Assembly (NCBI GenBank): GCA_021813945.1
Contig: JAKAJD010000003.1
Span: 109,193 to 173,192, forward strand
Direction of reading: 5' to 3'
Length of the DNA stretch: 64,000 nt
Source of the DNA: a bacterium
GTDB taxonomy: Bacteria > Patescibacteriota > Microgenomatia > Curtissbacterales > GWA2-41-24
Shown: piece after piece, positions 1 to 64,000 of the stretch
Layout of the letters: every line of letters begins with the position of its first letter
Position numbering within the stretch: position 1 is the first letter of the stretch
Translations under genes and position numbers: made by a program
Notes under the pieces: generated by a model
What the model was told of the DNA's origin: nothing
The model's database searches: none
The model's input: the letters and a program-made list of their open reading frames with translations, nothing else

Positions 1-431
1 TTGGCAAAAAAATCAGTCATTTAGTGACCGTGGCCGGAGTTTTCCCGTTAACTTTTGGGATTGCAACGGAAAAACAAGCTGCAAAAGTTGCCGAAGTTGT
101 GGAGCGCACTTTGCAACAGAAGTATGGGGTGGTTCAGGGGGTGCCGTTTGTTGAAAATTCCCAATGGGACTATCCTAACGGCTGGGCGCCAATGCAATAC
201 GCGGTTGCTGTGGGGCTCACAAGATATGGATACAAGCACCTGGCAGTGAGGTTAATTGAAAAGTGGCTCAACTGCAATGTTAAAGTTTTTCGGGAGACGG
301 GCTTTTTGTGGGAAAAATACGATGTAGTAAAAGGCAGGGTGGGTGTTCCCGACAGGTATCCAACCCAACCCGGTTTTGGCTGGACAAACGCAGTGTTTTT
401 GATCTTTTGTGAAATGCTTGAAGGTAGTTAG
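1..431 (+). CDS. trehalase (glycoside hydrolase family 37), C-terminal fragment; 5' end lies outside the window
   Basis: The ORF is open to the window edge. QWDYPNGWAPMQ matches trehalase signature 2. GFGWTN lies near the C-terminus. Confidence 0.6.
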   Translation, partial: GKKISHLVTVAGVFPLTFGIATEKQAAKVAEVVERTLQQKYGVVQGVPFVENSQWDYPNGWAPMQYAVAVGLTRYGYKHLAVRLIEKWLNCNVKVFRETGFLWEKYDVVKGRVGVPDRYPTQPGFGWTNAVFLIFCEMLEGS

Positions 432-454
432 TTTTTAAGTGGTAGAATTGGTTT

Positions 455-1087
455 GTGCCAAAGCAAGATCTTCTAAATAATCTTAAAAAGCGAATGGAAG
501 AGGATAAATCTCTTCCGCTTCGGACTGGCGCAACCCAGCTGGTTTTTGGTGAAGGCAACGCTGATACGCAGCTTTATTTTTTGGGCGAAGCGCCTGGGTA
601 TTATGAAGATAGGGAAGGCAGGCCTTTTGTTGGGCAGGCGGGAAAATTACTTGATCAGCTTATTGAAAGTATAGGTTTTCGAAGAAGCGATGTTTATATT
701 TCCAACGTTGTGCGGTTTCGGCCCCCGGCAAATAGGGATCCGGAAGCCGATGAAATTGCGGCTTTTGCGCCGTACGTTAATGAGGAAATAAATATAATCA
801 GCCCTAAAATAATTGTGACCTTAGGGAGGTTTTCAATGAACAAGTTTTTGCCGGAAGCTCGTATTTCGGCAGTCCACGGTAAGGTTTTTAAGGTGGATTG
901 GAATGGTAAAAGACAAATAGTGATGCCGATGTATCATCCGGCAGCAGCGCTAAGAAGTACTGCAATTCTTGCTGCCATAAAAGGCGATTTCCAGCTAATA
1001 AAAAAGGCGTTAGCGGATGACACTTTGGAAGTTGTGGAAAAATCCCAGCAAGAAAATGCTCAAAGTTCGCAACTGAGTTTAATATGA
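455..1087 (+). CDS. uracil-DNA glycosylase, family 4-like
   Basis: GEGNADTQLYFLGEAPGYYEDREGRPFVGQAGKLL and the HPAAALR motif are typical of family 4 UDG / phage-polymerase-related UDG. Confidence 0.6.
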   Translation: MPKQDLLNNLKKRMEEDKSLPLRTGATQLVFGEGNADTQLYFLGEAPGYYEDREGRPFVGQAGKLLDQLIESIGFRRSDVYISNVVRFRPPANRDPEADEIAAFAPYVNEEINIISPKIIVTLGRFSMNKFLPEARISAVHGKVFKVDWNGKRQIVMPMYHPAAALRSTAILAAIKGDFQLIKKALADDTLEVVEKSQQENAQSSQLSLI

Positions 1088-1099
1088 AGGAGGTGAAAA

Positions 1100-1447
1100 A
1101 TGGCTAAAGTTGATACAAACCGCAATCTGGTAGCAGCCCTTTCGTATTTTCCGTTTTTTGCAATATTTCTTTCCTTGGTAATAGTTTTGGTTGAGCGCGA
1201 CGACAAGTTTATCCGCTTTCATGCAATGCAATCTTTTGTAATTTCTGTTTCTTATTACGTTATAAATATCTTTATCAATATGTTTTTCAGGCAGGGAATA
1301 TTGGCTCTTTTGGACACAGTTTTGAGCCCGCTTTTGGTGGTTTTGGTTTTGGTTATTTGGGTAATTTCGATGATAAAAGCCTATCAGGGAGCCGTTATTA
1401 AGTGGCCTATTGTCGGCGAGTTTGTAGAAAAGAAAGTCAGAGGATAA
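1100..1447 (+). CDS. small polytopic membrane protein (DUF4870-like, FHAMQS motif)
   Basis: 115 aa with 3 hydrophobic helices and a conserved FHAMQS motif. A strong SD (AAGGAGGTG) lies 6 nt upstream. Confidence 0.4.
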   Translation: MAKVDTNRNLVAALSYFPFFAIFLSLVIVLVERDDKFIRFHAMQSFVISVSYYVINIFINMFFRQGILALLDTVLSPLLVVLVLVIWVISMIKAYQGAVIKWPIVGEFVEKKVRG

Positions 1448-1451
1448 ATTT

Positions 1452-2009
1452 GTGAAACTTGTAGCTGGCCTTGGTAACCCTGGAGCAAAGTACCGGGGAA
1501 GTAGGCATAATTTGGGATTTATGGTTTTAGATAACTTCGCCAAAGAGGAGGGTTTTTCCTGGCGCTTCAGCCAGGATTGGTCGTGTTATTTCGTAAAACG
1601 GGGTGATTTTGTTCTTATAAAACCTTCAACATTTATGAACAGATCCGGAGATTCTATAAGAAAAGTTGCCGATTATTACAAAATCGATACAGACGAAGTT
1701 TTAGTAGTTTACGACGATATTGACTTGCCATTTGGCAAAATCAGGCTGGCTTTTAATGGGCTTTCTGCCGGGCACCACGGAATAGATTCTGTTATTGAAA
1801 ATTTGGGTATGGAGTTTGGAAGGCTTAGGATTGGTGTAAGCTCGCCTCGAGAAAAACGTGAAGGGAAAGAAGACGTTTCAGATTATGTGCTTTCCGATTT
1901 TACTTCTGATGAAAAGAAAGAGCTGCCTAAAATTATCAATAATTGTAAAGAAGCAATAACCTCTTATTTAGATGAAGGGCTTAATTCTACAATGAATAAA
2001 TTTAACTAG
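1452..2009 (+). CDS. pth: peptidyl-tRNA hydrolase
   Basis: The N-terminal motif GLGNPGAKYRGSRHNLGF is present. GTG start. Typical length. Confidence 0.85.
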   Translation: MKLVAGLGNPGAKYRGSRHNLGFMVLDNFAKEEGFSWRFSQDWSCYFVKRGDFVLIKPSTFMNRSGDSIRKVADYYKIDTDEVLVVYDDIDLPFGKIRLAFNGLSAGHHGIDSVIENLGMEFGRLRIGVSSPREKREGKEDVSDYVLSDFTSDEKKELPKIINNCKEAITSYLDEGLNSTMNKFN

Positions 2010-2011
2010 TT

Positions 2012-2680
2012 ATGCCTTCTATTGTCGATGTTGTTAATTTTGTCGAAATTTTAATATCCAAATATGGAATGATCATTATTCCACTTGGGGCTTTTTTGGA
2101 AAATTCGGTTATTTTAGGCTTTATTTTTCCGGGTGTTACGTTGATTTTCCTTTCCGGATATGTTGCCAGAACTCAGCATGAGAGTGTCGTTGTCATCATA
2201 ATTTTAGCCGCTTTAGGTTCATTTTTAGGTGATAATTTTGATTATTTTTTAGGTAGGAAAGCGGGAAACGTCTTAGCTCATAAGCCTCTTTTTAAACGGC
2301 CGATAAAGCTAGTTGAGCCGTTTGTTAAAAAGCACGGAGTTTGGGCCGTTTTTGGAGGTAGATTTTCCGCATGGAGCAGAGCATGGGTGGCCTTAGTGTC
2401 CGGTATAGTTAAATTTCCTTATTGGAAATTTGCTATCGTTTCTTTTTGTTCGGCAACTGTCTGGACTAGTATTTGGATTGTTGGGGGTTATTTAGTTGGC
2501 GGAAACAAGCAGTTAATAGAAGAGTGGTTAGGAAGAGGTACTTTTGTGTTTTGGTTAGCGTTTGCAATAGGACTAGTAATTTATTTTAGAACAAGACTTA
2601 AGCTAGTTTTAGATTTGGCCGTTTTTGAGGGCAAAAAGCATGGCAACAATGTCAAAAACAGGATTTGGCGAAAGTCTTAA
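2012..2680 (+). CDS. DedA-family membrane protein
   Basis: Polytopic protein with GRKAG...HGVWAVFGGRFSAWSR...VSGIVKFP, which matches the DedA / SNARE-associated signature. Confidence 0.55.
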   Translation: MPSIVDVVNFVEILISKYGMIIIPLGAFLENSVILGFIFPGVTLIFLSGYVARTQHESVVVIIILAALGSFLGDNFDYFLGRKAGNVLAHKPLFKRPIKLVEPFVKKHGVWAVFGGRFSAWSRAWVALVSGIVKFPYWKFAIVSFCSATVWTSIWIVGGYLVGGNKQLIEEWLGRGTFVFWLAFAIGLVIYFRTRLKLVLDLAVFEGKKHGNNVKNRIWRKS

Positions 2681-2984
2681 CGAGAAAGTTTATCAGATAG
2701 TTAAAAAAATCCCGAGAGGTAAGGTTTCAACTTACGGAGAGATAGCTATATCTTTGGGGAAACCTAGGGCTGCAAGACAAGTTGGTTGGGCACTGCATGC
2801 GAACAGGTCAGTTGATGTGCCATGTCATAGGGTGGTGGACCGAAATGGCAGGTTAGCGCCGAATTTTGCTTTCGATGGGGCAAAAGAACAAAGAAGGCGG
2901 TTGGAATCAGAGGGCGTTAAATTTGCTGATGAGATGCACGTTGATCTTTCCAAAAGTATTTGGAAAGGAAATTCTAAATCCTAA
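2640..2984 (+). CDS. ogt: methylated-DNA-protein-cysteine methyltransferase, DNA-binding domain protein (single domain, active-site Cys present)
   Basis: STYGEIA...PCHRVV is the Ogt/MGMT active-site motif. The track ORF starts at a TTG at 2625, but the ATG at 2640 is the more likely start. Confidence 0.65.
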   Translation: MATMSKTGFGESLNEKVYQIVKKIPRGKVSTYGEIAISLGKPRAARQVGWALHANRSVDVPCHRVVDRNGRLAPNFAFDGAKEQRRRLESEGVKFADEMHVDLSKSIWKGNSKS

Positions 2985-3042
2985 TTTCTAAATTCTAAAA
3001 TTAGTTTAGGATTTCGATATTCGTGCTTCGAATTTAATATTT

Positions 3043-3309
3043 ATGAGGGCTCATATTAAAGTTTTTGGGAAAGTACAAGGGGTGTTTTTTCGAAGGTCGG
3101 CAAAGATAAAAGCGGATGAGTTGGGAGTGTTAGGCTGGGTTAAAAATTCCGATGACGGGTCGGTTGAGGTGATGGCGCAGGGGGAGAAAAAGCAGGTTGA
3201 TCAATTTATCAAATGGTGCAAAAAAGGACCCCCATTTGCCAAAGTCGAGAATACGGAAGTGGATATTAGGCCGGATGAGGATTTTGCTGATTTTTCAATT
3301 CACGACTAA
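3043..3309 (+). CDS. acyP: acylphosphatase
   Basis: VFGKVQGVFFR...GWVKNSDDGSVE acylphosphatase signatures. 88 aa. Confidence 0.8.
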   Translation: MRAHIKVFGKVQGVFFRRSAKIKADELGVLGWVKNSDDGSVEVMAQGEKKQVDQFIKWCKKGPPFAKVENTEVDIRPDEDFADFSIHD

Positions 3310-3356
3310 CATTTTTGGCTTCGGGGTTAGCTTATGATAGACTATGCAAATCTAAA

Positions 3357-4508
3357 ATGAATATTTCCGTTTTAGGTTCAACCGGGTCTATCGGTACCCA
3401 GACATTGGAGGTTGTTTCTGCGCACCCTAAAAAACTTAAAGTTTTGGGTTTGGCGGCGGGATCCAATACTTCTCTTTTAAAAACTCAGATTAAGAAATTT
3501 AGACCAAAAGCAATTTCTGTTAAGAAGGAAGAGGACAAAAGAGCTTTTAAGAATATCAAAAACGTACAAGTTCGATTTGGAGACAAAGGTAATATAGAAG
3601 TTGCGACTTTAAAGGGCGTTGAGAGAGTTGTAATTGCGACACCCGGCCTTGCCGGAATAGCGCCAACACTGGCCGCAATTGCCGCAAAAAAGACGATTTG
3701 TCTGGCAACCAAGGAAGTTTTGGTCGCAGCAGGTGAACTGGTTACATCTGAAGCTAAAAAACATAAGGTTTCCCTAATTCCAATTGATTCTGAACATTCG
3801 GCAATTTTTCAAGCGCTTTCTGGAAGAAGCGAAAAGGAAGTAAAACGGATAATTTTAACCGCTTCGGGTGGGCCTTTTAGGGGAAAAACGGTCAAGGATT
3901 TGAAAAAGATCACACCGGCACAGGCTCTAGCGCACCCGACCTGGTCGATGGGGAAGAAGATTACTATTGATAGCGCAACTCTTATGAATAAGGGTTTCGA
4001 GGTAATCGAGGCAATGTGGCTTTTCGGAGTTCCACTTTCTAAAATCCAAGTAGTCGTACATCCTCAAAGCATTATCCATTCCGCAGTTGAATTTGTGGAC
4101 GGATCGATAATTGCCCAAATGGGAGCTTCGGATATGCGGCTGCCTATCCAATACGCTTTGTTTTATCCAGGTGAGCGACTTCCCAACAATTTCAGGAGGT
4201 TTTCGTTTTTTGATAAACGGGATTTGACCTTTGACGAGCCGGATTTAAAGACCTTTAAGTGTTTGGATTTGGCATTTAAGGCGATTTCTAAAGGCAAAAG
4301 TGCCCCTGCGGTTTTGACAGCGGCTAACGATGTGGCTGTTGAAGCGTTTTTAGCAGGAAAGCTTCCATTTCTGGGGATCGGTCAGGTTTTGGAGGCTACG
4401 CTTTCTGCCCATAAGGTTCAAAAGTTTAGAAATCTTGATGAACTCTTGGCGATTGATGAATGGGCAAGGGAAAATGCAGCCCAAAATGTTTTAAAATTTT
4501 CCAAATAA
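3357..4508 (+). CDS. dxr: 1-deoxy-D-xylulose 5-phosphate reductoisomerase
   Basis: ISVLGSTGSIGTQTL, LIPIDSEHSAIFQ and ILTASGGPF motifs. Start placed at the internal Met (MNISVLG). Confidence 0.9.
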   Translation: MNISVLGSTGSIGTQTLEVVSAHPKKLKVLGLAAGSNTSLLKTQIKKFRPKAISVKKEEDKRAFKNIKNVQVRFGDKGNIEVATLKGVERVVIATPGLAGIAPTLAAIAAKKTICLATKEVLVAAGELVTSEAKKHKVSLIPIDSEHSAIFQALSGRSEKEVKRIILTASGGPFRGKTVKDLKKITPAQALAHPTWSMGKKITIDSATLMNKGFEVIEAMWLFGVPLSKIQVVVHPQSIIHSAVEFVDGSIIAQMGASDMRLPIQYALFYPGERLPNNFRRFSFFDKRDLTFDEPDLKTFKCLDLAFKAISKGKSAPAVLTAANDVAVEAFLAGKLPFLGIGQVLEATLSAHKVQKFRNLDELLAIDEWARENAAQNVLKFSK

Positions 4509-4509
4509 G

Positions 4510-5214
4510 ATGAATTATCTCGTTATTGTTGCTGGTGGTGGAGGAAAGAGGATGGGTTTGGGGTTTAACAAAATTTTTGCGAAAGTTGGTGGGAAACCTC
4601 TTATCTACTGGACAATTTTGGCTTTTGAGAAAAGCAAAATTGTGGATGAGATTATTATTTCTGCTGCGGCTTCTGATATTTCTACAATAAGGTCAATCTG
4701 CAAAAAGTACGGATTTTTGAAAGTTAGGGATTTCGTTACTTCTGTTAGTACCCGTCAGGAGTCGACTTTCGAAGTCCTGAAGAAAATAAAAGAAAAGGCT
4801 AAAAAGTCGGATTTAGTAGGGGTTCATAATGCTGCAAATCCGTTTGTAACAAGATTGGAAATAAAAGAAGTTTATCAGCGAGCAGGAAAAACTGGAGCTG
4901 CCCTTCTTGCTCAACCTGCAAGAGACACCGTTAAGGTTTCCAATAAGGGTGGATTTGTAGTCCAGACACCGCCCAGACAACTATCCTGGTATGCCCAAAC
5001 TCCTCAGGTTGCCACTTTTGCCAATTTATGGAAAGCGTTTACCAAAGCACAGAGGCAAAAGTTCATTGGCACAGACGATGCGCAGCTTCTGGAAAGAGCA
5101 GGCATAAAAGTTAAGATTGTACCCTGCTCAAATGTTAATATGAAGATAACTTTCGTGGAGGATTTGACAGTTGCAGGCCAAATTTTAAAAACATTTGCAA
5201 AAAATTATGAATAA
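4510..5214 (+). CDS. ispD: 2-C-methyl-D-erythritol 4-phosphate cytidylyltransferase
   Basis: VIVAGGGGKRMG...NKIF...GKPLI IspD N-terminal signature. Adjacent to dxr and ispF. Confidence 0.85.
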   Translation: MNYLVIVAGGGGKRMGLGFNKIFAKVGGKPLIYWTILAFEKSKIVDEIIISAAASDISTIRSICKKYGFLKVRDFVTSVSTRQESTFEVLKKIKEKAKKSDLVGVHNAANPFVTRLEIKEVYQRAGKTGAALLAQPARDTVKVSNKGGFVVQTPPRQLSWYAQTPQVATFANLWKAFTKAQRQKFIGTDDAQLLERAGIKVKIVPCSNVNMKITFVEDLTVAGQILKTFAKNYE

Positions 5215-5695
5215 TATCTTTAGAGTGGGTATTGGGCAAGATTCGCACAGGTTTTCCAAAGCCAAAAGGCCTCTGGTTTTGGGAGGAGTCGAGGTATCTA
5301 AAAGCGGAGGGCTTGAAGGGAAATCAGATGCGGATGTTGTCTTGCATAGTTTGTGTAATGCTGTTTCATCTGCTTTGGGTGGGGATTCGCTTTCAACTTG
5401 GTCTGATGAGATGTGTAAAAGTGGAGTGACTGATAGCAAAGAGTATCTAAAATTCATTGTCAGCAAAGCATCAAAGAAAAATTATCAAATAGTTAACGCT
5501 TCGGTGGCGGTTGAAGCAAAAAAACCACGAATAGATCTTGCGACAATTAAGAAGATGAAAGATGCGATTTCCGGAATTCTTTCAATTAGTTCTGATTCGG
5601 TCGGGATTACTTTTACTTCCGGTGAAGGATTAACTGCTTTTGGAAAGGGCCTTGGAATCCAATCCATCTCACAAGTTTTGCTGTGCCAAAAATAA
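5207..5695 (+). CDS. ispF: 2-C-methyl-D-erythritol 2,4-cyclodiphosphate synthase
   Basis: RVGIGQDSHRF...LGGV...KSDADVVLHSLCNA IspF motifs. Overlaps the ispD stop. Confidence 0.85.
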   Translation: MNNIFRVGIGQDSHRFSKAKRPLVLGGVEVSKSGGLEGKSDADVVLHSLCNAVSSALGGDSLSTWSDEMCKSGVTDSKEYLKFIVSKASKKNYQIVNASVAVEAKKPRIDLATIKKMKDAISGILSISSDSVGITFTSGEGLTAFGKGLGIQSISQVLLCQK

Positions 5696-6576
5696 CCAAA
5701 AAAGCTTTCTCCAAATTGGATTTAGGGATTCATATTGAACCTAAAAAATCTGAAGATGGGCTCTTTCCGGTTTCATACATCGATTGCCAGGTGGATATTT
5801 GCGATGAGCTTAAATTTGAATCAAGAAATGGAGAGATTGAGATAGTTTGTGATGATCCAGAGGTTCCGATAGACGAGAAAAATTTTATCTATCAAGCGGC
5901 ATTACTTTTGAGGGAATCATCGAAGCGACAAGATCTTGGGGTAAAAATCACCTTAAAAAAGAAAATACCGGTAAAGGCAGGTTTTGGAGGAGGTAGCAGC
6001 GATGGGGCAGCGACCATTTGGGGACTTTGCGAGTTTTGGAATATAAAGGTTTCGAAAAATCAGCTTTTGGAGTTTTCTAAAAAATTAGGCAAAGATTTTT
6101 ACTTTAGCCTTTTTGGAGGTTTGGGAGAGCTAACAAGTGTTGGGCGAGATTATCAATTAAGACCATTTAAATCAGATCTGTCGTTTTGGACAGTTGTTGT
6201 TGTGCCATATGATGAGAAACCTTCAACTGCTTGGATTTATGAGCATCTCGACACTAAAAACATCGGCAAAAATCAGCATAAATTAATAGAATTAAAAAAA
6301 GCACTATTAAAAGGAGATCGGGTGGGGTTTATGTCGAACCTATCAAATGATTTTGAAAGTTCAGTTTCCAGGCATTTTCCGATAGTAACTGATGCTTTAG
6401 CAAATTTGGCAGAAGCCGGTGCATCTGGTAAAATCATGGCTGGCGCCGGGCTTTCAGTTGTAGGTTTTTTTGAGAGCCAAATTAAGGCAAAACAAGCTGC
6501 AAAAACCTTAGAGCGGAATCCAAAATATAGAAAGGTTTTAATTTCCAAAACAAATTTTGACTATGTACAAGCGTGA
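5683..6576 (+). CDS. ispE: 4-diphosphocytidyl-2-C-methyl-D-erythritol kinase (GHMP kinase)
   Basis: GHMP kinase glycine-rich motif IPVKAGFGGGSSDGAA. GTG start overlapping the ispF end. Confidence 0.8.
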   Translation: MPKITKKAFSKLDLGIHIEPKKSEDGLFPVSYIDCQVDICDELKFESRNGEIEIVCDDPEVPIDEKNFIYQAALLLRESSKRQDLGVKITLKKKIPVKAGFGGGSSDGAATIWGLCEFWNIKVSKNQLLEFSKKLGKDFYFSLFGGLGELTSVGRDYQLRPFKSDLSFWTVVVVPYDEKPSTAWIYEHLDTKNIGKNQHKLIELKKALLKGDRVGFMSNLSNDFESSVSRHFPIVTDALANLAEAGASGKIMAGAGLSVVGFFESQIKAKQAAKTLERNPKYRKVLISKTNFDYVQA

Positions 6577-7663
6577 GCAAACAAGACCGGTAAAAATTGG
6601 AAAGCTGACAATCGGTGGTGGAAATCCGGTAAGGGTGCAATCGATGACCCAGACAAAAACACCGGATGTTAAAGGGACGGTTACACAGATCAAGGAGTTG
6701 GAAAAGGCCGGTTGCGAAATAATAAGGGTGACAGCGCCGGATATGGAGTCCGCAAAAGCATTAGGGGCGATTAAGCGACAGATTAATATTCCACTTATAG
6801 TTGATATCCATTTTCAATACCAGTTAGCGCTTGAGGCAATAAAGCAAGGTGTTGATAAAGTCAGAATCAATCCAGGAAATATTGGAGGCGTTGAGCGGGT
6901 AAAAGAGGTTGTTATAGCTTGCAAGAAAAAGAATATTCCGATTCGAATTGGGGTAAACATGGGTTCTTTGGAGCGCGACCTTTTTGCCAAGTACGGAAAA
7001 TATGGTGTGCCAAGGGTGATGGTGGAATCGGCGACAAGGCATGTCAAGATTCTTGAGGATCTTAAGTTCCACGACATTGTAGTTTCTTTGAAAGGCGACA
7101 ACCCGGTTTTGGCAAGGGAGGCTTATATGCTTTTTGCAAAGAGATTCAACTATCCGTTGCATGTGGGAATTACAGAAGCCGGAACTTTGTGGAGTGGAAC
7201 GGTTAAATCGTCTGTTGGGATCGGTTCAATTCTTTCCGAGGGGATAGGAGACACAATCCGGGTTTCAATTGCTGATGATCCCAAAGAACAGGTTAAAGTC
7301 GGTTGGGAAATCCTCAAGTCGTTGGGACTGCGCCAAAAAGGTGTGGATATTATCGCTTGTCCTACTTGCGGCAGGACGGAAATTAATTTGATCGAGCTTG
7401 CCAAAAAGGTCGAAGGAATTGTTTCGGTTTTGGATGCGCCCTTAAAGGTGGCTGTCATGGGATGTGTAGTAAACGGCCCTGGAGAAGCAAGTTTTGCAGA
7501 TATCGGTGTTTGCGGTGGTCGTGGACAAGGAGCAATTTTCAAAAAGGGGAAACTGGTTTCAACATACAAGGAGGCGGAGCTTTTACCTGCGTTTGTGGGA
7601 GAGATCAAAAAGATGCTTGTTGAACGTGGTTTTAGTTCGGAGGCTAAAAAGCTGCATATATGA
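6557..7663 (+). CDS. ispG: 4-hydroxy-3-methylbut-2-enyl diphosphate synthase
   Basis: VKIGKLTIGGGNPVRVQSMT and the ACPTCGRT Fe-S motif. Confidence 0.9.
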   Translation: MTMYKREQTRPVKIGKLTIGGGNPVRVQSMTQTKTPDVKGTVTQIKELEKAGCEIIRVTAPDMESAKALGAIKRQINIPLIVDIHFQYQLALEAIKQGVDKVRINPGNIGGVERVKEVVIACKKKNIPIRIGVNMGSLERDLFAKYGKYGVPRVMVESATRHVKILEDLKFHDIVVSLKGDNPVLAREAYMLFAKRFNYPLHVGITEAGTLWSGTVKSSVGIGSILSEGIGDTIRVSIADDPKEQVKVGWEILKSLGLRQKGVDIIACPTCGRTEINLIELAKKVEGIVSVLDAPLKVAVMGCVVNGPGEASFADIGVCGGRGQGAIFKKGKLVSTYKEAELLPAFVGEIKKMLVERGFSSEAKKLHI

Positions 7664-8658
7664 TTAAGAAGGTAATTTTAGTTAAGCCAAGAGGCTTTTG
7701 CGCAGGTGTTGATCGGGCAATCGATACGGTTGAGGCGTCTCTAGATGTTTTTGGGCCGCCTGTTTATGTAAAGCACGCAATTGTTCATAACGTTCATGTA
7801 GTATCCGATCTTGAAAAGCGCGGCGCTATTTTTGTAGAAGACCTAGACGAAGTTCCTCCTAAGTCTGTTTTGGTTTTTTCGGCACATGGAACAGATCCAA
7901 AGGTTAAAGAAGAAGCAAAAAGGCGTGGTCACAGAGTAATTGATGCAACATGCCCTCTTGTAACCAAAGTACATTTAGAAGCCATACGGTACGCAAAAGA
8001 AGGTTACTTTATTATTTACGTTGGTCACAGAGGGCACCCGGAGCCAATCGGCGTTTTTGGAGAAATCAAAAAAGGCTCTTATGCCATGATTGAGTATGCG
8101 GACGAGGTTGCCAAACTAAAGGTTCCGCAGGAGGAAAAACTGGTCCATCTCAATCAAACAACACTTTCCATTTCGGATATTTCGAAAACTATATCGGCTC
8201 TTAAAAAACGTTTTCCAAGGATTGTTACTCCGCCGTCTTCTGATATTTGCTTTGCAACGACAAATAGGCAAACTGCTGCTCGGGAGCTTGCTAAAAAATG
8301 TGATCTGGTTTTGGTTATCGGTTCTGCCACAAGTTCCAACTCGCAAAGATTGAGAGATGTTTGTGAAGAAGAAGGAACAACGGCATATTTGGTGGATGAT
8401 GAAGCCAAAGTAAGGGAAAAGTGGTTTTCGGCTGTCAAAACCTTAGGGATAACTTCTGGGGCATCGGCGCCTGAGTATTTGATGGATAGAATGGTTAGTT
8501 TTGTCCGAGGGAAATATCCAAATGTTTCTGTGGAAAAGCTTGAAATTATGAATGAAGAGATAAAATTTCCGCTTCCGGACGATTTGGTTTCGATTGCTTT
8601 TGAGAGTAATAAGGGTACCAAATGGGTGGAAAAGCATAGAGTTTCCTCACAAAGATAA
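7660..8658 (+). CDS. ispH: 4-hydroxy-3-methylbut-2-enyl diphosphate reductase
   Basis: RGFCAGVDRAI, FSAHG and ATCPLVTKVH motifs. ATGA overlap with ispG. Confidence 0.9.
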   Translation: MIKKVILVKPRGFCAGVDRAIDTVEASLDVFGPPVYVKHAIVHNVHVVSDLEKRGAIFVEDLDEVPPKSVLVFSAHGTDPKVKEEAKRRGHRVIDATCPLVTKVHLEAIRYAKEGYFIIYVGHRGHPEPIGVFGEIKKGSYAMIEYADEVAKLKVPQEEKLVHLNQTTLSISDISKTISALKKRFPRIVTPPSSDICFATTNRQTAARELAKKCDLVLVIGSATSSNSQRLRDVCEEEGTTAYLVDDEAKVREKWFSAVKTLGITSGASAPEYLMDRMVSFVRGKYPNVSVEKLEIMNEEIKFPLPDDLVSIAFESNKGTKWVEKHRVSSQR

Positions 8659-9708
8659 ATGTCTCAAGCTAAAAACATTTTCCAGATTGAGTTTGACAAC
8701 TTTCTGAAACTTTATGAGCCATATCAAGCTCAATATTTTGCAAAAAAGAAAAGCACAAAAGGCAAACTTAAAGCAGCCGCTCTTTTCTGGGCTGATTTGG
8801 AACAGTTTATGCAAGGCGGCAAAAAACTAAGAGGATTCCTCACTTATTTAGGCTATTTGGCTTCCGGGGGAGAAGATATTTCTAAAATTTTGCCAGTTAG
8901 CCTTGCTTACGAGATTGTCCATAGTTTTCTTTTGATGCATGATGATGTGATAGACAGGTCCGATATCAGGCGGGGAAAGGCAAGTATCCATAAAAAGTAT
9001 TCAAGGGTGCATGGTAACCATTTTGGCGAAAGTATTGCCATAGTTTGGGGGGATATTGCGGCGTTTGAAGCAATGTCTTTAGTATGTGATGCGGATTTTG
9101 ACGACAAAACCAAGCTAAGGGCTATTAAATCCTTTGTAGAGACCATAATTTCAACTGGTTTGGGTGAGGGGATTGATGTTTTAATTTCCCAAACAGAAGC
9201 AAAAGAGGCTGACATTTGTGAGGTGAATATTTTAAAAACCGCAAAATACAGTGTTAGTGGGCCTTTGGTAATCGGTGCCATTTTGGCACGAGCAAAAGCA
9301 GACCAGCTTAAGGCGATGGAGAAATTTGGTTTGGCAGCAGGGGAAGCTTTTCAAATTCAAGACGATTTACTTGGAGTCTTTGGCAAAGAGGAGGTTGTTG
9401 GAAAATCCGTGCTTTCCGATATGCGGGAAGGAAAAAGCACACTTTTGATGTTGAAAACAAGAAATCTTGCTAAAGGTTTGGATAAAAAGATAGTTTCCAA
9501 AGTGTGGGGAAATAGCAAGGCAACCCTATCTGATTTAGAAAAAATCAGGCAAATTGTAAAAAGATCTGGTGCTTATGACTTAGTAATTTCGGCGATGGAT
9601 AATCTTGGAAACAAAGCTTTGAATGCGCTAAAATCGGCAAAACTAAATGAGCGCAATAGTGCTATTTTTAGTCAAATGGCAGAGTTTTTTGTAAGTCGTA
9701 ACTTTTAG
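8659..9708 (+). CDS. trans-polyprenyl diphosphate synthase (FPP/GGPP synthase family)
   Basis: First DDxxD (LLMHDDVIDRSDIRRG) and second DDxxD (FQIQDDLLGVFG) motifs. Confidence 0.8.
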   Translation: MSQAKNIFQIEFDNFLKLYEPYQAQYFAKKKSTKGKLKAAALFWADLEQFMQGGKKLRGFLTYLGYLASGGEDISKILPVSLAYEIVHSFLLMHDDVIDRSDIRRGKASIHKKYSRVHGNHFGESIAIVWGDIAAFEAMSLVCDADFDDKTKLRAIKSFVETIISTGLGEGIDVLISQTEAKEADICEVNILKTAKYSVSGPLVIGAILARAKADQLKAMEKFGLAAGEAFQIQDDLLGVFGKEEVVGKSVLSDMREGKSTLLMLKTRNLAKGLDKKIVSKVWGNSKATLSDLEKIRQIVKRSGAYDLVISAMDNLGNKALNALKSAKLNERNSAIFSQMAEFFVSRNF

Positions 9709-9764
9709 TTGAAAGGATATAGTAATTTCTGGTATCCTTTCAGATAAGTCCAAAGGATTATTGG

Positions 9765-10469
9765 ATGAGCAATAAATCACTCGAAAAATCTGTTCCGCAA
9801 CACATTGTTATTATCCCTGACGGTAACCGTCGCTGGGCGAAAAAGCACGGATTGGAGCCAATTGAAGGCCACAAACAGGGTTTAGAGGCAGCAATGAATG
9901 TGGTCAAAGGTTCCAAGAACTTAGGTGTAAGAGTACTGACGCTTTGGGGATTTTCAACAGAAAATTGGCAAAGAACTAATAAAGAAGTCGGTTATCTTAT
10001 GCGAATCTACACTGTTTTTTTTAAAAAACACCTGAAGGAACTGGTAAAAGAGGGTGTGAAGTTTAATTGGGTTGGCAGGCGAGATCGGGTGCCAAAGCAA
10101 TTAAGAGAAATTTTGATTAAGCTGGAAAAAGCAACATCCAGAAACAAAAATTACATTCTTAATATTTGTATTGATTATGGCGGACATGACGAAATTATCA
10201 GAGCTGTTAAGAAAGTTTTGAAAAAGGGTGTTAAGCCTTCACAAATTACTGAAGATTTAATTTCCAAGAATTTGGACACGGCTGGTATACCAGATCCGGA
10301 TCTTTTGATTAGGACTTCGGGGGAGAAGAGGACGTCGGGAATCTTACCCTGGCAAACTTCTTATACAGAGCTTTTCTTTTCCAAGCTACTTTTCCCGGAT
10401 TTTTCGATGATTGAGCTTAAGCGCGCTTTAGATGATTACTCCTTAAGGCAGCGAAGATACGGGCAATAA
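9765..10469 (+). CDS. uppS: undecaprenyl diphosphate synthase (cis-prenyltransferase)
   Basis: HIVIIPDGNRRWA, LTLWGFSTENWQR and RTSGEKRTSG motifs. Confidence 0.85.
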   Translation: MSNKSLEKSVPQHIVIIPDGNRRWAKKHGLEPIEGHKQGLEAAMNVVKGSKNLGVRVLTLWGFSTENWQRTNKEVGYLMRIYTVFFKKHLKELVKEGVKFNWVGRRDRVPKQLREILIKLEKATSRNKNYILNICIDYGGHDEIIRAVKKVLKKGVKPSQITEDLISKNLDTAGIPDPDLLIRTSGEKRTSGILPWQTSYTELFFSKLLFPDFSMIELKRALDDYSLRQRRYGQ

Positions 10470-10489
10470 ACCCCCATTGACAATAAATT

Positions 10490-11689
10490 TTGGCAGGATC
10501 TAAACTGGATTCTGTGGTAGTAGAGCATGGCGACGATCGTGGGGTAATAGAGGGAGAAAAACCATTTCCCACAGACGGAATTTTTGGCCTAAAGAACAGA
10601 ATTGACGGACTTTATGATGTCGACAGGGAAATTGCTGCAAGGGTTCTAAGAGTAACTAATTCGTGGGGCAAGACTAATCCACCAGCTTCGATGGCTCCGT
10701 TTTTAGAAAGGGGCTTCGGGAGTGTTGAAAAAGTAGAAAACCAGCCAATCGTTAGAGTTGATGTAATTCCACTTGGTGAGGGAACATTGTTTAATCATTT
10801 AAGAAGCAGAAGGCCGGGAATGTCCTCTTTGGCGGATCTTGATGAGAAAGTTCAGGAGATAATTGATAGTTCACTTGCTAAGGGCGACGTTTTTGCAAAT
10901 CCTTTGGATGGAACTCCTGAATCGACCTGGGGAAGGCTTCAAGGAAACCATTCAGTTACTGCCGAAAATGTTGCCAAGTTTGACGGAGAACATTCTTTGG
11001 TAATTTTTAACCAGCCGCACCCTTTGAGATATGGCAGAGAAGAAGTTGTCGATTACCTGGAAACTGCTAAACGAGTTTGGGATGAGCAGAGAAGGCACGA
11101 TAAAGATGCTGAATACCCGTTTTTGATTTGGCAGGCAATGGGCAAATCTGCATCATCGGTCACCCATGGCCACATCCAGGTTGTTTCTGCAAGGGAAAGA
11201 CATTATCCAAAAGTTGACAGGTTGAGGACTCAGGCGGCTGATTATAAAGATAAATATGGAGCAAATTTTTGGACCGACTACGAACATTTACATGACAAGC
11301 TGGGCCTTATGATCAGAAGAAATGGTTCTTGTGTCATGGCTCACGTTGCACCGATTAAGGAGAAAGAAATTTGGATGTTGGGTATGGATTTTGATCGAGA
11401 ATTTATGAATGACACATTCGATTTGCTAGATGTTTATTTACACAGGTTGGGAGTCAGAAGTTTTACTTTATCTATTGCTAAGCCTCCGATTGCCACTACG
11501 GAAGAAATGCGAAGCAGGGGTGAGGATTGGTCAGAATTTCCTGTACTTTTAAGGTTGGTTGACAGGGGTGACCCAACTTCACCAACCGCTGATATAGGCG
11601 CAATGGAGCTTTATGCGGCTTCAGTTGTTGCTTCAGATCCGTATGATGTTAAACGTGTGCTTTCGGAGCATTGGGGCGAAGCGGCGTGA
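10490..11689 (+). CDS. hypothetical protein; possible GalT-like HIT-superfamily nucleotidyltransferase/phosphorylase
   Basis: GKSASSVTHGHIQVVSA resembles the GalT GAAMGCSNPHPHGQIWA active-site region. The track start is a TTG, so the true start is uncertain. Confidence 0.35.
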   Translation: MAGSKLDSVVVEHGDDRGVIEGEKPFPTDGIFGLKNRIDGLYDVDREIAARVLRVTNSWGKTNPPASMAPFLERGFGSVEKVENQPIVRVDVIPLGEGTLFNHLRSRRPGMSSLADLDEKVQEIIDSSLAKGDVFANPLDGTPESTWGRLQGNHSVTAENVAKFDGEHSLVIFNQPHPLRYGREEVVDYLETAKRVWDEQRRHDKDAEYPFLIWQAMGKSASSVTHGHIQVVSARERHYPKVDRLRTQAADYKDKYGANFWTDYEHLHDKLGLMIRRNGSCVMAHVAPIKEKEIWMLGMDFDREFMNDTFDLLDVYLHRLGVRSFTLSIAKPPIATTEEMRSRGEDWSEFPVLLRLVDRGDPTSPTADIGAMELYAASVVASDPYDVKRVLSEHWGEAA

Positions 11690-11707
11690 TAGAATTAAAA
11701 ATACTTT

Positions 11708-12754
11708 ATGGCAAATTCTCCGCACGAGTTCGATAAATCAAATTTAAGGCAGGCGATAGTCGATGCGCCGAAGCAGTTTGCTGCAGGCTTTGATGTTGCC
11801 AAAGATGCCAAAGTCGATGGCAATTTTGAACGCGTGGTCTTTTTCGGGGAAGGGGGATCGGCTTTTCCGGCTTCATTTGTAAAGATTTTAGCTGCAGACA
11901 AAAGATACGCTTCCGGTAAGTTACCGATAAGATTTATGCAGAATTACACCTACAACATTACGCCGGACAGTTTGGATCGAGCTCTGAATGTCGTTTGTTC
12001 TTATTCCGGTAATACAGAAGAGGCAATTTCCGTTTTAAATCAACTAATAGATAAAAAATTGCCGGTTGTTGGAATTGCGGCTGGTGGGCAGCTTGAGGAG
12101 ATTTGCCAGTCAAATAGTATCACGTTTGTAAAACTACCTATGCCAACGCCAACATTCCAACCGCGGATGGGATCAGGATACTTTGTGGGAGCAATTTTGC
12201 AAGTTTTGATAAACGCAAAACTGGCTGAGGATTTTTCTTCCGAAATTATAAAAAGTGCCGAAGGATTTTCTTCTAAGATGGAAGACTATGAATCTAGGGG
12301 TCAGGATTTGGCGTCCAAAATTGCAGGCAAAACACCGCTTATTTGGGCAAACCAAATGTACAAAGAATTGGCACGGGTTTGGACGATTAAATTTAACGAA
12401 CATGCCAAAAATCCGGCATTTTTTCACTTTTTTTCGGAGCTAAACCATAATTTAATGGTCGGGATGACCCATCATGGGGAAAATTATTTTGCGATTATGC
12501 TCAAAGATCCGGCGGATGACCCTAGAAATCTAAGGCGGTATGAAATTACTGCCGATATTTTAAAAACTTACAATATGGGTTCGGAGATTATAGAAATTGA
12601 GGGATCAACAATTTTTGAAAAACTTTTTAATTCTGTATATCTTGCCGATTTCGCGGCATATTACTTGGCTGAAAAAAACCAAGAGGACCCAACTCCTGTT
12701 GTAATGGTTGAGGAGCTCAAAAGACGTTTGGATCCAAATTTTGGCAAAAAATAA
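11708..12754 (+). CDS. SIS-domain sugar isomerase, bifunctional phosphoglucose/phosphomannose isomerase-like
   Basis: SYSGNTEE SIS motif. About 350 aa two-SIS architecture. Lies in a sugar-nucleotide neighbourhood with glmS. Confidence 0.5.
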   Translation: MANSPHEFDKSNLRQAIVDAPKQFAAGFDVAKDAKVDGNFERVVFFGEGGSAFPASFVKILAADKRYASGKLPIRFMQNYTYNITPDSLDRALNVVCSYSGNTEEAISVLNQLIDKKLPVVGIAAGGQLEEICQSNSITFVKLPMPTPTFQPRMGSGYFVGAILQVLINAKLAEDFSSEIIKSAEGFSSKMEDYESRGQDLASKIAGKTPLIWANQMYKELARVWTIKFNEHAKNPAFFHFFSELNHNLMVGMTHHGENYFAIMLKDPADDPRNLRRYEITADILKTYNMGSEIIEIEGSTIFEKLFNSVYLADFAAYYLAEKNQEDPTPVVMVEELKRRLDPNFGKK

Positions 12755-12756
12755 TA

Positions 12757-13215
12757 ATGGATATTAGGTATGCCAAAGAGAGCGATGAGAGCCAAATACT
12801 TGCTCTTTTGGATCAGTTGATATCGGAAGTTAATTTAAGGGGTGGTTTTACAAAATCTACTGAGGGCGAAACTCCAAGGCGAAAAATCTTCAAAGAAATG
12901 ATGGCCCGCAAGGATACCATCATGATTGTTGCTGAAGAAAAAGGCAAGCTATTGGGTTTTGTTGATTTTTTTATAATGCCTATTGTCAGACGTGGTTATT
13001 ACAACGTGCATATTGAAGATTTTGTGGTAGATGAGTCGGCTCGCGGTAAAGGCGTTGGTACCGCAATTCTTAAAAAAGTGGTTAGCCTTTGCAAGGAAAA
13101 AGGTTTTAAAGTTGTTAAGCTTGACAGCGGTTTGGAGCTTACATCTGCTCACAAATTTTATGAAAAGAACGGTTTCAAATTTACCGAAAAAATGTTCAGG
13201 CTCGATATAATATAG
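12757..13215 (+). CDS. GNAT family N-acetyltransferase
   Basis: Acetyl-CoA binding motif ARGKGVGTAILKKVV...KFYEKNGF. Confidence 0.7.
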   Translation: MDIRYAKESDESQILALLDQLISEVNLRGGFTKSTEGETPRRKIFKEMMARKDTIMIVAEEKGKLLGFVDFFIMPIVRRGYYNVHIEDFVVDESARGKGVGTAILKKVVSLCKEKGFKVVKLDSGLELTSAHKFYEKNGFKFTEKMFRLDII

Positions 13216-13238
13216 CCTATAAGATTCAATTGTGGTAT

Positions 13239-13250
13239 AATTTTAGCCAC
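13239..13250 (+). promoter_or_regulatory. extended -10 promoter (TGgTATAAT) upstream of glmS
   Basis: attgTGgTATAATttt lies about 75 nt upstream of the glmS ATG. Confidence 0.4.
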
Positions 13251-13320
13251 GAAACTTATTCATCGAATGATGTTTGTGAAAGTACTAGCCACTAGTTACT
13301 TGTGACTAGAAACTAATTTT

Positions 13321-15102
13321 ATGTGTGGAATATTTGGCTATATAGGAAAAAGAAACGATGCGGCTGAGGTGGTTTTAGACGGCCTCAAAAAGCTTGAGTA
13401 TCGAGGGTACGATTCGTGGGGAATTGCGGTTTCAAAGTCAAAAGTTCAAGTCAAAACTCAAAATTTAGTAATAGAAAAACATGTAGGAAAGATTGGAAAC
13501 GGGAAAGTTAATTTGCCAAAAAGCAACGTCGGAATAGGGCATACCCGTTGGGCTACACATGGAGGGGTAACAGTTGCCAACGCTCATCCCCAGATTGATT
13601 GCACGGGCAAAGTAGCCGTTGTCCATAACGGGATAGTTGAAAATTTTCAGGATTTAAAATCGGAGCTTATATCAAAGGGCCATAAATTTGTTTCCCAGAC
13701 AGACACAGAAGTGATTGCGCATTTAGTTGAAGAATTTTCCCAAAAAGAGTCTTTTTCTGAGTCTGTCAGGCAAACTTTTCTAAAGCTTGCCGGTCTTAAC
13801 GCGGTGGTTATTTTGGGAGCAGACTCAGGAGAAATTGTTGCGGCAAAAAACGGCTCGCCGCTTATTGCCGGGAAGGGAGTCGGAGAGTTTTTTATAGCTT
13901 CTGATGCTGCCGGAATTATCAAGCATACCAGGGAAATCCTTTTTATTGAAGATAACCAAATGTTGGTTTTAGGCGATGATTTGAGGCTTTTTGACTTGGG
14001 AAGCGGCAAAGAAATGAAACCGCATTATCAAACCATAGATTGGAAATTCGAAGACAGCCAAAAAGGGGAATTCAAGCACTTTTTCCTCAAAGAAATTTAT
14101 GAACAGCCAAGGATATTGGAAAATATGGCGGTTAATTCAACAGATCAAATCGAAAAACTGGCCGAAATGATTAAGGAAGCTTACGGTACTTACTTTATAG
14201 CTTGTGGCTCAGCTTCTTATAGTGCTTTAGCGGGAACTTATCTTTTTTCAAAACTTGCCAAAAAGCACGTCAATTTTGCCATTGGTTCCGAATTTAACTA
14301 CCTTGAGGATTTCATTAAAAAGGGCTCACTTGTAATTCCCGTTTCTCAAAGCGGAGAGTCGATCGATGTAATTCAACCTGTAGCGCGGGCCAAACAAAAG
14401 GGTGCCAAGATTGCCTCAATTGTTAACGTTTTAGGTTCGACCCTTTACAGGGAAGGGGATTTTAAAGTGCTTCTTTCTTCCGGACCGGAAAAAGCGGTAG
14501 TTGCAACTAAAAGTTTAACTGCCATGTTTGCGACAATGATTCTTTCGGCATACTGCCTGATTGGAAAGATTAAAACCGGTCAAAAGTTGATTTTAAAAGC
14601 TGCGAAAAATGTAAGTCTAATTTTAGACGAAAAATATTCCACTAAGATCAAAAAACTTGCAAAACAACTTAAGTCAAAAAGTCATATTTACGTTTTGGGA
14701 AGAGGACTTTCTTATGCAACTGCACTGGAAGCTACTTTGAAGCTAAAGGAGGCTTCCTACATCCATGCTGAAGGTTTTGCCGGAGGAGAGTTGAAACATG
14801 GAGTGATTGCTTTAATCGAAAAGGGAACGCCTTGTATTGTATTTGCACCGAATGACGAAACTTACAATGAGATTATTTCGAATGCGGCAGAAGTTAAGGC
14901 AAGGGGCGGCTTTATTATTGGTATTGGGCCTGTTAATAATCAGGTTTTTGACAAGTGGTTGGAAACCGACGATTGTGGTGAGGCAACCGCTATTCCCCAA
15001 ATTGTCATTTCCCAACTTTTGGCATATTATTTGGCGCTCGGGAAAGGCATAACTGATCCTGACAAGCCTCGTAATTTAGCTAAATCTGTAACTGTGAAGT
15101 AA
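13321..15102 (+). CDS. glmS: glutamine--fructose-6-phosphate aminotransferase
   Basis: N-terminal MCGIFGYIG Ntn-amidotransferase followed by two SIS domains. Confidence 0.9.
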   Translation: MCGIFGYIGKRNDAAEVVLDGLKKLEYRGYDSWGIAVSKSKVQVKTQNLVIEKHVGKIGNGKVNLPKSNVGIGHTRWATHGGVTVANAHPQIDCTGKVAVVHNGIVENFQDLKSELISKGHKFVSQTDTEVIAHLVEEFSQKESFSESVRQTFLKLAGLNAVVILGADSGEIVAAKNGSPLIAGKGVGEFFIASDAAGIIKHTREILFIEDNQMLVLGDDLRLFDLGSGKEMKPHYQTIDWKFEDSQKGEFKHFFLKEIYEQPRILENMAVNSTDQIEKLAEMIKEAYGTYFIACGSASYSALAGTYLFSKLAKKHVNFAIGSEFNYLEDFIKKGSLVIPVSQSGESIDVIQPVARAKQKGAKIASIVNVLGSTLYREGDFKVLLSSGPEKAVVATKSLTAMFATMILSAYCLIGKIKTGQKLILKAAKNVSLILDEKYSTKIKKLAKQLKSKSHIYVLGRGLSYATALEATLKLKEASYIHAEGFAGGELKHGVIALIEKGTPCIVFAPNDETYNEIISNAAEVKARGGFIIGIGPVNNQVFDKWLETDDCGEATAIPQIVISQLLAYYLALGKGITDPDKPRNLAKSVTVK

Positions 15103-15114
15103 TTTCAATCTTAT

Positions 15115-15720
15115 ATGACTGTAGAAGTTGATCAACCAGAAAAAAGAGATTCTTTAGTCCGATACAAACCTTGTATAATTGTGATTTCCGGTCCCACACT
15201 GGGTGGAAAAAGCACGTTGGCAAGAGCGATTGAGGAGAGATCAAATTTTCAAGTACTTGATGGGGATGTTGCTAGAGCTTCACTTTTACCCGAAGGAGCA
15301 GATCCAACAGTAAGACGTGATTTTGGTAGCGAAAAGGCGTCAATGCTATGTGCTTACCGGCTAAATCATGCTATTGCTAGGGAATTACTTGGTCTGGGAG
15401 TGCCAGTTTTGCTTGCCGCTTCGTATTCGCAGGATTATTACCATCTAATGCTTTCCAATCTTAAAGCACAAACCGGTGTTCCTATGCGGGCATTTTATGT
15501 CGAGGCACCGGCAGAGCAGGTTTTTAACCGCCTAGAATCGCGCAATTTGCAAGATCCCATTTCTAACGTAAGGACTCTTGGGGATTACGAATTTCAGCTA
15601 GGGAGGTTTCATCCAATTCAGGGAATTGATTTGGAGAGATTAGATATACATAAACCAATAGCTGAATTGGTAGAGGATGTGGTGAGAGCAACAGCAGGCC
15701 TTCAAGAAGGTGGAATTTGA
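15115..15720 (+). CDS. P-loop NTPase, predicted kinase (AAA_33-like)
   Basis: Walker A ISGPTLGGKSTLARAI near the N-terminus. 201 aa. Confidence 0.45.
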   Translation: MTVEVDQPEKRDSLVRYKPCIIVISGPTLGGKSTLARAIEERSNFQVLDGDVARASLLPEGADPTVRRDFGSEKASMLCAYRLNHAIARELLGLGVPVLLAASYSQDYYHLMLSNLKAQTGVPMRAFYVEAPAEQVFNRLESRNLQDPISNVRTLGDYEFQLGRFHPIQGIDLERLDIHKPIAELVEDVVRATAGLQEGGI

Positions 15721-16238
15721 TGAAGCTTAACGCCAAACAGCTGAGGGTGAGTGAACCTAAACCGTCTGAGCTTAAAAAGGTTAAAAGACGACCGATTTAT
15801 ATCGTTTGCGACAACGTACTGGACACATACAACATCGGCTCGATATTTCGGCTTGCAGAGGCTGTAGCGGCCTCAGAAGTGTATCTGTGCGGTGCAAGCG
15901 AGACTCCGCCTAACAGCCGGATTGCCAAGGCGGCAGTGGGCACGGAAAAGTGGGTTAAATGGAAGCACTTTGGTAGCGCAAAAGCGGCAATTTCAAAACT
16001 CAAATCGCAAAATTCAAAAATAAAAGTAATTGCGATAGAGCAGGGTAATGGCAGTATCGATTTTCGCAAGGCAGACTACAGCTTGCCGGTTGCCTTTGTC
16101 GTTGGGCATGAGACAGATGGAGTTTCAAAAGAAGCATTAGCGCTATGTGATGAAATTGTCGAAATCCCCATGTTTGGAGTAAACATTTCCCTCAACGTTA
16201 TGGTTTCTTTGGCGATAGTACTTTTTAGGGCAATTTAG
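15717..16238 (+). CDS. SpoU/TrmH-family RNA 2'-O-methyltransferase (SPOUT)
   Basis: VLDTYNIGSIFRLAEA and the C-terminal EIPMFGVNISLNV SPOUT motifs. Confidence 0.65.
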   Translation: MMKLNAKQLRVSEPKPSELKKVKRRPIYIVCDNVLDTYNIGSIFRLAEAVAASEVYLCGASETPPNSRIAKAAVGTEKWVKWKHFGSAKAAISKLKSQNSKIKVIAIEQGNGSIDFRKADYSLPVAFVVGHETDGVSKEALALCDEIVEIPMFGVNISLNVMVSLAIVLFRAI

Positions 16239-16243
16239 CTTTT

Positions 16244-16777
16244 TTATTTAGAAACCTCGTAGATTTTGGTTTGGCAAGTAGCTTTGGGCGCTTGTCCTTG
16301 GGGATCTTTTGCGTTTTCCAGGCAGGCAAACAGAATATATCCTGTGCATGTGGCAGTACAACCAATGGGTCTGCCTTGATAAAGATAAATGTAAGGCGGT
16401 TTGTTTAGGGGGTCTTTAGGAAGTTTGGACATGGCTCCAGTTTTAACCATTGTAGATTCTGTAATGTCACCGGGATAGTATTTCTGGTCTTGGGTTCTGG
16501 GTCTTATACTTTCCAATGCTTTTTGTAGATCCTGGATATCTGCTTTTCTTTGTGAATCGCGCTGTTTTGCCTGCCAGGCTTTGTAATAACGCTGGCCGAA
16601 GATTACAGCAGCAGCGATTACCAGAAGAAGGATCAGGATTATTATTATTTTTTTTATTAATCCGAAAGTTGCTTTTTTGGTTTTGGGTGGTTGGGAGTTG
16701 ATTGGGGTAGCTGATTCGGCTTGAGCCGGCTGAGAAGGCTGGATATTAGAAAGCGGATTATTTTCGTCCATTAACAA
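16244..16777 (-). CDS. pilin-like protein lacking a prepilin leader (TM anchor + pilin-type RDSQRKADIQ helix)
   Basis: The TM segment IIIILILLLVIAAAVIF is followed by AKQRDSQRKADIQDLQKALE, as in the neighbouring pilins, but there is no G/FTLIEL cleavage motif. Confidence 0.5.
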   Translation of the reverse strand: MLMDENNPLSNIQPSQPAQAESATPINSQPPKTKKATFGLIKKIIIILILLLVIAAAVIFGQRYYKAWQAKQRDSQRKADIQDLQKALESIRPRTQDQKYYPGDITESTMVKTGAMSKLPKDPLNKPPYIYLYQGRPIGCTATCTGYILFACLENAKDPQGQAPKATCQTKIYEVSK

Positions 16778-16817
16778 TACAATAAGGTATTTTAGGTTTC
16801 AGTTCAAGGAAGCTAAG

Positions 16818-17339
16818 TTAGAAGGGGCAAACTACGTAAGTTGATGCAATATATGCAGGTGGAACTGGAGCTGTCCAACCGCCTGGAGCAGGACACTGTG
16901 TTTGGGAATCGGCAATTTGCAGATCGGCAGTGTTTTCAAAAGTTGCAGTTAAACGGTAGTCAGTACATTGTGATGGCGACCCACAAGGTAATGGAGCAGT
17001 TCCGGGCCCCGGATAATATAGGTAGGCGGCGCCAGTCTGCGGGTCGGTAGGAACATTTTTGATATATGGAGGAGTTGCACTAGACAGACTGCTAGTTGTA
17101 CTACCATAGTATTTAGCTCCAGTAGAATCAGCTTTTTGCAGTTCAAAAGCTTTTCTGATTGCGTCCAAATCCGCTTTTCTCCTGGCGTCGCGGCTTTTTT
17201 GCTGGGCGCTAGTGAAAGAGGCAACAATGAAGGCTGCCAGAATACCAATGATAGTAATTACAACCAGAAGCTCAATTAAAGTGAAACCACGCTTGTTAAG
17301 GGTTTTTGATCTGTTCATAATATCGTTTCTATTGAGCAC
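16818..17339 (-). CDS. type IV pilin / pseudopilin (prepilin-type N-terminal cleavage/methylation domain)
   Basis: KRG^FTLIELLVVITIIGILAAF leader and helix followed by SRDARRKADL. Confidence 0.8.
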   Translation of the reverse strand: MLNRNDIMNRSKTLNKRGFTLIELLVVITIIGILAAFIVASFTSAQQKSRDARRKADLDAIRKAFELQKADSTGAKYYGSTTSSLSSATPPYIKNVPTDPQTGAAYLYYPGPGTAPLPCGSPSQCTDYRLTATFENTADLQIADSQTQCPAPGGWTAPVPPAYIASTYVVCPF

Positions 17340-17844
17340 AGACGAAATAGTAACCGGCAGTTAGTGCAACAGTGGCGGCTGAAATATTACAGCCAGTGCG
17401 GGAAGTACCACTAACTAATGGAGATCCATTATCTCCGGACGGGTCGTTTGTGTTTTCTAATGTCGCTCGTAGCCTAAAGTCGGTACAACCACCATTGGGC
17501 CAAGCAGTTGCATTGCAGGTGCCGGCCCCATTGTAGACATATTGTGTTGATGATGATGATGGGTCTGCTGGTACAGCTTTCATATAAGTTGTAGTTATGA
17601 CTCCCGGGTAAGCTGTCACTGCTTCATTGGGGTAATAAGCTGAACCTTTTGAATCGTTTTTCATAAGGGCGAGTGCTTTCTTGACGGCATCAAGATCCGC
17701 TTTTCTTCTGGCATCACGGCTTTTCATCTGAGCTGATGTGAACGAGGCAACGATGAAGGCGGCTAAAATACCAATAATGGAGATTACAACTAGAAGTTCA
17801 ATTAATGTGAAACCACGTTTCTTAAATTGTTGGACAGGACGCAT
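17329..17844 (-). CDS. type IV pilin / pseudopilin
   Basis: MRPVQQFKKRG^FTLIELLVVISIIGILAAF. Its C-terminus TLENTNDPSGDNGSPLV is shared with the pilin at 18886-19455. Confidence 0.8.
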   Translation of the reverse strand: MRPVQQFKKRGFTLIELLVVISIIGILAAFIVASFTSAQMKSRDARRKADLDAVKKALALMKNDSKGSAYYPNEAVTAYPGVITTTYMKAVPADPSSSSTQYVYNGAGTCNATAWPNGGCTDFRLRATLENTNDPSGDNGSPLVSGTSRTGCNISAATVALTAGYYFVCAQ

Positions 17845-17910
17845 TAATTTAAGCGTATTACTAACGGATAATTCTTGTCAAGAGGTCGAAAAAGGGAAAT
17901 TTGAGGCTAT

Positions 17911-18831
17911 TTAATCCTCTTTTTTTCTCGAAGCGCTAAGAGCATATGCTCCAGCTACAAATGTCAATGTGGCTGCTGCAGCACCAGCACCGATTTCGAC
18001 CATTGTATTCCGTGAAGAGTGGCTAACACTTGTTTTTGGCAAGTTTTCCAGATCTGGTTGAGAGGCGACGCCACCGACGCCAGGAACACGAGTTGGAGTG
18101 GGTGAGGCAGCAATTGGGCCCATCACCTGTACGCTGTCAATGTACTCTAATCCTTTAATGCCAGTTGTTGTAGTGCCACCTGAACCTGAGATACCGACTT
18201 CGATTGTTCCCGATACAGTATTAGCTGGAATTGCTATACCGCTTGGACCGTAGGTCCTTGAAAATTGCTCCCATTGATCCGGACCTTTTGCATGTGCTGG
18301 GCTGAAGGTGTCAGTTCCTGTAACATTTCCGCCTGCGTCTTTCCAGGTGACTTTTGTTTGAGGTTTGACAGTTACGCCTGGCTCTTTTGTTTCATAGGCT
18401 GCGGCAAATTGGTCTGTTATTGTTTGGTCTGGGGTAGCGGAGAAGCTTGCGGTGTATCTTAAACCGTTTGTAGCGAACGTTGTACCATTCGCAGAATAGC
18501 CAACCTCAACGGCACTGTTACCGGTGAAGTCAACTAAGGGTGGGGGATTTCCCGCGCAGTGATAAACTGGTGGAAAGCTCGGGTCATTTACTATCTGGTT
18601 CCAGTCTGGAGGTGATTGCAGGGGGCATGTAGCCGATTCAAAGTCACCTTTTGTGTTCAAAAGATCTGTTTGTGTTTGGGCATTTACATCTACTGCACCA
18701 AGGGCGGCGAGCACTGCTGTTAAAGCTGCGCTAATATGAGGAACTTTGCTTAAATAAGAGCGTCTTTTTCTGCTGTGATTTTCGGTGACTGCTTTTTGAG
18801 ATAGTCTACTTGCTTCGTTTTCTATATTCAT
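17911..18831 (-). CDS. secreted Thr/Gly-rich surface protein with a C-terminal LPKTS + hydrophobic segment + RKKED tail (sortase-type sorting-signal-like)
   Basis: N-terminal signal peptide (AALTAVLAALGAVDVNA). The C-terminus is LPKTSVSHSS...GAGAAAATLTFVAGAYALSASRKKED. Confidence 0.45.
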   Translation of the reverse strand: MNIENEASRLSQKAVTENHSRKRRSYLSKVPHISAALTAVLAALGAVDVNAQTQTDLLNTKGDFESATCPLQSPPDWNQIVNDPSFPPVYHCAGNPPPLVDFTGNSAVEVGYSANGTTFATNGLRYTASFSATPDQTITDQFAAAYETKEPGVTVKPQTKVTWKDAGGNVTGTDTFSPAHAKGPDQWEQFSRTYGPSGIAIPANTVSGTIEVGISGSGGTTTTGIKGLEYIDSVQVMGPIAASPTPTRVPGVGGVASQPDLENLPKTSVSHSSRNTMVEIGAGAAAATLTFVAGAYALSASRKKED

Positions 18832-18885
18832 TTCAACTGGGTATTTTATCTTTAAATCCTATTAATGTCAAAAAACAAACAACTA

Positions 18886-19455
18886 TTATGGGTTACAGAC
18901 ATAATAAAAACCTGCCCCAAGAGCAGCTGTGATTCCACAAGCTGCACCAGAGGTTCCCTGCACTAATGGAGATCCATTATCTCCTGATGGGTCGTTGGTA
19001 TTTTCCAAGGTTGCCCTCAGGTAGAATGTTGTATAACTGTCTGGTTTTCCACTCCCATCATCAGGACAGGCTGTTGCTCTGGAAAGTGTTGTGGCGCTGT
19101 AATAGTAAGTATTTGGGCTGGACTGGGTTGGGTCTTGTGGTGCACTTTTTAGGTATTTTAAGGTTGCAAGATATGATGAGATACTGGTGTATTGAACGTT
19201 CCCATTTATTGCTGATCGAAGTGGATAACCTCCTCCCGTGCAGTCGTTGCTGATAAGCACAAGGGCTTTTTTGACGGCATCCAGGTCGGCTTTTCTTCGG
19301 GCGTCACGGCTTTTCATTTGGGCAGAGGTAAAAGAGGCGACGATGAAGGCGGCGAGAATACCTATTATAGAGATAACTACAAGGAGCTCAATGAGGGTAA
19401 AGCCTGGTTTCCAATTTTTAATTTGTAATTTGTAATTTGTAATTTGGCAGGTCAT
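18886..19455 (-). CDS. type IV pilin with an extended 18-aa leader
   Basis: ATG at 19455 gives MTCQITNYKLQIKNWKPG^FTLIELLVVISIIGILAAF. The track start at 19482 is a TTG. Confidence 0.75.
   Translation of the reverse strand: MTCQITNYKLQIKNWKPGFTLIELLVVISIIGILAAFIVASFTSAQMKSRDARRKADLDAVKKALVLISNDCTGGGYPLRSAINGNVQYTSISSYLATLKYLKSAPQDPTQSSPNTYYYSATTLSRATACPDDGSGKPDSYTTFYLRATLENTNDPSGDNGSPLVQGTSGAACGITAALGAGFYYVCNP
19413..19447. repeat. heptanucleotide tandem repeat (AATTTGT)x3 plus degenerate flanking copies, inside the pilin leader coding region
   Basis: aatttttaatttgtaatttgtaatttgtaatttgg. On the minus strand this encodes ITNYKLQIKNW. Confidence 0.8.
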
Positions 19456-19475
19456 ACTCTTCAGCGTAAAGGGTG

Positions 19476-19504
19476 TTGACAATAGAAGTCAAGGAAGTTA
19501 GAAT
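19476..19504 (+). promoter_or_regulatory. sigma70-like promoter TTGACA-17-TAGAAT upstream of the 16S rRNA
   Basis: TTGACA at 19476-19481, a 17-nt spacer, then TAGAAT at 19499-19504. The same architecture recurs at 54805. Confidence 0.4.
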
Positions 19505-19723
19505 TCTTTTCGCTGCATTATATATATGGTAATGTAGTTGCGGCCTGGAAAGCCGTAGGAAAACTTGAAAACGGACCTAAAACTAGAATCTGTTTCAAGC
19601 TTCTAGTTTTTTTTCGCTCTTTTACATTCCGTAATAGACAACACTAACCATGATTAAGAATTTTAATTCTTGAAAGTGGTACCCAAATTAGTAATTTCCT
19701 AAGAGTTTAAGGTGAAAATTTTT

Positions 19724-21216
<1,493 letters not shown>

Positions 21217-21364
21217 AAGGAGAATTTTTACTCAAACTTCGGTTCGGGTAACATGAATTTTCTTGCCTCACGGCAAGAAGTGCGACGCCGAGTCGTAAAA
21301 CAGGGGCTTTCTTGTTTGCCTTAAAACAAGACTCTAGGATTTTACGGGTGCCACTTTCAAGGGT

Positions 21365-21955
21365 TTAACTTCTCCAGTTATCGGTGATAACTGCATCTAT
21401 GCCAATTTTTTCTAATCTTTTTATTTCGTCCCCGTCATTTACCGTCCAAGCCCATATTTGGGATTTTGGATGTGTGGATTTAAGTCGCCTTATCAAATCT
21501 TTGTCAATTAGACTACTTTTAACAGAAAATCCCGCAGGTTTATATAATAAGGAAGAGATTTTCCAAAAATAATTGATGCTTTTGTTGTTTATAAATCCGT
21601 AGTAGATTTCGGCGTTAGTTTCCTGGGCGATTTTTGAAGAAGCTTTAAGGTCGATACTTGTCAGTATTAGGTTTTTGATCTTTGCTGACCCAACCAGGTT
21701 CGCGAATTTTCTCCCGAAATCAGGAGAATATTTGACTGCTTTTAAATCGAGTACCAGTTTTTCTTTAAATTGGCTGTTTAAAATTTCGAGCAGGTTTTTG
21801 CCGATTCCGAATTTGCCCTTTATGGCATCATGCTGGATTAGAAAATTTCCGGTAAACATGTTTTGGGAAATATCGATTTCCAGCAAATCGCAACCGTAGT
21901 CAATTGCCTTTTGGGCTTCGTCTAGATTTTGGACCGCATGGGCTATTTTTTGCAC
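21365..21955 (-). CDS. glycerophosphodiester phosphodiesterase family protein
   Basis: The C-terminal WAWTVNDGDEIKRLEKIGIDAVITDN matches the GDPD C-terminal motif. The N-terminal region is divergent. Confidence 0.55.
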   Translation of the reverse strand: MQKIAHAVQNLDEAQKAIDYGCDLLEIDISQNMFTGNFLIQHDAIKGKFGIGKNLLEILNSQFKEKLVLDLKAVKYSPDFGRKFANLVGSAKIKNLILTSIDLKASSKIAQETNAEIYYGFINNKSINYFWKISSLLYKPAGFSVKSSLIDKDLIRRLKSTHPKSQIWAWTVNDGDEIKRLEKIGIDAVITDNWRS

Positions 21956-22023
21956 AAGTTGATGATAACAAATTTACTAAAAGGCTATATTTTGCTAGAA
22001 TTTGATCGGAAAGAGAAGGTGAA

Positions 22024-22143
22024 ATGGTGGAACGGTTTGGCCAGGAAAAAGAAAATACGTTTTTGAGTAAGTTTAAAAAAGCGGCGCTTATAACAATTGC
22101 TGCTGTTGTTGGGATTGGAGTTGTGATTGCGGCTGTAAAGTAA
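22024..22143 (+). CDS. possible 40-aa single-pass membrane peptide (below the track threshold)
   Basis: SD AAGGTGA lies 6 nt upstream of the ATG. Encodes MVERFGQEKENTFLSKFKKAALITIAAVVGIGVVIAAVK. Confidence 0.25.
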   Translation: MVERFGQEKENTFLSKFKKAALITIAAVVGIGVVIAAVK

Positions 22144-22146
22144 TTT

Positions 22147-22218
22147 GGCCTGGTAGCCAAGTGGTAAGGCAAGGATCTGCAAAATCCTTATACGTCGGTT
22201 CGATTCCGATCCAGGCCT
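22147..22218 (+). tRNA. tRNA-Cys (GCA)
   Basis: Cloverleaf with acceptor GGCCTGG/CCAGGCC and anticodon loop CTGCAAA. Confidence 0.85.
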
Positions 22219-22224
22219 CAAATA

Positions 22225-22869
22225 TTAGGGGGCGGTTGTGCCCGAAAGGTTAGTGCCTGTTACTTCTTTGCAATTGGGTTTTTGACTTAATTCATTAATA
22301 TCTGCACATCTGTAGATTGCTTTGGTTGGGTCCTTTGGATCTTCAAGAAGCGTGCCAACCCAGTATGTACATCGTGTATTCGGAGGACTTGGTGTGCCCA
22401 GACAGTTGCCGCCTGCACCGCCAATCACACTTGGCTCATACTTATAGAAATATTTCTTGCTGTTTGTGGGGTCGACCGGCATGAATTTAAGGTACTTTGT
22501 TTTGACGACAAGCTCCTGATATAGATAGTCGTTTGCACTTTGGCCCCAGCCGGTTTGGACAACCCATGAGTCGGCCCCGTTGGTATAATCCGGACAAGGT
22601 TTGCCGCTATTGGGCCCTGGATTAACACTTGACCCGATGCTGGCATCGCAGCCGTTTTCTTTAGGGTAGGTACCGTATTGCTCACCATAGTCGCTTAGCG
22701 CGTTGGCGATCATGCTTATGTCTGTTTTCCTTTGTGAATCGCGGGCTTGTTTTAAGCGTTTTGCTGGGTTAAATGCTCTTAGGGTGAAAGCTGCAATGAT
22801 GCCAAGCACTGTTATAACTACAACGAGTTCAATTATTGTGAAACCGCGTCGGGCATGGTTTTTTGTCAC
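22225..22869 (-). CDS. type IV pilin / pseudopilin
   Basis: RRG^FTIIELVVVITVLGIIAAF leader, then NPAKRLKQARDSQRKTDI. Confidence 0.75.
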   Translation of the reverse strand: MTKNHARRGFTIIELVVVITVLGIIAAFTLRAFNPAKRLKQARDSQRKTDISMIANALSDYGEQYGTYPKENGCDASIGSSVNPGPNSGKPCPDYTNGADSWVVQTGWGQSANDYLYQELVVKTKYLKFMPVDPTNSKKYFYKYEPSVIGGAGGNCLGTPSPPNTRCTYWVGTLLEDPKDPTKAIYRCADINELSQKPNCKEVTGTNLSGTTAP

Positions 22870-22906
22870 AATTTAAATATACGACAATAGTTAATTTAGT
22901 GCAGCT

Positions 22907-23521
22907 TCAAAGGGAAAAATTTTGTACTTCTTTACAGCCGGTTCCGGCTGCTAAATCTTCGATATCGGAGCAGCGGAAAATTGGTTTGGTTGGGTCATCG
23001 GGATCTTCCAGCCGGCCGCCTATCCAGTAGCGGCAAGAACTATTTTGAGTGCCTGTCCCACCGCAAATCGCTTCTGCAAGACTTCTTGGCTCGTAGCGGT
23101 AATGGTAAGTAGTGTTGTTAATGGGATCAACCGGAAGTCTTTTTAGAAGCTGCTGCTGCGTTATAAGGTTGTAATATATCCAGCTTGTGAATCCTCCGTC
23201 TGCAGCACCATTGCAACCCGTCCAGCAGGCGAGAACTCTTCGCGGGGGGCAAGCACCGCCGTCGCTGGAAATGCTTGTGTCGCAAAAGGTTTCACCCGGG
23301 TAGTAACCGGTTATTGTTTGATAGGCAACTAGAGCATTGGCTATGGAGTTAATGTCTGTTTTCCTTTGGGAATCGCGTGCTTGTTTTAGACGTTTTGCGG
23401 GATTAACGGCGACAAGAACGGCCCCAGCCAGGCTAGTAAGTAGCGCAATTACTATCAAAAGTTCAATTAAAGTAAATGCCTGTTTCCTTTTTGGGCTTTT
23501 TGGTGGTTTTTTGTGTGACAC
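22907..23521 (-). CDS. type IV pilin-like protein (paralog of 22225-22869, Ala at -1)
   Basis: KQA^FTLIELLIVIALL, and NPAKRLKQARDSQRKTDI is shared. The C-terminus LEDPDDPTKPIFRCSDIEDL parallels that of its neighbour. Confidence 0.65.
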   Translation of the reverse strand: MSHKKPPKSPKRKQAFTLIELLIVIALLTSLAGAVLVAVNPAKRLKQARDSQRKTDINSIANALVAYQTITGYYPGETFCDTSISSDGGACPPRRVLACWTGCNGAADGGFTSWIYYNLITQQQLLKRLPVDPINNTTYHYRYEPRSLAEAICGGTGTQNSSCRYWIGGRLEDPDDPTKPIFRCSDIEDLAAGTGCKEVQNFSL

Positions 23522-23601
23522 TCTTCAATATACGACAATAGTTGAAGACGGGAAACAGAGTTTAATTCATTTTGTTTTTCTGGTAAGATTACCAAAGTTT
23601 T

Positions 23602-23640
23602 GGGTCTGTGGCTCAGTGGTTAGATCACCGTCCTGAGAGA
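23602..23640 (+). pseudogene. truncated tRNA 5' half (acceptor, D arm and anticodon arm only), about 75% identical to the adjacent tRNA-Ile 5' half
   Basis: gggtctgtggctcagtggttagatcaccgtcctgagaga aligns with gggcgattagttcagtggttagaacgctgtcctgataag. No T arm or 3' acceptor follows. Confidence 0.45.
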
Positions 23641-23653
23641 TTTTGAACAAATT

Positions 23654-23726
23654 GGGCGATTAGTTCAGTGGTTAGAACGCTGTCCTGATAAGACAGAGGT
23701 CAATGGTTCGATTCCATTATCGCCCA
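23654..23726 (+). tRNA. tRNA-Ile (GAU)
   Basis: Cloverleaf with anticodon loop CTGATAA and T loop TTCGATT. Confidence 0.9.
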
Positions 23727-23853
23727 CATTTTTCCCTCCTGATATTTTTTGCTTTGCAAAAGAGAGGACAGAGGTGCGTCCTTTCCATACAGATCCAAAG
23801 CGATGTAACAGATTCTTTTCCTGTTACTTTATCAATGTTAAGCTTAATGTAGA

Positions 23854-24303
23854 GTGAGGAAATTTTTTGCTGCCGCCTTCTTCTGTTTTTTGTTTTTGCT
23901 TTCAACGTCCCAAGTTAGAGCCCAGGATATTATCACCGACAAAAAGCTAATAACTGTCGATATTGGGCGCCAAATGGTTTATGCATGGGAACACGGAAAA
24001 CTAATTTTTTCTACTAAAGCTTCAACTGGTATGTACTATACGCCCACAATAAAAGGAAGCTTTACAATCTATAGAAAATATCCTTTGCAGGATATGAAAG
24101 GGAACTATCCTCCGTACGAACCATATTTTATTAAAAATGTGCCGAATGTGATGTATTTTTACCAGGCTTATGCTATTCATGGGGCATATTGGCACAATAT
24201 GTTCGGGACCAAATATACCCACGGATGTGTAAACGTTCCGGTTGCTGCTAGCCAGTGGCTTTTTAATTTCGCGGATGTTGGAACTCAGGTTGTAGTTTTC
24301 TAG
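23854..24303 (+). CDS. L,D-transpeptidase (YkuD domain) with signal peptide
   Basis: HGAYWHNMFGTKYTHGCVNV contains the catalytic His/Cys. N-terminal signal peptide. Confidence 0.8.
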   Translation: MRKFFAAAFFCFLFLLSTSQVRAQDIITDKKLITVDIGRQMVYAWEHGKLIFSTKASTGMYYTPTIKGSFTIYRKYPLQDMKGNYPPYEPYFIKNVPNVMYFYQAYAIHGAYWHNMFGTKYTHGCVNVPVAASQWLFNFADVGTQVVVF

Positions 24304-24327
24304 ACTTGCCCACTTTAAAATCGGAGG

Positions 24328-25116
24328 TTATTTTTGGTAATTTTTCCAATCCCTGTATCCTGCGCGGCCCCAGAGGTTTTTCCATTTCCACTGAAAGGCA
24401 ATGTAGTAGATATTAAGAAGTAGGAAAGTGATAAAAAATCCGATCATATAGGCCCCGAGAGGACTCAGGGTGAATCTCCAATTTTCGAATTTATCCAGAA
24501 TGAAAAGTGCCACAACACAGAAAAGTCCTGTGATTGTTTGATATGGGGCGGTGCCGTTTGTGATTTGAGCGTACCCCATAAAAAGGCCAAGGATGGCGCC
24601 TGAGACCAATATCAGCTTTGGAAGAGAATCGAGGGTTGGGCCGGTGGATAGATCAAGAATTGTCAGAAGGACACCGGAAATTATAAAGCCGGAGAAGATA
24701 ATGATGTGACTTATCGGGCCATGGAAAAGGTGGGTTGCCAAAAGCTGTTTTCGAAGTTTTTCATTTTTTCTGACTTCTTTGGGAGTTAAGGTGTCGATAA
24801 TAACGGATGTCATATAAATACCGGAACCGTAAAAAGTTATTCCCGCCGAAAGAAGAAAAAGAGCCGATATAAGATAAAGAGGCAGCGAAAAAATAACGTG
24901 CGGTTTTCTAATAATCGAAAGGAATATGAGCATAAACCCAAAGTATGCTAATGAATTGATGAAAACGTTAAAGGTTGTAAAGCGAATAACATCTTTTCTG
25001 GTGTAAGTTTTTGGGGATGCATTCCTCGACATCCTCTCGCGGAACCTTAAAAATGGTGGTGCTGCGATTGCGAAGATTGAGGAAAGCCCCACAAGCGAGA
25101 TTTCCTGAAGTGCCAT
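24328..25116 (-). CDS. hypothetical polytopic membrane protein
   Basis: 262 aa with at least 6 predicted TM helices. No recognisable motif. Confidence 0.45.
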   Translation of the reverse strand: MALQEISLVGLSSIFAIAAPPFLRFRERMSRNASPKTYTRKDVIRFTTFNVFINSLAYFGFMLIFLSIIRKPHVIFSLPLYLISALFLLSAGITFYGSGIYMTSVIIDTLTPKEVRKNEKLRKQLLATHLFHGPISHIIIFSGFIISGVLLTILDLSTGPTLDSLPKLILVSGAILGLFMGYAQITNGTAPYQTITGLFCVVALFILDKFENWRFTLSPLGAYMIGFFITFLLLNIYYIAFQWKWKNLWGRAGYRDWKNYQK

Positions 25117-25162
25117 ACAAAGTGCAGTTTAGCCGAAAGTTGGTTTGGAGGCAAGTGAAGCT

Positions 25163-27571
25163 CTAGGTCAAGAATTTTTGAAGGTCGGCGCTTGAGATTG
25201 CGTCCCCATTTTTAATTTGTTCTGTAATAACCAGTTTAGCGATGCCATCTTCGATTTTATCGGCGATTAAGCGGCGAATTGGCCGGGCGCCAAAGCTGGG
25301 GTTAAAGCCTTTTTGGGCAACAGCCGCTGCCAGCTGATCGGTAATTTCAAGTGTAATGTTTTTGGTTTCTTTTAAGCTTTGGGCAAGGTTTGTAAGCATC
25401 AATTTGGCAACCTGTGTTACTTCCTGAGGTGTTAGGGGTTTGTAAACAACTGTTGCGTCAAAGCGATTTAAAAGCTCGGGCGAAAAGAGGTTTTTGGAAA
25501 GCACAAAATTGACAACTTTTTTTGCGAGATCTGCGCTTTGCCCTTTTTGAACTTCTTCGCGAATGAATTCTGCCCCGGCGTTTGAGGTGGCAATCGTAAT
25601 TATGTTGGTGAAGGCAACTTTTCTGCCAAAAGCATCTGTTAGGTGGCCTTCGTCTATAATTTGCAGAAAAAGGTTTTGCACTTCAAGACTTGCCTTTTCG
25701 AATTCATCCAGAAGCAGGACTCCGTAGGGATTTTGGCGAATAAGTGTTGCCAACTGTCCGGGCGCTTTTGTTTCGGAATTGCCGATTAGCCGCTCCAGAG
25801 AATCGCGGCCTTGGTATTCGGTCATGTCGAGCCTGACCATTTTGCTTTCGGGGCCAAAGTAAGCTTCACAAAGAGCCTTGGCGGTTTCGGTTTTGCCTAC
25901 ACCGGTTGGACCTAGAAAGAGGAATGAGCCCATGGTTTTTCGGTTCGTTTCAATTCCGGATCGGGCTCTTCTCATGGCTTTGGAAATTTCAATAATGGCC
26001 TCGTCTTGGCCGACGATTCTTTTGTGCAAAAATCCTTCCAAATCTTTGAGCTTTTCCTTTTCTGTTTCTTTAATTTTGCCAATTGGAATTTTGGAGATTT
26101 TGGCTAAGGTATCGTCGACAAGTTCTCGGTCAACAAGTCGACTTTTGGCTTTTTCAGCTGCGGCTTGAGCGTCTTCCAGAACAATTATCGACTTTTCCGG
26201 TTGATGTCTTTCGTCAGGAATCTCACCGGATTTTTCGGCTATTTCCAAAAGGGCGGTTAGATTTGTTGCAATGCCTTTACGCTTGTAAATGTCGAGGGCT
26301 TTGCCAACCAAAATAGAGAGAGTCTCCAGTTTTGTAGGCTCTTCGATATCCAGTTTTTCAAAAAGGGAAGTCATCTCGGAATTAGGCCGGACAAATTTGC
26401 TGTAGGCTTCCGTTGTGGTGATGCCAATTATCGGCATGGAATTGTCATTCAAAACGGCATTGATGACTTCGGAAAGATCGATGTGGTTTTCCAAAGTTGA
26501 GCTGATTCTATCAATTTCATCTATTGCCAAGATGATATTTCCGGCGTGTTTGGCTTCCAAAAGAAGATCTTCAAAGTTCGCTTTTATCTCGACAACGTTG
26601 GTGCTTGATCCCAAAAGGGCAACAGTATCCAGAAGTATTAGACGTTTGTCTTTGAGTTTTGGAAGCTCGTATTTGGCAATTGCGGAGGCTAAACTTTCCA
26701 GAGTGCTATGGCGGCCAACGCCTGTTTCCCCAACCAAAAGAACGTTATTGGAACGAGGCCTGGTAAGGATAGATTCGATTTTTTCTAAAAGCTCAATTTT
26801 AACAACGTAGTGGGGAAGCGCTTTTATGGTTAGTTCTTCACCAAACTGGTCAAGCGTGTTGGTATAGCCAAATGAAAGAAACTGGCCAACCGGAGTGATC
26901 CTGGCTTTAGGAGGATTGTCCAGATAATTTTTGACGTAGTTTAAAAAAGTGGTAAAAGAAGCGGTGTCGATACTTTCTTTTTCCAGGTAGCTTTTTAAAG
27001 AGGGCAGTTTTTCGGAAAGAACAGAGAGCATCTGGGGGACGGTTTGGCTTTGGGAAATACCGAGATCTTTGGGGGATGTAATTGTTGTTAAGGTTTTTTC
27101 AAAATCGGCATCAAAAAAGCGCGAAATCGTCTGAAAATATGGCGATTTGGTGATTTTTGCAAGGAATTTGGATGTATTTTCTACTTCATCGGCATAAAAT
27201 GTGTTTTGCTTTTTTTGGGTATATTCGGCCATTGAGAAAATTGGAATGGCGTAGAAGGCAATTGATGCGAAGTCGAAAATTACAAAAAGGCCAAGGATGA
27301 TAAGGCCTGCGGCAATTAGGATTAGCCGGACAACGGCTCCGACAGCAATAGAAATTAAATCAAAGGAAATCCGATCCCAAAGAGTGGTTTTTTTGGTTAG
27401 GATCAAACGGCGGTAAGGTGTAAAAAGGTTTTTTAAAAGGTTTGTAATATTGAAAAAAGCTGCAATTTTGGCTAGATGATCCGGCCTGGTTTTTATGTAA
27501 TTGGGAAGGGCGTAGGAAAAATGGTAGGTGAAATAGTCGCGGGGAAGATAATTTGTGGCAGTATCCATCAA
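25163..27571 (-). CDS. membrane-anchored Clp/Hsp100-like AAA+ ATPase (two AAA modules, N-terminal TM region, degenerate D1 Walker A)
   Basis: D1 reads GETGVGRHS with Walker B ILAIDEID. D2 reads GPTGVGKTETAKAL. The C-terminal FSPELLNRFDATVVYKPL is ClpB-like. The N-terminal 120 aa is hydrophobic. Confidence 0.75.
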   Translation of the reverse strand: MMDTATNYLPRDYFTYHFSYALPNYIKTRPDHLAKIAAFFNITNLLKNLFTPYRRLILTKKTTLWDRISFDLISIAVGAVVRLILIAAGLIILGLFVIFDFASIAFYAIPIFSMAEYTQKKQNTFYADEVENTSKFLAKITKSPYFQTISRFFDADFEKTLTTITSPKDLGISQSQTVPQMLSVLSEKLPSLKSYLEKESIDTASFTTFLNYVKNYLDNPPKARITPVGQFLSFGYTNTLDQFGEELTIKALPHYVVKIELLEKIESILTRPRSNNVLLVGETGVGRHSTLESLASAIAKYELPKLKDKRLILLDTVALLGSSTNVVEIKANFEDLLLEAKHAGNIILAIDEIDRISSTLENHIDLSEVINAVLNDNSMPIIGITTTEAYSKFVRPNSEMTSLFEKLDIEEPTKLETLSILVGKALDIYKRKGIATNLTALLEIAEKSGEIPDERHQPEKSIIVLEDAQAAAEKAKSRLVDRELVDDTLAKISKIPIGKIKETEKEKLKDLEGFLHKRIVGQDEAIIEISKAMRRARSGIETNRKTMGSFLFLGPTGVGKTETAKALCEAYFGPESKMVRLDMTEYQGRDSLERLIGNSETKAPGQLATLIRQNPYGVLLLDEFEKASLEVQNLFLQIIDEGHLTDAFGRKVAFTNIITIATSNAGAEFIREEVQKGQSADLAKKVVNFVLSKNLFSPELLNRFDATVVYKPLTPQEVTQVAKLMLTNLAQSLKETKNITLEITDQLAAAVAQKGFNPSFGARPIRRLIADKIEDGIAKLVITEQIKNGDAISSADLQKFLT

Positions 27572-27624
27572 CTTTAAATTTAGCAGAGAATGGCATGCGT
27601 ATTCAATCGAAGTTGATTTGAGAT

Positions 27625-28965
27625 TTGATTGATGCTACATTCTGGGGCATGTTGAGAACTTACCTTGAGTGCCGGGAATGGATGGAAAGTTTTATCCCTT
27701 TGGTTTGGGGGAAAGAGGAATTGGGGTTATCGCGAATTGAAAATCTTCTCGAAAAATTAGGAAATCCAGAGAAAAAATTTAAGTCTGTCCATGTAGCGGG
27801 TACAAGTGGTAAGGGGACAACAGCTTTTTATATTTCAAGATTACTTTTAGAAAAAGGTTTTAAAACAGGCTTACATGTTTCGCCGCATTTGGTGGATATC
27901 CGGGAAAGGATAGTTGTCAACGGCGAAATAATTTCTGTCAGCCGATTCGTAGATCTTGTGAATGAGGTAAAAGCCGTTGTAGACGAAATTAAAAGCAAAC
28001 AGCCTCATTTAACTCCCAGTTATTTTGAAATTTTAGTTTCTGTTTCGTTTTTATATTTTGCCCGCGAAAAAGTCGACTATGCAGTTGTTGAAGTTGGTCT
28101 TGGCGGAAGACTGGACGCAACTAATGTTTTGTTGCCGGGAGTTTCAGTTATTACAAACATTGGTTTAGACCATACGGAAATTTTGGGTGACACGCAAGAG
28201 GCGATTGCGAAAGAAAAAGCCGGGATTATAAAAGGGCAAATTCCTGTTGTGACAGGGGCGACGGGAAAAGCATTGAAAGTTATCGAAAAAGTGGCAAAAT
28301 CGAAAAATGCCCCGTTGATCAAATTAAATACTCGAACGCTAAAAATCAGCCCAAAATCTGATGTAGTAATTGATAAAAGTATATATAAGGACATAGTGCG
28401 ATATAGTCAAAATAGGGCTGTTTTGGAATGCATGTTTTTGGCAATTTTGGCTGTTTTGCAGTTAAAAATCAGTGTTTCGGCAAGTGTTATAAAGAGTGCC
28501 TTTTTGCAAAAATTTCCTGGAAGATTTGAAGAAATTTCTGATTGGGTAATTTTAGACGGCGCTCATAATCCTGACAAAATTTTATCGCTTATAAATTTTA
28601 TCAGCAAGTCAAAAGTCAAAACTCAAAAGTCAAAAGTGTCGTTGGTGGTTGCTTTTAAAAGTGGGAAAAATTGTAAAAAAATGTTGGATTTGTTAATCAA
28701 AAAATTGCCGATTGATCAAGTGATTGCGACAGAATATCAAGCGGTTACAGATACCGGTAAAGGGTCAGCGGTGCCGGCAGAGGAAATAGCGGATTATTTG
28801 TCTGCCGACAAACGACTAAGGACTAAAGTCAAAGTTGTAAAAAACAGTCAAGAAGCAGTCTTTGAAGCATTGTCGGATAAAAAAGAAAAGGATTTAGTTT
28901 TGGTTACCGGCTCGCTTTATCTTATCGGTGAAGCAAGGACGTTGTGGTACTTGCCTGAATTTTAA
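27625..28965 (+). CDS. folC: folylpolyglutamate synthase / dihydrofolate synthase (Mur ligase family)
   Basis: VHVAGTSGKGTT, EVGLGGRLDATNV and ITNIGLDHTEILG motifs. Confidence 0.8.
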   Translation: MIDATFWGMLRTYLECREWMESFIPLVWGKEELGLSRIENLLEKLGNPEKKFKSVHVAGTSGKGTTAFYISRLLLEKGFKTGLHVSPHLVDIRERIVVNGEIISVSRFVDLVNEVKAVVDEIKSKQPHLTPSYFEILVSVSFLYFAREKVDYAVVEVGLGGRLDATNVLLPGVSVITNIGLDHTEILGDTQEAIAKEKAGIIKGQIPVVTGATGKALKVIEKVAKSKNAPLIKLNTRTLKISPKSDVVIDKSIYKDIVRYSQNRAVLECMFLAILAVLQLKISVSASVIKSAFLQKFPGRFEEISDWVILDGAHNPDKILSLINFISKSKVKTQKSKVSLVVAFKSGKNCKKMLDLLIKKLPIDQVIATEYQAVTDTGKGSAVPAEEIADYLSADKRLRTKVKVVKNSQEAVFEALSDKKEKDLVLVTGSLYLIGEARTLWYLPEF

Positions 28966-28987
28966 TTCATCCTTCATAATTAATCTG

Positions 28988-29986
28988 GTGAATAAACTTG
29001 AAGGCCTTGATGTTTCCGGGAAAAGGGTGTTTTTGCGAGCGGATTTGGATGTCCCTTTGGAGGTGGGGGATGTTGATGCGGCGACAAGGCTTAAAAATGT
29101 TAAACCTACTGTGGATTGGCTTTTGGGCCATGGTGCAAAAAACATTGTCATTGCCGGACACATGGGAAGACCAAGCGGACCGGACGAAAAACTTTCAACA
29201 AGAAAAATTTTGGAACCTCTTAAAAAAATTCTCGGGAGAAACGTTGATTTTATGGAGAATGTTGACGCGGTCGAAACGGAGCAGGTAATGCTTTTTGAGA
29301 ACTTACGTTTTTGGGTTGGTGAGACGGAAAATGATTTCGAATTTGCCAAAAGTTTGGCCAAAATTGCGGATTGTTATGTTAACGACGCGTTTGGAAATTG
29401 CCATAGGCCACATGCTTCGATGGTGGGGTTGCCAGAGCTTCTTCCGCATGCGGCAGGGTTGCATTTAGAAAGGGAGGTCGAAGAGCTAAGTAGAATTTTA
29501 GAAAAACCGGAACGGCCTTTTGTGGCAATAGTAGGTGGCGCCAAAATCGAAACTAAGGTTCCGGTAATTTCGAATCTTGCTGGGGTAGCTGATTGGATAT
29601 TGGTTGGTGGAGAACTACCTTTAGAGATTGTAAAACAAAATTTAACATTTGATCAAAAGGTAATTGTTGGTACTTTAACTGGGGACACAAAAGATATTGA
29701 TGATGCAACAATTTCTAAATTTGAGGATGCAATACGCGGCGCCAAAACTATCGTTTGGAATGGTCCCGTAGGACTTTTTGAGGAAGGTTTTACGAAAGGT
29801 ACACTGGAGATTGCCAAATCAATCGTGGAAGGCGGCGCCTATTCTGTCGTTGGTGGTGGAGATTCAACCCAATTTTTGGGACAGCAGGGTTTTCTTTCTA
29901 AATTCTCGTTTGTATCTGCAGGCGGCGGGGCAATGCTGGAGTTTCTTTCGGGTAAAAAACTTCCTGCCATCGAGGCTCTAGGTTAA
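28988..29986 (+). CDS. pgk: phosphoglycerate kinase
   Basis: GKRVFLRADLDVP, GHMGRP and GGGAMLEF motifs. A GTG start at 28988 aligns with the canonical N-terminus; the track start at 28928 overlaps folC. Confidence 0.85.
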   Translation: MNKLEGLDVSGKRVFLRADLDVPLEVGDVDAATRLKNVKPTVDWLLGHGAKNIVIAGHMGRPSGPDEKLSTRKILEPLKKILGRNVDFMENVDAVETEQVMLFENLRFWVGETENDFEFAKSLAKIADCYVNDAFGNCHRPHASMVGLPELLPHAAGLHLEREVEELSRILEKPERPFVAIVGGAKIETKVPVISNLAGVADWILVGGELPLEIVKQNLTFDQKVIVGTLTGDTKDIDDATISKFEDAIRGAKTIVWNGPVGLFEEGFTKGTLEIAKSIVEGGAYSVVGGGDSTQFLGQQGFLSKFSFVSAGGGAMLEFLSGKKLPAIEALG

Positions 29987-30007
29987 GATAGAGTTGCCTA
30001 CAATTTA

Positions 30008-32584
30008 ATGAATTGGTACCAAAAGACTGCCCAAGAGGTACTTGGTGAGCAAAACGCAAACCTGGAGCAAGGTCTTGGGGAAAACGAGGCATTTTCCAGA
30101 CTGAAGGCAACTGGGCCCAATGTTTTGGCTTCTTCTAAAAAGCAGACACTTCTCGATATTTTTCTAAAGCAGTTTAAAAGTCCCCTGATATATGTTTTGA
30201 TTTTTGCGGCGTTTTTGGTTTTGGTGATGGGGCAGTCGACTGATGCCTTGGTTATTATTGCGGTTGTTATTTTGAATTCCATAATTGGGACTTACCAGGA
30301 AGGGAAAGCCAAAAATTCACTTGAAAAATTGCGAAGTTTGGTGAGGCACAGGGCCCTTGTGAGAAGGGATGGGGAGGAAGTCTTGATTTCTTCGGAAGAA
30401 GTTGTGCCTGGCGACATATTGCTTTTGCACGAAGGGGAAAAAGTTTCGGCAGACGCAAGACTTGTTTCGTGTGAATCATTAAAGATAAACGAAGCAGTTT
30501 TGACGGGAGAGGCATATGCCGTTTCAAAAACTTCTGATGTTATTTCCAAAAAAGACCTAGTTTTGGGGGATCAGAAGAACATGGTCTTTTCGGGAACCAG
30601 CGTTGTTTCGGGTTTTGGAGAAGCAGTAGTTGTCGAGACCGGTTATAGTTCGGCATTAGGCCAGATTTCAAAGGAACTTTTGGAGACATCCGAAGTGCCG
30701 CTGCCATTGGCTTCGAAGGTACTTAAGCTGACACATTTTATTGCAATAGCTGTTGTGGCTATCGGTATATTCACGCTCGCGGTGGGTCTTTTGCGCGGCA
30801 TTGATTTTAGGGAGATAGTCGGTGCGGTAATTGGGCTTTCGGTTTCTGTAGTGCCGGAAGGCTTACCCGTTGCAGTAACCATTGTTTTGGCGGGTGGTGT
30901 TTGGAGAATGGCAAAAGCAAAGGCTATTGTTAGGCAAATGGCGGCTGTTGAGGCAATGGGCAATGCAGATACCCTTTTGGTAGACAAAACGGGAACCATC
31001 ACAACCGGCAGGATGGTTATTAAAAAAGTTAATTTTATGGGGATTGTGCTGAGTGTTTCGGGGGAGGGGTATAACCCTAAGGGCAAAATAAGCGGTAACG
31101 GGTCTTATGACAGCCGAAAATTCAAAAAGATACTTTCTTTGGTTTTCCTTTCTTTGAATGCAGATGTTGTACACCATGAACACGAAGGTTGGCGGCCTAT
31201 CGGTGACCCGACGGAGGCTGCTGTTGCCGTTTTGTGTCATAAAGCCGGGCTTTCGAAAGAAAAGCTTGGACAAGAGTATAAAACGGATTTTGCAAAGCCA
31301 TTTGATCCTAAAAAACGCTACATTGAAGCTGCTTTTTCGCAAAAAGGAGAGGGTTGGGATGTTTTTGTCGGAGCACCGGATTTTTTAGCCCGAGATCTTA
31401 AAGTTAACAAAGGGCTTCTTTACGATTACCACAAACTGGCAAAAGAAGGTTTAAGGGTTGTGGGTGTTTGTGTTTTTGGGCCGGGTAAAAAACTTTACGG
31501 TTTTCTGCTTTTGGCAATAGAAGAAGAAATCCGAAGTGTTGTGGAGTGCGCTGTAAAGGAGGCCAAAAACGCTGGTTTCAGGGTGGTTATGATGACTGGG
31601 GATTTTGCGGAAACCGCAAAAGCTATTGCAGGCCGGGTTGGTATTTATGGTCAGGGTGACATTGTGGTGACCGGTGAGGAAGTTGAAAAGCTGGGAAAAG
31701 AAGGCCTTATGGAAAAAGTTAAAAGCGTTACTGTTTTTGCCAGGATTACACCCCAACATAAGTTGACAATAGTCGAGGCATTTAAAAAGCAAGGGCATAT
31801 TGTTGCTATGACCGGTGACGGGATAAACGACGCCCCGGCACTTCAGGCGGCGAATTTGGGAATAGGGCTTGGGTCGGGAACCCAGATTGCAAAAGATGCT
31901 TCGGATATAGTTTTAACAAGCGATAATTTCCAAACGATAGTTTCGGCAATAGCGGAAGGGCGGGCGATCTATCTTTCTTTGAAGAAAGTCATTTTGTATT
32001 TGTTTTCGACAAGTTTGGGGGAGGTGCTTTCGATAGTTGGAGCTATCGTGATCGGCTTACCACTACCATTGGTTGCCGTGCAGATTATCTGGCTTAATTT
32101 TATAACAGATGGTTTTATGGTTGTGGCACTTGCTCAGGATACTCCGCGGCATAAACTGGTTTCTAAGGACGATGTTCAAAGTGAAAGTCTTGTCGATAAT
32201 TTAATGATTCGCCGCAGCATTTTGATGGGAGGATCGATGATGATTGTAGCCTTGCCGGTTTTTTGGTGGTTTTTGGATAATACATCACTTGCTTATGCCC
32301 GGACTATGACTCTTTTGATACTTTCAGCGACCCAGTGGCTTAATGCTCTAAACGTGCGATCAAGAAGTGTTTCGGTATTTTCCAGGAGGCTTGATAACAA
32401 GTTTTTGGTGTTTTCTTTTCTTGCGGTTGTAATTTTGGAGATTCTTGTTATTCAGACTAAGTTTGGTAACGAATTTTTGCATACAACACCTTTAACTTTA
32501 GGATATTGGGTTTTGGGAATTGCTGTTTCGACTCTGATTATTTGGGTGGAGGAGGCCAGGAAGGCCTTGGCAAGACGCAAGTAA
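30008..32584 (+). CDS. P-type cation-transporting ATPase (type IIA, Ca2+/Mg2+-like)
   Basis: DKTGTITTG phosphorylation site, TGDGINDAPALQAA hinge and 10 predicted TM helices. Confidence 0.85.
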   Translation: MNWYQKTAQEVLGEQNANLEQGLGENEAFSRLKATGPNVLASSKKQTLLDIFLKQFKSPLIYVLIFAAFLVLVMGQSTDALVIIAVVILNSIIGTYQEGKAKNSLEKLRSLVRHRALVRRDGEEVLISSEEVVPGDILLLHEGEKVSADARLVSCESLKINEAVLTGEAYAVSKTSDVISKKDLVLGDQKNMVFSGTSVVSGFGEAVVVETGYSSALGQISKELLETSEVPLPLASKVLKLTHFIAIAVVAIGIFTLAVGLLRGIDFREIVGAVIGLSVSVVPEGLPVAVTIVLAGGVWRMAKAKAIVRQMAAVEAMGNADTLLVDKTGTITTGRMVIKKVNFMGIVLSVSGEGYNPKGKISGNGSYDSRKFKKILSLVFLSLNADVVHHEHEGWRPIGDPTEAAVAVLCHKAGLSKEKLGQEYKTDFAKPFDPKKRYIEAAFSQKGEGWDVFVGAPDFLARDLKVNKGLLYDYHKLAKEGLRVVGVCVFGPGKKLYGFLLLAIEEEIRSVVECAVKEAKNAGFRVVMMTGDFAETAKAIAGRVGIYGQGDIVVTGEEVEKLGKEGLMEKVKSVTVFARITPQHKLTIVEAFKKQGHIVAMTGDGINDAPALQAANLGIGLGSGTQIAKDASDIVLTSDNFQTIVSAIAEGRAIYLSLKKVILYLFSTSLGEVLSIVGAIVIGLPLPLVAVQIIWLNFITDGFMVVALAQDTPRHKLVSKDDVQSESLVDNLMIRRSILMGGSMMIVALPVFWWFLDNTSLAYARTMTLLILSATQWLNALNVRSRSVSVFSRRLDNKFLVFSFLAVVILEILVIQTKFGNEFLHTTPLTLGYWVLGIAVSTLIIWVEEARKALARRK

Positions 32585-32602
32585 TCTTGTTAAGCTGGAA
32601 TT

Positions 32603-33655
32603 ATGATAAAAGTTGCAATTAACGGTTTTGGGAGGATTGGCAGACAGGCGTTTAAGGTATGGTTTGAAAAACACCGGGACGAGATGCAGATTGTGGCGAT
32701 TAACGACCTGACGGATGCCGAGGTTTTAGCACATCTTTTGTCCTATGATTCTGTTTATGGGAAGTGGGAAAGGGAAGTCAAAGCGAAGAAACTAATCGAG
32801 GATATAAAGACTGCGAAGGATGGCGAAGCGGTAGGAAATATATCAATTGACGGGGTAGATATTGCCACTTATGCCACAAAAGATCCGGAAAAACTGCCAT
32901 GGAAGAGTTTGGGGATCGATGTAGTTATCGAGTCTACCGGACGTTTTACAAAACATGAGGATGCCGCAAAACACATAACTGCAGGTGCCAAAAAAGTGGT
33001 TATTTCGGCGCCGGGGAAGGAAACGCCGACATTTCTTTTAGGGGTAAATGAGGATAAATATAACGGGGAAGATGTTATTAATAATGCATCTTGCACCACA
33101 AACTGTATTGCGCCGGTTGCCAAAGTAATGAATGATGTTTTTGGAGTCAAAAAGGCAATGATGACAACAATCCATGCGGTTACTGCCGAGCAGAATTTGG
33201 TCGACGGGCCACCGCCGGGAGGTAAGGCAAATGATCTTCGTCGTGCCCGGGCCGCCTACATTAATATAATACCGACAACTTCTGGTGCGGCGATTGCCAC
33301 AACAGAGGCGCTGCCGGAATTAAAGGAAAAGTTTGACGGGTTGGCAATTCGGGTACCGGTTCCGGTCGGGTCGATTTCGGATTTTACATTTCTTTTGGCC
33401 AAGCCAACTTCTGTCGATGAAGTCAATAAGGTGCTATCAGATGCTTCTGAAAAGATGAAAGGGATTTTGGCAGTTTCTTCCGAACCGCTGGTTTCTTCGG
33501 ACATTGTTGGAAGATCGGAATCATCGATAGTTGATCTATCCCTAACTCAAGTTGTCGATGGCGACATGGTTAAGGTTTTTGCCTGGTACGACAATGAGTT
33601 TGGATATAGTAACCGTTTGGTTGAACAAGTGATTCAAGTTGGAAATCATCCGTAA
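32603..33655 (+). CDS. gap: glyceraldehyde-3-phosphate dehydrogenase
   Basis: KVAINGFGRIGR Rossmann motif and the active-site ASCTTNCIAP. Confidence 0.9.
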   Translation: MIKVAINGFGRIGRQAFKVWFEKHRDEMQIVAINDLTDAEVLAHLLSYDSVYGKWEREVKAKKLIEDIKTAKDGEAVGNISIDGVDIATYATKDPEKLPWKSLGIDVVIESTGRFTKHEDAAKHITAGAKKVVISAPGKETPTFLLGVNEDKYNGEDVINNASCTTNCIAPVAKVMNDVFGVKKAMMTTIHAVTAEQNLVDGPPPGGKANDLRRARAAYINIIPTTSGAAIATTEALPELKEKFDGLAIRVPVPVGSISDFTFLLAKPTSVDEVNKVLSDASEKMKGILAVSSEPLVSSDIVGRSESSIVDLSLTQVVDGDMVKVFAWYDNEFGYSNRLVEQVIQVGNHP

Positions 33656-33702
33656 TTTTCCCTCGTTGATTTTGGAAGTTTCAATCGTAATAATAAATAC
33701 CA

Positions 33703-34335
33703 GTGAAAAGCTTAAGAGGATTTTTGTTTCCTCAGGAGGGTGTTTTTTTTGATCTTTTGGAAGAAGAAAGCAAAATTGTTTCCAAAGCCGCTAAATCCCT
33801 TTCCCAATTAACCGAAAATTTTGACCACAAAACAGAAGATTACCGCAGAAAAATAAAAGATTTGGAGCATAAGGGCGATAAGCTAGTTGAGCAAATCCAC
33901 GCCAAATTAAATTCTTCTTTTATTACTCCTATCGATCATGAAGATATTGCGGAACTTGCCAACACTTATGACGATGTTTTGGACGGAATTTATACTTTTG
34001 TAAACAGACTTCATATCTATAACATCAAAAAAACAGACGAAACAATAAAAAGCTTTTCCAAAATTGTTTTGGCAACGACTCAGGAAATTGAAAAGGCTTT
34101 TTGTTCAATGAAAAGACTTTCTCAAAAAGAAATAGATGCAAGGAGCGAAAAAGTTAAAAAGTTGGAACGGGAAGCGGATGACCTTTTGGATAGGTCAACG
34201 GCTGCGCTTTTTAAACGAAAAAATTTTGTGGAGATTTTAAAATACAAGGAACTTTATGAAATTTTGGAAGGGACAACCGATAAATGCATGGACGTATCGG
34301 ATATTTTGCGAAACATTGTACTTAAACACTCATAG
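33703..34335 (+). CDS. DUF47 / PhoU-like phosphate transport accessory protein
   Basis: Helical 210-aa protein immediately upstream of pitA. GTG start. Confidence 0.6.
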   Translation: MKSLRGFLFPQEGVFFDLLEEESKIVSKAAKSLSQLTENFDHKTEDYRRKIKDLEHKGDKLVEQIHAKLNSSFITPIDHEDIAELANTYDDVLDGIYTFVNRLHIYNIKKTDETIKSFSKIVLATTQEIEKAFCSMKRLSQKEIDARSEKVKKLEREADDLLDRSTAALFKRKNFVEILKYKELYEILEGTTDKCMDVSDILRNIVLKHS

Positions 34336-35336
34336 TGGATACTACTTTTCTGGGAATTGTTTTAATCATTCTTCTTGCTTTTATTTTTGATTTTATAAAC
34401 GGGTTTCATGACAGCGCCAACGCTATAGCGACTGTAGTTTCTACCAGGGTTCTTTCGCCAAGGTCGGCGGTTATGATGGCTGCTTTTTTCAATTTTATTG
34501 CTTTTGCAATTTTTGGGGTGGCAGTTGCGGCAACTATTGCAAAAGGGGTTGTAGACCCGCATGCGGTAAACAAAACAGTTATTTTTTCAGCACTTGTCGG
34601 GGCAATCGTTTGGGATTTATATACCTGGAGGGCGGCACTGCCAACTTCTTCTTCACATGCTTTGATCGGTGGCTTAGTGGGTGCTGCCTATGTTAAGGGT
34701 GGGGTTAAGATGCTTATTTTTTCGGGCATCAATAAAATCGTTCTTTTTATGTTCATTTCACCTATTGTAGGTTTAGTTCTCGCGTTTATCATAATGACTT
34801 TGGTTGCACGAGGATTTTATAAAGGGGATGCCGCCAAGCTTAATTTTGCTTTTCGTAAACTACAACTTGTTTCATCTGCATTTTACAGTTTGAGCCATGG
34901 TACCAACGATGCGCAAAAGACGATGGGAATTGTGGCGGTTTTGCTGTATTCTGCAGGATATTTGGGGGACAAATTGTATGTTCCATTATGGGTAGTTTTG
35001 ATGGCGCATGCGGCAATTGCGCTGGGGACTTTGTTTGGCGGTTGGAGAATAGTTAAAACGATGGGCAAAAGGATTGCACATTTGAGGCCGGTTCACGGAT
35101 TCAGTGCGGAAACGGCAAGCGGTTTGGTTTTGTTTGGAAGTGCACACTTTGGGATTCCTGTTTCGACAACGCATGCAATTTCCGGGTCGATTTTAGGAGT
35201 CGGGATGTCGCAAAGGGCAACTGGGGTTCGGTGGATTTTGGCGCGCAAAATTGTTGGGGCTTGGATTTTGACAATTCCGGCTTCTGCGGCTGTTGCGGCA
35301 GCTGTCTACTTAGTTTTGCGGATTTTTTACCTCTAG
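34335..35336 (+). CDS. pitA: inorganic phosphate transporter (PiT family)
   Basis: GFHDSANAIATVVSTR and SHGTNDAQKTMGI PHO4 motifs. GTG start. Confidence 0.85.
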   Translation: MDTTFLGIVLIILLAFIFDFINGFHDSANAIATVVSTRVLSPRSAVMMAAFFNFIAFAIFGVAVAATIAKGVVDPHAVNKTVIFSALVGAIVWDLYTWRAALPTSSSHALIGGLVGAAYVKGGVKMLIFSGINKIVLFMFISPIVGLVLAFIIMTLVARGFYKGDAAKLNFAFRKLQLVSSAFYSLSHGTNDAQKTMGIVAVLLYSAGYLGDKLYVPLWVVLMAHAAIALGTLFGGWRIVKTMGKRIAHLRPVHGFSAETASGLVLFGSAHFGIPVSTTHAISGSILGVGMSQRATGVRWILARKIVGAWILTIPASAAVAAAVYLVLRIFYL

Positions 35337-35456
35337 CTCTTTTTTAAGAGTGAGTGTTGCTCCGATTTTGTTTTTCTGATATACCTTCCCTAGCGCTTCG
35401 CGCTAGGAATTTCTAATTTCCAATTTCAAATTTTAAAAGCGAAGAGCGATTCTGCC

Positions 35457-36302
35457 ATGAACTTATCTAATATCTACGGGCCGAGACCGGAATGGGCCCA
35501 CAAAGGAAATTTCGGAAATGTTTTGGTAGTTTGCGGATCCAAGCTTTACAGTGGGGCTGCGACTTTGGCAGCATCTGCTGCGCTTCGGGCCGGTGCGGAT
35601 ATGGTAACTGTGGCAGCGCCAATGAGAGCGGCAGAAGTTGCAGCGCAAGCTATGCCTGATCTTATGACTTATCCTTTGAAAGGAGATTATGTTGCAAGAC
35701 GGCACCTGAATGACGTTTTTGACCTAGTTCATGTTAGGCATATTAATAGCGTCGTTATGGGTTGTGGATTGGGAAGGCATAATTCGACTGTTAATACTGT
35801 CAAAAAACTAATTACCAAACTCACAATTCCAATGGTTCTGGACGCAGACGCACTCTATGCAATCTCTACAAATCCGGATGTTGTTTATGGTAAGCATGTC
35901 ATCTTAACGCCTCACGCCGGAGAGCTGGCAGTGCTATTAGGGGCAAGAAAAGTGTCTTCTAATTTTGAAGAAAGGTTAGCTGGGGCTAAGCAAGCAGCCC
36001 AAAAATACCGCGCGATTGTGCTTTTAAAAGGGCATGTAGATATTATTACGGACGGCGCGAATACGATTACTAACAATACCGGAACTGCGTATATGACCAA
36101 GGGTGGTTTTGGGGATACCCTTTCGGGGATAGTCGCCGCACTTTTGGCTCGGGGAGTGGGGCTTTTTGAGGCAGCGCATGTTGGGGCCTACATAAACGGT
36201 AAAGCCGGGGAGATGGCAAGTAAGCAATTTGGAGAGGGATTGGCAGCTTCGGATTCTTTTGATTTTATCCCGCAGGTAATTGGGGCTTCTTCCGTATATT
36301 GA
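35457..36302 (+). CDS. nnrD: ADP-dependent NAD(P)H-hydrate dehydratase (YjeF C-terminal domain)
   Basis: GNVLVVCGSKLYSGAATLAASAALRAGADMVTVA and GGFGDTLSGIVAALLA motifs. Confidence 0.7.
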   Translation: MNLSNIYGPRPEWAHKGNFGNVLVVCGSKLYSGAATLAASAALRAGADMVTVAAPMRAAEVAAQAMPDLMTYPLKGDYVARRHLNDVFDLVHVRHINSVVMGCGLGRHNSTVNTVKKLITKLTIPMVLDADALYAISTNPDVVYGKHVILTPHAGELAVLLGARKVSSNFEERLAGAKQAAQKYRAIVLLKGHVDIITDGANTITNNTGTAYMTKGGFGDTLSGIVAALLARGVGLFEAAHVGAYINGKAGEMASKQFGEGLAASDSFDFIPQVIGASSVY

Positions 36303-36564
36303 CAGGTCGACGCCTATTTACTATACTTTCGGGAGTGATTTTTACCCAGCACCTATTTGCGGTGCAGGTTATGGGGTACCAAGATTTAATGTTGAAAATT
36401 TACCAAGTTCCAACAAACAAGGGCGCATTTTGGCGTCTTAAATCTTAACCCCAGTTAAAATTAACAAATAGTTATCAGGACGCGTAAATCCGACGGGTTT
36501 ACCCTGAGGAGTGCAACGACTAAGTTTTCACTAGCAGGGTTTACCCTGAAGTGTTCACACTGAA

Positions 36565-36637
36565 GGGCCCGTAGTTCACCTGGTAGAACACCCCACTTGC
36601 ACTGGGGAGGTAAGCGGTTCGAGTCCGCTCGGGTCCA
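36565..36637 (+). tRNA. tRNA-Ala (UGC)
   Basis: Anticodon loop CTTGCAC. A G3:U70 pair is present in the acceptor stem. Confidence 0.85.
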
Positions 36638-36758
36638 CACTTCGGTCTGGTAAAAGCAGACCTCAGTGTAAACTACTAAGAACGTAATCTTTTAAAGATT
36701 AAAGGGATTACGGAATTAATAGTTTATCCTGAACCAATTTTTGGCGAAGGGGCACCTT

Positions 36759-36781
36759 AACAAGTGAATATTTTGTAAGTA
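36759..36781 (+). other. 5' half of the 23S precursor processing stem (pairs with 39989-40010)
   Basis: aacaagtgaatattttgtaagta is the reverse complement of tacttacaaatattcacttgtt at 39989-40010. Confidence 0.6.
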
Positions 36782-36829
36782 ATTTACATAGAAGTTTGGT
36801 TCTAGCGTTTTTTGAACCGAACGGAATGT

Positions 36830-39955
<3,126 letters not shown>

Positions 39956-39988
39956 TTCATTCCGTTTGGTTTTGAAAGCGTTAGATTT

Positions 39989-40010
39989 TACTTACAAATA
40001 TTCACTTGTT
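39989..40010 (+). other. 3' half of the 23S precursor processing stem
   Basis: Complementary to 36759-36781. Confidence 0.6.
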
Positions 40011-40043
40011 TTTTCTTTCTTTGGACCCGAAATTTTATCAGGG

Positions 40044-40073
40044 TTGACATTTTCACAGTTAGAGGTTTTTAAT
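40044..40073 (+). promoter_or_regulatory. promoter-like TTGACA-18-TTTAAT upstream of the 23S-5S spacer gene cassette
   Basis: TTGACA at 40044-40049. TTTAAT at 40068-40073. Confidence 0.3.
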
Positions 40074-40125
40074 ACGCTTATCCCACACCGCTTAGGCGGG
40101 GCGAGGGATATTTTTTTTGGAAGAC

Positions 40126-40425
40126 ATGAGTTGCGAAGCACATAATGGAAATCTGAAACAAGAAGAGATGGTTGATGGTGTCCATTATCTATTTCCACAT
40201 CACGGTGCCAATCGTCTGGATGCTCAGATCAGGGCAGGAAACGATGGTCCTCAAATACAGTTATTGCGTAGAGAAGTAGAATCGTGGGTTAAAGCGGGAA
40301 GACCTCTTCTCGATACAAATCAACCGGGGGAGCTGGTTAGATCACCTTCCAATTTACCGCTCTGGGACAGGGCAAAAGTGCGACAAATAGTACAAAGCTG
40401 GCAACATAGCAGTAGAGGGTGGTAA
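40126..40425 (+). CDS. hypothetical protein A of the 23S-5S spacer cassette (99 aa)
   Basis: ATG at 40126 (the track shows a TTG at 40117). R/G/Q/P-rich. No recognisable motif. Confidence 0.45.
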   Translation: MSCEAHNGNLKQEEMVDGVHYLFPHHGANRLDAQIRAGNDGPQIQLLRREVESWVKAGRPLLDTNQPGELVRSPSNLPLWDRAKVRQIVQSWQHSSRGW

Positions 40426-40429
40426 TTCT

Positions 40430-40648
40430 ATGGCAGAGCTAGAACAACAAATAATTGCAGCAGGACAGGCACAAGAACAACTGCCGAAGATTGCCGGAGG
40501 TTCCGGATTGTCAAAGTCTGCACTAAGAAGGCGAGAAGCCACTCATCAAGCGCTTGCCGATACTCTTGACCGAATTAAGAGCTTTGATCCATCTTCTTTA
40601 CTACCTGGTGAAAGTCGCACTTATAAACAACAATATATGAGAAGATGA
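40430..40648 (+). CDS. hypothetical protein B (72 aa)
   Basis: SD GAGGGTGG lies 8 nt upstream. Starts 4 nt after protein A. Confidence 0.45.
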   Translation: MAELEQQIIAAGQAQEQLPKIAGGSGLSKSALRRREATHQALADTLDRIKSFDPSSLLPGESRTYKQQYMRR

Positions 40649-40866
40649 ACAGGATAGAGGGTCAGCCTAATATGAATCCAGTTTTGGCTGGTGAAGGCAT
40701 TCGTAGCGGACCAGAAATGCCCAGAGAGTCAAAATCCGCTTTCCGCAGGGCAGTTGATCTTTCTTTTGATGCACAGGATGATGTAAGACGTTTTGCAATA
40801 ATTGCAGATATGGCAGCAGCCGGCACTATATACGAAAAGCCAAAAGGCCGTAAGAGGGGAAGATGA
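40645..40866 (+). CDS. hypothetical protein C (73 aa)
   Basis: ATGA stop/start overlap with protein B. Confidence 0.45.
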   Translation: MNRIEGQPNMNPVLAGEGIRSGPEMPRESKSAFRRAVDLSFDAQDDVRRFAIIADMAAAGTIYEKPKGRKRGR

Positions 40867-41078
40867 GCAGAAGAGAAGACGGACCGCAAAGGGGTAATCA
40901 AACAGAGAGTGCAATGGGTGTTCATGGTAAAGACAGAAAAGAACTTAGAAGGTTAGCCAGATATGCTGCAATGGGTCGAGTCGGAAATTCGGTTCCTGGA
41001 CAGGGTTTCCTGCCGGAATCGCCAATAGTTCCAACACAAGGTCCGGGTGCCCAAAATGAAGGACAATCTAACATTTGA
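40863..41078 (+). CDS. hypothetical protein D (71 aa, R/G-rich)
   Basis: ATGA overlap with protein C. SD AGAGGGGA upstream. Confidence 0.45.
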   Translation: MSRREDGPQRGNQTESAMGVHGKDRKELRRLARYAAMGRVGNSVPGQGFLPESPIVPTQGPGAQNEGQSNI

Positions 41079-41140
41079 ATCGGCCAAGTTTAGTCTTGGC
41101 CTAATTTAATCCCGGTAGGGATTATTTTTTTGGAGAATAT

Positions 41141-41674
41141 ATGCCAGCAAGATCAGAATTATCAATACCTTTAGGCCCAACTGCACGTGTGGACAGGACA
41201 CATCCGGCGCTTAACTCTCCGCGTGTATTAATTGCTGATTTAACTGGGCCACAGAGGATAGAGGCGAAAGCTTCGGATGTTGTTGCAGCTGTAGCTTTAC
41301 AAGTAAAAAGGGATGCTCCGTTTCTTCCCAAATTGGTTGAGGCATTAGGTGGTGTCGAGTCGCTTGATCATTTGACGCGCACAGTTTCGGATATCTGTGG
41401 GAACCGTGCAATAAGTGAATTAAAGGTAGAAGTTATAAAACGGTTCGGTGTGCCCAACGACTACAATGGTTTGCCGTTTGCAGTAAGAGAGGCGACTTTG
41501 CAATGGGCAAGAAAAGAAGATTCTCACCCACAGGTTGCAGCGTCTACTAGGAAAGTTGTCCGGGCGTCACTAAAAATTGAACCTAAATCAGCGTTTAAGC
41601 CTTCAAAATCTGGTAAACCACGAGGCCCAGGTAGTCACACACGCGGAACTAGAGGTAAAGAAGGTAATAGATAG
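41141..41674 (+). CDS. hypothetical protein E (177 aa, basic G/R/K-rich C-terminal tail)
   Basis: SD GGAGAA upstream. Preceded by GC-rich hairpins at 41083-41101 and 41111-41131. Confidence 0.5.
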   Translation: MPARSELSIPLGPTARVDRTHPALNSPRVLIADLTGPQRIEAKASDVVAAVALQVKRDAPFLPKLVEALGGVESLDHLTRTVSDICGNRAISELKVEVIKRFGVPNDYNGLPFAVREATLQWARKEDSHPQVAASTRKVVRASLKIEPKSAFKPSKSGKPRGPGSHTRGTRGKEGNR

Positions 41675-41712
41675 TATTGAAATTTCGAATTGATTCTTGT
41701 AAAATTTGCAAC

Positions 41713-41826
41713 GTGGTGATTTGAGCGAAGTGGAACCACTCCTTCCCATTCCGAACAGGGCAGTGAAACGCTTTAGCGCAGACGATAGTGATTGGGCAAC
41801 TTTTCGCGAAAATATGTCATCGCCAC
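41713..41826 (+). rRNA. rrf: 5S ribosomal RNA
   Basis: CCCATTCCGAACAGGGCAGTGAAACGCTTTAGCGC core. The terminal helix GTGGTGAT pairs with ATCGCCAC. Confidence 0.85.
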
Positions 41827-41834
41827 ATTAATTT

Positions 41835-41859
41835 AGCTCAACTTTGGTTGGGCTTTTTT
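41835..41859 (+). terminator. rho-independent terminator after the 5S (agctcaac-ttt-ggttgggct + T5)
   Basis: Hairpin followed by a T run. A near-identical module recurs at 44550-44573. Confidence 0.5.
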
Positions 41860-41867
41860 AATGGGAA

Positions 41868-43775
41868 TTAGGGGCAGGTTGAAACGGCGTCATCTGCGTA
41901 GCCGTCAATGATTAAATGGTGGAGGCTTTTTACTTTGGCTTCTTCGGCAAAACTTTTAGCTTTTTTGCAATCATTTAACTTGGCGTAGATTTCGGCAAGA
42001 TGGAGGCTGTAGATCGGGTTTTTGGGATCCATTTGTCGTGACTGCTGAGCCAAAAGCAGCGCTTTTTGAGTATCTTTTTGCAGGTAATAAATTATCAGCT
42101 GGTCTCGGGCGAAACCGTTTTGGGTGTCAAAGGAGAGTAAGTTTTGTAGTTGGTTTATCGCTTCTTTTTCATCGGCAGGGTCGAATTTTAAAGCAGTTGC
42201 AAGTTCGGGTTTGACCTTCGAAAGATCAACAGGAATCGATTTTATAACATCGTGGCGCGCGTAGATTATATAGATATTATTAAGATAAATGAGCTTCCAA
42301 TTTGGAAAATTTTGAACCGGTGTGTAAACAAAAGCCATTGTATTTGGCTGGCTTTTTATAACAGTGTCTATATCGAATCTTTCGAGAAGTTCTTGCCAGC
42401 CCTTGGATCCTTCAAGCAGAATACTTTCTTCTCGGTAATCTTGCTGTTTGCGGTTATATGTTTGAGCATCTGCAAAAGTCTGAATATTGGGAAAGTACCA
42501 AATTAGGTAGTTATTCCAAATGGAACTGGTAAAAATATGTTTGGAATTTAGGTATGATTTTATTATTTGCGGAGAGTTTTCCGGAAATTTTTTCAGCCAC
42601 CAGCGGTTGACTACACCAACAGGGGTCTGCTGGCCGTTTTGTGAAAGGGAGGTGATAACGAAAGTATTTTCTCTTGAGCCGATTACTTCTCCATTTGGAA
42701 TCGATCCTGCAACAAGGAGTAGAAAAATTCCCAGAGTGACGTAGGCTAGCGGTTTTAGGTATTTTGGATCCGCTTTAAGTCTTGTGGCTAAAAATACAAA
42801 GGAAGGCAAGGTCACGATAACTGCAAGAGGGATTGTTCGAAAGTATTTGAAAGGAATCAGGATAAATATGAGGTTAAAAAGTAAAAGGAGACGATCATTT
42901 AAAGTCAGATTTTTGGAATGCTTGAGACCAATTGCGGCTACCGCAATAAGTAAAGCTAGAAAAACTAGATAAAAATAAACATCGAAAGGGACCTGATTTA
43001 AAAGTTGAAAACCGTGTGTTTGCAGGATTCTGTCTTTAAGTGAGCCGAATTCCACTAAGTTTGCTCCGGCAAAAGTGCCAGCTTTCAAAAAAGCAAATAA
43101 GCGCTGGAATTGTATGAGTGATAAGGAAATTGCCAAAATTGAGATTGCAAAAAATCGGTTTAGATATGGTAAATCGGACTTATTCTTGATTTTTTCTGTC
43201 AGGACAAGTAGGCAATAAAAGGCAACGAGGCCTACTCCCACAATTGAAAACGGATGGAAGTTTGGCCAGCCTAAGAAAATCAGTGGCAAAAGAAAAAATG
43301 CAGGGTTGAGTTTCCTTTGGGTAAAGTAGGACAGATAAAGGTAATTGACGAATGCAACAAAAAGATAGGAAAAACTTTCCGGGCGGTCATTGGTTCTTGC
43401 CGAAAGAATGTAGGCTGTAAAAAGAATTAAAGCGTAGAGTAAAAGGTTGTTTTTGGTGAACAATTTGCAGGTTATATAAACAAAGTAAACTGTTGCAAGT
43501 GCTAATACGATTCGTATAAATATCAAGCTATTTAGGCCAAAATTGGTTACAAAAAGATAGTAGATTACGCCGCTTGCCCATTCGACCGAAAAGAGAGTTT
43601 TGTTTTGGGGGCCGTATTGAAATTTGTCTGTTTTGGGAATGCTTTTTTGCTGCCAAACTTCCCGGCCGGTTGACATAAAAAAGAAGGTATCTGCACTGGT
43701 GTGTACGGAGGTTGCGAAAAATATTGCGACTAAGGCGAAGATTGCGATCAAGCTAAGATTTAGCCTTTTTGTCAT
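41868..43775 (-). CDS. large polytopic membrane protein (GT-C / ArnT-like glycosyltransferase architecture) with C-terminal TPR repeats
   Basis: More than 10 predicted TM helices in the N-terminal 450 aa. The C-terminal 150 aa is TPR-like (AQQSRQMDPKNPIYSLHLAEIYAKLNDCKKAKSFAEEA). Confidence 0.5.
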   Translation of the reverse strand: MTKRLNLSLIAIFALVAIFFATSVHTSADTFFFMSTGREVWQQKSIPKTDKFQYGPQNKTLFSVEWASGVIYYLFVTNFGLNSLIFIRIVLALATVYFVYITCKLFTKNNLLLYALILFTAYILSARTNDRPESFSYLFVAFVNYLYLSYFTQRKLNPAFFLLPLIFLGWPNFHPFSIVGVGLVAFYCLLVLTEKIKNKSDLPYLNRFFAISILAISLSLIQFQRLFAFLKAGTFAGANLVEFGSLKDRILQTHGFQLLNQVPFDVYFYLVFLALLIAVAAIGLKHSKNLTLNDRLLLLFNLIFILIPFKYFRTIPLAVIVTLPSFVFLATRLKADPKYLKPLAYVTLGIFLLLVAGSIPNGEVIGSRENTFVITSLSQNGQQTPVGVVNRWWLKKFPENSPQIIKSYLNSKHIFTSSIWNNYLIWYFPNIQTFADAQTYNRKQQDYREESILLEGSKGWQELLERFDIDTVIKSQPNTMAFVYTPVQNFPNWKLIYLNNIYIIYARHDVIKSIPVDLSKVKPELATALKFDPADEKEAINQLQNLLSFDTQNGFARDQLIIYYLQKDTQKALLLAQQSRQMDPKNPIYSLHLAEIYAKLNDCKKAKSFAEEAKVKSLHHLIIDGYADDAVSTCP

Positions 43776-43869
43776 GAATTTAATTTAAGGTGCGGCGAGT
43801 TTGTTTTGCAAGAGCTAATCTTTTTTTAATTGTTTGACAATGCGGTTTAGGTTGTGCATACAATGAATT

Positions 43870-44529
43870 ATGCCAGTTGATCCGGAAGGAGCAGGTTTAA
43901 CGGAAAAAGATATGGGGTTCACCCCAGTCGATTCAGGTGATCGAGCTGATGCAGCGTTGGTGCAGGGAATTGATGCAGACGTAAAGTCAAAAGATACTAC
44001 ACTTTTGACACCAGAGCAACAAAGGGTTCAGGTGTTGATGGATAAAGTTAATGCCGCAAACGATGAACTAGGTGGGGAACTTGTCGTTAACGTTCCGATG
44101 AAAGACGGTTCCACAACGTTGTTATTCGGTACAGTGGCTAATGTCGCTCATGCCTACTACGGTTACGACCGTGGAATAGCATTCGGTGTTAATTCTGTTA
44201 GTGGAATGGTGCGTCTTTCAGGTGAGACCAACAAGAAGTTTGTTGGTCCCGGTGGATGGGGTGTTAGTCCAGCCCCTGAAGGCTTGCAGTTGGACAGTCA
44301 GGATCTTACTGCTGTTTCGGGTCGGGGAGTAGAGCACTGGATAAATGCCTTTGAGCATACAAAAAATAACAAATTAGGTAGCGAACAAGCGATGGAGCGA
44401 ATTGCTCAAAAAAAGGTTAATGATCTCGATCGGGCAATAGCGGTTGCTTCCAAACCAATTGATGTTAGCGGAGCCAGAACGGCAGAAACTGCGGCGGCAA
44501 CACCGGTTGCAGTGGGTGCAGGGAAGTAA
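43870..44529 (+). CDS. hypothetical protein (A/G/D/V-rich, higher GC than its neighbours)
   Basis: 219 aa. No motif recognised. Followed by a terminator module duplicated from the 5S terminator. Confidence 0.45.
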   Translation: MPVDPEGAGLTEKDMGFTPVDSGDRADAALVQGIDADVKSKDTTLLTPEQQRVQVLMDKVNAANDELGGELVVNVPMKDGSTTLLFGTVANVAHAYYGYDRGIAFGVNSVSGMVRLSGETNKKFVGPGGWGVSPAPEGLQLDSQDLTAVSGRGVEHWINAFEHTKNNKLGSEQAMERIAQKKVNDLDRAIAVASKPIDVSGARTAETAAATPVAVGAGK

Positions 44530-44549
44530 TTTATTCTTCAGGTTTATTT

Positions 44550-44573
44550 AGCTCAACTTCGGTTGGGTTTTTT
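44550..44573 (+). terminator. rho-independent terminator (agctcaac-ttcg-gttgggtt + T6), a copy of the 5S terminator module
   Basis: tttatttagctcaacttcggttgggttttttaatgg compared with attaatttagctcaactttggttgggcttttttaatgg at 41827-41864. Confidence 0.5.
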
Positions 44574-44680
44574 AATGGTTTGCACTTTTTTTATCTTCTG
44601 AAAACTGATACAATACAGGCCATCAGATACAGATTGTTAGATCTTTGACTGAAATTTTAAAGATTAGGAAGTGATTATGG

Positions 44681-45775
44681 TTGGCGAAATCATCTCAAGA
44701 TACATCTAAAACGCAATCTTTTGCGGCTCTTTTTGAAGCATCCCAGAAAAAAGTTACAGCGCTAAGGCGAAACCAGGAAGTAACCGGTAAGGTTGTTTCC
44801 GTTTCACCGCAGGAAGTTTTAATTGATATCGGTGCCAAAAGTGAAGGAATCGTTTCCGGGAGGGAACTTTCGGCGGTTTCAGACTTAGCTTCTAAGCTTG
44901 CGGTTGGCGACAGTATCGAGGCAACCGTACTTTATCCGGAAAACGATGCAGGGCAGGTTGTACTTTCTCTGCGAAAGCTTTCCGGGGAAAAGCGCTGGGC
45001 GGAACTTGAAGAAAAGAAGGAAAATTCCGAAGATATCGAAGTTGTGGCCCTAGAGGTTAATCGTGGGGGTGTTATCTGTGACTATTTGGGGATCCACGGA
45101 TTTTTGCCTTCATCACAACTCACAAAAGCCCCGGCAAAACTTACGGATTTAATCGGAAAGGGCCTGACAGCTCGGGTTATTGAGGTTGATCGGAATTCCA
45201 ATAGGTTAATTCTTTCCCAAAAGTCGCCAAACAAAAAGGATTTGGAAGCGGTTTTGAAACTCCTTGCCAAGGTTAGTATTGGAGATAAGGTCAGCGGCAT
45301 TGTTTCTGCCGTTTTGCCGTTTGGAATATTTGTGGAGATAGAGCTTGGCGAAGAAAAAGGTAAAGTAGAAGGTTTAGTGCACATTTCGGAGCTTTCGTGG
45401 GAGAAGATAGAGGACCCGGCCAAGTTTTTCAAAGTCGGGGATAAGGTTGATGTTTTGGTAATTGCCAAAGACGAGGCAACGGGAAGACTCAATTTGAGTA
45501 TAAAACAGCTTCAAGAGGACCCGTTTATGAAGGTTTCGGAAAAGTACACAAAGGATTTGGAAGTTTCCGGAACTGTGGCTAGAGTGACACCTTTTGGGGT
45601 TTTTGTGAGCCTGGCAGACGGCATTGAAGGTCTAATCCATATCTCTAAAATTCCGCCAAATGAAAATTTTGAAGTGGGCCAGAAAGTAGACTGCAGCGTT
45701 GAGGCAGTCGACACAAAATCGAGAAGAATTGCGCTTGTTCCTGTGGTTTTAGTGAAACCGATTCTTTATCGATAA
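44681..45775 (+). CDS. rpsA: ribosomal protein S1-like (four S1 RNA-binding domains)
   Basis: Repeated S1 motifs (GKVVSVSPQEVLIDIG..., GIVSAVLPFGIFVEI..., GTVARVTPFGVFVSL...). TTG start with AGGAAG 8 nt upstream. Confidence 0.7.
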   Translation: MAKSSQDTSKTQSFAALFEASQKKVTALRRNQEVTGKVVSVSPQEVLIDIGAKSEGIVSGRELSAVSDLASKLAVGDSIEATVLYPENDAGQVVLSLRKLSGEKRWAELEEKKENSEDIEVVALEVNRGGVICDYLGIHGFLPSSQLTKAPAKLTDLIGKGLTARVIEVDRNSNRLILSQKSPNKKDLEAVLKLLAKVSIGDKVSGIVSAVLPFGIFVEIELGEEKGKVEGLVHISELSWEKIEDPAKFFKVGDKVDVLVIAKDEATGRLNLSIKQLQEDPFMKVSEKYTKDLEVSGTVARVTPFGVFVSLADGIEGLIHISKIPPNENFEVGQKVDCSVEAVDTKSRRIALVPVVLVKPILYR

Positions 45776-45901
45776 TCCCAAGTAGAATCAATACTTAAAG
45801 GACAAGCGAAGGCTTGGCCATACTAGTTTGTGTTAAAAAATGAAAAATTTGAGTTATTTTGTATGTCAGCCCTTCGGCTGCGCTCAGGGTAAACAGTTAT
45901 T

Positions 45902-47362
45902 ATGAGAAATCTGACAGAATTTGTTTGCCAGCAATGTGGATATAAATCACCTCAATTCTTGGGTAAATGCCCCGAATGCGGTGAGTGGAATAGCCTCGTC
46001 GAATCTATAGATTCGACTCAAAGTCAAAAGTCAAAAGTCAAAAGTCAAAATTATGGAGAAGAATTAATAAAGCTTTCGGAGGTTAAATCGCAGAAGTTTG
46101 CCAGAATTCCAACAGGGTTTTCGGAATTTGACAGGGTTTTGGGTGGAGGAATAGTTGCCGGCTCGATAGTTCTCATTTCCGGAGATCCGGGAATCGGCAA
46201 AAGCACCCTTCTTTTGGAAACGGCGATGAGGATAGCGGGCTCTCGGGGTCCTGTCACCGATTTCCCTCCCGCCGGTGCTCGTTCGGGTGGTAAATCGAAA
46301 CGAAATCAGTCAAAAACTTCCGAATTGCGCGCTGCCGGGGGCCCTTCCATCGGTGCCACCCCTCAGGTTGACCAGGGTTCTGTCCTTTATGTTTCAGGTG
46401 AAGAGTCGGCGCAACAAGTCAAAATCAGGGCTGATCGAATCGGCAAAATCCCGGATAATTTGTATATTTTGCCGGAAACAGATGTCGATGTTGTGGTTGG
46501 AGTTTCCGAAAAACTTTCCCCGAAACTTATGATTATTGATTCTATCCAAACGCTATTTTCAACCAGACTCACCGGTTCTGCCGGAAGTGTGGGACAGCTT
46601 CGGGAATGCTCACAGATTTTACAAAGGCACGCAAAGCGTACAAATACGCCGGTTTTTATTGTCGGGCACGTGACCAAGGAAGGCAGCATTGCCGGGCCAA
46701 AGGTTTTGGAGCATTTGGTAGACGCAGTTTTGAATTTGGAAGGCGACGAGATGCATGCTTTTCGGATCTTAAGATCAAACAAAAACAGGTTCGGGTCGAC
46801 TTTTGAGGTTGGAGTTTTTGAAATGCAGGATGTGGGAATGGTGGAGGTAGCTAATCCTTCACAAATATTTTTGGCGCAGCGAATTGCCAGAAAAGCGGGA
46901 AGTGTGGTCACTTCGACTGTTGCCGGCGGAAGGCCGCTTCTTGCAGAAGTACAAGCCTTGGCAACACCGACAATTTTTGGGATTCCGGCAAGAAGAGTTA
47001 CGGGCTTGGATTTTTCCAGAATGCAGGTTGTTATTGCGGCAGTTTCCAAAGCGGCAAAGCTGGCGCTTGGCAATCTGGATATATATTTAAATGTAGCCGG
47101 CGGTTTGAAGATTGCGGAGCCTGCATGTGATTTGGCGGCGGCTTTGGCTATAGTTTCAGCGGTTGACCAAAGGCCGGTCCGCGACGGAGTCTGTGCTTTT
47201 GGTGAAGTTGGCCTTTTAGGGGAGCTTCGAACAGTCGGCAACATTAAAAACCGGATTGCAGAAGCTAAACGTTTGGGATTTTCCGATTTTGTGACAAGCG
47301 AAAAGTTTAAGACTTTGGAAGAAGCTGTTTCTTATGCTTTGGGAGGTGCAAATGAGGCCTAA
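45902..47362 (+). CDS. radA: DNA repair protein RadA/Sms (with a 45-aa GC-rich insertion after the Walker A motif)
   Basis: Zn ribbon CQQCGYKSPQFLGKCPECGEW, Walker A GDPGIGKSTLLLE, KNRFG motif and Lon-like C-terminal domain. Confidence 0.9.
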   Translation: MRNLTEFVCQQCGYKSPQFLGKCPECGEWNSLVESIDSTQSQKSKVKSQNYGEELIKLSEVKSQKFARIPTGFSEFDRVLGGGIVAGSIVLISGDPGIGKSTLLLETAMRIAGSRGPVTDFPPAGARSGGKSKRNQSKTSELRAAGGPSIGATPQVDQGSVLYVSGEESAQQVKIRADRIGKIPDNLYILPETDVDVVVGVSEKLSPKLMIIDSIQTLFSTRLTGSAGSVGQLRECSQILQRHAKRTNTPVFIVGHVTKEGSIAGPKVLEHLVDAVLNLEGDEMHAFRILRSNKNRFGSTFEVGVFEMQDVGMVEVANPSQIFLAQRIARKAGSVVTSTVAGGRPLLAEVQALATPTIFGIPARRVTGLDFSRMQVVIAAVSKAAKLALGNLDIYLNVAGGLKIAEPACDLAAALAIVSAVDQRPVRDGVCAFGEVGLLGELRTVGNIKNRIAEAKRLGFSDFVTSEKFKTLEEAVSYALGGANEA

Positions 47363-48281
47363 ATCCTTCCTAAGGCTGGCCCTTTTTATCGTCTTTGGCT
47401 TTATCGGAGCATATGTTGCCCGAAGCGGAACGCCGCCGGAGATATTTGCAATAACAGGCGCCTATTTCATGCTGGCTGCGGTTTTAGCGTTTGCTACACT
47501 CGGCTTTATTTTGCCTGATGTTTTGGAGCTTGCCGGAAGGGCAGGAATTGCAGTTTTAGCTCGGCAAATTGCGGAACTTATTCAAAGGTCGGGATCTGCT
47601 TCGCTTTCTGCTTCCAGATTCCCATTTAGGAGGAAGAAAAATTCAAATAATTCTGCGTACGTTAATCCTCTTCTCGTTGATACATCTTCTCTTATAGACG
47701 GTCGAATTTTGGAAGTTGTCGAGACTGGATTTTTATTCGGTACGCTTCTTGTTATGCCATCTGTTATTGATGAACTGCACAAGCTTTCGGATAGCGCAGA
47801 TCCTCTAAAACGCAAGAAAGGTAGGCGCGGTTTGGATGTTTTGGCTAAGTTGAAAAAGGAGAAAAAAACTAAATTGGAGATTTTAAAATCTGATCCAAAA
47901 GAAAAAGATGTCGATGCAAAGTTGGTGGCGCTTGCTAGAAAACTCAAGGCTAAAATACTGACTGTTGATTACAATTTGAATAAAGTGGCCAATATTCGGG
48001 GAATTGCTATTTTAAACATGAATGAGCTTGCCAGCGCCGTTAAGACGGCTGTTATGCCTAAAGACGTTTTGGATATAGTGATTTTAGAAAAGGGCCGCGA
48101 AAGAGATCAGGGCGTCGGCTATTTGCCAGATGGCACGATGGTGGTCGTTGAAAAAGGTGCCCCACTTGAGGGAAAAAGCACACAGGTCGAGGTTCAACGG
48201 GTCTTTCAGACAGCAGCCGGGAAGATGGTATTTGCCAAACTTGCCAAATGGGTTTCAGACATTCCCATATCTAACATCTAG
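47352..48281 (+). CDS. PIN/TRAM-domain membrane protein (YacL-like)
   Basis: N-terminal TM helices, a PIN-like LLVDTSSLIDGRI and a C-terminal TRAM-like GKSTQVEVQRVFQTAAGKMVFAKL. Lies immediately downstream of radA, as in Firmicutes. SD GGGAGGTG before the ATG at 47352. Confidence 0.6.
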   Translation: MRPKSFLRLALFIVFGFIGAYVARSGTPPEIFAITGAYFMLAAVLAFATLGFILPDVLELAGRAGIAVLARQIAELIQRSGSASLSASRFPFRRKKNSNNSAYVNPLLVDTSSLIDGRILEVVETGFLFGTLLVMPSVIDELHKLSDSADPLKRKKGRRGLDVLAKLKKEKKTKLEILKSDPKEKDVDAKLVALARKLKAKILTVDYNLNKVANIRGIAILNMNELASAVKTAVMPKDVLDIVILEKGRERDQGVGYLPDGTMVVVEKGAPLEGKSTQVEVQRVFQTAAGKMVFAKLAKWVSDIPISNI

Positions 48282-48514
48282 CAGCCAAAATTTGCTTACG
48301 TGTGTGTAACTTTCTATATCTTTTAGCTTTATACACTGCGCTTTAAACGGCTCTTTTTGATAAAGATAGGCCAAGGTGTATCTTCGGAAATCATGACTTG
48401 TTAATTTCTCGATTAGATTATTGTGCTAGTCTAAAAGGGTTAATGTTGTCAAAAAAAATAACTACAGGATATGGAATTTAAGCAAGCAATTTTACTATCG
48501 GGCATTAAAAGGAC

Positions 48515-48543
48515 TTGACAAGAATTATAGAGGGTGCTAAATT
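48515..48543 (+). promoter_or_regulatory. promoter-like TTGACA-17-TAAATT in the non-coding island
   Basis: TTGACA at 48515-48520. TAAATT at 48538-48543. A terminator lies about 55 nt downstream. Confidence 0.35.
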
Positions 48544-48549
48544 CTTAAG

Positions 48550-48624
48550 GCAGGCTGAAAGTTACATCTATAGAGATATGGATGTTTAAAAAGCAGAAGC
48601 CTATTTCACATAGGCTTTTGTTTT
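48550..48624 (+). ncRNA. candidate small RNA (about 75 nt) between the promoter-like element and the terminator hairpin
   Basis: Bounded by a promoter-like element and the terminator gaagcctat-ttcac-ataggctt + TTGTTTT at 48596-48624. No ORF. Confidence 0.25.
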
Positions 48625-48775
48625 AGAAAAGACCACGTTTTTCCCAAAAGGAGAGATCTGGGATTTTTAAAACCTATTTGTTTTTCAAAAAGAAATCAAT
48701 AGGGAAAACAAGATAAGAAAAGAGCATCACTACCGCAGACTGAAACTCGAATAGCAATGCTCTTTTGAGGTGTAA

Positions 48776-48815
48776 GGGAAGCGACTTAGGGCAGCTAAGT
48801 TGCTTTCCTTTTTTA
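48776..48815 (+). terminator. rho-independent terminator-like hairpin (14-bp stem, GGCAG loop, T6)
   Basis: gggaagcgacttag-ggcag-ctaagttgctttcc followed by ttttttac. Preceded by a second hairpin at 48720-48767. Confidence 0.4.
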
Positions 48816-48976
48816 CATTAGAACATCTTTACAACCCTTGTCAAGGGGTAATGTCAAATTGGTTCTATTTAGCCTCAAATTGCCTCCATTTTTCTTCCAG
48901 AACAAGCTATTATGAGTAGAAAATTTATCCAATAATTTTGGCGTTGTGAAAATGCGGTTTTGGGTCATTATTATTG

Positions 48977-49052
48977 TTAAGGACAGGCCTTCTTATATGC
49001 AATTTTTAATTTTAAATTTAAAATTTTAAATTTTCTGCGTCCTGTCCTTTAA
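48977..49052. repeat. REP-like inverted pair (ttaaggacagg ... cctgtcctttaa) enclosing an AT-rich (aattttaaattt)n loop
   Basis: The arms are complementary. The loop contains aatttttaattttaaatttaaaattttaaatttt. Confidence 0.5.
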
Positions 49053-49102
49053 TCCAAGTTTTGGTACCGCCAAATCTGTTGATAAGTTAAACAATCGCGG
49101 TC

Positions 49103-49117
49103 TTAAGGTCAGGCCTT
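49103..49117. repeat. REP-like unit ttaaggtcaggcctt followed by a T run
   Basis: Member of the AAGG-N-CAGGCCTT family. Confidence 0.45.
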
Positions 49118-49263
49118 TTTCTAAGATTTTGCTTAAGCGAAGACTTGCCAAGTGGTTCCTCTGATGTAAGCTATAAAGCCCTATGTCAGCCTTTGCCTTC
49201 GGCAAATCTGACGTAAGACGTAACTAGATTTCCTTATTTTAAGGAAGTTATGTCTTATAGTAC

Positions 49264-49292
49264 TTGACAAGGTTACTTAGTTAGTGTAAAAT
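49264..49292 (+). promoter_or_regulatory. sigma70-like promoter TTGACA-17-TAAAAT about 45 nt upstream of the 49337 ORF
   Basis: TTGACA at 49264-49269. TAAAAT at 49287-49292. Confidence 0.45.
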
Positions 49293-49336
49293 GCTCGACC
49301 TATAACTGGTTTTCTGTCCAGTTCCAAAGAAAATAA

Positions 49337-49663
49337 ATGACAAACATGCCCAAAAATAAGCACGTTTCGAGGGAAGTTCGCGAGTTTGTTTATGGTTTGA
49401 TGCAAGAGGCTGATCTTGATATTTTGCCTCCCGATTTGTGCCAAAAAATTTATAACGAGTTGCTTATTCGTTTAGATGCCAAACTGACAATAGCAGCAGT
49501 TGGCGCATTACCGGACGACAAGGTAAGCCAATTTAAAAAACTGCTTTCGGAAAATAAAACCACATCTCAAGTTTCCAATTTCTTAAATGAAAATATTCCC
49601 AATGTTGGGGAGGTTTATGCTACGGCGTTTTCAGATTTCAGAAAGGTTTATTTAGGAAAATAA
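49337..49663 (+). CDS. hypothetical 108-aa protein, translationally coupled to the downstream giant protein
   Basis: Its stop lies 1 nt before the ATG at 49665. No motif recognised. Confidence 0.5.
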   Translation: MTNMPKNKHVSREVREFVYGLMQEADLDILPPDLCQKIYNELLIRLDAKLTIAAVGALPDDKVSQFKKLLSENKTTSQVSNFLNENIPNVGEVYATAFSDFRKVYLGK

Positions 49664-49664
49664 C

Positions 49665-52600
49665 ATGGCAATTGATCAAGAAAGAGTAAAAAACCATATT
49701 ATTAGCGCTGAGGTTACCGGCGATACGCTTAGGATTAATGCTGTTCCGCATATAGTAACTGAGTCAGAGGAAAGCCGCAGGAAAAACCGGGACGTTTTGG
49801 CGGACAGGGCAACAATTGCAGGTGCAGCCGAGCGCGGTTTTTTTGGCAGAATGTGGTATGGGTTAACAGAAACTTACCAACGCTTAAGAAGAAGGGATGC
49901 TTTACGGGAACTCCATGATAACGGCAATGACATAAATTTAGGATCAGCAGCACTTGATCGAGCAAAAGATCAGGTCAGGGAAATGGTTGCCCAGGAAAGG
50001 GACGAAATCACCGCCACTGCAATTTCTAGAAATGTTAGCAACGACATAGGTCGTGGTGACATGACTCATGTATTAGATGAGGAAACTGCAGGGACTGAGC
50101 GAGATGAGGAGATTATTCTTTGGGCACGGTCAATTATTTCCGAATACGCGACAGGCCAAATTGACCAAGCCAGGATGCAGGAGCTTTCGGAAAACTTATC
50201 TTGTGAACTACGGGATGCATTGCCGGATCTTTTTGCAAAAACAACGATCGGTTCCGATTTGGTTTATATTGCTGAATCAGCCCGAGATGCATATGTGGCC
50301 AATCAGGAAAGAATTAAAAATTTAGACTTGGATTTGCAGATTTGTTTCGGACGGGTTGATGCCGGTATGGCAACTGCCGAAAAAAGAGATTTTGCAGACA
50401 AGATTGTTGATTGGTCTCAAGGAGGAAGGGCAAGGGCAGTTTTGGTGAACCCTTTTACTATTGGAGCCACCGCAAGTGCGGTAGCTTTTGGTGCTAAAGC
50501 ACCTTTTAAGAGCGTTCCGGTAATTGGTGGTATCGCTGGCGGTGCTTTTGCGGCTGTAAGGCGCTGGTCTAAAGAAAACAAAGATAGGGATTTAAGGATT
50601 AGGGAAGAAGAAATTGGCTATGAGATTCCGGAGCCTGCACAACACGCTGGTGTAGAGAGGGTTCTTTCGGGACTTGTTGGCCAAACAGATTTTAGGAAGA
50701 CTTCTTACCAACCTAGGTCCGCATTAGAAATGAGGGAAGAATTTGAAAGGCTTTCCAGCGCTGATGCTGCGGAAAAGGGAACACAAACATGGCAGGAAAA
50801 CGCTTTAAACTTGCTTGCAGATACTTCTGTTAGACTAGATGTTTCTGATGGCACTGCCGGTTTAATTCGGTATGGTCAAAGGCGTGACGCAAACGGACAA
50901 GTTGAAGTTAGCGGCATTTCAACAATAAACCAGGACAGGCTGGCTTTGATTTTAGCTGCCAGGGAAACTCAAAGGCAGTTAGTCGGCGAAATCGGCCAAA
51001 ACGATTTTGATACTAGGTATGAAGCTGTTGAGAGTCGTATTTTAGAGGAGCTTGAAGGGTGTATCAAAAAAGCAGATTCTAATTTTCATAAAAGTAGGGC
51101 TTTGATGAGTTTTCGTTCGGGCCTATTTGGAGCCGGGGTTGGTATAACGGGCGGATTTGCAATTCATGAAGTAGGGGAAGGAATCGAACATGTTTCCAGA
51201 AGAGTAGCAGATGTATTTCATCAGGCTCATGAACAAAGAGTTGTTACTGACCAGAAGGATGTTTCTCTGGGCCATGGAAATGTGATCAATGCCGATGCTA
51301 CAGCTGCCGGCCATCAAGGTCTACAGGTTGATGTTGCTTCCGGTGTTAATGCCCATTTTGATGCAGCAAAGCACACTCTTTCGGTTGATGTGCCGGCAAA
51401 TGGGGCGGATGCTGCCAAACATTTTGATATTGCTTATCAGCCTGGTATGAATGCAGACGAGATCCATGCTGCACTTGTTAAAGCCGGCCTTGACGGTAAA
51501 GTTGACATTTTACATTCGGCTGGTGTCCCTCATTTAAGTACAGAAGATATTTTAAGGCAGGACTATTTGGCACAGCATCATTTAGTCGATGTCACAAACC
51601 AACCGCACGGGATAGATTTCGGCCACGCACAATTTTTGGGTGATAAGCATGAATACAACGAACTGACGCTCTACCAGCAAGATGCAACGCATTGGTCAAT
51701 GGGCCCGCACGGTTTGGACGGATCGGCCCTTAAACCTTTTGTTTACAAAAATGAGCCTGCATGGCCTGACCCATCTATTGCCGCGAACGCACCAGTTAAC
51801 CCTGATTCATTAGTTGCTTTTTACCAAATAACGGATAGCCACGGCCAGCTTCATACCATTTTGGCACCCCAGAATGGCGGGCATTTTACCTTGCCGCAGG
51901 AGTTTGTTGATCCGGCAACCGGCAAAGTGGACGGAGTTTCCATCATAGGCTACGGCATGGTTAAAGACGCGCATGGAAAATTGATTGACGGAAACCAGGT
52001 TATTGCTCATCCGGAGCTTATGAACGGTGCAACTTTGCATTCGATGGCTTCGGTGCCTTTAGAGCAAAAGGGTCACATGATTTCGCAAAATTTATCCACA
52101 GTCAAAATTTCTGATTTAACCGCACATGTTACAGGGCAACACACGGAAACAGTTGAGGCTTCAAATAAATTTGTTTTTGACATTCCGCCAATTGCAACGC
52201 CTTTTGCGCCAAGGCTGTTTCCTAATATAGCGGAACCTCCAGTACCACCGGAGCCGCCATATTATGCACCAGGCGAAGGTTATCAGAAGTGGATTGAATC
52301 TAGAGATCTAAACCGTACGAAATATATTAAATCTGATTCTGGAATTTGGGTTGATCCTGAGGGCAATCCGGTTGTACGCGATGTGGCGAGAGAAAGGCAA
52401 GAAGTTTCTGATTATTTATCTTCTCAGGAAGATAGTTACAGAGAAGAACTGAATTCTGTTGCTGACAGTTTACCTGAGATGTCAGATGAAGCAAGAGTTG
52501 TAATTTGTATTCCAGCAAGGATGGAAGAAAAGAATATCAAGAGATTGCTTGATATGTATACGAGGCAAGTTGGCCAGGACGGCTTGCCACTTGATCCATC

Positions 52601-54032
52601 TTTATATGAGATAAACATCCTTTCTAATGGACCTGAAGGGGAGCAGATAGACAATACTGTAAAAGTTGTTCAAAAGTTTCATAAAAAACATCCTCAGTTT
52701 AGGGTTGTGGTTATAGACAAAGCGTTTCCCAAAGACAAAGCTAGTGTAGGTTTGGCTAGAAAGTATCTGACCGATTTAGCACTGGTTAGATCACTAAGGA
52801 GAAATGGTCAAGCAGCCCCGCTTTATATCCAGTCTGAGGATGCAGACCTTGTCAATGTTGATCCTAAGACTGTTGTTAGACTAATCGATAAATTTGATGC
52901 AGACCCGGCTATTGATGCATTAAGGGGAAAACAGGACAGGAACCCGGATGTTCTAATGAACAACGACTTATTGTTTTTCCAAAGAAGGCTTTGGGATTTT
53001 GGCGAAATTATGCTAAGGAGTAAAAAGTATAGAGAGGGATCCAAGGGTGATTTTACATGGAATAGAGTAGTAACCGGTGGTTGGAATACAGCGTTTTCTG
53101 CAGAAGTTTACGCGCTAATTGGTGGATACAACGAAAATGCCCGTATTGGTGAAGATATGGATATCGGTAATAAGATTTCTCTAATTAGGGGTGATGCGGG
53201 GGAGCCAAATGTAGAGACTATTAAGACAGTTGCTTCAAGAACTGATTCAAGCCCACGAAGGTTTATAAAGGCAATTGCCGAAAGGACAAATCCTTACGAC
53301 AATTTTGATGATCAAACTTTTAAGAAACTTAAAGATGGAGAGTTATTGGCCAGAATAAGAGCATTTGCAAGAATTTCGGAGGAAAATAAAGGGACTTTTG
53401 AGACTTATGCAACTGGTAATTTAGCCTTTTTGGTCTCTGTTCTGAAAGATCAAGATGAAGCGAATAAATTATTTAGGAGAGTAATGGGTTTTGTGGGCTT
53501 CAGAAATGGTGATTTTGAGATTGAGAATGGACATGTGAAGATTTTAAACATAAATAATTTTAAGGCAAGCGTTAATTCATACAGGGAAAAGAAACAAACG
53601 GAATCGATCAGAAAAGTTGTGAGGAAAGTTTGGCGCAGAGGTTCTAGCACAAAGGAAACGAAAAGAGAAAATACTTTAGGTATGTCGAAGGAGAATTTCG
53701 AGGAAGCAGCTAGGTTTGCGGCAACTAAGAGTTCTGCTGAGCAAGAAAAGAGATCGCTTTATGAATGGATGGTACTCCTTAGTGCTGCAAGAGATCTTGG
53801 TGTCGAATCCGAAGACGATGAAGAATTAGATTATTTGTCGGGTTTTCTTCCAAGTAATCGTGCGGTGAAATTAAGCGGAAAAATGGCTGAAAAAATGACA
53901 AAGCATGCGGCAATTGCGGAAATGTCACGAATGAGTCAAGAACCACCCAAAGTGAGCAAGCTTGCAAATATAGGAAAGAAAGTTGTACAATCCGTGCCTG
54001 TTGCTAAAAAGTTGACCGCTAGAACAAGCTAA
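49665..54032 (+). CDS. giant (1455 aa) multidomain protein: N-terminal helical region, TM hairpin, His-rich middle region, Pro-rich linker and C-terminal GT-A fold glycosyltransferase domain
   Basis: The GT-A motifs are VVICIPARMEE (like xxIIPAYNE), VVVIDKAF, the DXD-like IQSEDADLV, and TGGWNTAFSAEVYALIGGYNENARIGEDMDIGNKI (like GGFDE...GEDxDL). Hydrophobic segments lie at about aa 255-300 and 495-515. Confidence 0.6.
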   Translation: MAIDQERVKNHIISAEVTGDTLRINAVPHIVTESEESRRKNRDVLADRATIAGAAERGFFGRMWYGLTETYQRLRRRDALRELHDNGNDINLGSAALDRAKDQVREMVAQERDEITATAISRNVSNDIGRGDMTHVLDEETAGTERDEEIILWARSIISEYATGQIDQARMQELSENLSCELRDALPDLFAKTTIGSDLVYIAESARDAYVANQERIKNLDLDLQICFGRVDAGMATAEKRDFADKIVDWSQGGRARAVLVNPFTIGATASAVAFGAKAPFKSVPVIGGIAGGAFAAVRRWSKENKDRDLRIREEEIGYEIPEPAQHAGVERVLSGLVGQTDFRKTSYQPRSALEMREEFERLSSADAAEKGTQTWQENALNLLADTSVRLDVSDGTAGLIRYGQRRDANGQVEVSGISTINQDRLALILAARETQRQLVGEIGQNDFDTRYEAVESRILEELEGCIKKADSNFHKSRALMSFRSGLFGAGVGITGGFAIHEVGEGIEHVSRRVADVFHQAHEQRVVTDQKDVSLGHGNVINADATAAGHQGLQVDVASGVNAHFDAAKHTLSVDVPANGADAAKHFDIAYQPGMNADEIHAALVKAGLDGKVDILHSAGVPHLSTEDILRQDYLAQHHLVDVTNQPHGIDFGHAQFLGDKHEYNELTLYQQDATHWSMGPHGLDGSALKPFVYKNEPAWPDPSIAANAPVNPDSLVAFYQITDSHGQLHTILAPQNGGHFTLPQEFVDPATGKVDGVSIIGYGMVKDAHGKLIDGNQVIAHPELMNGATLHSMASVPLEQKGHMISQNLSTVKISDLTAHVTGQHTETVEASNKFVFDIPPIATPFAPRLFPNIAEPPVPPEPPYYAPGEGYQKWIESRDLNRTKYIKSDSGIWVDPEGNPVVRDVARERQEVSDYLSSQEDSYREELNSVADSLPEMSDEARVVICIPARMEEKNIKRLLDMYTRQVGQDGLPLDPSLYEINILSNGPEGEQIDNTVKVVQKFHKKHPQFRVVVIDKAFPKDKASVGLARKYLTDLALVRSLRRNGQAAPLYIQSEDADLVNVDPKTVVRLIDKFDADPAIDALRGKQDRNPDVLMNNDLLFFQRRLWDFGEIMLRSKKYREGSKGDFTWNRVVTGGWNTAFSAEVYALIGGYNENARIGEDMDIGNKISLIRGDAGEPNVETIKTVASRTDSSPRRFIKAIAERTNPYDNFDDQTFKKLKDGELLARIRAFARISEENKGTFETYATGNLAFLVSVLKDQDEANKLFRRVMGFVGFRNGDFEIENGHVKILNINNFKASVNSYREKKQTESIRKVVRKVWRRGSSTKETKRENTLGMSKENFEEAARFAATKSSAEQEKRSLYEWMVLLSAARDLGVESEDDEELDYLSGFLPSNRAVKLSGKMAEKMTKHAAIAEMSRMSQEPPKVSKLANIGKKVVQSVPVAKKLTARTS

Positions 54033-54051
54033 AATTCGACAGAAGATTAAT

Positions 54052-54669
54052 ATGGCTATTTATAAAAAATCAAAAAAGGAACCAGATATGCTCAATTTAG
54101 TTAAATTTGGCTGGAAGGCCGGATCAACTATAGTTGTTGCCATCCTGGTTTTTGGGAGCGTTATATTCCTACTTTCTAAAAACGCTTCTGCTTCGGAAAC
54201 TGTAACCCAAACCCGAACACAAACGCAGACCCAAACACAAGAGTCTTGTGACAGCGACAATGATAACGGTACTGACCCAAGCGATGATGTTTGTCCGACA
54301 CCAACACCAACACCGTCAGCAACACCGAGTCCTACTCCTACTCCTACTCCTACCCCAACTCCGACGCCAAGTCCAAATGTAGGTGGACAAAGCCAGAGCC
54401 AAAACCAAACACAGAACAATAATCAAACCGTTAATGTGACTGTTGTTAACCCAACTCCTACACCAAGAGGCGCAACCCAGACTTCAACTGTCAAAAAATC
54501 ACCTGAAACTGGTCCATCAGTACTTTCGATGGTAACGATGTTTGGCATTTTGCCTTTGGGGTTTTTGCTTGCAAGATACCAACTGGGAAAGCGAAGAATA
54601 GTGCCGGAGGAAATTAGTCTTTCAACATTTGGAAACCGATTGGTCGGAAAGAGGTCAAAGAGGGCGTAA
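54052..54669 (+). CDS. TP/TQ-repeat cell-surface protein with an N-terminal TM/signal anchor and a C-terminal SPETG + hydrophobic + KRR sorting-signal-like segment
   Basis: TQTRTQTQTQTQ..PTPTPTPSATPSPTPTPTPTPTPTPSP low-complexity linker. The C-terminus reads KKSPETGPSVLSMVTMFGILPLGFLLARYQLGKRR. Confidence 0.55.
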   Translation: MAIYKKSKKEPDMLNLVKFGWKAGSTIVVAILVFGSVIFLLSKNASASETVTQTRTQTQTQTQESCDSDNDNGTDPSDDVCPTPTPTPSATPSPTPTPTPTPTPTPSPNVGGQSQSQNQTQNNNQTVNVTVVNPTPTPRGATQTSTVKKSPETGPSVLSMVTMFGILPLGFLLARYQLGKRRIVPEEISLSTFGNRLVGKRSKRA

Positions 54670-54804
54670 GAAGGAGCCTTCCCCCAAGTAACGGGGCGAG
54701 GAGGCGCAAGGGGCGTATGAGTTACATACGACCTTTTAATGGGAGCATGTGTAGGGCAGGCATGTGCTCCCTTTAAAGGGGTTTACCGGATAAGATAACT
54801 GTTA

Positions 54805-54833
54805 TTGACAAAAGGTTTTTTTGAGGATAGAAT
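54805..54833 (+). promoter_or_regulatory. sigma70-like promoter TTGACA-17-TAGAAT upstream of rho
   Basis: TTGACA at 54805-54810. TAGAAT at 54828-54833. Confidence 0.4.
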
Positions 54834-54902
54834 CGTTTTGGCTCCTGATGTAAGTTCCCAAAACAAGTGAGGGAAAGTTTTTCGAAAATAGTATTGTAAT
54901 TT

Positions 54903-56228
54903 ATGCCAACTAAAGTTTCTGTGAAAGTTAAAAGCAAGGACGATGCACCAGCTATTGGTGAGGTACAGCCAGTGGAGGAGACGATGACAAGTTCGGTTAT
55001 TGATTTAAGATCCAAACCATATTCGCGACCAGACAATGGACAAGACGATCCAAGGCGAGGTAGGTCTTATCAAAATTATGACGACAGAGATGAAGAATAC
55101 CAAGGCGGACGCGATGTCCCAAGCATGGAAGTTAAAGGAATTTTGGACATTATGGGAGACGGCCATGGATTTTTAAGGCCAAAGTTTAGGCCTTCGGACG
55201 AGGACGTCTATATTTCCGCATCGCAAATCCGCAAATTTATGCTGAGGCCTGGTGATGATGTCATTGGTCTTGGCAGGCCTCCCAAGGAAAGCGAAAGATA
55301 CTACGGACTTTTAAAGGTTGTTAATGTTAATGGGGTAGATGCCGAAAAGCAGGAAAAAAGGCCAAAATTTGAACAGCTGACCCCAATTTATCCTAATGAA
55401 AGATTAAAGCTGGAAACAGGCAAAACGCCGCTTTCAACCAGAATGATCGATATTATTGCCCCGATCGGTAAAGGTCAACGAGGAATGGTAGTTTCGCCGC
55501 CAAAAGCAGGAAAAACTACGGTTTTAAAAGACATTGCCAGGGGAATTTCCGATAACTTTCCAAAAGTGCATTTGATGGCAGCTTTAATTGGCGAGCGGCC
55601 GGAAGAGGTTACGGATATTTCCAGATCGGTAAAAGGTGAGGTTATTGCTTCCAACTTTGACGAGCCGGCCGAATACCAAACAAGGGTTGCCGAGATTGCT
55701 TTGGAGCGAGCTAAAAGACTGGTTGAGAGAGGGCAGGATGTTGTCATTCTTTTGGATTCAATTACCAGGTTAGCAAGGGCTTACAATTTGTCAGTTCCGC
55801 CATCAGGGCGAACTTTAACCGGAGGTTTTGACCCGGCAGCATTGTATCCGCCAAAGCGCTTTTTCGGTGCAGCCAGAAATTGCGAAGAAGGCGGATCATT
55901 AACAATAATCGGCACAGCTCTTATCGACACAGGTTCCAGAATGGACGATTTGATTTATGAAGAGTTTAAAGGGACGGGCAATATGGAGTTGCACTTGGAC
56001 AGAAAACTGGCCGAACGCAGAATTTATCCATCTATCGATGTTGAAAGATCTTCTACAAGACAAGAGCAACTGCTTTTTTCGGAAACAGACTACAAGAAGG
56101 TTGTTACCATGAGAAGGATGATTTCGGTTCTAAACCCGGACGAGCGAACAGAGATTTTAATAGACAGGCTTTCCAAAACTGCTTCCAATGCCGAATTTTT
56201 GGATGGGTTGGCAAAAGATATCAAGTAA
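54903..56228 (+). CDS. rho: transcription termination factor Rho (with a low-complexity D/R/G-rich N-terminal extension)
   Basis: DGHGFLRP in the RNA-binding domain, Walker A PKAGKTT, and the DSITRLARAYN motif. Confidence 0.9.
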   Translation: MPTKVSVKVKSKDDAPAIGEVQPVEETMTSSVIDLRSKPYSRPDNGQDDPRRGRSYQNYDDRDEEYQGGRDVPSMEVKGILDIMGDGHGFLRPKFRPSDEDVYISASQIRKFMLRPGDDVIGLGRPPKESERYYGLLKVVNVNGVDAEKQEKRPKFEQLTPIYPNERLKLETGKTPLSTRMIDIIAPIGKGQRGMVVSPPKAGKTTVLKDIARGISDNFPKVHLMAALIGERPEEVTDISRSVKGEVIASNFDEPAEYQTRVAEIALERAKRLVERGQDVVILLDSITRLARAYNLSVPPSGRTLTGGFDPAALYPPKRFFGAARNCEEGGSLTIIGTALIDTGSRMDDLIYEEFKGTGNMELHLDRKLAERRIYPSIDVERSSTRQEQLLFSETDYKKVVTMRRMISVLNPDERTEILIDRLSKTASNAEFLDGLAKDIK

Positions 56229-56254
56229 CGTTTCCACTTAAACTATCGCTATCT

Positions 56255-56306
56255 CAAGGTCAGGTCTTCTGCCTTGTGTCAGCAAATGTTAAGGCCTGAC
56301 CTTTGT
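56255..56306. repeat. REP-like element (aaggtcagg ... cctgacctt inverted pair)
   Basis: Begins 27 nt after the rho stop. Shares the 14-mer tatctcaaggtcag with the element at 57597. Confidence 0.55.
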
Positions 56307-56332
56307 AAAAAGGTTGACGTACCTCCAGGCGG

Positions 56333-56383
56333 TTAAGGCCAGGCCTTAACCAAGATTCGCCCAGGCAAAGGCCTGGCCTTTTT
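56333..56383. repeat. REP doublet (ttaaggccaggccttaa ... aaaggcctggccttttt), terminator-like
   Basis: Two inverted GGCC(A/T)GGCC palindromes 20 nt apart. The second is followed by a T run. Confidence 0.6.
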
Positions 56384-56446
56384 GCTGCTTTCGGTTTTGA
56401 AAATCGCACTTTTTCTGGTAGTATGTGATGTTGGAGCCGACTGCAA

Positions 56447-57559
56447 ATGGACCAACGCCCCTTAATCTCTGAGTTTTTTTCTTTTATACGAGACCTGTTT
56501 TTTTATATTACCCACAGGCTTCATAAGACTGGTCTAAATTTCGAAAAGGTCAAAAATTTTGTAGTGGATATGCTCATGGTAAGACGAGGGGCCAACACTT
56601 CGCTTTTTGTGCACTTTTCAATTTTAGGTTTGGCGGCAGTTGTTCTTATCGGAGGAGGCGTATTTTCTTCAAGCTCTGTAGTTTCAGGTTCTTACCCGGG
56701 AGTTGCGGTAAACCCGCTGGTTGCCTCGTCTTCCGAGGAAGCAACTGCTCAAGGTGTAATCACCTCGACTATTACGCCAGTTACGATAGTTTCCGATAAG
56801 CCCAGAGACAAGATAATTGACTACGAAGTAAAAAGCGGGGACACGATTGCATCTATTGCCCGGGACTGGGGTGTTTCGCAGGAAACCATTATGTGGGCTA
56901 ATGACTTTTCTTCTAACAGCCGTCTGACGATTGGCCAAAAGGTTAAAATACTGCCGGTTTCCGGAGTTTCGCATACGGTAGTTTCCGGAGATACAATTTA
57001 TACGATAGCCACAAAATACCGCGCCAGTGCACAAGCTATTATTGATTTCCCATTTAATGATATCGGTGACGATTTCCAGCTCCATGCGGGTGATGTTTTA
57101 ATTGTTCCCGACGGTGCTCCACCGGCACAGGCTAAGCCGGCGCCAACTCAATATATCGCTCCTGACCAGCTTAATATTCCAATTGAGCAGCTGGGGAGTG
57201 CTCAGTTTATCTGGCCTGCGGCTGGAACGATTACACAGTACTTTTCCTGGTACCATCCGGGAGTTGATATTGCCAATTTGGCGGGAGGGGCTATTCGGGC
57301 TTCCGATTCTGGAACGATAGTTCATGCCGGCTGGGATTCTTCCGGTTACGGGAATATGATACTAATTGATCATGGCAACGGTTTTGAAACCAGGTACGGT
57401 CATCTTTCCGTAATTTATGTGTCGGTAGGGCAAAAAGTCGGAAAAGGTGATGTTTTGGGAATGATGGGTTCTACCGGAAGGTCAACAGGGACACATTTGC
57501 ACTTCGAGATTTACAAAGGCGGAGCAAGGTATAATCCGTTGTCGTTTTTGGGGAAATAA
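56447..57559 (+). CDS. LysM (x2) + M23 family metallopeptidase, membrane-anchored
   Basis: YEVKSGDTIASIA and HTVVSGDTIYTIA LysM motifs. M23 HPGVDIA...GYGNMILIDHGNGFETRYGHL...GSTGRSTGTHLHFEI. Confidence 0.85.
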   Translation: MDQRPLISEFFSFIRDLFFYITHRLHKTGLNFEKVKNFVVDMLMVRRGANTSLFVHFSILGLAAVVLIGGGVFSSSSVVSGSYPGVAVNPLVASSSEEATAQGVITSTITPVTIVSDKPRDKIIDYEVKSGDTIASIARDWGVSQETIMWANDFSSNSRLTIGQKVKILPVSGVSHTVVSGDTIYTIATKYRASAQAIIDFPFNDIGDDFQLHAGDVLIVPDGAPPAQAKPAPTQYIAPDQLNIPIEQLGSAQFIWPAAGTITQYFSWYHPGVDIANLAGGAIRASDSGTIVHAGWDSSGYGNMILIDHGNGFETRYGHLSVIYVSVGQKVGKGDVLGMMGSTGRSTGTHLHFEIYKGGARYNPLSFLGK

Positions 57560-57649
57560 ACTACCGCTTTAGGTGTTATCAAATTAACAAGTTATTATCT
57601 CAAGGTCAGATCTGTGTAAATCGGTACAGTTTTAGAATCAGGCATTGGG

Positions 57650-57706
57650 GGTTAAGGGCAGGCCTTAACCTGGGAAATTGCGGAACAAAGGCCTGCCCTT
57701 TACTAA
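57650..57706. repeat. REP doublet (ttaagggcaggccttaacc ... aaaggcctgcccttt)
   Basis: Perfect 13-bp complementary arms aagggcaggcctt / aaggcctgccctt, 22 nt apart. Confidence 0.6.
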
Positions 57707-57748
57707 GATCTAGAATCTTTTGACCGACATCTACTATACTTTCTTTTA

Positions 57749-59875
57749 ATGAGAAAATACCTGCCGGTTATTCTGGGCGTTTTTTCTTTTCTGCTGCCGC
57801 TTGGACTTTACTTAAAAACGCTTTCGCCAACTTATATTCCGGTTGATTCGGCCGAGTTTACACTTTGTATTAAATTCTGGGGCCTTTGCCATCCGCCGGG
57901 GTTTCCATTTTATATTTTCTTGGGGCATATTTTAACTTCAGTTTTTACCTTTGGAAGCCTTATTTTTAGAGTTAATTTTCTTTCAGCTTTGTATGCGGCC
58001 ATGACAATTTTAGTTGTATATATGACCCTTCTTCGTGTCGGCGTGAAAGGACCTTTGGCGTTTTTGGTTTCAATGATTTTGACGGTTTCAGCAGCTTTTT
58101 GGGAATATTCAATTTCTGCAGATGTCTTTTCGTTTGCAACTTTGCTTTTAGCACTAACTTTCCTTTTTACGTTTTGGGAGAAGCCGATACTTGCCTTTTT
58201 GGCTTTGGGATTTTCGGCTTCCCATTTTTACATTACGGTAATTTTAGTGCCGATTCTGATTTGGTATTTTAGGAAAAAAGGGGATAAGGGAGACGGAGGA
58301 AACAAAATTTGGAATTTTAGCTGGAAGGGAATTAAATTTGGAGATCTGGTAATTTGGGGAATTTTTTTCAGCTTAGGTTTTGTAGGCCAGATTCTCATGA
58401 TAGCCCGCATGCAGCAGGACCCGGTTATCAATTGGGGCCACGCCAAGGGAATAAGCGGCATCATTTACTATCTGAGGCGCAAGGAATTCGGATCGATTTT
58501 TCTGATTAAAAACCCGGTTTTAACCTTTTCGGTTATTAAATACGCTAAGCACATTTACGTTTATCTTCTAGATATTGTGGTGGGATTCGGTGTAGTCTTG
58601 CCTATTTTAGTGCCACTGGGGCTTGCTAAAGAAGGTTTGTGGCGAGAAAAGAAGGTAATTTTTCTGATCTTAAGCTGGCTTTTTGTGATTTTAGTGCAGC
58701 TTTTCTTGCTATCGACCATTGATCCGCTGGGAGCGGATAACCCTTTTCAGATAACTAAGTTTTATTTAGTTTCTTATGTGCCGCTGGTTATTTTAGTAGG
58801 AATGGCTACGCAAAAGTTTGTAGATTGGTTTTTTGAAGGAGATGGTACGTATGTCAATTTGCTTTTGGGGGCGGTGGTCGTTGTTTACCTTCTTTCCAGC
58901 TTTAAATCGCATAATTTGAGCAAAAACTACTTCTCAGAGAAAATGGTTGAAGATGCTATGGATCAGTTGCCGAATGGGTCTGTTGGCATAACAGTTTCCC
59001 ATGTTTTTTACTTCGGAGGACTTTATGAGCAGAAAATTAACGGAAAATATGGCGGGGTGACGCTACTTTATTTCCCGAACGAATATAACCGCGATAACGA
59101 GGGATATCACCCTGATCTTTTTTCCGGAAAGGTGGATGAAGCATTTATTGCCAAGGTTCGGGGAGCAAATCAGCTGGGAAATGCGGAAAACTATATTCTT
59201 GAAACAATCTCCAAAAATCCGGGACGGGACATTTATATTTTGCAAGGAACGTTTGAAGAAGGATTTTTTAAATATCTGGATCCGTATAAAGTACCTTACG
59301 GCTTGTGGTGGAGGGTTGCTAGAAATCCGGCTGAAAAACCGGATTTGGAGAAAATTTTTGGCCTACTTTCGGGACTTAGAAACGACGGCGTCAAATACAG
59401 CGATTTTGCTTTTAAACAGCAAAAGATGGACACGATGCTTTATGCCGTTTCTTATAATTCGACCGGAGTTTTGGCGGCAAAGTATGGGCAATGGGATAGG
59501 GCAGTCGCGTTTCTTGAAAAAAGCGATGCAGTGCAACCGGGGAATGCCAATGTTAAAGCAGAAATGGAGCTTGTTAAAAAGGTGAAGGATTTATGGGGGC
59601 GGGAAGGGGATCTTTTAGGGGCTAAAGATGTTTCGACGTTGTCTGATTTGGGAAACGGACTTTTTAATTTGGGAAATTACGAAGGGTGTGTAAAGGTTTA
59701 TGCGGACGTTTTAAAAATTGAGCAAAAGGCTCCCGATTACAATAACTTGGCTTCGTGTCTTGCTTCGTCCGGGAATCTTGCTGAAGCAAAAGCGAATTAC
59801 GAAAAAGCGTTGGCTTTGGATCCAAATCTGGATATGGCAAAACAAGGTTTGGCGAAGGTGAATGAGCAAAGATAA
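57749..59875 (+). CDS. polytopic membrane protein (DUF2723 / GT-C-like glycosyltransferase architecture) with C-terminal TPR repeats
   Basis: About 11 TM helices in the N-terminal 380 aa (DSAEF...GLCHPPGFPFYIFLGH). C-terminal TPRs (LGNGLFNLGNYEGCVKVYADVL..., NLAEAKANYEKALALDPN). Confidence 0.5.
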   Translation: MRKYLPVILGVFSFLLPLGLYLKTLSPTYIPVDSAEFTLCIKFWGLCHPPGFPFYIFLGHILTSVFTFGSLIFRVNFLSALYAAMTILVVYMTLLRVGVKGPLAFLVSMILTVSAAFWEYSISADVFSFATLLLALTFLFTFWEKPILAFLALGFSASHFYITVILVPILIWYFRKKGDKGDGGNKIWNFSWKGIKFGDLVIWGIFFSLGFVGQILMIARMQQDPVINWGHAKGISGIIYYLRRKEFGSIFLIKNPVLTFSVIKYAKHIYVYLLDIVVGFGVVLPILVPLGLAKEGLWREKKVIFLILSWLFVILVQLFLLSTIDPLGADNPFQITKFYLVSYVPLVILVGMATQKFVDWFFEGDGTYVNLLLGAVVVVYLLSSFKSHNLSKNYFSEKMVEDAMDQLPNGSVGITVSHVFYFGGLYEQKINGKYGGVTLLYFPNEYNRDNEGYHPDLFSGKVDEAFIAKVRGANQLGNAENYILETISKNPGRDIYILQGTFEEGFFKYLDPYKVPYGLWWRVARNPAEKPDLEKIFGLLSGLRNDGVKYSDFAFKQQKMDTMLYAVSYNSTGVLAAKYGQWDRAVAFLEKSDAVQPGNANVKAEMELVKKVKDLWGREGDLLGAKDVSTLSDLGNGLFNLGNYEGCVKVYADVLKIEQKAPDYNNLASCLASSGNLAEAKANYEKALALDPNLDMAKQGLAKVNEQR

Positions 59876-60070
59876 AGGGCAGGCACAGATTTCCAATGCC
59901 GCTCCTCGGATTAAGAATCTTCGGTATTGATATAATTTGTACATGCGGTTTTTGGAATTCATTGCCTCAGTTTTTTTACCGCCTTACCATGTAAAATGGT
60001 TTCTTTTAATACTTTTTTTGTTCCTCTTTGCTTATTTTGGCCCTCCTTTAATAAATTTCCTTTTCGATAA

Positions 60071-60079
60071 CACTGATAT
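60071..60079 (+). promoter_or_regulatory. extended -10 element TGaTATAAT ending 9 nt before the obg ATG (possible leaderless transcript)
   Basis: cacTGaTATAATttctccATG. There is no SD between the -10 and the start codon. Confidence 0.3.
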
Positions 60080-60088
60080 AATTTCTCC

Positions 60089-61069
60089 ATGATCGATTAC
60101 GCAAAAATATCTATTAAGGCCGGTTACGGTGGAGCAGGGTCTGGTTCTTTTGAACATATTAAGGGCAAGCGAAGAGGAAAAGCTGATGGTGGAGACGGTG
60201 GCCGAGGTGGGAACGTTTATTTTGAAGCCACAGGTGATTTGAACACTCTGGAGCCATTCAGGTTTGAAAAAAACTACCAAGCCGAGGCAGGTGGCAATGG
60301 TCTTTCTAAGCGGCGTAAGGGGGCGGAAGGAAAGGATCTTGTTATACGGGTGCCACTTGGAACCCAGGCGTCGAGCCAATCCCAAACTTATGACTTAGTG
60401 CAGCTTGGAGAAAAGGTGCTTATTGCTCGAGGTGGACAGGGAGGCCGGGGAAATTGCCACTTAAGAGATGAGTATGGTAGAAGACCTTTTCGAGGGGAAG
60501 TTGGTGAAGCTGGAGAAGAAATTGAGATAGTTTTGGAGCTTAAACTTATTGCGCAAGTAGGCCTTATCGGACTTCCGAATGCTGGAAAATCGACACTACT
60601 TTCAAAGTTAACTTCGGCAAAACCCAAAATTGCCGATTATCCTTTCACAACTCTCGAGCCGAATATAGGGGTAATCGACAATTTAAAATTTAAAATTTCA
60701 ACTTTAAAATTAGTAGTTGCCGACATTCCCGGACTTATTGAAGGGGCAAGTGAGGGCAAGGGGCTAGGAGATTTGTTTTTGAGGCATATTGAAAGGACCA
60801 GGGTTTTAGTGCATTTGGTTGATGCCACGGGTAGCGATGCGTTTGGAAGTTACCAGACAATCCGGCAAGAACTAAAGGCATACTCCAAAGAACTTGCCAA
60901 AAAGCGGGAAATTGTCGCAGTTAACAAAATTGATCTTGCCGAAACTCAGGTTATTGACCGGATAAAAGGGGAATTTAGCGCCAAGAGAAAAAAGGTTTAT
61001 TTGATATCGGCGGAGACAGGTGAAGGTGTTGACGAGTTGGTACGAGGGATTCTGAAGAGTTTAGGTTAA
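60089..61069 (+). CDS. obg: GTPase Obg (short form, no C-terminal OCT/TGS domain)
   Basis: The Gly-rich N-terminal Obg fold (AGYGGAGSGSF...GGDGGRGGNVYFEA). The G domain has GLPNAGKSTLLS, the TTLEPN G2 region and DIPGLIEGAS. Confidence 0.85.
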   Translation: MIDYAKISIKAGYGGAGSGSFEHIKGKRRGKADGGDGGRGGNVYFEATGDLNTLEPFRFEKNYQAEAGGNGLSKRRKGAEGKDLVIRVPLGTQASSQSQTYDLVQLGEKVLIARGGQGGRGNCHLRDEYGRRPFRGEVGEAGEEIEIVLELKLIAQVGLIGLPNAGKSTLLSKLTSAKPKIADYPFTTLEPNIGVIDNLKFKISTLKLVVADIPGLIEGASEGKGLGDLFLRHIERTRVLVHLVDATGSDAFGSYQTIRQELKAYSKELAKKREIVAVNKIDLAETQVIDRIKGEFSAKRKKVYLISAETGEGVDELVRGILKSLG

Positions 61070-61085
61070 GGGCAGAAAGCTTGGG

Positions 61086-61136
61086 CTAAGGCCAGGCCTT
61101 AGCAGAGGATTTACCAGGTTAAAGCCTGGCCTTTTA
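61086..61136. repeat. REP doublet (ctaaggccaggccttag ... ttaaagcctggccttttac)
   Basis: Lies immediately after the obg stop. The stop itself sits in gttaagggcag. Confidence 0.55.
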
Positions 61137-61175
61137 CCACGTAGTTATCTATCGTCTATTGTCTAAAATCTAAAT

Positions 61176-63497
61176 TTAGAAGCTTGGTTTTTGGGTTGGA
61201 GCTGGGCTCGGTTGAGCTGAAGCTTCCGGGATTGGACTTGGAGAAGGTGAGGGGCTGGCGGATGGTTGGCCCTGTTGTTGTTTAGCGGCTTGTTCTTGAA
61301 GGTCCCTGAGTTGTTTGTTGTAGTCGTCTAGCTTTTTGTTGATATCTGAAAGCGCCGGGTCGTCTGATGGCAGGTATTGTTTGGCTAGTGACAATTCACT
61401 AACAATTGTGGGGACGCTGCCTTTTTTATCAATCAAAAGATTGGCCAGGTTGTAGTGTGCCGGGCCGTAATCACCCTTTGTTATGATGGCATCTTCAAAC
61501 TTTCTTTGGGCTAAATCGGCATTTCCCAACCTCTGGTAAAGAACGCCAAGCCTGTTGTGCAGAATTGGGTTTTGGGGATCTAAAGATACCGCCTGGGCTA
61601 ATGTGTTGGTGGCGTGGACATCTGCTCCTTGGACTGCTCCGATTAAGGCTTGATATACCGCTGCTAACGTTTCCCAGTTGGAAACATTGGCAGCTGAAAT
61701 GCCTGGAAGTTTAAGGGGCAAAATTTGATAGCCTGAGGCGGCTTTTCCTTGGTCTATGGCAACTTGGGCCAGTTGACCTAAAAGTTGTTTTTGGTTGTCG
61801 TTTAAGTCCTTTTGTTGGCTTAGATTGATAGCAGCGTTTAAGGTTGTTTGGGAAAGGGCACGGTGATAAGTGTCGATTGCCGGATTTGCCTGAATGGCTT
61901 GCTGCAGGTATTGAACGGTTTTATTGCCGTTATTGGATTGGGCAGCCAAAAGTGACTGGCGGTAGTAGTATTCGGCCCGGTAAGCATTAACCTGATAAAC
62001 AAGTGCTAAAAAGGAGGCGACTACAACAATAATGCCGAAGATAGCCGGAAGGATTTGAGATTTGGCTCCTTTGGCGCCTGCTTCTGTTTTAAGAAGAGCT
62101 TCACCTTCTCCGGGTGCGGCAATGGGAAACCAAGAGAAACGGTTTTTTAAAGCGGCCAGTTCCAGGGTTACTTCAAAGACGTAATCTTCATTAGTGGCTT
62201 TGGCCAGAACTGCCAACATTGAAAGGGCTAAAAAGAATGACGCATAGCTCGCAAATGAGGACACTGTAAAGAAGCTGGCAATAACATATCCCAAAATAGC
62301 AGCGGCAACTGGCAGGTAGACAAGAGTGTGCTGGCTTTTGAAAATCAGAGACCAGATGAATCTTAAGACGACTACCATAAGCAGTAGGTAAGCCAAGACT
62401 CCAAAGACGCCGGTTGTGGCGATTACATCGGTAAAGTCCGAAGAAGATTTATCGAAACGAACGGCCCAGCTTTGACCACCATTCATAACACGGGGCTTAA
62501 GCTGTGTGTAGACGAACTGGTAGGTGCCAGGGCCAGTCCCAAAAAGCGGTTTTTTACCGATCGCCTGGGCGGCGATGTCCCAAGCAGTTCCAGCCGGAAC
62601 AAGCTGTTCTTTGGGGGTGTCGATTTGTTGCTGCTCGGTTAGACCTTGATCCTTAGAAATGATCCATTGATAGAGCGTACCTTGAGCAACCTGCGGAACA
62701 AAGCGGATTACCAAAAAGAGGATGATAAAAACTGCCAAGACTGCGGCGTGACCCTGCTGGGTTTTGGTCAATTTTACCCTTAAGGTTCCGACAGTTAAAA
62801 AGATGAGGGCGACTGCAAGACCAATGTAGGCCGGTAGATCATTTATTAATATAAAGGAGAAAGCAAGAATCAGGGTGCAGCCGGTTGCGATTATTCTTAT
62901 CAATTTATCTTTTTCATAAATGGCCCAGGAGGCAGCAATTGGGATAACAAGAGCTTCCAAAAGAGCCAGGCGGTTGATGATGCCGACCGGGTTAAAGGAG
63001 CGGATATGTGCAAAATCAAACGGTAGGAAGGCACCAAAGTAGGAAGTTATGGCAACAAGAGCACCGATTGTGGTTGCGCCGACGAGGGTCCAGAGAACTG
63101 TGTTAACTTGGCGTCTGGTTTTTAAGGTTGCAACAGAAACAAAGTAGAATGCAGCAATTATTAAAAGAGGAATGAAGCTGGGCCAGGCCCTGCCCTGAAC
63201 TCCGAAAAAGGAGATGAATTGGTCAATTGAGGAGTAGGCAGCGATAAAATAGACGGCCAAAATCACAAGGATTGGAATGTCTAGCGGGGTTCTAGTAAAG
63301 ACGACTCTTTTTTCAAAAATCATTTTGACTGCCCAAACTATAAAGGAAGCAATTGTAAGTATTAAAAGGGCTGTGAATTTATTGAATTCAAAGAATTCAG
63401 AGGTTGTTGGCAGGAAGAAAAGGGGAGTTAGAAAGGCTGCGGCAACAACCAGCGAAAAGATTATGGATTGTGACAGCTTTAAGAAATTCTCTTTCAT
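61176..63497 (-). CDS. large polytopic membrane protein (O-antigen ligase / Wzy_C-like architecture) with C-terminal TPR repeats and a Ser/Pro-rich tail
   Basis: About 12 TM helices in the N-terminal 480 aa, with a periplasmic-loop-sized hydrophilic insert. C-terminal TPR-like repeats (NRLGVLYQRLGNADLAQRKFEDAI..). Tail QPSASPSPSPSPIPEASAQPSPAPT. Confidence 0.45.
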   Translation of the reverse strand: MKENFLKLSQSIIFSLVVAAAFLTPLFFLPTTSEFFEFNKFTALLILTIASFIVWAVKMIFEKRVVFTRTPLDIPILVILAVYFIAAYSSIDQFISFFGVQGRAWPSFIPLLIIAAFYFVSVATLKTRRQVNTVLWTLVGATTIGALVAITSYFGAFLPFDFAHIRSFNPVGIINRLALLEALVIPIAASWAIYEKDKLIRIIATGCTLILAFSFILINDLPAYIGLAVALIFLTVGTLRVKLTKTQQGHAAVLAVFIILFLVIRFVPQVAQGTLYQWIISKDQGLTEQQQIDTPKEQLVPAGTAWDIAAQAIGKKPLFGTGPGTYQFVYTQLKPRVMNGGQSWAVRFDKSSSDFTDVIATTGVFGVLAYLLLMVVVLRFIWSLIFKSQHTLVYLPVAAAILGYVIASFFTVSSFASYASFFLALSMLAVLAKATNEDYVFEVTLELAALKNRFSWFPIAAPGEGEALLKTEAGAKGAKSQILPAIFGIIVVVASFLALVYQVNAYRAEYYYRQSLLAAQSNNGNKTVQYLQQAIQANPAIDTYHRALSQTTLNAAINLSQQKDLNDNQKQLLGQLAQVAIDQGKAASGYQILPLKLPGISAANVSNWETLAAVYQALIGAVQGADVHATNTLAQAVSLDPQNPILHNRLGVLYQRLGNADLAQRKFEDAIITKGDYGPAHYNLANLLIDKKGSVPTIVSELSLAKQYLPSDDPALSDINKKLDDYNKQLRDLQEQAAKQQQGQPSASPSPSPSPIPEASAQPSPAPTQKPSF

Positions 63498-63573
63498 TTT
63501 AGGCTATATATTCATATAAAATTAGACAACTTTTTTTGTCAAGTACCAAATTGTAACTCCTATGTTTTAGCTT

Positions 63574-63590
63574 CCAAGGCCTGGCCTTGA
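63574..63590. repeat. REP unit ccaaggcctggccttga immediately 3' of the RAYT gene
   Basis: GGCCTGGCC palindrome core. Same family as 56333, 57650 and 61086. Confidence 0.55.
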
Positions 63591-63634
63591 AACGCTGATT
63601 GGAAAAAGTTATAGGGCAATGGTGAGATGATTGT

Positions 63635-64000
63635 TTAGGAATCGTGGGGGAAAATGAGGTGCTGTATTTTATATTGATATTCCTGTTCGGCTTTCACGAA
63701 TTCTCTGTATGAGTTACGTGCTGCATCAATACTAGCATTTTTTGTTTTGAACATCGCCAAAATAAATTTAGTATCCACAATATCATCAACTTTCTCTTCA
63801 ATGTAGGAAGGATAGCTGCTCCAGGAATATGAAGGGAGTTTGGTGACCAGTTTTTTTGGGTTTAGGTGAATATATCTGGAAAGGTGCATTAGATATTCAT
63901 CCTTATTTATGATTTTGGCTTTAAAGCGATCTTGAAAGACATGGCCAATTTGATCATATTTTTTGTTGAAGTACATCGAATATGCAGTGTGGAGCCTTTG
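63635..64000 (-). CDS. REP-associated tyrosine transposase (RAYT, IS200/IS605 TnpA-like Y1 HUH family), C-terminal part; N-terminus beyond the window end
   Basis: GHVFQDRFKAKIINKDEYLMHLSRYIHLNPKKL...YSWSSY closely parallels the RAYT consensus GHLWQGRYKS...YLL.L.RYIE.NPV...YRWSSY. The reading frame stays open to position 64000. Confidence 0.75.
   Translation of the reverse strand, partial: QRLHTAYSMYFNKKYDQIGHVFQDRFKAKIINKDEYLMHLSRYIHLNPKKLVTKLPSYSWSSYPSYIEEKVDDIVDTKFILAMFKTKNASIDAARNSYREFVKAEQEYQYKIQHLIFPHDS

Follow-up and report, generated by a model that had tools for sequence, protein, structure and literature searches.

In a window of 64,000 nucleotides, the whole stretch of DNA that was analysed, five small protein-coding genes were found between the 23S and the 5S rRNA gene of a member of Candidatus Curtissbacteria. 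They probably represent a vertically inherited, lineage-specific five-gene operon, which encodes small, basic, helical or disordered proteins and is situated between separate rRNA units. ORF E is the founder of an undescribed protein family, and our leading guess is that its product has a nucleic-acid-binding or ribosome-linked role, with a leader upstream of the operon limiting expression.

Genes between the 23S and 5S rRNA genes

The host belongs to the Microgenomates within the CPR, and its RadA protein is 64–70% identical to those of Curtissbacteria MAGs. Its 16S, 23S, and 5S rRNA genes all appear to be unlinked, as the window shows a distance of 15.6 kb between 16S and 23S and one of 1.8 kb, with genes in between, separating 23S from 5S. 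The 23S rRNA gene (36835–39880, forward strand; RF02541, 2442 bits) follows directly after a tRNA-Ala gene (36565–36638, ARAGORN) and is enclosed by a precursor processing helix on the same strand. The 5′ arm of this helix (about 36759–36833), which is supported by the inverted repeats I1 and I3, forms a duplex with the 3′ arm (about 39951–40010), which is followed by a T-rich run, and the two arms fold at −65 kcal/mol. An earlier examination of the letters alone (the sequence-only reading) had described a closing stem of 22 bp; the stem is real, but its arms are longer. That the ORFs lie outside of it, as had also been stated, is confirmed by the inverted repeats and the folding of the helix. 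The 5S rRNA gene, formerly placed at about 41713–41826, is located by Rfam at 41712–41828 on the forward strand (RF00001, 76.4 bits), and no intron model matched within the 23S-5S interval in the Rfam search.

Unlinked rRNA genes and protein genes in rRNA spacers have both been described for the CPR (Lui et al., 2021, PLoS Comput Biol, PMC8172020, citing Brewer et al., 2020, ISME J), and the window follows this pattern with protein genes between 23S and 5S. In that study the spacer genes are mentioned in passing, which is also all that the literature on genes between CPR 23S and 5S offered, and homing endonucleases are “not unusually” among them, whereas no endonuclease is present here. The locus further differs by a conserved, vertically inherited protein family, by a predicted promoter and leader of its own and by a 5S gene that is apparently autonomous; a family like E is not described there.

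All five ORFs are located on the forward strand. ORF A (40126–40425) encodes a predicted helical protein with a pI of 8, which is 99 amino acids long from the ATG or 102 from a TTG at 40117. The basic proteins B (40430–40648) and C (40645–40866) consist of 72 and 73 amino acids, the latter ending in a basic KGRKRGR tail. ORF D (40863–41078) codes for 71 amino acids including the conserved motifs RKxLRRxARYAAMG and NEGQ, and ORF E (41141–41674) for 177 amino acids with a pI of 10.4. A and B are separated by 4 nt, B/C and C/D overlap as ATGA, and the SD-like sites GAGGGTGG and AGAGGGGA are present, so that the series of consecutive same-strand ORFs was found as the sequence-only reading had given it. 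Its view that these are genuine protein genes, densely arranged at an unusual location, is likewise supported.

All five ORFs code for proteins and show host-like codon use, with a borderline codon score for A. ORFs of at least 70 amino acids span 93% of the forward strand between 40101 and 41700, a value reached by none of 2000 dinucleotide-preserving shuffles (mean 14%, maximum 71%). The GC content by codon position is 0.58/0.48/0.32 across all five, and the host-codon log-likelihood of B–E amounts to 0.16–0.22 per codon (B 0.157, C 0.221), compared to 0.24±0.08 for host genes, −0.23 for wrong frames and at most 0.03 for rRNA chunks; ORF A reaches 0.08. In the comparison with relatives, mismatches cluster at third codon positions, the length of most indels is divisible by three, with a few alignment gaps of 1–2 nt, and dN/dS is 0.27 for A, about 0.37–0.4 for D and 0.13–0.26 for E. 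Three-nucleotide periodicity and conservation at the protein level, whose absence had been named as a refutation, are both present.

The DNA is purine-rich like rRNA and also contains several antisense ORFs of 60–87 amino acids, features that would suit spurious ORFs in a non-coding structured RNA or in the remnant of an rRNA spacer. The antisense ORFs, however, score about 0 in the codon model, except for one at 0.14 that is within the range of non-coding frames, and a search of 39881–41711 with Rfam 15 at E ≤ 10 returned only the 5S and sub-threshold noise. Together with the codon-position composition, the host codon model, dN/dS below 1, the mostly in-frame indels, and the third-position substitutions, this leaves a non-coding origin extremely improbable, and for B–E it is already refuted; the structured RNA that the sequence-only reading had considered as an alternative has no Rfam match, and the ORFs are read as genes.

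Composition, synteny, and inheritance

The proteins A–E are atypical in composition, as had been noticed before. Arginine accounts for 10.4% of their residues (4.5% in host proteins), proline for 7.1% (4.0%) and glutamine for 5.7% (3.3%), while isoleucine (4.3 vs. 7.1%) and phenylalanine (2.0 vs. 4.7%) are reduced. The DNA had been called GC-rich as well, and its GC content is indeed 0.46 compared to 0.43 for the window, but this is inside the range of host genes (0.35–0.48), and the GC3 of the ORFs (0.32) is lower than that of the host (0.39). The shift arises because the proteins are rich in arginine, proline, and glutamine and not because the DNA is alien. The comparison of GC and codon usage that had been suggested gives a GC content and, for B–E, codon scores that are both in the host range.

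A horizontally acquired module, such as a toxin-antitoxin pair, a phage-derived cassette or a mobile element that had entered the rRNA spacer, could be suspected from this composition, from the missing affiliation to known families and from the homing endonucleases known in CPR rRNA spacers (PMC8172020). The proposal of a foreign module made in the sequence-only reading does not agree with the host-like codon use of B–E, the low GC3, and the syntenic neighborhood. Its toxin-antitoxin variant found no match among toxin, antitoxin, and defense families in PADLOC, Pfam, and NCBIfam, where integrase, transposase, nuclease, and toxin domains were not found either. A phage origin is contradicted in the same way, as tblastn against 50,697 phage genomes, a scan of IMG/VR viral contigs and the plasmids revealed no relative of the module, and PHROGs gave noise only (E ≥ 0.08). 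Flanking repeats that would delimit an insert are not found. An acquisition is largely refuted by these results and is very improbable.

The neighborhood of the locus indicates vertical inheritance. A syntenic block of carbohydrate kinase, tRNA-Ala, 23S, E, 5S, S1 protein, and RadA is shared with relatives whose RadA proteins are 62–79% identical, and the synteny check that had been proposed found the locus to be syntenic in nine lineages. The order 23S-E-5S was observed in the relatives L010, L011, L013, L015–19, L111, L114, L116, and L117–119. E directly follows the 23S gene in eight of the nine informative lineages and adjoins the 5S gene in all nine, with its stop codon 31–156 nt away from 5S in all lineages. 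In L114 a convergent gene for 609 amino acids is located on the opposite strand between 23S and the module, and in L011 and L117–119 the 5S gene has the opposite orientation to E. In two species representatives of the Curtissbacteria, L020 and L022, unrelated ORFs occupy the slot between 23S and 5S, so that conservation may apply to the slot and not to the E family. These ORFs were also considered as divergent forms of E and rejected (hhalign probability below 1%). An IS200-like gene adjoins the 5S gene in L022.

The genes A–D are accessory and restricted to a clade narrower than that of E. ORF A has a homolog in L114 (47% identity over 88 amino acids), and a search of 5.8 billion proteins yielded no further one; the single-sequence AF2 model of A is of low confidence (mean pLDDT 51.5). 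ORF B is 40% identical over its full length to the lone B/C-type gene of L114 (E 1e-7), with no further match in the protein database. ORF C is probably a paralog of B, a relatedness suggested only through the L114 comparison. By eye, its C-terminal RRFAIIADMAAAG region is similar to the C-terminal end of L114_BC and to partial ORFs located upstream in L008 and L009. The ORF C of the window, however, has no significant BLAST match, the sole scored link being that of L009_C to L114_BC (E 0.008), and BLAST among A–E within the window gave no significant paralogy. Homologs of ORF D are located immediately 5′ of E in L008/L114, L009, and L111, and the ORF in the first position varies by lineage, being either A or a member of the L111_X/L116 family.

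Promoters, leader, and transcription of the region

The calls of promoters, transcription starts and terminators are based on consensus matches and conservation. Upstream of ORF A, a sigma-70-type promoter-like element of the A–D(E) operon is located at 40044–40073 on the forward strand, with TTGACA (40044–40049) and TTTAAT (40068–40073) at a spacing of 18 nt, as previously noted; it matches 11 of 12 consensus positions. TTGACA-17/18-TTTAAT is kept in L114 and L111, lineages at saturated synonymous divergence, and in most of the lineages examined the module's first gene has a near-consensus promoter in front of it, which in many of them matches 10–11 of 12 positions at 37–47 nt from a U-run. 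Transcription would begin at about 40080, at the base of a hairpin.

This hairpin, which had been noticed together with its U-run, belongs to a leader at 40079–40118 (forward strand) and consists of UAUCCC…GGGAUA (40079–40110) followed by eight uridines (40111–40118), which abut the SD sequence GGAAGA and the ATG at 40126. It folds at −14 kcal/mol; L114 and L111 share its outer stem without any change, and the inner part differs in L111. A hairpin with a U-run directly 5′ of SD and ATG precedes only 2 of the window's 54 genes, and analogs are present in 13 of 16 module leaders. A second element is located between D and E (41082–41131, forward strand), comprising the hairpins GGCCAAG/CTTGGCC (41082–41101) and AAUCCC/GGGAUU (41107–41124) and seven uridines (41125–41131), and ends before the SD sequence GGAGA of ORF E. 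Its stems are kept in L114 and L111 with different loops, and L009 retains the second hairpin, preceded by the extended −10 motif TGGTATAAT. Both elements share the core AGGGAT(A/T)AT7GGA (repeat D3), and their stems are invariant across the near clade, which makes covariation uninformative. With a terminator defined as a GC-containing hairpin directly before a U-run of at least six, 40079–40118 and 41107–41131 both qualify. If termination at such a hairpin were efficient, a promoter placed directly before it would be a paradox.

A conserved leader that is specific for the module implies dedicated regulation. The hairpin and U-run may act as a promoter-proximal attenuator or as an operator or 5′ stabilizer, restricting or tuning expression, and the invariant AUCCC/GGGAU stem is a possible sequence-specific recognition site, perhaps for a protein of the operon itself. 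The leaders of pyrBI and pyrE are promoter-proximal attenuators of the intrinsic terminator type and ompA carries a stabilizing stem-loop at its 5′ end, so that a stable hairpin with a U-run between promoter and start codon has counterparts in well-known systems. Unlike these attenuators, the leader of about 40 nt is too short to accommodate an alternative antiterminator fold or a leader peptide, and the sequence of its stem is conserved and not merely the pairing.

The 5S gene seems to be equipped with its own signals. A promoter-like element, TTGAAA-17-TAAAAT (41677–41705, forward strand; 10 of 12 positions), ends 6 nt upstream of the 5′ end of mature 5S, and a terminator-like hairpin with a T-run, a predicted intrinsic terminator, closes the unit at 41835–41860 on the same strand. 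L111 shows the same arrangement, with TTGAAA-17-TAAAAT and then TTGCAA before 5S, L015 and L020 have equivalent −10 boxes at 6–7 nt upstream of 5S, and in L007 and L009 such boxes follow E. Where the 5S gene points in the opposite direction to E (L011, L117–119), a promoter of its own is necessary. 23S and 5S therefore appear to be separate transcription units, as judged from these predicted signals.

The module could instead be made mainly by read-through from 23S, with RNase III cutting the processing helix and freeing the mRNA, the leader serving as 5′ stabilizer and the TTGACA element being incidental. It follows the 23S gene on the same strand at a distance of 130–470 nt in the window and eight of the nine lineages, and the leader hairpin is the only candidate for a strong terminator that was called between the processing helix and ORF A. 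This hairpin with its eight uridines, however, resembles an intrinsic terminator and would stop read-through as well, the promoter is kept at a fixed distance of 37–47 nt to the U-run in many lineages, and it is also kept in L114, where the convergent gene blocks read-through from 23S. Riding on rRNA transcription as the main route thus seems unlikely.

The ORF E family and its possible role

The E family comprises at least 15 clusters at 50% identity, and a profile search gave 13 representatives at this level. AF2 predicts a five-helix core (residues 36–124, pLDDT above 90) with disordered tails. The C-terminus F[KR]PS[KQ]SGKPRGPGSHTR is invariant although synonymous sites vary, and the invariant part of this basic tail, 20 residues long, includes KSGxPRGPGS[HY]. 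L111 and L114 were recovered with a degenerate DNA pattern that had been written by hand for KPRGPGSHTR. The close E alignment yielded chance pattern matches only among genome and metagenome contigs, and in the alignment of 15 sequences no stretch was conserved enough for a contig scan.

That none of the proteins can be assigned to a known family is borne out, as A–E and their relatives did not match Pfam, PHROGs, PADLOC, or NCBIfam. This includes LAGLIDADG, GIY-YIG, and HNH motifs, whose absence had been pointed out and was confirmed with Pfam at E ≤ 10, and ribosomal protein families, with no match of A–E at E ≤ 10 in Pfam and E ≤ 1 in NCBIfam. For E, no fold match was found in the PDB or among viral structures (BFVD, none at E ≤ 0.001), and PDB sequence searches with the family profile and the C-terminal tail returned noise, e.g., the Tho1 SAP domain at E 0.85. 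LAGLIDADG genes are annotated inside the 23S genes of the relatives L016 and L119 (precomputed annotation).

The genes could also be without any functional link to rRNA, as fast-evolving small lineage-specific proteins whose genes came into the 23S-5S interval in an ancestor and are kept by a stable synteny block alone, with the long spacer as a place where genes are gained and turned over. As the whole neighborhood is syntenic and not E alone, the position of E could be purely historical. Unrelated ORFs fill the slot in L020 and L022, A and B are almost without relatives, the first-position ORFs change by lineage, L114 has an extra gene, L022 an IS200-like gene by 5S, and E evolves fast, with 54% identity where RadA has 79%. 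On the other hand, E has remained the immediate neighbor of 5S in all nine lineages, although 5S is inverted in two of them and a gene has been inserted beside 23S, and neither the invariant tail nor the conserved module-specific leader fits well to a missing link. We regard this explanation as possible, though doubtful.

For the vertically inherited operon, the invariant 20-residue tail of E implies a highly conserved partner. With its rigid five-helix core and its Gly/Pro/Arg/Lys-rich tail, E may bind a nucleic-acid partner of this kind, which could be the ribosome, the 5S RNP, or its assembly. Ribosomal-protein operons possess autoregulatory 5′ leaders, and uL15 and bL34 carry extended basic tails. 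The locus resembles such operons in its small, very basic proteins, its tightly coupled ORFs and a conserved structured leader over the ribosome-binding region, and E resembles ribosomal proteins in which disordered Gly/Arg/Lys-rich tails are more conserved than the globular part, but A–E have no sequence or profile match to any such family. A likeness of the E tail to bL34 or uL15 motifs was set aside, since it was seen by eye and had no profile support. In its most specific form, E, possibly with A–D, would be a lineage-specific component or assembly factor of the large subunit or 5S RNP, with the AUCCC/GGGAU-U8 leader as autoregulatory operator; this we consider quite speculative and rather unlikely.

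The genes of bacterial regulators often lie next to their targets. E might accordingly be imagined as a DNA-binding local regulator or nucleoid-associated protein that acts on the 5S promoter and its own, matching 5S to 23S output, as it is basic with flexible Arg/Lys/Gly tails, its stop codon is close to 5S, and the −35 box of 5S abuts or overlaps the end of E in several lineages. A match to a helix-turn-helix or another DNA-binding family was not obtained, nor was a conserved operator-like repeat found around the 5S promoters, and such a regulator would be improbable.

In the CPR the ribosomes are reduced and unusual and the rRNA genes are scattered, which raises the questions of how missing ribosomal proteins are compensated and how 23S and 5S output is balanced after uncoupling. 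The group lacks bL9 and often bL25 (PMC9297842), and E, if the proposed role is true, would add a new ribosome-associated protein family to it. Accompanied by a conserved leader and kept beside 5S through inversions and insertions, E is a candidate for a ribosome- or rRNA-linked factor. Even if E is unrelated to the ribosome, the locus presents a 5S gene that is apparently autonomous, with its own predicted promoter and terminator, and a 23S-5S interval that is a site of gain, duplication (B, C) and turnover of small genes, in which the “foreign” look of the proteins reflects amino acid content and not horizontal transfer.

Among known families, 23S_rRNA_IVP/Avd (PF05635) is similar in type, being a small, basic four-helix bundle of unclear function that likewise first drew attention through its coding position within rRNA operon DNA. 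E differs by its five helices and long conserved tails and by its location outside the 23S processing helix, and its assignment to PF05635 was rejected (no match at E ≤ 10; Foldseek against 2rld not significant, E 8.9, TM 0.17–0.25). A PF05635 gene is present a few kb downstream in the relative L116.

Coding status of the five ORFs

Five consecutive ORFs are located on the plus strand between the 23S processing helix and the 5S rRNA gene: A (40126-40425), B (40430-40648), C (40645-40866), D (40863-41078) and E (41141-41674). As noted in the sequence-only reading, A and B are separated by 4 nt, ATGA overlaps join B to C and C to D, and SD-like sites are present. ORFs of at least 70 amino acids occupy 93% of the plus strand of this interval, a value attained by none of 2000 dinucleotide-preserving shuffles (mean 14%, maximum 71%). 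The GC content by codon position is 0.58/0.48/0.32, with the same pattern in all five ORFs. When scored with a codon model that had been trained on 33 long window genes, the ORFs reached values per codon of 0.082 (A), 0.157 (B), 0.221 (C), 0.193 (D) and 0.213 (E), compared to 0.242±0.077 for 72-codon pieces of host genes, -0.231 for wrong frames and at most 0.032 for rRNA pieces. Furthermore, comparison with relatives gave dN/dS values of 0.27 (A), about 0.4 (D) and 0.13-0.26 (E); indels at the nucleotide level are mostly multiples of three, and third codon positions are enriched in mismatches. Rfam gave no match in the 23S-5S interval, even at E <= 10. Taken together, these independent tests indicate that A to E are protein-coding genes and not a structured RNA. 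Composition makes the weakest case for ORF A, which does, however, have a 47% identical homolog in the related locus L114.

ORFs A to D are accessory genes. Relatives of D were found upstream of E in the loci L008/L114, L009 and L111, and C-like genes in L114 and L009 (in L008 the resemblance is by eye only), whereas A has relatives only in L114. B is related to the only B/C-type gene in L114, with an identity of 40% (E 1e-7). A common SKSA[LF]RR motif suggests that B and C are probably duplicates. The first-position ORFs of L111 and L116 belong to one common family, which differs from that of the window.

rRNA gene layout and origin of the cluster

Rfam places the 16S gene at 19722-21214, the 23S gene at 36835-39880 and the 5S gene at 41712-41828; genes for tRNA-Cys, tRNA-Ile and tRNA-Ala are found at 22147, 23654 and 36565, the last directly upstream of the 23S gene. 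The 22-bp stem described around the 23S precursor is present and longer than stated, with arms at about 36759-36833 and 39951-40010 and a folding energy of -65 kcal/mol. The 16S and 23S genes are separated by 15.6 kb with the tRNA-Cys and tRNA-Ile genes and, on both strands, housekeeping genes for GDPD, two pilin-like N_methyl proteins, an L,D-transpeptidase, a ClpB-like ATPase, a Mur ligase, PGK, a P-type ATPase, GAPDH, PhoU, PHO4 and a carbohydrate kinase. Therefore, the three rRNA genes all appear unlinked in this genome, and A-E seem to form an operon of their own whose place between two of them is incidental.

The 16S gene is flanked by three pilin-like genes with a prokaryotic N-terminal methylation motif (18886-19482, 22225-22869 and 22907-23521, all on the minus strand). 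The 23S gene has a length of 3046 nt against a model of 2925 positions and contains an inverted repeat at 38665-38764 (24 nt, 83% complementary, 52-nt loop), which may be a lineage-specific expansion hairpin.

The evidence speaks against a foreign origin of the cluster, whose composition is unusual in its proteins but not in its DNA. The total GC content of 0.46 lies within the host-gene range (0.35-0.48), and GC3 is 0.32 versus 0.39 in the host. What stands out is the amino-acid content of the proteins: arginine makes up 10.4% versus 4.5% in host proteins, proline 7.1% versus 4.0% and glutamine 5.7% versus 3.3%, while isoleucine and phenylalanine are depleted, which raises GC1 and GC2. RadA of the window is 64-70% identical to that of Candidatus Curtissbacteria MAGs, which assigns the organism to the Curtissbacteria (CPR, Microgenomates). 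Thirteen contigs, belonging to three NCBI MAGs and to several ENA and Logan assemblies, encode the identical E protein; assembly chimerism is excluded, since the six retrieved loci with this protein have common neighbours and a 100% identical spacer. The proposal of an acquired, toxin-antitoxin or phage module was not borne out: phage genomes, IMG/VR contigs and plasmids contained no relatives of A-E, and PHROG, PADLOC, Pfam and NCBIfam gave no matches. As far as sequence comparison goes, A-E are shown to be vertically inherited and host-like in composition.

The E family and its position beside the 5S gene

A word-indexed search with E returned three relatives (67%, 53% and 35% identity), and 13 family members were found when a profile was run against 1.84 billion representatives. 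Conserved in the family are an N-terminal R[VI]DR[ST]HPPL motif, the helices LTGPQRIEAxAxD and FAVRExxLxWA, and a C-terminal motif W/F-K-x-x-K-S-G-x-P-R-G-P-G-S-[HY] followed by a basic tail. E evolves fast, with 54% identity where RadA has 79% and about 30% where RadA has 65%. In the closest subfamily the final ~20 residues are invariant while their codons vary at synonymous sites, so that the constraint acts on the protein and not on the DNA or the adjacent 5S promoter. Some members (P0011 and P0015, from loci L011 and L014) have about 300 amino acids and contain the helical domain twice; together with an upstream ORF in L014 (1-360) carrying an E-like 'VRREANIILRNW' helix, this indicates tandem domain or gene duplication within the family.

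On every contig long enough to judge (L010, L011, L013, L015-L019, L111, L114, L116 and L117-L119), the E homolog adjoins the 5S gene, which gives nine of nine lineages including the window. The short contigs L007-L009 stop within a few bases of the expected 5S start. In all but one of the nine lineages, the module is also the immediate downstream neighbour of the 23S gene. In L114 an opposite-strand gene for a 609-aa membrane protein lies between 23S and the module, which still adjoins 5S, as E does in L011 and L117-L119, where the 5S gene is inverted. The flanks are syntenic too, with a carbohydrate kinase gene upstream and genes for an S1-domain protein and RadA downstream. The comparison of the loci shows, at the sequence level, conservation of the position of E and of the predicted promoter, leader and 5S promoter. 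L114 has two paralogs (424-2253 and 4970-6853, both minus strand) of a 635-aa TPR-containing membrane protein (41868-43775, minus strand, in the window), one inserted between 23S and the module and the other in the ancestral place after 5S. Relatives also have mobile elements at these rRNA loci: a group I intron and LAGLIDADG genes were seen inside the 23S genes of L015 (1506-1733), L016 (335-904) and L119 (292-786).

In two Curtissbacteria species representatives (RadA 67-69%), the 23S-5S slot is occupied by ORFs of 144 (L020, 380-900) and 176 amino acids (L022, 172-702) with no detectable similarity to E (hhalign probability <1%). The layout is kept in L020 (TTGACA-18-TAGACT, hairpin, U7, GGAAA, ATG), and the -10 box of 5S overlaps the stop codon of the slot ORF. 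Both slot and regulatory layout may predate the E family. In L022 a further mobile element, an IS200-like Y1 transposase gene (1081-1746), directly follows the 5S gene.

Regulatory elements and possible function

The promoter-like element TTGACA-18-TTTAAT (40044-40073, plus strand) and the hairpin with U-run reported upstream of A are both present. The leader hairpin UAUCCC...GGGAUA (40079-40110, plus strand) is followed by U8, the SD sequence GGAAGA and the ATG of A. Promoter, outer stem and U8 are unchanged in L114 and L111, where synonymous sites of the adjacent genes are saturated. Hairpin, a U-run of 6-8, SD and ATG were found in 13 of 16 module leaders examined, and in nine of these a promoter-like element that agrees with the consensus at 10 or more of 12 positions lies upstream. 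The distance from -10 box to U-run is 37-47 nt in most such leaders, and more distant lineages have unrelated hairpin sequences. E has a leader of the same hairpin type (AUCCC/GGGAU and U7, 41107-41131), upstream of which lies a second conserved hairpin (41082-41101); in L009 the E-leader hairpin is preceded by an extended -10 motif, TGGTATAAT. Of 54 window genes, A and E are the only two with this leader type.

Transcription of the operon would be driven by a dedicated promoter and begin at the foot of the leader hairpin, and hairpin and U-run could act as a transcription attenuator, an operator or a 5' stabiliser. The stem is invariant in sequence and not just in pairing, which hints at sequence-specific recognition, possibly by a module protein that regulates its own operon.

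The 5S gene appears to form a unit of its own. A promoter-like TTGAAA-17-TAAAAT (41677-41705), downstream of E, stops 6 nt short of the mature 5' end, and an intrinsic terminator (41835-41860) begins 7 nt past the 3' end. A primary transcript of this unit would correspond almost exactly to mature 5S RNA. The promoter arrangement is the same in L111, and equivalent -10 boxes occur in L015, L020, L007 and L009. An extra 110-180 nt between E or the slot ORF and 5S were observed in L013 (1370-1525), L010 (1220-1338) and L022 (703-879), with their own TATAAT-like box upstream and a start, CTGGTGT, like the 5S 5' end. The stretch in L013 is a degenerate copy of the 5' half of 5S with an insertion, and those of L010 and L022 both contain GCGACTACCRAGTTAGACT; they may represent a 5S pseudogene remnant or a small RNA.

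We regard this overall description of the locus as fairly probable. Its protein E may bind a highly conserved nucleic-acid partner via the invariant tail. The leading guess is a role in the ribosome or the 5S RNP, in view of the persistent 5S adjacency and the ribosomal-protein-like tails, but a ribosome-linked function is itself rather unlikely. E has no recognisable RNA-binding domain, and the synteny could be purely historical. Microgenomates lack bL9, and about half of the CPR phyla lack the 5S-binding protein bL25 (PMC9297842).

Bacteria very rarely have their 23S and 5S genes apart, and in some circularised CPR genomes protein genes, often for homing endonucleases, lie between them (Lui et al., 2021, PMC8172020). 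Such genes are thus already known; however, no conserved family was described there, and the E family, present in the window, is undescribed in the literature found. Its leader and the apparently autonomous 5S unit were likewise absent from the literature found. The nearest conceptual precedent is PF05635, the '23S rRNA intervening sequence protein', which forms a helical bundle and has its gene in rRNA DNA; E does not match this family. A PF05635 (23S_rRNA_IVP/Avd-like) gene was observed in L116 (10554-10895) just downstream of RadA, and in the same locus the 5S gene is immediately followed by a gene for a sigma-70 factor.

Follow-up and report, generated by a model that had tools for sequence, protein, structure and literature searches.

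Whether a dispersed family of short palindromes and the transposase-like gene beside it form a REP/RAYT-type system in a bacterium of the CPR is the question raised by this locus. Nearly all characterised REP/RAYT-type systems are from Proteobacteria, and in the literature searched we found no paper linking REPs, REPINs or RAYTs to repeats of CPR/Patescibacteria. The window, i.e., the whole stretch of 64,000 nucleotides that was analysed, comes from such a host, as shown by Rho, which shares 88% identity with proteins of Candidatus Curtissbacteria. Six related genomes, with 65–86% protein identity, have identical neighbours of the transposase gene, namely Wzy_C, obg, a TMEM260-like gene, M23 and rho.

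A palindromic repeat family far above chance

An unbiased k-mer scan revealed that the most over-represented 9-, 10-, 11- and 12-mer of the window is a repeat core, AAGG-N-C(A/T)G-N-CCTT. At ≤1 mismatch, AAGGSCWGSCCTT was found 10 times in the window against 0.52 expected, a count reached in 0 of 100 shuffles, and GGCCWGGCC has five exact copies there against 0.47 expected. When the window was taken together with 9.5 kb of the same genome (73.5 kb), 21 units at ≤1 mismatch were counted versus 1.3 expected, and the 81.5 kb readable from the host genome contain 24 units. The palindromes are genuine, greatly exceed the chance expectation and show compensatory changes. It might be argued that GC-rich palindromes arose by chance or composition in an AT-rich genome next to an unrelated IS200-like pseudogene, and the small absolute count in the window (the five exact copies of GGCCWGGCC) could be read in this way; however, no shuffle reached the observed counts, identical units of 23 to 29 nt recur, and the gene is intact, syntenic, under purifying selection and equipped with the class 2 motif Y---NP in place of the IS200 motif Y---Q. 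The shuffle tests and the orthologous loci effectively refute such an artefact, the probability of which we regard as close to nil.

Window copies are confined to positions 48979–63588, with none in the preceding ~49 kb (1–48978). Three further copies were found in the same genome, placed 4–8 kb left of the window start and 56–60 kb from the transposase gene; copies at the latter distance ruled out a restriction of the repeats to the transposase neighbourhood. All 11 window copies fall between genes, just 3′ of a coding region, mostly 19–95 nt after stop codons and some followed by T-runs; at least six intragenic copies were found in the neighbouring 17.5 kb of the host genome. The earlier note had described a REP-like palindrome family, often arranged as inverted doublets; this reading was borne out by the short palindromes, their placement in the window and the compensatory changes of the doublets, and all of its coordinates were correct.

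The leftmost copy (about 48977–49052) is a hairpin whose arms, AAGGACAGG (from 48979) and CCTGTCCTT (49041–49049), enclose an AT-rich loop of ~50 nt, with a fold of −12.6 kcal/mol (z = −5.2). It is followed by a solitary unit matching the core, AAGGTCAGGCCTT and then a T-run (49105–49117), for which no partner arm was found and which alone folds no better than shuffles. An inverted doublet with a 13-bp stem (56248–56306; TATCTCAAGGTCAGGTCTT, a spacer of ~22 nt and AAGGCCTGACCTT; z = −3.8) begins 20 nt past the rho stop codon, and a second one, also with a 13-bp stem (56333–56383; GTTAAGGCCAGGCCTTAAC, a 15-nt spacer and AAAGGCCTGGCCTTTTT), is terminator-like, being flagged at 56361–56376. The solitary, partly decayed unit TATCTCAAGGTCAGATCTG (57594–57614) has two mismatches to the core; as the earlier note had stated, it has one 14-mer, tatctcaaggtcag (present at 56248 and 57594), in common with the unit at 56248. 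The inverted doublet at 57650–57706 (AAGGGCAGGCCTT and AAGGCCTGCCCTT; z = −3.5) has an orthologue in L001, and between the two a C:G pair is exchanged for G:C, a compensatory change. Two half-units contain stop codons, again as claimed before: TAAAGGGCAGGCA (59873–59885) holds that of the 57749–59875 gene and includes the heptamer AGGGCAGGC, which appeared in the k-mer scan list, and GTTAAGGGCAG (61065–61075) holds that of obg. Another inverted doublet, with one mismatch (61086–61136; z = −2.4), lies between the convergent obg and Wzy_C genes. The last copy, the 3′-flank unit of the transposase gene (63566–63595, minus strand), reads CGTTTCAAGGCCAGGCCTTGGAAGCTAAAA on that strand, forms a hairpin with a stem of ~10 bp and is kept at the same site in L001, L002, L087 and L090.

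Most window copies are arranged as inverted doublets, and the window doublets fold better than shuffles; those at 56255–56306, 56333–56383, 57650–57706 and 61086–61136, together with the hairpin at 48977–49050, have stems of 9 to 13 bp and Z values of −2.4 to −5.2. The variable position covaries between the arms, with C/G, G/C, T/A and A/T all occurring. Among 124 metagenomic doublets, complementarity is seen in 123 at one free position and in 120 at the other, and the flanks are not conserved; 59 of these doublets lie deep inside ORFs, as judged from greedy non-overlapping ORFs and Pfam checks.

Rfam searches of the whole window at gathering thresholds gave no match in the repeat regions, and searches of 48200–49400 and 54600–64000 at E ≤ 1 gave none at all, so that the repeats are not explained by any described RNA family. 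Restriction-site avoidance was also considered, with CCWGG and GGCC both in the core, and was dropped because other lineages retain AAGG-N-CWG-N-CCTT with a different N. Neither GTAG nor CTAC stands beside the units in the window, and no conserved cleavage tag (GTAG or CGTC) or target-site signature was found for the repeats.

The transposase gene and its class

At the window end, a minus-strand ORF (63635–64000) stays open to the last position and corresponds to the 3′ part (121 codons plus stop) of an HUH-Y1 transposase gene of the RAYT/TIRYT class, including the catalytic-Tyr motif LSRYIHLNP. A protein search with the 121-aa fragment gave a best match of 83% identity, Pfam gave no match to the fragment alone and NCBIfam reached only 23.6 bits, so that the full-length protein was needed. 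Contig L211, which was reached via the neighbouring Wzy_C protein, represents the same genome (no mismatch over a 12,825-nt overlap with the window) and completes the gene, with the remainder at equivalent positions 64001–64237. The resulting 200-aa protein carries PNHVH, HVFQDRF, SRYIHLNP and SWSSY, and Pfam Y1_Tnp matched it at 62.6 bits (cut-off 23). A C-terminal HTH-like extension (Bac_DnaA_C, HTH_23 or HTH_28) was not found, Y1_Tnp being the only match at E ≤ 0.01; subgroup 2.1.2 is heterogeneous in this extension (Quentin et al., PMC6006769).

Whereas a single-sequence search of the PDB gave no match, a profile search placed 4er8 first, a structure of E. coli TnpA_REP in complex with a REP hairpin. 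The structure modelled for the orthologue P0001 (86% identical; pLDDT 86.5) likewise had 4er8 as its best match (TM 0.67), and its top 30 PDB matches were all Y1 transposases; the model thus predicts an HUH-Y1 nuclease fold, with a helical tail of ~55 residues. The ORF had previously been taken for a RAYT whose HUH half should lie upstream, beyond the window. PNHVH is indeed present in the protein completed from L211, and this motif, the Y1_Tnp match and the structural match to 4er8 assign the protein to the RAYT superclass of Y1 HUH transposases; the RAYT identity stood at this level but did not extend to the canonical Groups 2/3, with the enzyme falling in TIRYT/Group 1/subclass 2.1. The gene occupies one syntenic position in relatives down to ~65% identity and is vertically inherited, and comparison of substitutions (pN 0.08 vs pS 0.70, dN/dS ~0.04) revealed strong purifying selection. 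The Y1 HUH enzyme that it encodes is intact.

The genes named TIRtrons/TIRYT (Di Nocera et al. 2013, PMC3733652) are those of TnpA_Y1 subclass 2.1 (PMC6006769) and of RAYT Group 1 (PMC5581495). Motifs and similarity assign the enzyme to this class and not to the canonical REPIN-associated Groups 2/3. It carries the subclass 2.1 signature, which consists of NHVH or NH[YF]H, W[EQ] or FQ, YIELNP or Y[IV]HLNP and an SS tail (PMC6006769 Table 1), whereas the motifs of subclass 2.2 or 2.5 (Group 2 or 3), i.e., DHLH/DH[LF]H, WE/WQ and YIHYNP/YI[VI]ANP (PMC6006769), are absent from it and replaced by NHVH, FQ and YIHLNP. In blastp comparisons with the sequences of Additional file 5 of PMC3733652 (the Di Nocera alignment), the enzyme matched published TIRYTs at E of 1e-32 to 1e-21 with 28–39% identity, and canonical RAYTs at E of about 1e-4 to 1e-7 (2e-7 to 2e-4). 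The orthologue P0001 remained under the NCBIfam cut-offs for both NF047646 (68.6 bits; cut-off 80) and transpos_IS200 (24.8 bits; cut-off 55). Previous studies reported no REP-like sequences beside subclass 2.1 genes (Quentin et al. 2018, PMC6006769) and REPINs in Groups 2 and 3 only (Bertels et al. 2017, PMC5581495), and the class is also reported without REPs or REPINs in bioRxiv 10.1101/2021.07.10.451892; repeat families were described for some of its members (Di Nocera 2013, PMC3733652).

The relationship between the repeats and the gene

In L211, the ATG of the transposase gene is preceded by a repeat unit at a distance of 28 nt, and a second unit follows the stop codon at 47 nt; L001, L002, L088 and L090 likewise carry the same unit on either side of the gene. 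TGnTAYAAT is placed 6–7 nt ahead of the ATG, and the transposase mRNA may thus be leaderless. The asymmetric flanks indicate that the two units share one orientation (direct, not inverted), and their stem shows compensatory changes between lineages (AAGGCC/GGCCTT, AAGGGC/GCCCTT and AAAGCC/GGCTTT). The flanks (±250 nt) of 80 homologous genes contain AGG-N5-CCT hairpins at 1.49/kb, compared with a background of 0.17/kb, and 20 of the 80 genes have them on both sides; these hairpins covary, with a score of 0.417 versus 0.144 in shuffles, and none of 500 shuffles scored as high. A broad sample of homologous loci was obtained by a scan of genome contigs, in which the best among the matches listed was 55% identical and the close clade was absent. 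The flank hairpin recurs elsewhere within ±10 kb in only 6 of 34 homologous loci, in agreement with a class reported to lack REPs/REPINs. Of the 8 positions of GGGGWSAS, 5–6 are matched by the flank core AAGGCCAGG and 6 by the dispersed variant AAGGTCAG; in the distant homologue L038 (Blastocatellia), AGGGGTCAGGCTTGA occurs in inverted copies.

Comparison among relatives revealed that the repeats vary in presence and absence, including in-frame insertions inside genes. In L211 and L001, a 50-nt doublet occupies one site of an orthologous gene, and L002, L090 and L087 lack it there; LeuRS genes differ in insertions between relatives, and intergenic contents vary as well. In-frame intragenic units were found in LeuRS, UvrA, SMC, TopA, LigA, RecF-like and DNA ligase genes, where they add 12–20 residues. 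An example of the peptides predicted from intragenic units is EGQALTSGGSSQEGLALS.

From these data we favour, with a probability of about two in three, a REP-like family, present as single units or REPIN-like doublets, together with an apparently single-copy, vertically inherited HUH-Y1 gene that the repeat flanks on both sides, in a Curtissbacteria-like CPR host. The repeats could also be mobile or self-propagating in the manner of MITEs or Rickettsia RPEs, through another enzyme or through replication/repair, with the Y1 flanks having merely collected copies. Their in-frame intragenic behaviour recalls RPEs and CGTC-type REPs, which lack any known transposase of their own (PMC3733652), and 111 of 120 doublet-bearing contigs have no Y1 gene on the same contig. 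However, these contigs (846 kb) are mostly short, and a single-copy gene would be expected on fewer than 1 in 100, so that the 9 of 120 that do hold a Y1 homologue represent a roughly ten-fold excess. Flank hairpins are moreover general in the enzyme clade, even in lineages in which the hairpin is not dispersed, and chance accumulation therefore cannot explain them; in three lineages, the core variant at the gene is the variant dispersed on the same contig. We consider independent mobility of this kind quite improbable.

A further reading is selection by the host: the hairpins would serve as terminators (intrinsic or bidirectional), as stem-loops that stabilise mRNA or as promoter modules, and the enzyme would not move them. 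The transposase-like gene would then have been domesticated for another role, and the similarity of the repeats would stem from shared function or occasional gene conversion. The intergenic placement in the window, mostly 19–95 nt after stop codons, the terminator-like copy and the T-runs after several copies, and the doublet at 61086–61136 between convergent genes are in line with this idea, as is the flanking unit that brings TTGGAA 16 nt from TACAAT. In addition, several copies persist at orthologous positions in species that have diverged to saturation at synonymous sites, and these copies are therefore old; they may be kept for host function rather than being actively mobile. On the other hand, a terminator needs structure, not a fixed 13-mer, whereas this core is conserved across many lineages with only two variable positions. 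About half of the metagenomic doublets and at least six units in this genome are in frame inside genes, and since a terminator inside a gene would be harmful, such copies count against a terminator role. Nor do terminator-like sites in the region exceed shuffles (24 vs 18.5 ± 4.7), and the unit stands on both sides of the transposase in many lineages. A purely host-selected origin appears unlikely to us, albeit deserving some weight.

For the favoured reading, a REP-like family paired with the HUH-Y1 gene, E. coli TnpA_REP and IS608 TnpA serve as models for a proposed mechanism in which the repeats would be mobilised by the enzyme. The enzyme would bind the hairpin formed by a unit in single-stranded DNA and cut it with the catalytic tyrosine (in SRYIHLNP) and an HUH-bound metal, and units and doublets would occasionally be excised or copied to new sites. 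As a likely secondary effect, copies after stop codons may serve as terminators or mRNA-stabilising hairpins, and the flanking unit may supply the −35-like TTGGAA to the neighbouring promoter. A bolder extension is that in the CPR the domesticated Y1 transposases of TIRYT/Group 1/subclass 2.1, a large "orphan" class, are active mobilisers of AAGG-N-CWG-N-CCTT, whose doublets would have spread across many Patescibacteria, in frame into essential genes (LeuRS, UvrA, SMC, TopA and ligases); this we put forward tentatively, as somewhat more doubtful than probable. If true, it would provide the first candidate for a dedicated enzyme of RPE-style intragenic palindromic elements, and a tractable recognition motif for the enzyme class.

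The favoured reading would place a REP/RAYT-type "domesticated" mobile-DNA system in a new bacterial group, the CPR, and in a genome of ~1 Mb in which intergenic space is scarce and repeats reside in coding sequence too. It would pair a dispersed hairpin family with Group 1/subclass 2.1, a class on whose repeat partner the published surveys disagree, and the AGG...CCT stem beside homologues in many phyla offers a concrete in vitro substrate. The units would also explain variable insertions of 12–20 residues in CPR housekeeping proteins and the unusually long intergenic spacers in this clade.

Comparison with known systems

The enzyme is similar to IS200/IS605 TnpA (IS608, ISDra2) in its predicted HUH-Y1 fold and in the presumed logic of hairpin recognition, but it has Y---NP in place of Y---Q, no tnpB stands beside the gene, and the gene, which occupies one syntenic site across species, does not appear to be multicopy. 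As in the case of Rickettsia palindromic elements (RPE), palindromic units or dimers lie in frame in tRNA synthetases, UvrA and ligases and add 12–20 residues; unlike RPE/CGTC elements, which have a CGTC tag and no associated transposase (PMC3733652), the present family has a candidate enzyme, and no CGTC tag was seen.

The E. coli REP/BIME–TnpA_REP and Pseudomonas REPIN–RAYT systems (Groups 2/3) share with this locus short palindromes after genes, inverted doublets that form long hairpins with compensatory changes, and an apparently single, vertically inherited Y1 HUH gene flanked by the repeat, with 4er8 as the best structural match. They differ in that the enzyme here is only ~20% identical to theirs, the 5′ GTAG tag is absent, the flanking units are direct, many copies are intragenic, and the copy number is modest so far (24 units in 81.5 kb).

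TIRtrons/TIRYT (PMC3733652) have long TIRs, whereas the units here are short palindromes of 13–25 nt in direct orientation; the core AAGG(C/T)CAGG fits the published GGGGWSAS only partly, the enzyme has no C-terminal HTH domain match, and the host is a CPR bacterium. The enzyme nevertheless shares NHVH, FQ, Y[IV]HLNP and the WSS tail with TIRYT, and in both cases an apparently single gene is flanked by repeats. For a few published TIRYT genes (S. maltophilia), the flank repeat is also a dispersed family that occurs in dimers (PMC3733652).

Palindromic repeats and the adjacent Y1 HUH gene

The analysis shows a family of palindromic repeats in the window and, at the window end, an intact and conserved Y1 HUH gene flanked by the same repeat. 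Inspection of the sequence at 56000–64000 and 48250–49700 revealed every element that the earlier note had listed, each in its place. The degenerate core AAGGSCWGSCCTT, with at most one mismatch, occurred 10 times in the window versus 0.52 expected, a number reached in none of 100 shuffles, and GGCCWGGCC occurred five times versus 0.47 expected; in an unbiased k-mer count, the core and its neighbours ranked top among 9- to 12-mers at each length. The window copies are all intergenic, within 48979–63588. Four inverted doublets (two units in inverted arrangement) and one long-loop hairpin have 9- to 13-bp stems and energies 2.4–5.2 SD below those of shuffles, and the variable base in arm 1 of the doublets was always complemented in arm 2, with C, G, T, and A each observed. 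GTAG and CGTC tags were absent from the repeats. An exact GGCCAGGCC inside GGGCCAGGCCCTGCCCTG at 63181–63189, in the Wzy_C gene, is missing the AA/TT flanks and is either a chance occurrence or a decayed intragenic unit. The k-mer scan also returned short tandem runs of the heptamer AAAAGTC in coding regions (28606–28630 and 46020–46041).

The window ends in a minus-strand ORF (63635–64000, continuing beyond it) that encodes ...GHVFQDRFKAKIINKDEYLMHLSRYIHLNPKKL...YSWSSY.... Its homologues are Pfam Y1_Tnp proteins of ~200 aa; the best is 83% identical across the fragment. Contigs of GCA_021839605.1 and GCA_021843035.1, found via the neighbouring Wzy_C-like protein, are identical to the window across 12,825 nt and reach 9.5 kb past its end. 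In these extended contigs the full protein is 200 aa long, with the catalytic-Tyr motif SRYIHLNP, and the HUH motif, whose absence from the missing upstream half would have refuted the finding of the earlier note, is present in CLMPNHVHLL; the protein scored 62.6 bits against Pfam Y1_Tnp (cut-off 23). E. coli TnpA_REP (4er8) was the first match in a PDB search with the family profile and also the best structural match (TM 0.67, rmsd 2.5 Å) of the AlphaFold model of P0001, an 86% identical orthologue (pLDDT 86.5), followed by the IS608 and ISDra2 transposases. The neighbours of the gene are constant in relatives (Wzy_C, obg, the TMEM260-like glycosyltransferase, the M23 peptidase, and rho). Among the orthologues, synonymous sites are saturated (pS 0.70–0.93) and pN is low (0.08–0.24); the gene is therefore old, vertically inherited, and functional.

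On the extended contig, unit TTTCAAGGCCAGGCCTTGAAGGCTAAAAG ends 28 nt ahead of the transposase ATG, and a third copy of the flanking unit stands ahead of the upstream PPIase gene; unit CGTTTCAAGGCCAGGCCTTGGAAGCTAAAAC lies 47 nt past the stop codon (63566–63595, minus strand). Units on both sides were also found in the syntenic loci of four related metagenomic contigs (L001, L002, L088, and L090), and a fifth, L087, has the downstream unit only. Between lineages, the stem shifts on both sides together (AAGGCC/GGCCTT, AAGGGC/GCCCTT, and AAAGCC/GGCTTT). Since synonymous sites are saturated, these conserved non-coding units are not kept merely through shortage of time. An extended −10-like box, TGnTAYAAT, is located 6–7 nt ahead of the ATG, immediately past the upstream repeat hairpin (9232–9260 of L211, the contig of the same genome that runs past the window end; window-equivalent 64238–64266), and likewise upstream of the gene in L001 and L002. 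This placement suggests that the transposase mRNA may be leaderless, and the gene could possibly be under the control of its own upstream hairpin.

Gain, loss, and dispersal of units

In the closest relatives, L001 and L002, corresponding intergenic spacers hold units that differ in number and type, and in the more distant L087 and L088 the spacers are 16–55 nt long or the genes overlap, with no units. The TMEM260-like/obg spacer of L002 (14269–14701) comprises 433 nt of unrelated sequence; its window counterpart is 213 nt. Just past the window, in-frame doublets (L211 3626–4034; window-equivalent about 69464–69872) occur in a giant ORF that exceeds 1,588 aa, and their units encode EGQAL...EGLAL in linker regions. 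At one site in this ORF, both this genome and L001 have a doublet of ~50 nt that is missing from L002, L090, and L087. Another gene, elsewhere on L211, gave a weak 23S_rRNA_IVP match. On the other side, 4–8 kb left of the window start, L214, a contig of the same genome (0 mismatches across 12.7 kb), carries an in-frame doublet in a 370-aa RecF/SMC_N-like gene (3791–3838) and a single unit in a 603-aa ATP-dependent DNA ligase gene (6228–6240), where it interrupts the match to the Pfam ligase domain, leaving two separate stretches. With copies past both window ends, the family is therefore dispersed across at least 75 kb; 49 kb of the window contain no copy.

When metagenome contigs were scanned, the pattern AAGGNCAGNCCTT-N8-38-AAGGNCTGNCCTT occurred on at least 120 of them, with 124 doublets among the matches listed. 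The two free positions were complementary between the arms in 123 and 120 of these 124 listed doublets, respectively, and their core variants were TCAGA, ACAGT, CCAGG, GCAGC, and mixed forms. Additional units occurred on the 120 listed contigs at about 0.04 per kb, ~100 times the compositional expectation, and nine of the contigs (846 kb in all 120) carried a homologue of the transposase gene. In three lineages the core variant at the gene flanks is demonstrably the one dispersed on the same contig. Nearly half of the listed doublets (59/124) lie deep within long ORFs, and nine of ten intragenic doublets checked were in recognisable housekeeping genes, among them those for Leu/Ile-tRNA synthetases, UvrA, SMC, topoisomerase I, and NAD-dependent ligase. 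In alignments of LeuRS (and SMC) genes the doublet is an insertion, differing between LeuRS genes; insertion polymorphism is likewise established. These contigs (L091–L210) come from groundwater small-cell fractions, with a median GC of 0.43 and inferred taxonomy.

Taxon and other features of the window

The guess of a CPR genome in the earlier note was borne out by Rho, which is 100% identical to the GCA_021839605.1/GCA_021843035.1 protein and shares 88% identity with proteins of Candidatus Curtissbacteria, and by the unlinked rRNA genes; the genome is CPR (Microgenomates). Protein-coding and tRNA genes occupy the ~15.6 kb between the 16S (19722–21214) and 23S (36835–39880) genes, and 1.8 kb with two ORFs separate the 23S from the 5S (41712–41828) gene, an arrangement consistent with a CPR genome.

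Upstream of the rho promoter (54805–54833), two tandem hairpins (54735–54800) show compensatory stem differences among the window, L001, L002, L087, and L088, and their loops retain (T)AGGGCAGG(C) or GGGCAGGA, the heptamer of the repeat variant AAGGGCAGGCCTT. A third hairpin (48774–48810) has a 16-bp stem and the loop TAGGGCAGC, followed by a T-run. It falls in a region of ~1,055 nt (48282–49336) without any plus-strand ORF of at least 60 aa, unusual in a small genome, which also contains the repeat hairpin 48977–49052, a unit at 49105, and other hairpins; Rfam matches to this region were at chance level only. A plus-strand ORF of 1,455 aa (49665–54032) is conserved in sister contigs and matched no Pfam family at E ≤ 0.01.

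Enzyme class, mechanism, and known systems

The transposase has the motif set NHVH, FQ, YIHLNP, and WSS, the signature of TnpA_Y1 subclass 2.1 according to Quentin et al. (PMC6006769), which corresponds to Bertels' RAYT Group 1 (PMC6006769). Compared with published sequences (Additional file 5 of PMC3733652), the window protein matched TIRYTs, the name given to such genes by Di Nocera et al. (PMC3733652), with E-values of 1e-32 to 1e-21, and canonical RAYTs with only 2e-7 to 2e-4; the NCBI REP_Tyr_transpos model scored P0001 at 68.6 bits, under its cut-off of 80. The motif set, E-values, and sub-cut-off score argue that the enzyme should be filed as a TIRYT/Group 1 type acting like a RAYT. It is not a canonical RAYT; the Y1 HUH gene claimed in the earlier note stands.

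At 80 homologous loci among the matches listed, which represent many phyla through species-representative genomes, the gene flanks were ~9 times denser in AGG-N5-CCT hairpins than other sequence, and 20 of these loci had them on both sides of the gene. The stem beyond the invariant AGG:CCT covaries (score 0.417 versus 0.144; none of 500 shuffles as high; 0.08–0.14 in slid controls). The flank hairpin recurs within ±10 kb in 6 of 34 loci, most loci having no repeat there. Hairpins in the gene flanks thus characterise this enzyme clade in general, and proliferation is lineage-specific.

By analogy with TnpA_REP and IS608, whose biochemistry is established, the enzyme would recognise the hairpin in single-stranded DNA and cleave it through its Tyr and HUH motifs, and units and doublets would be copied rarely. 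Side effects on the host are possible, with hints of termination or mRNA stabilisation past genes and of a promoter contribution from the flanking unit; terminator-like sites in the repeat region were not above shuffles.

According to Bertels and Rainey, REPIN association is confined to Groups 2 and 3. TIRYT genes are flanked by TIRs, often with GGGGWSAS, and a few genomes contain moderately abundant TIR-derived families in dimer arrangement (PMC3733652); the core AAGG(T/C)CAGG resembles this motif only partly. Intragenic REPs, RPEs, and TIRYT-linked repeat families have already been described (PMC3733652), and a literature search, not exhaustive, returned no paper tying REP, REPIN, or RAYT to CPR repeats. 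The system takes a known kind into a new phylum, and it is of added interest because the repeat partner of this enzyme class is under dispute.
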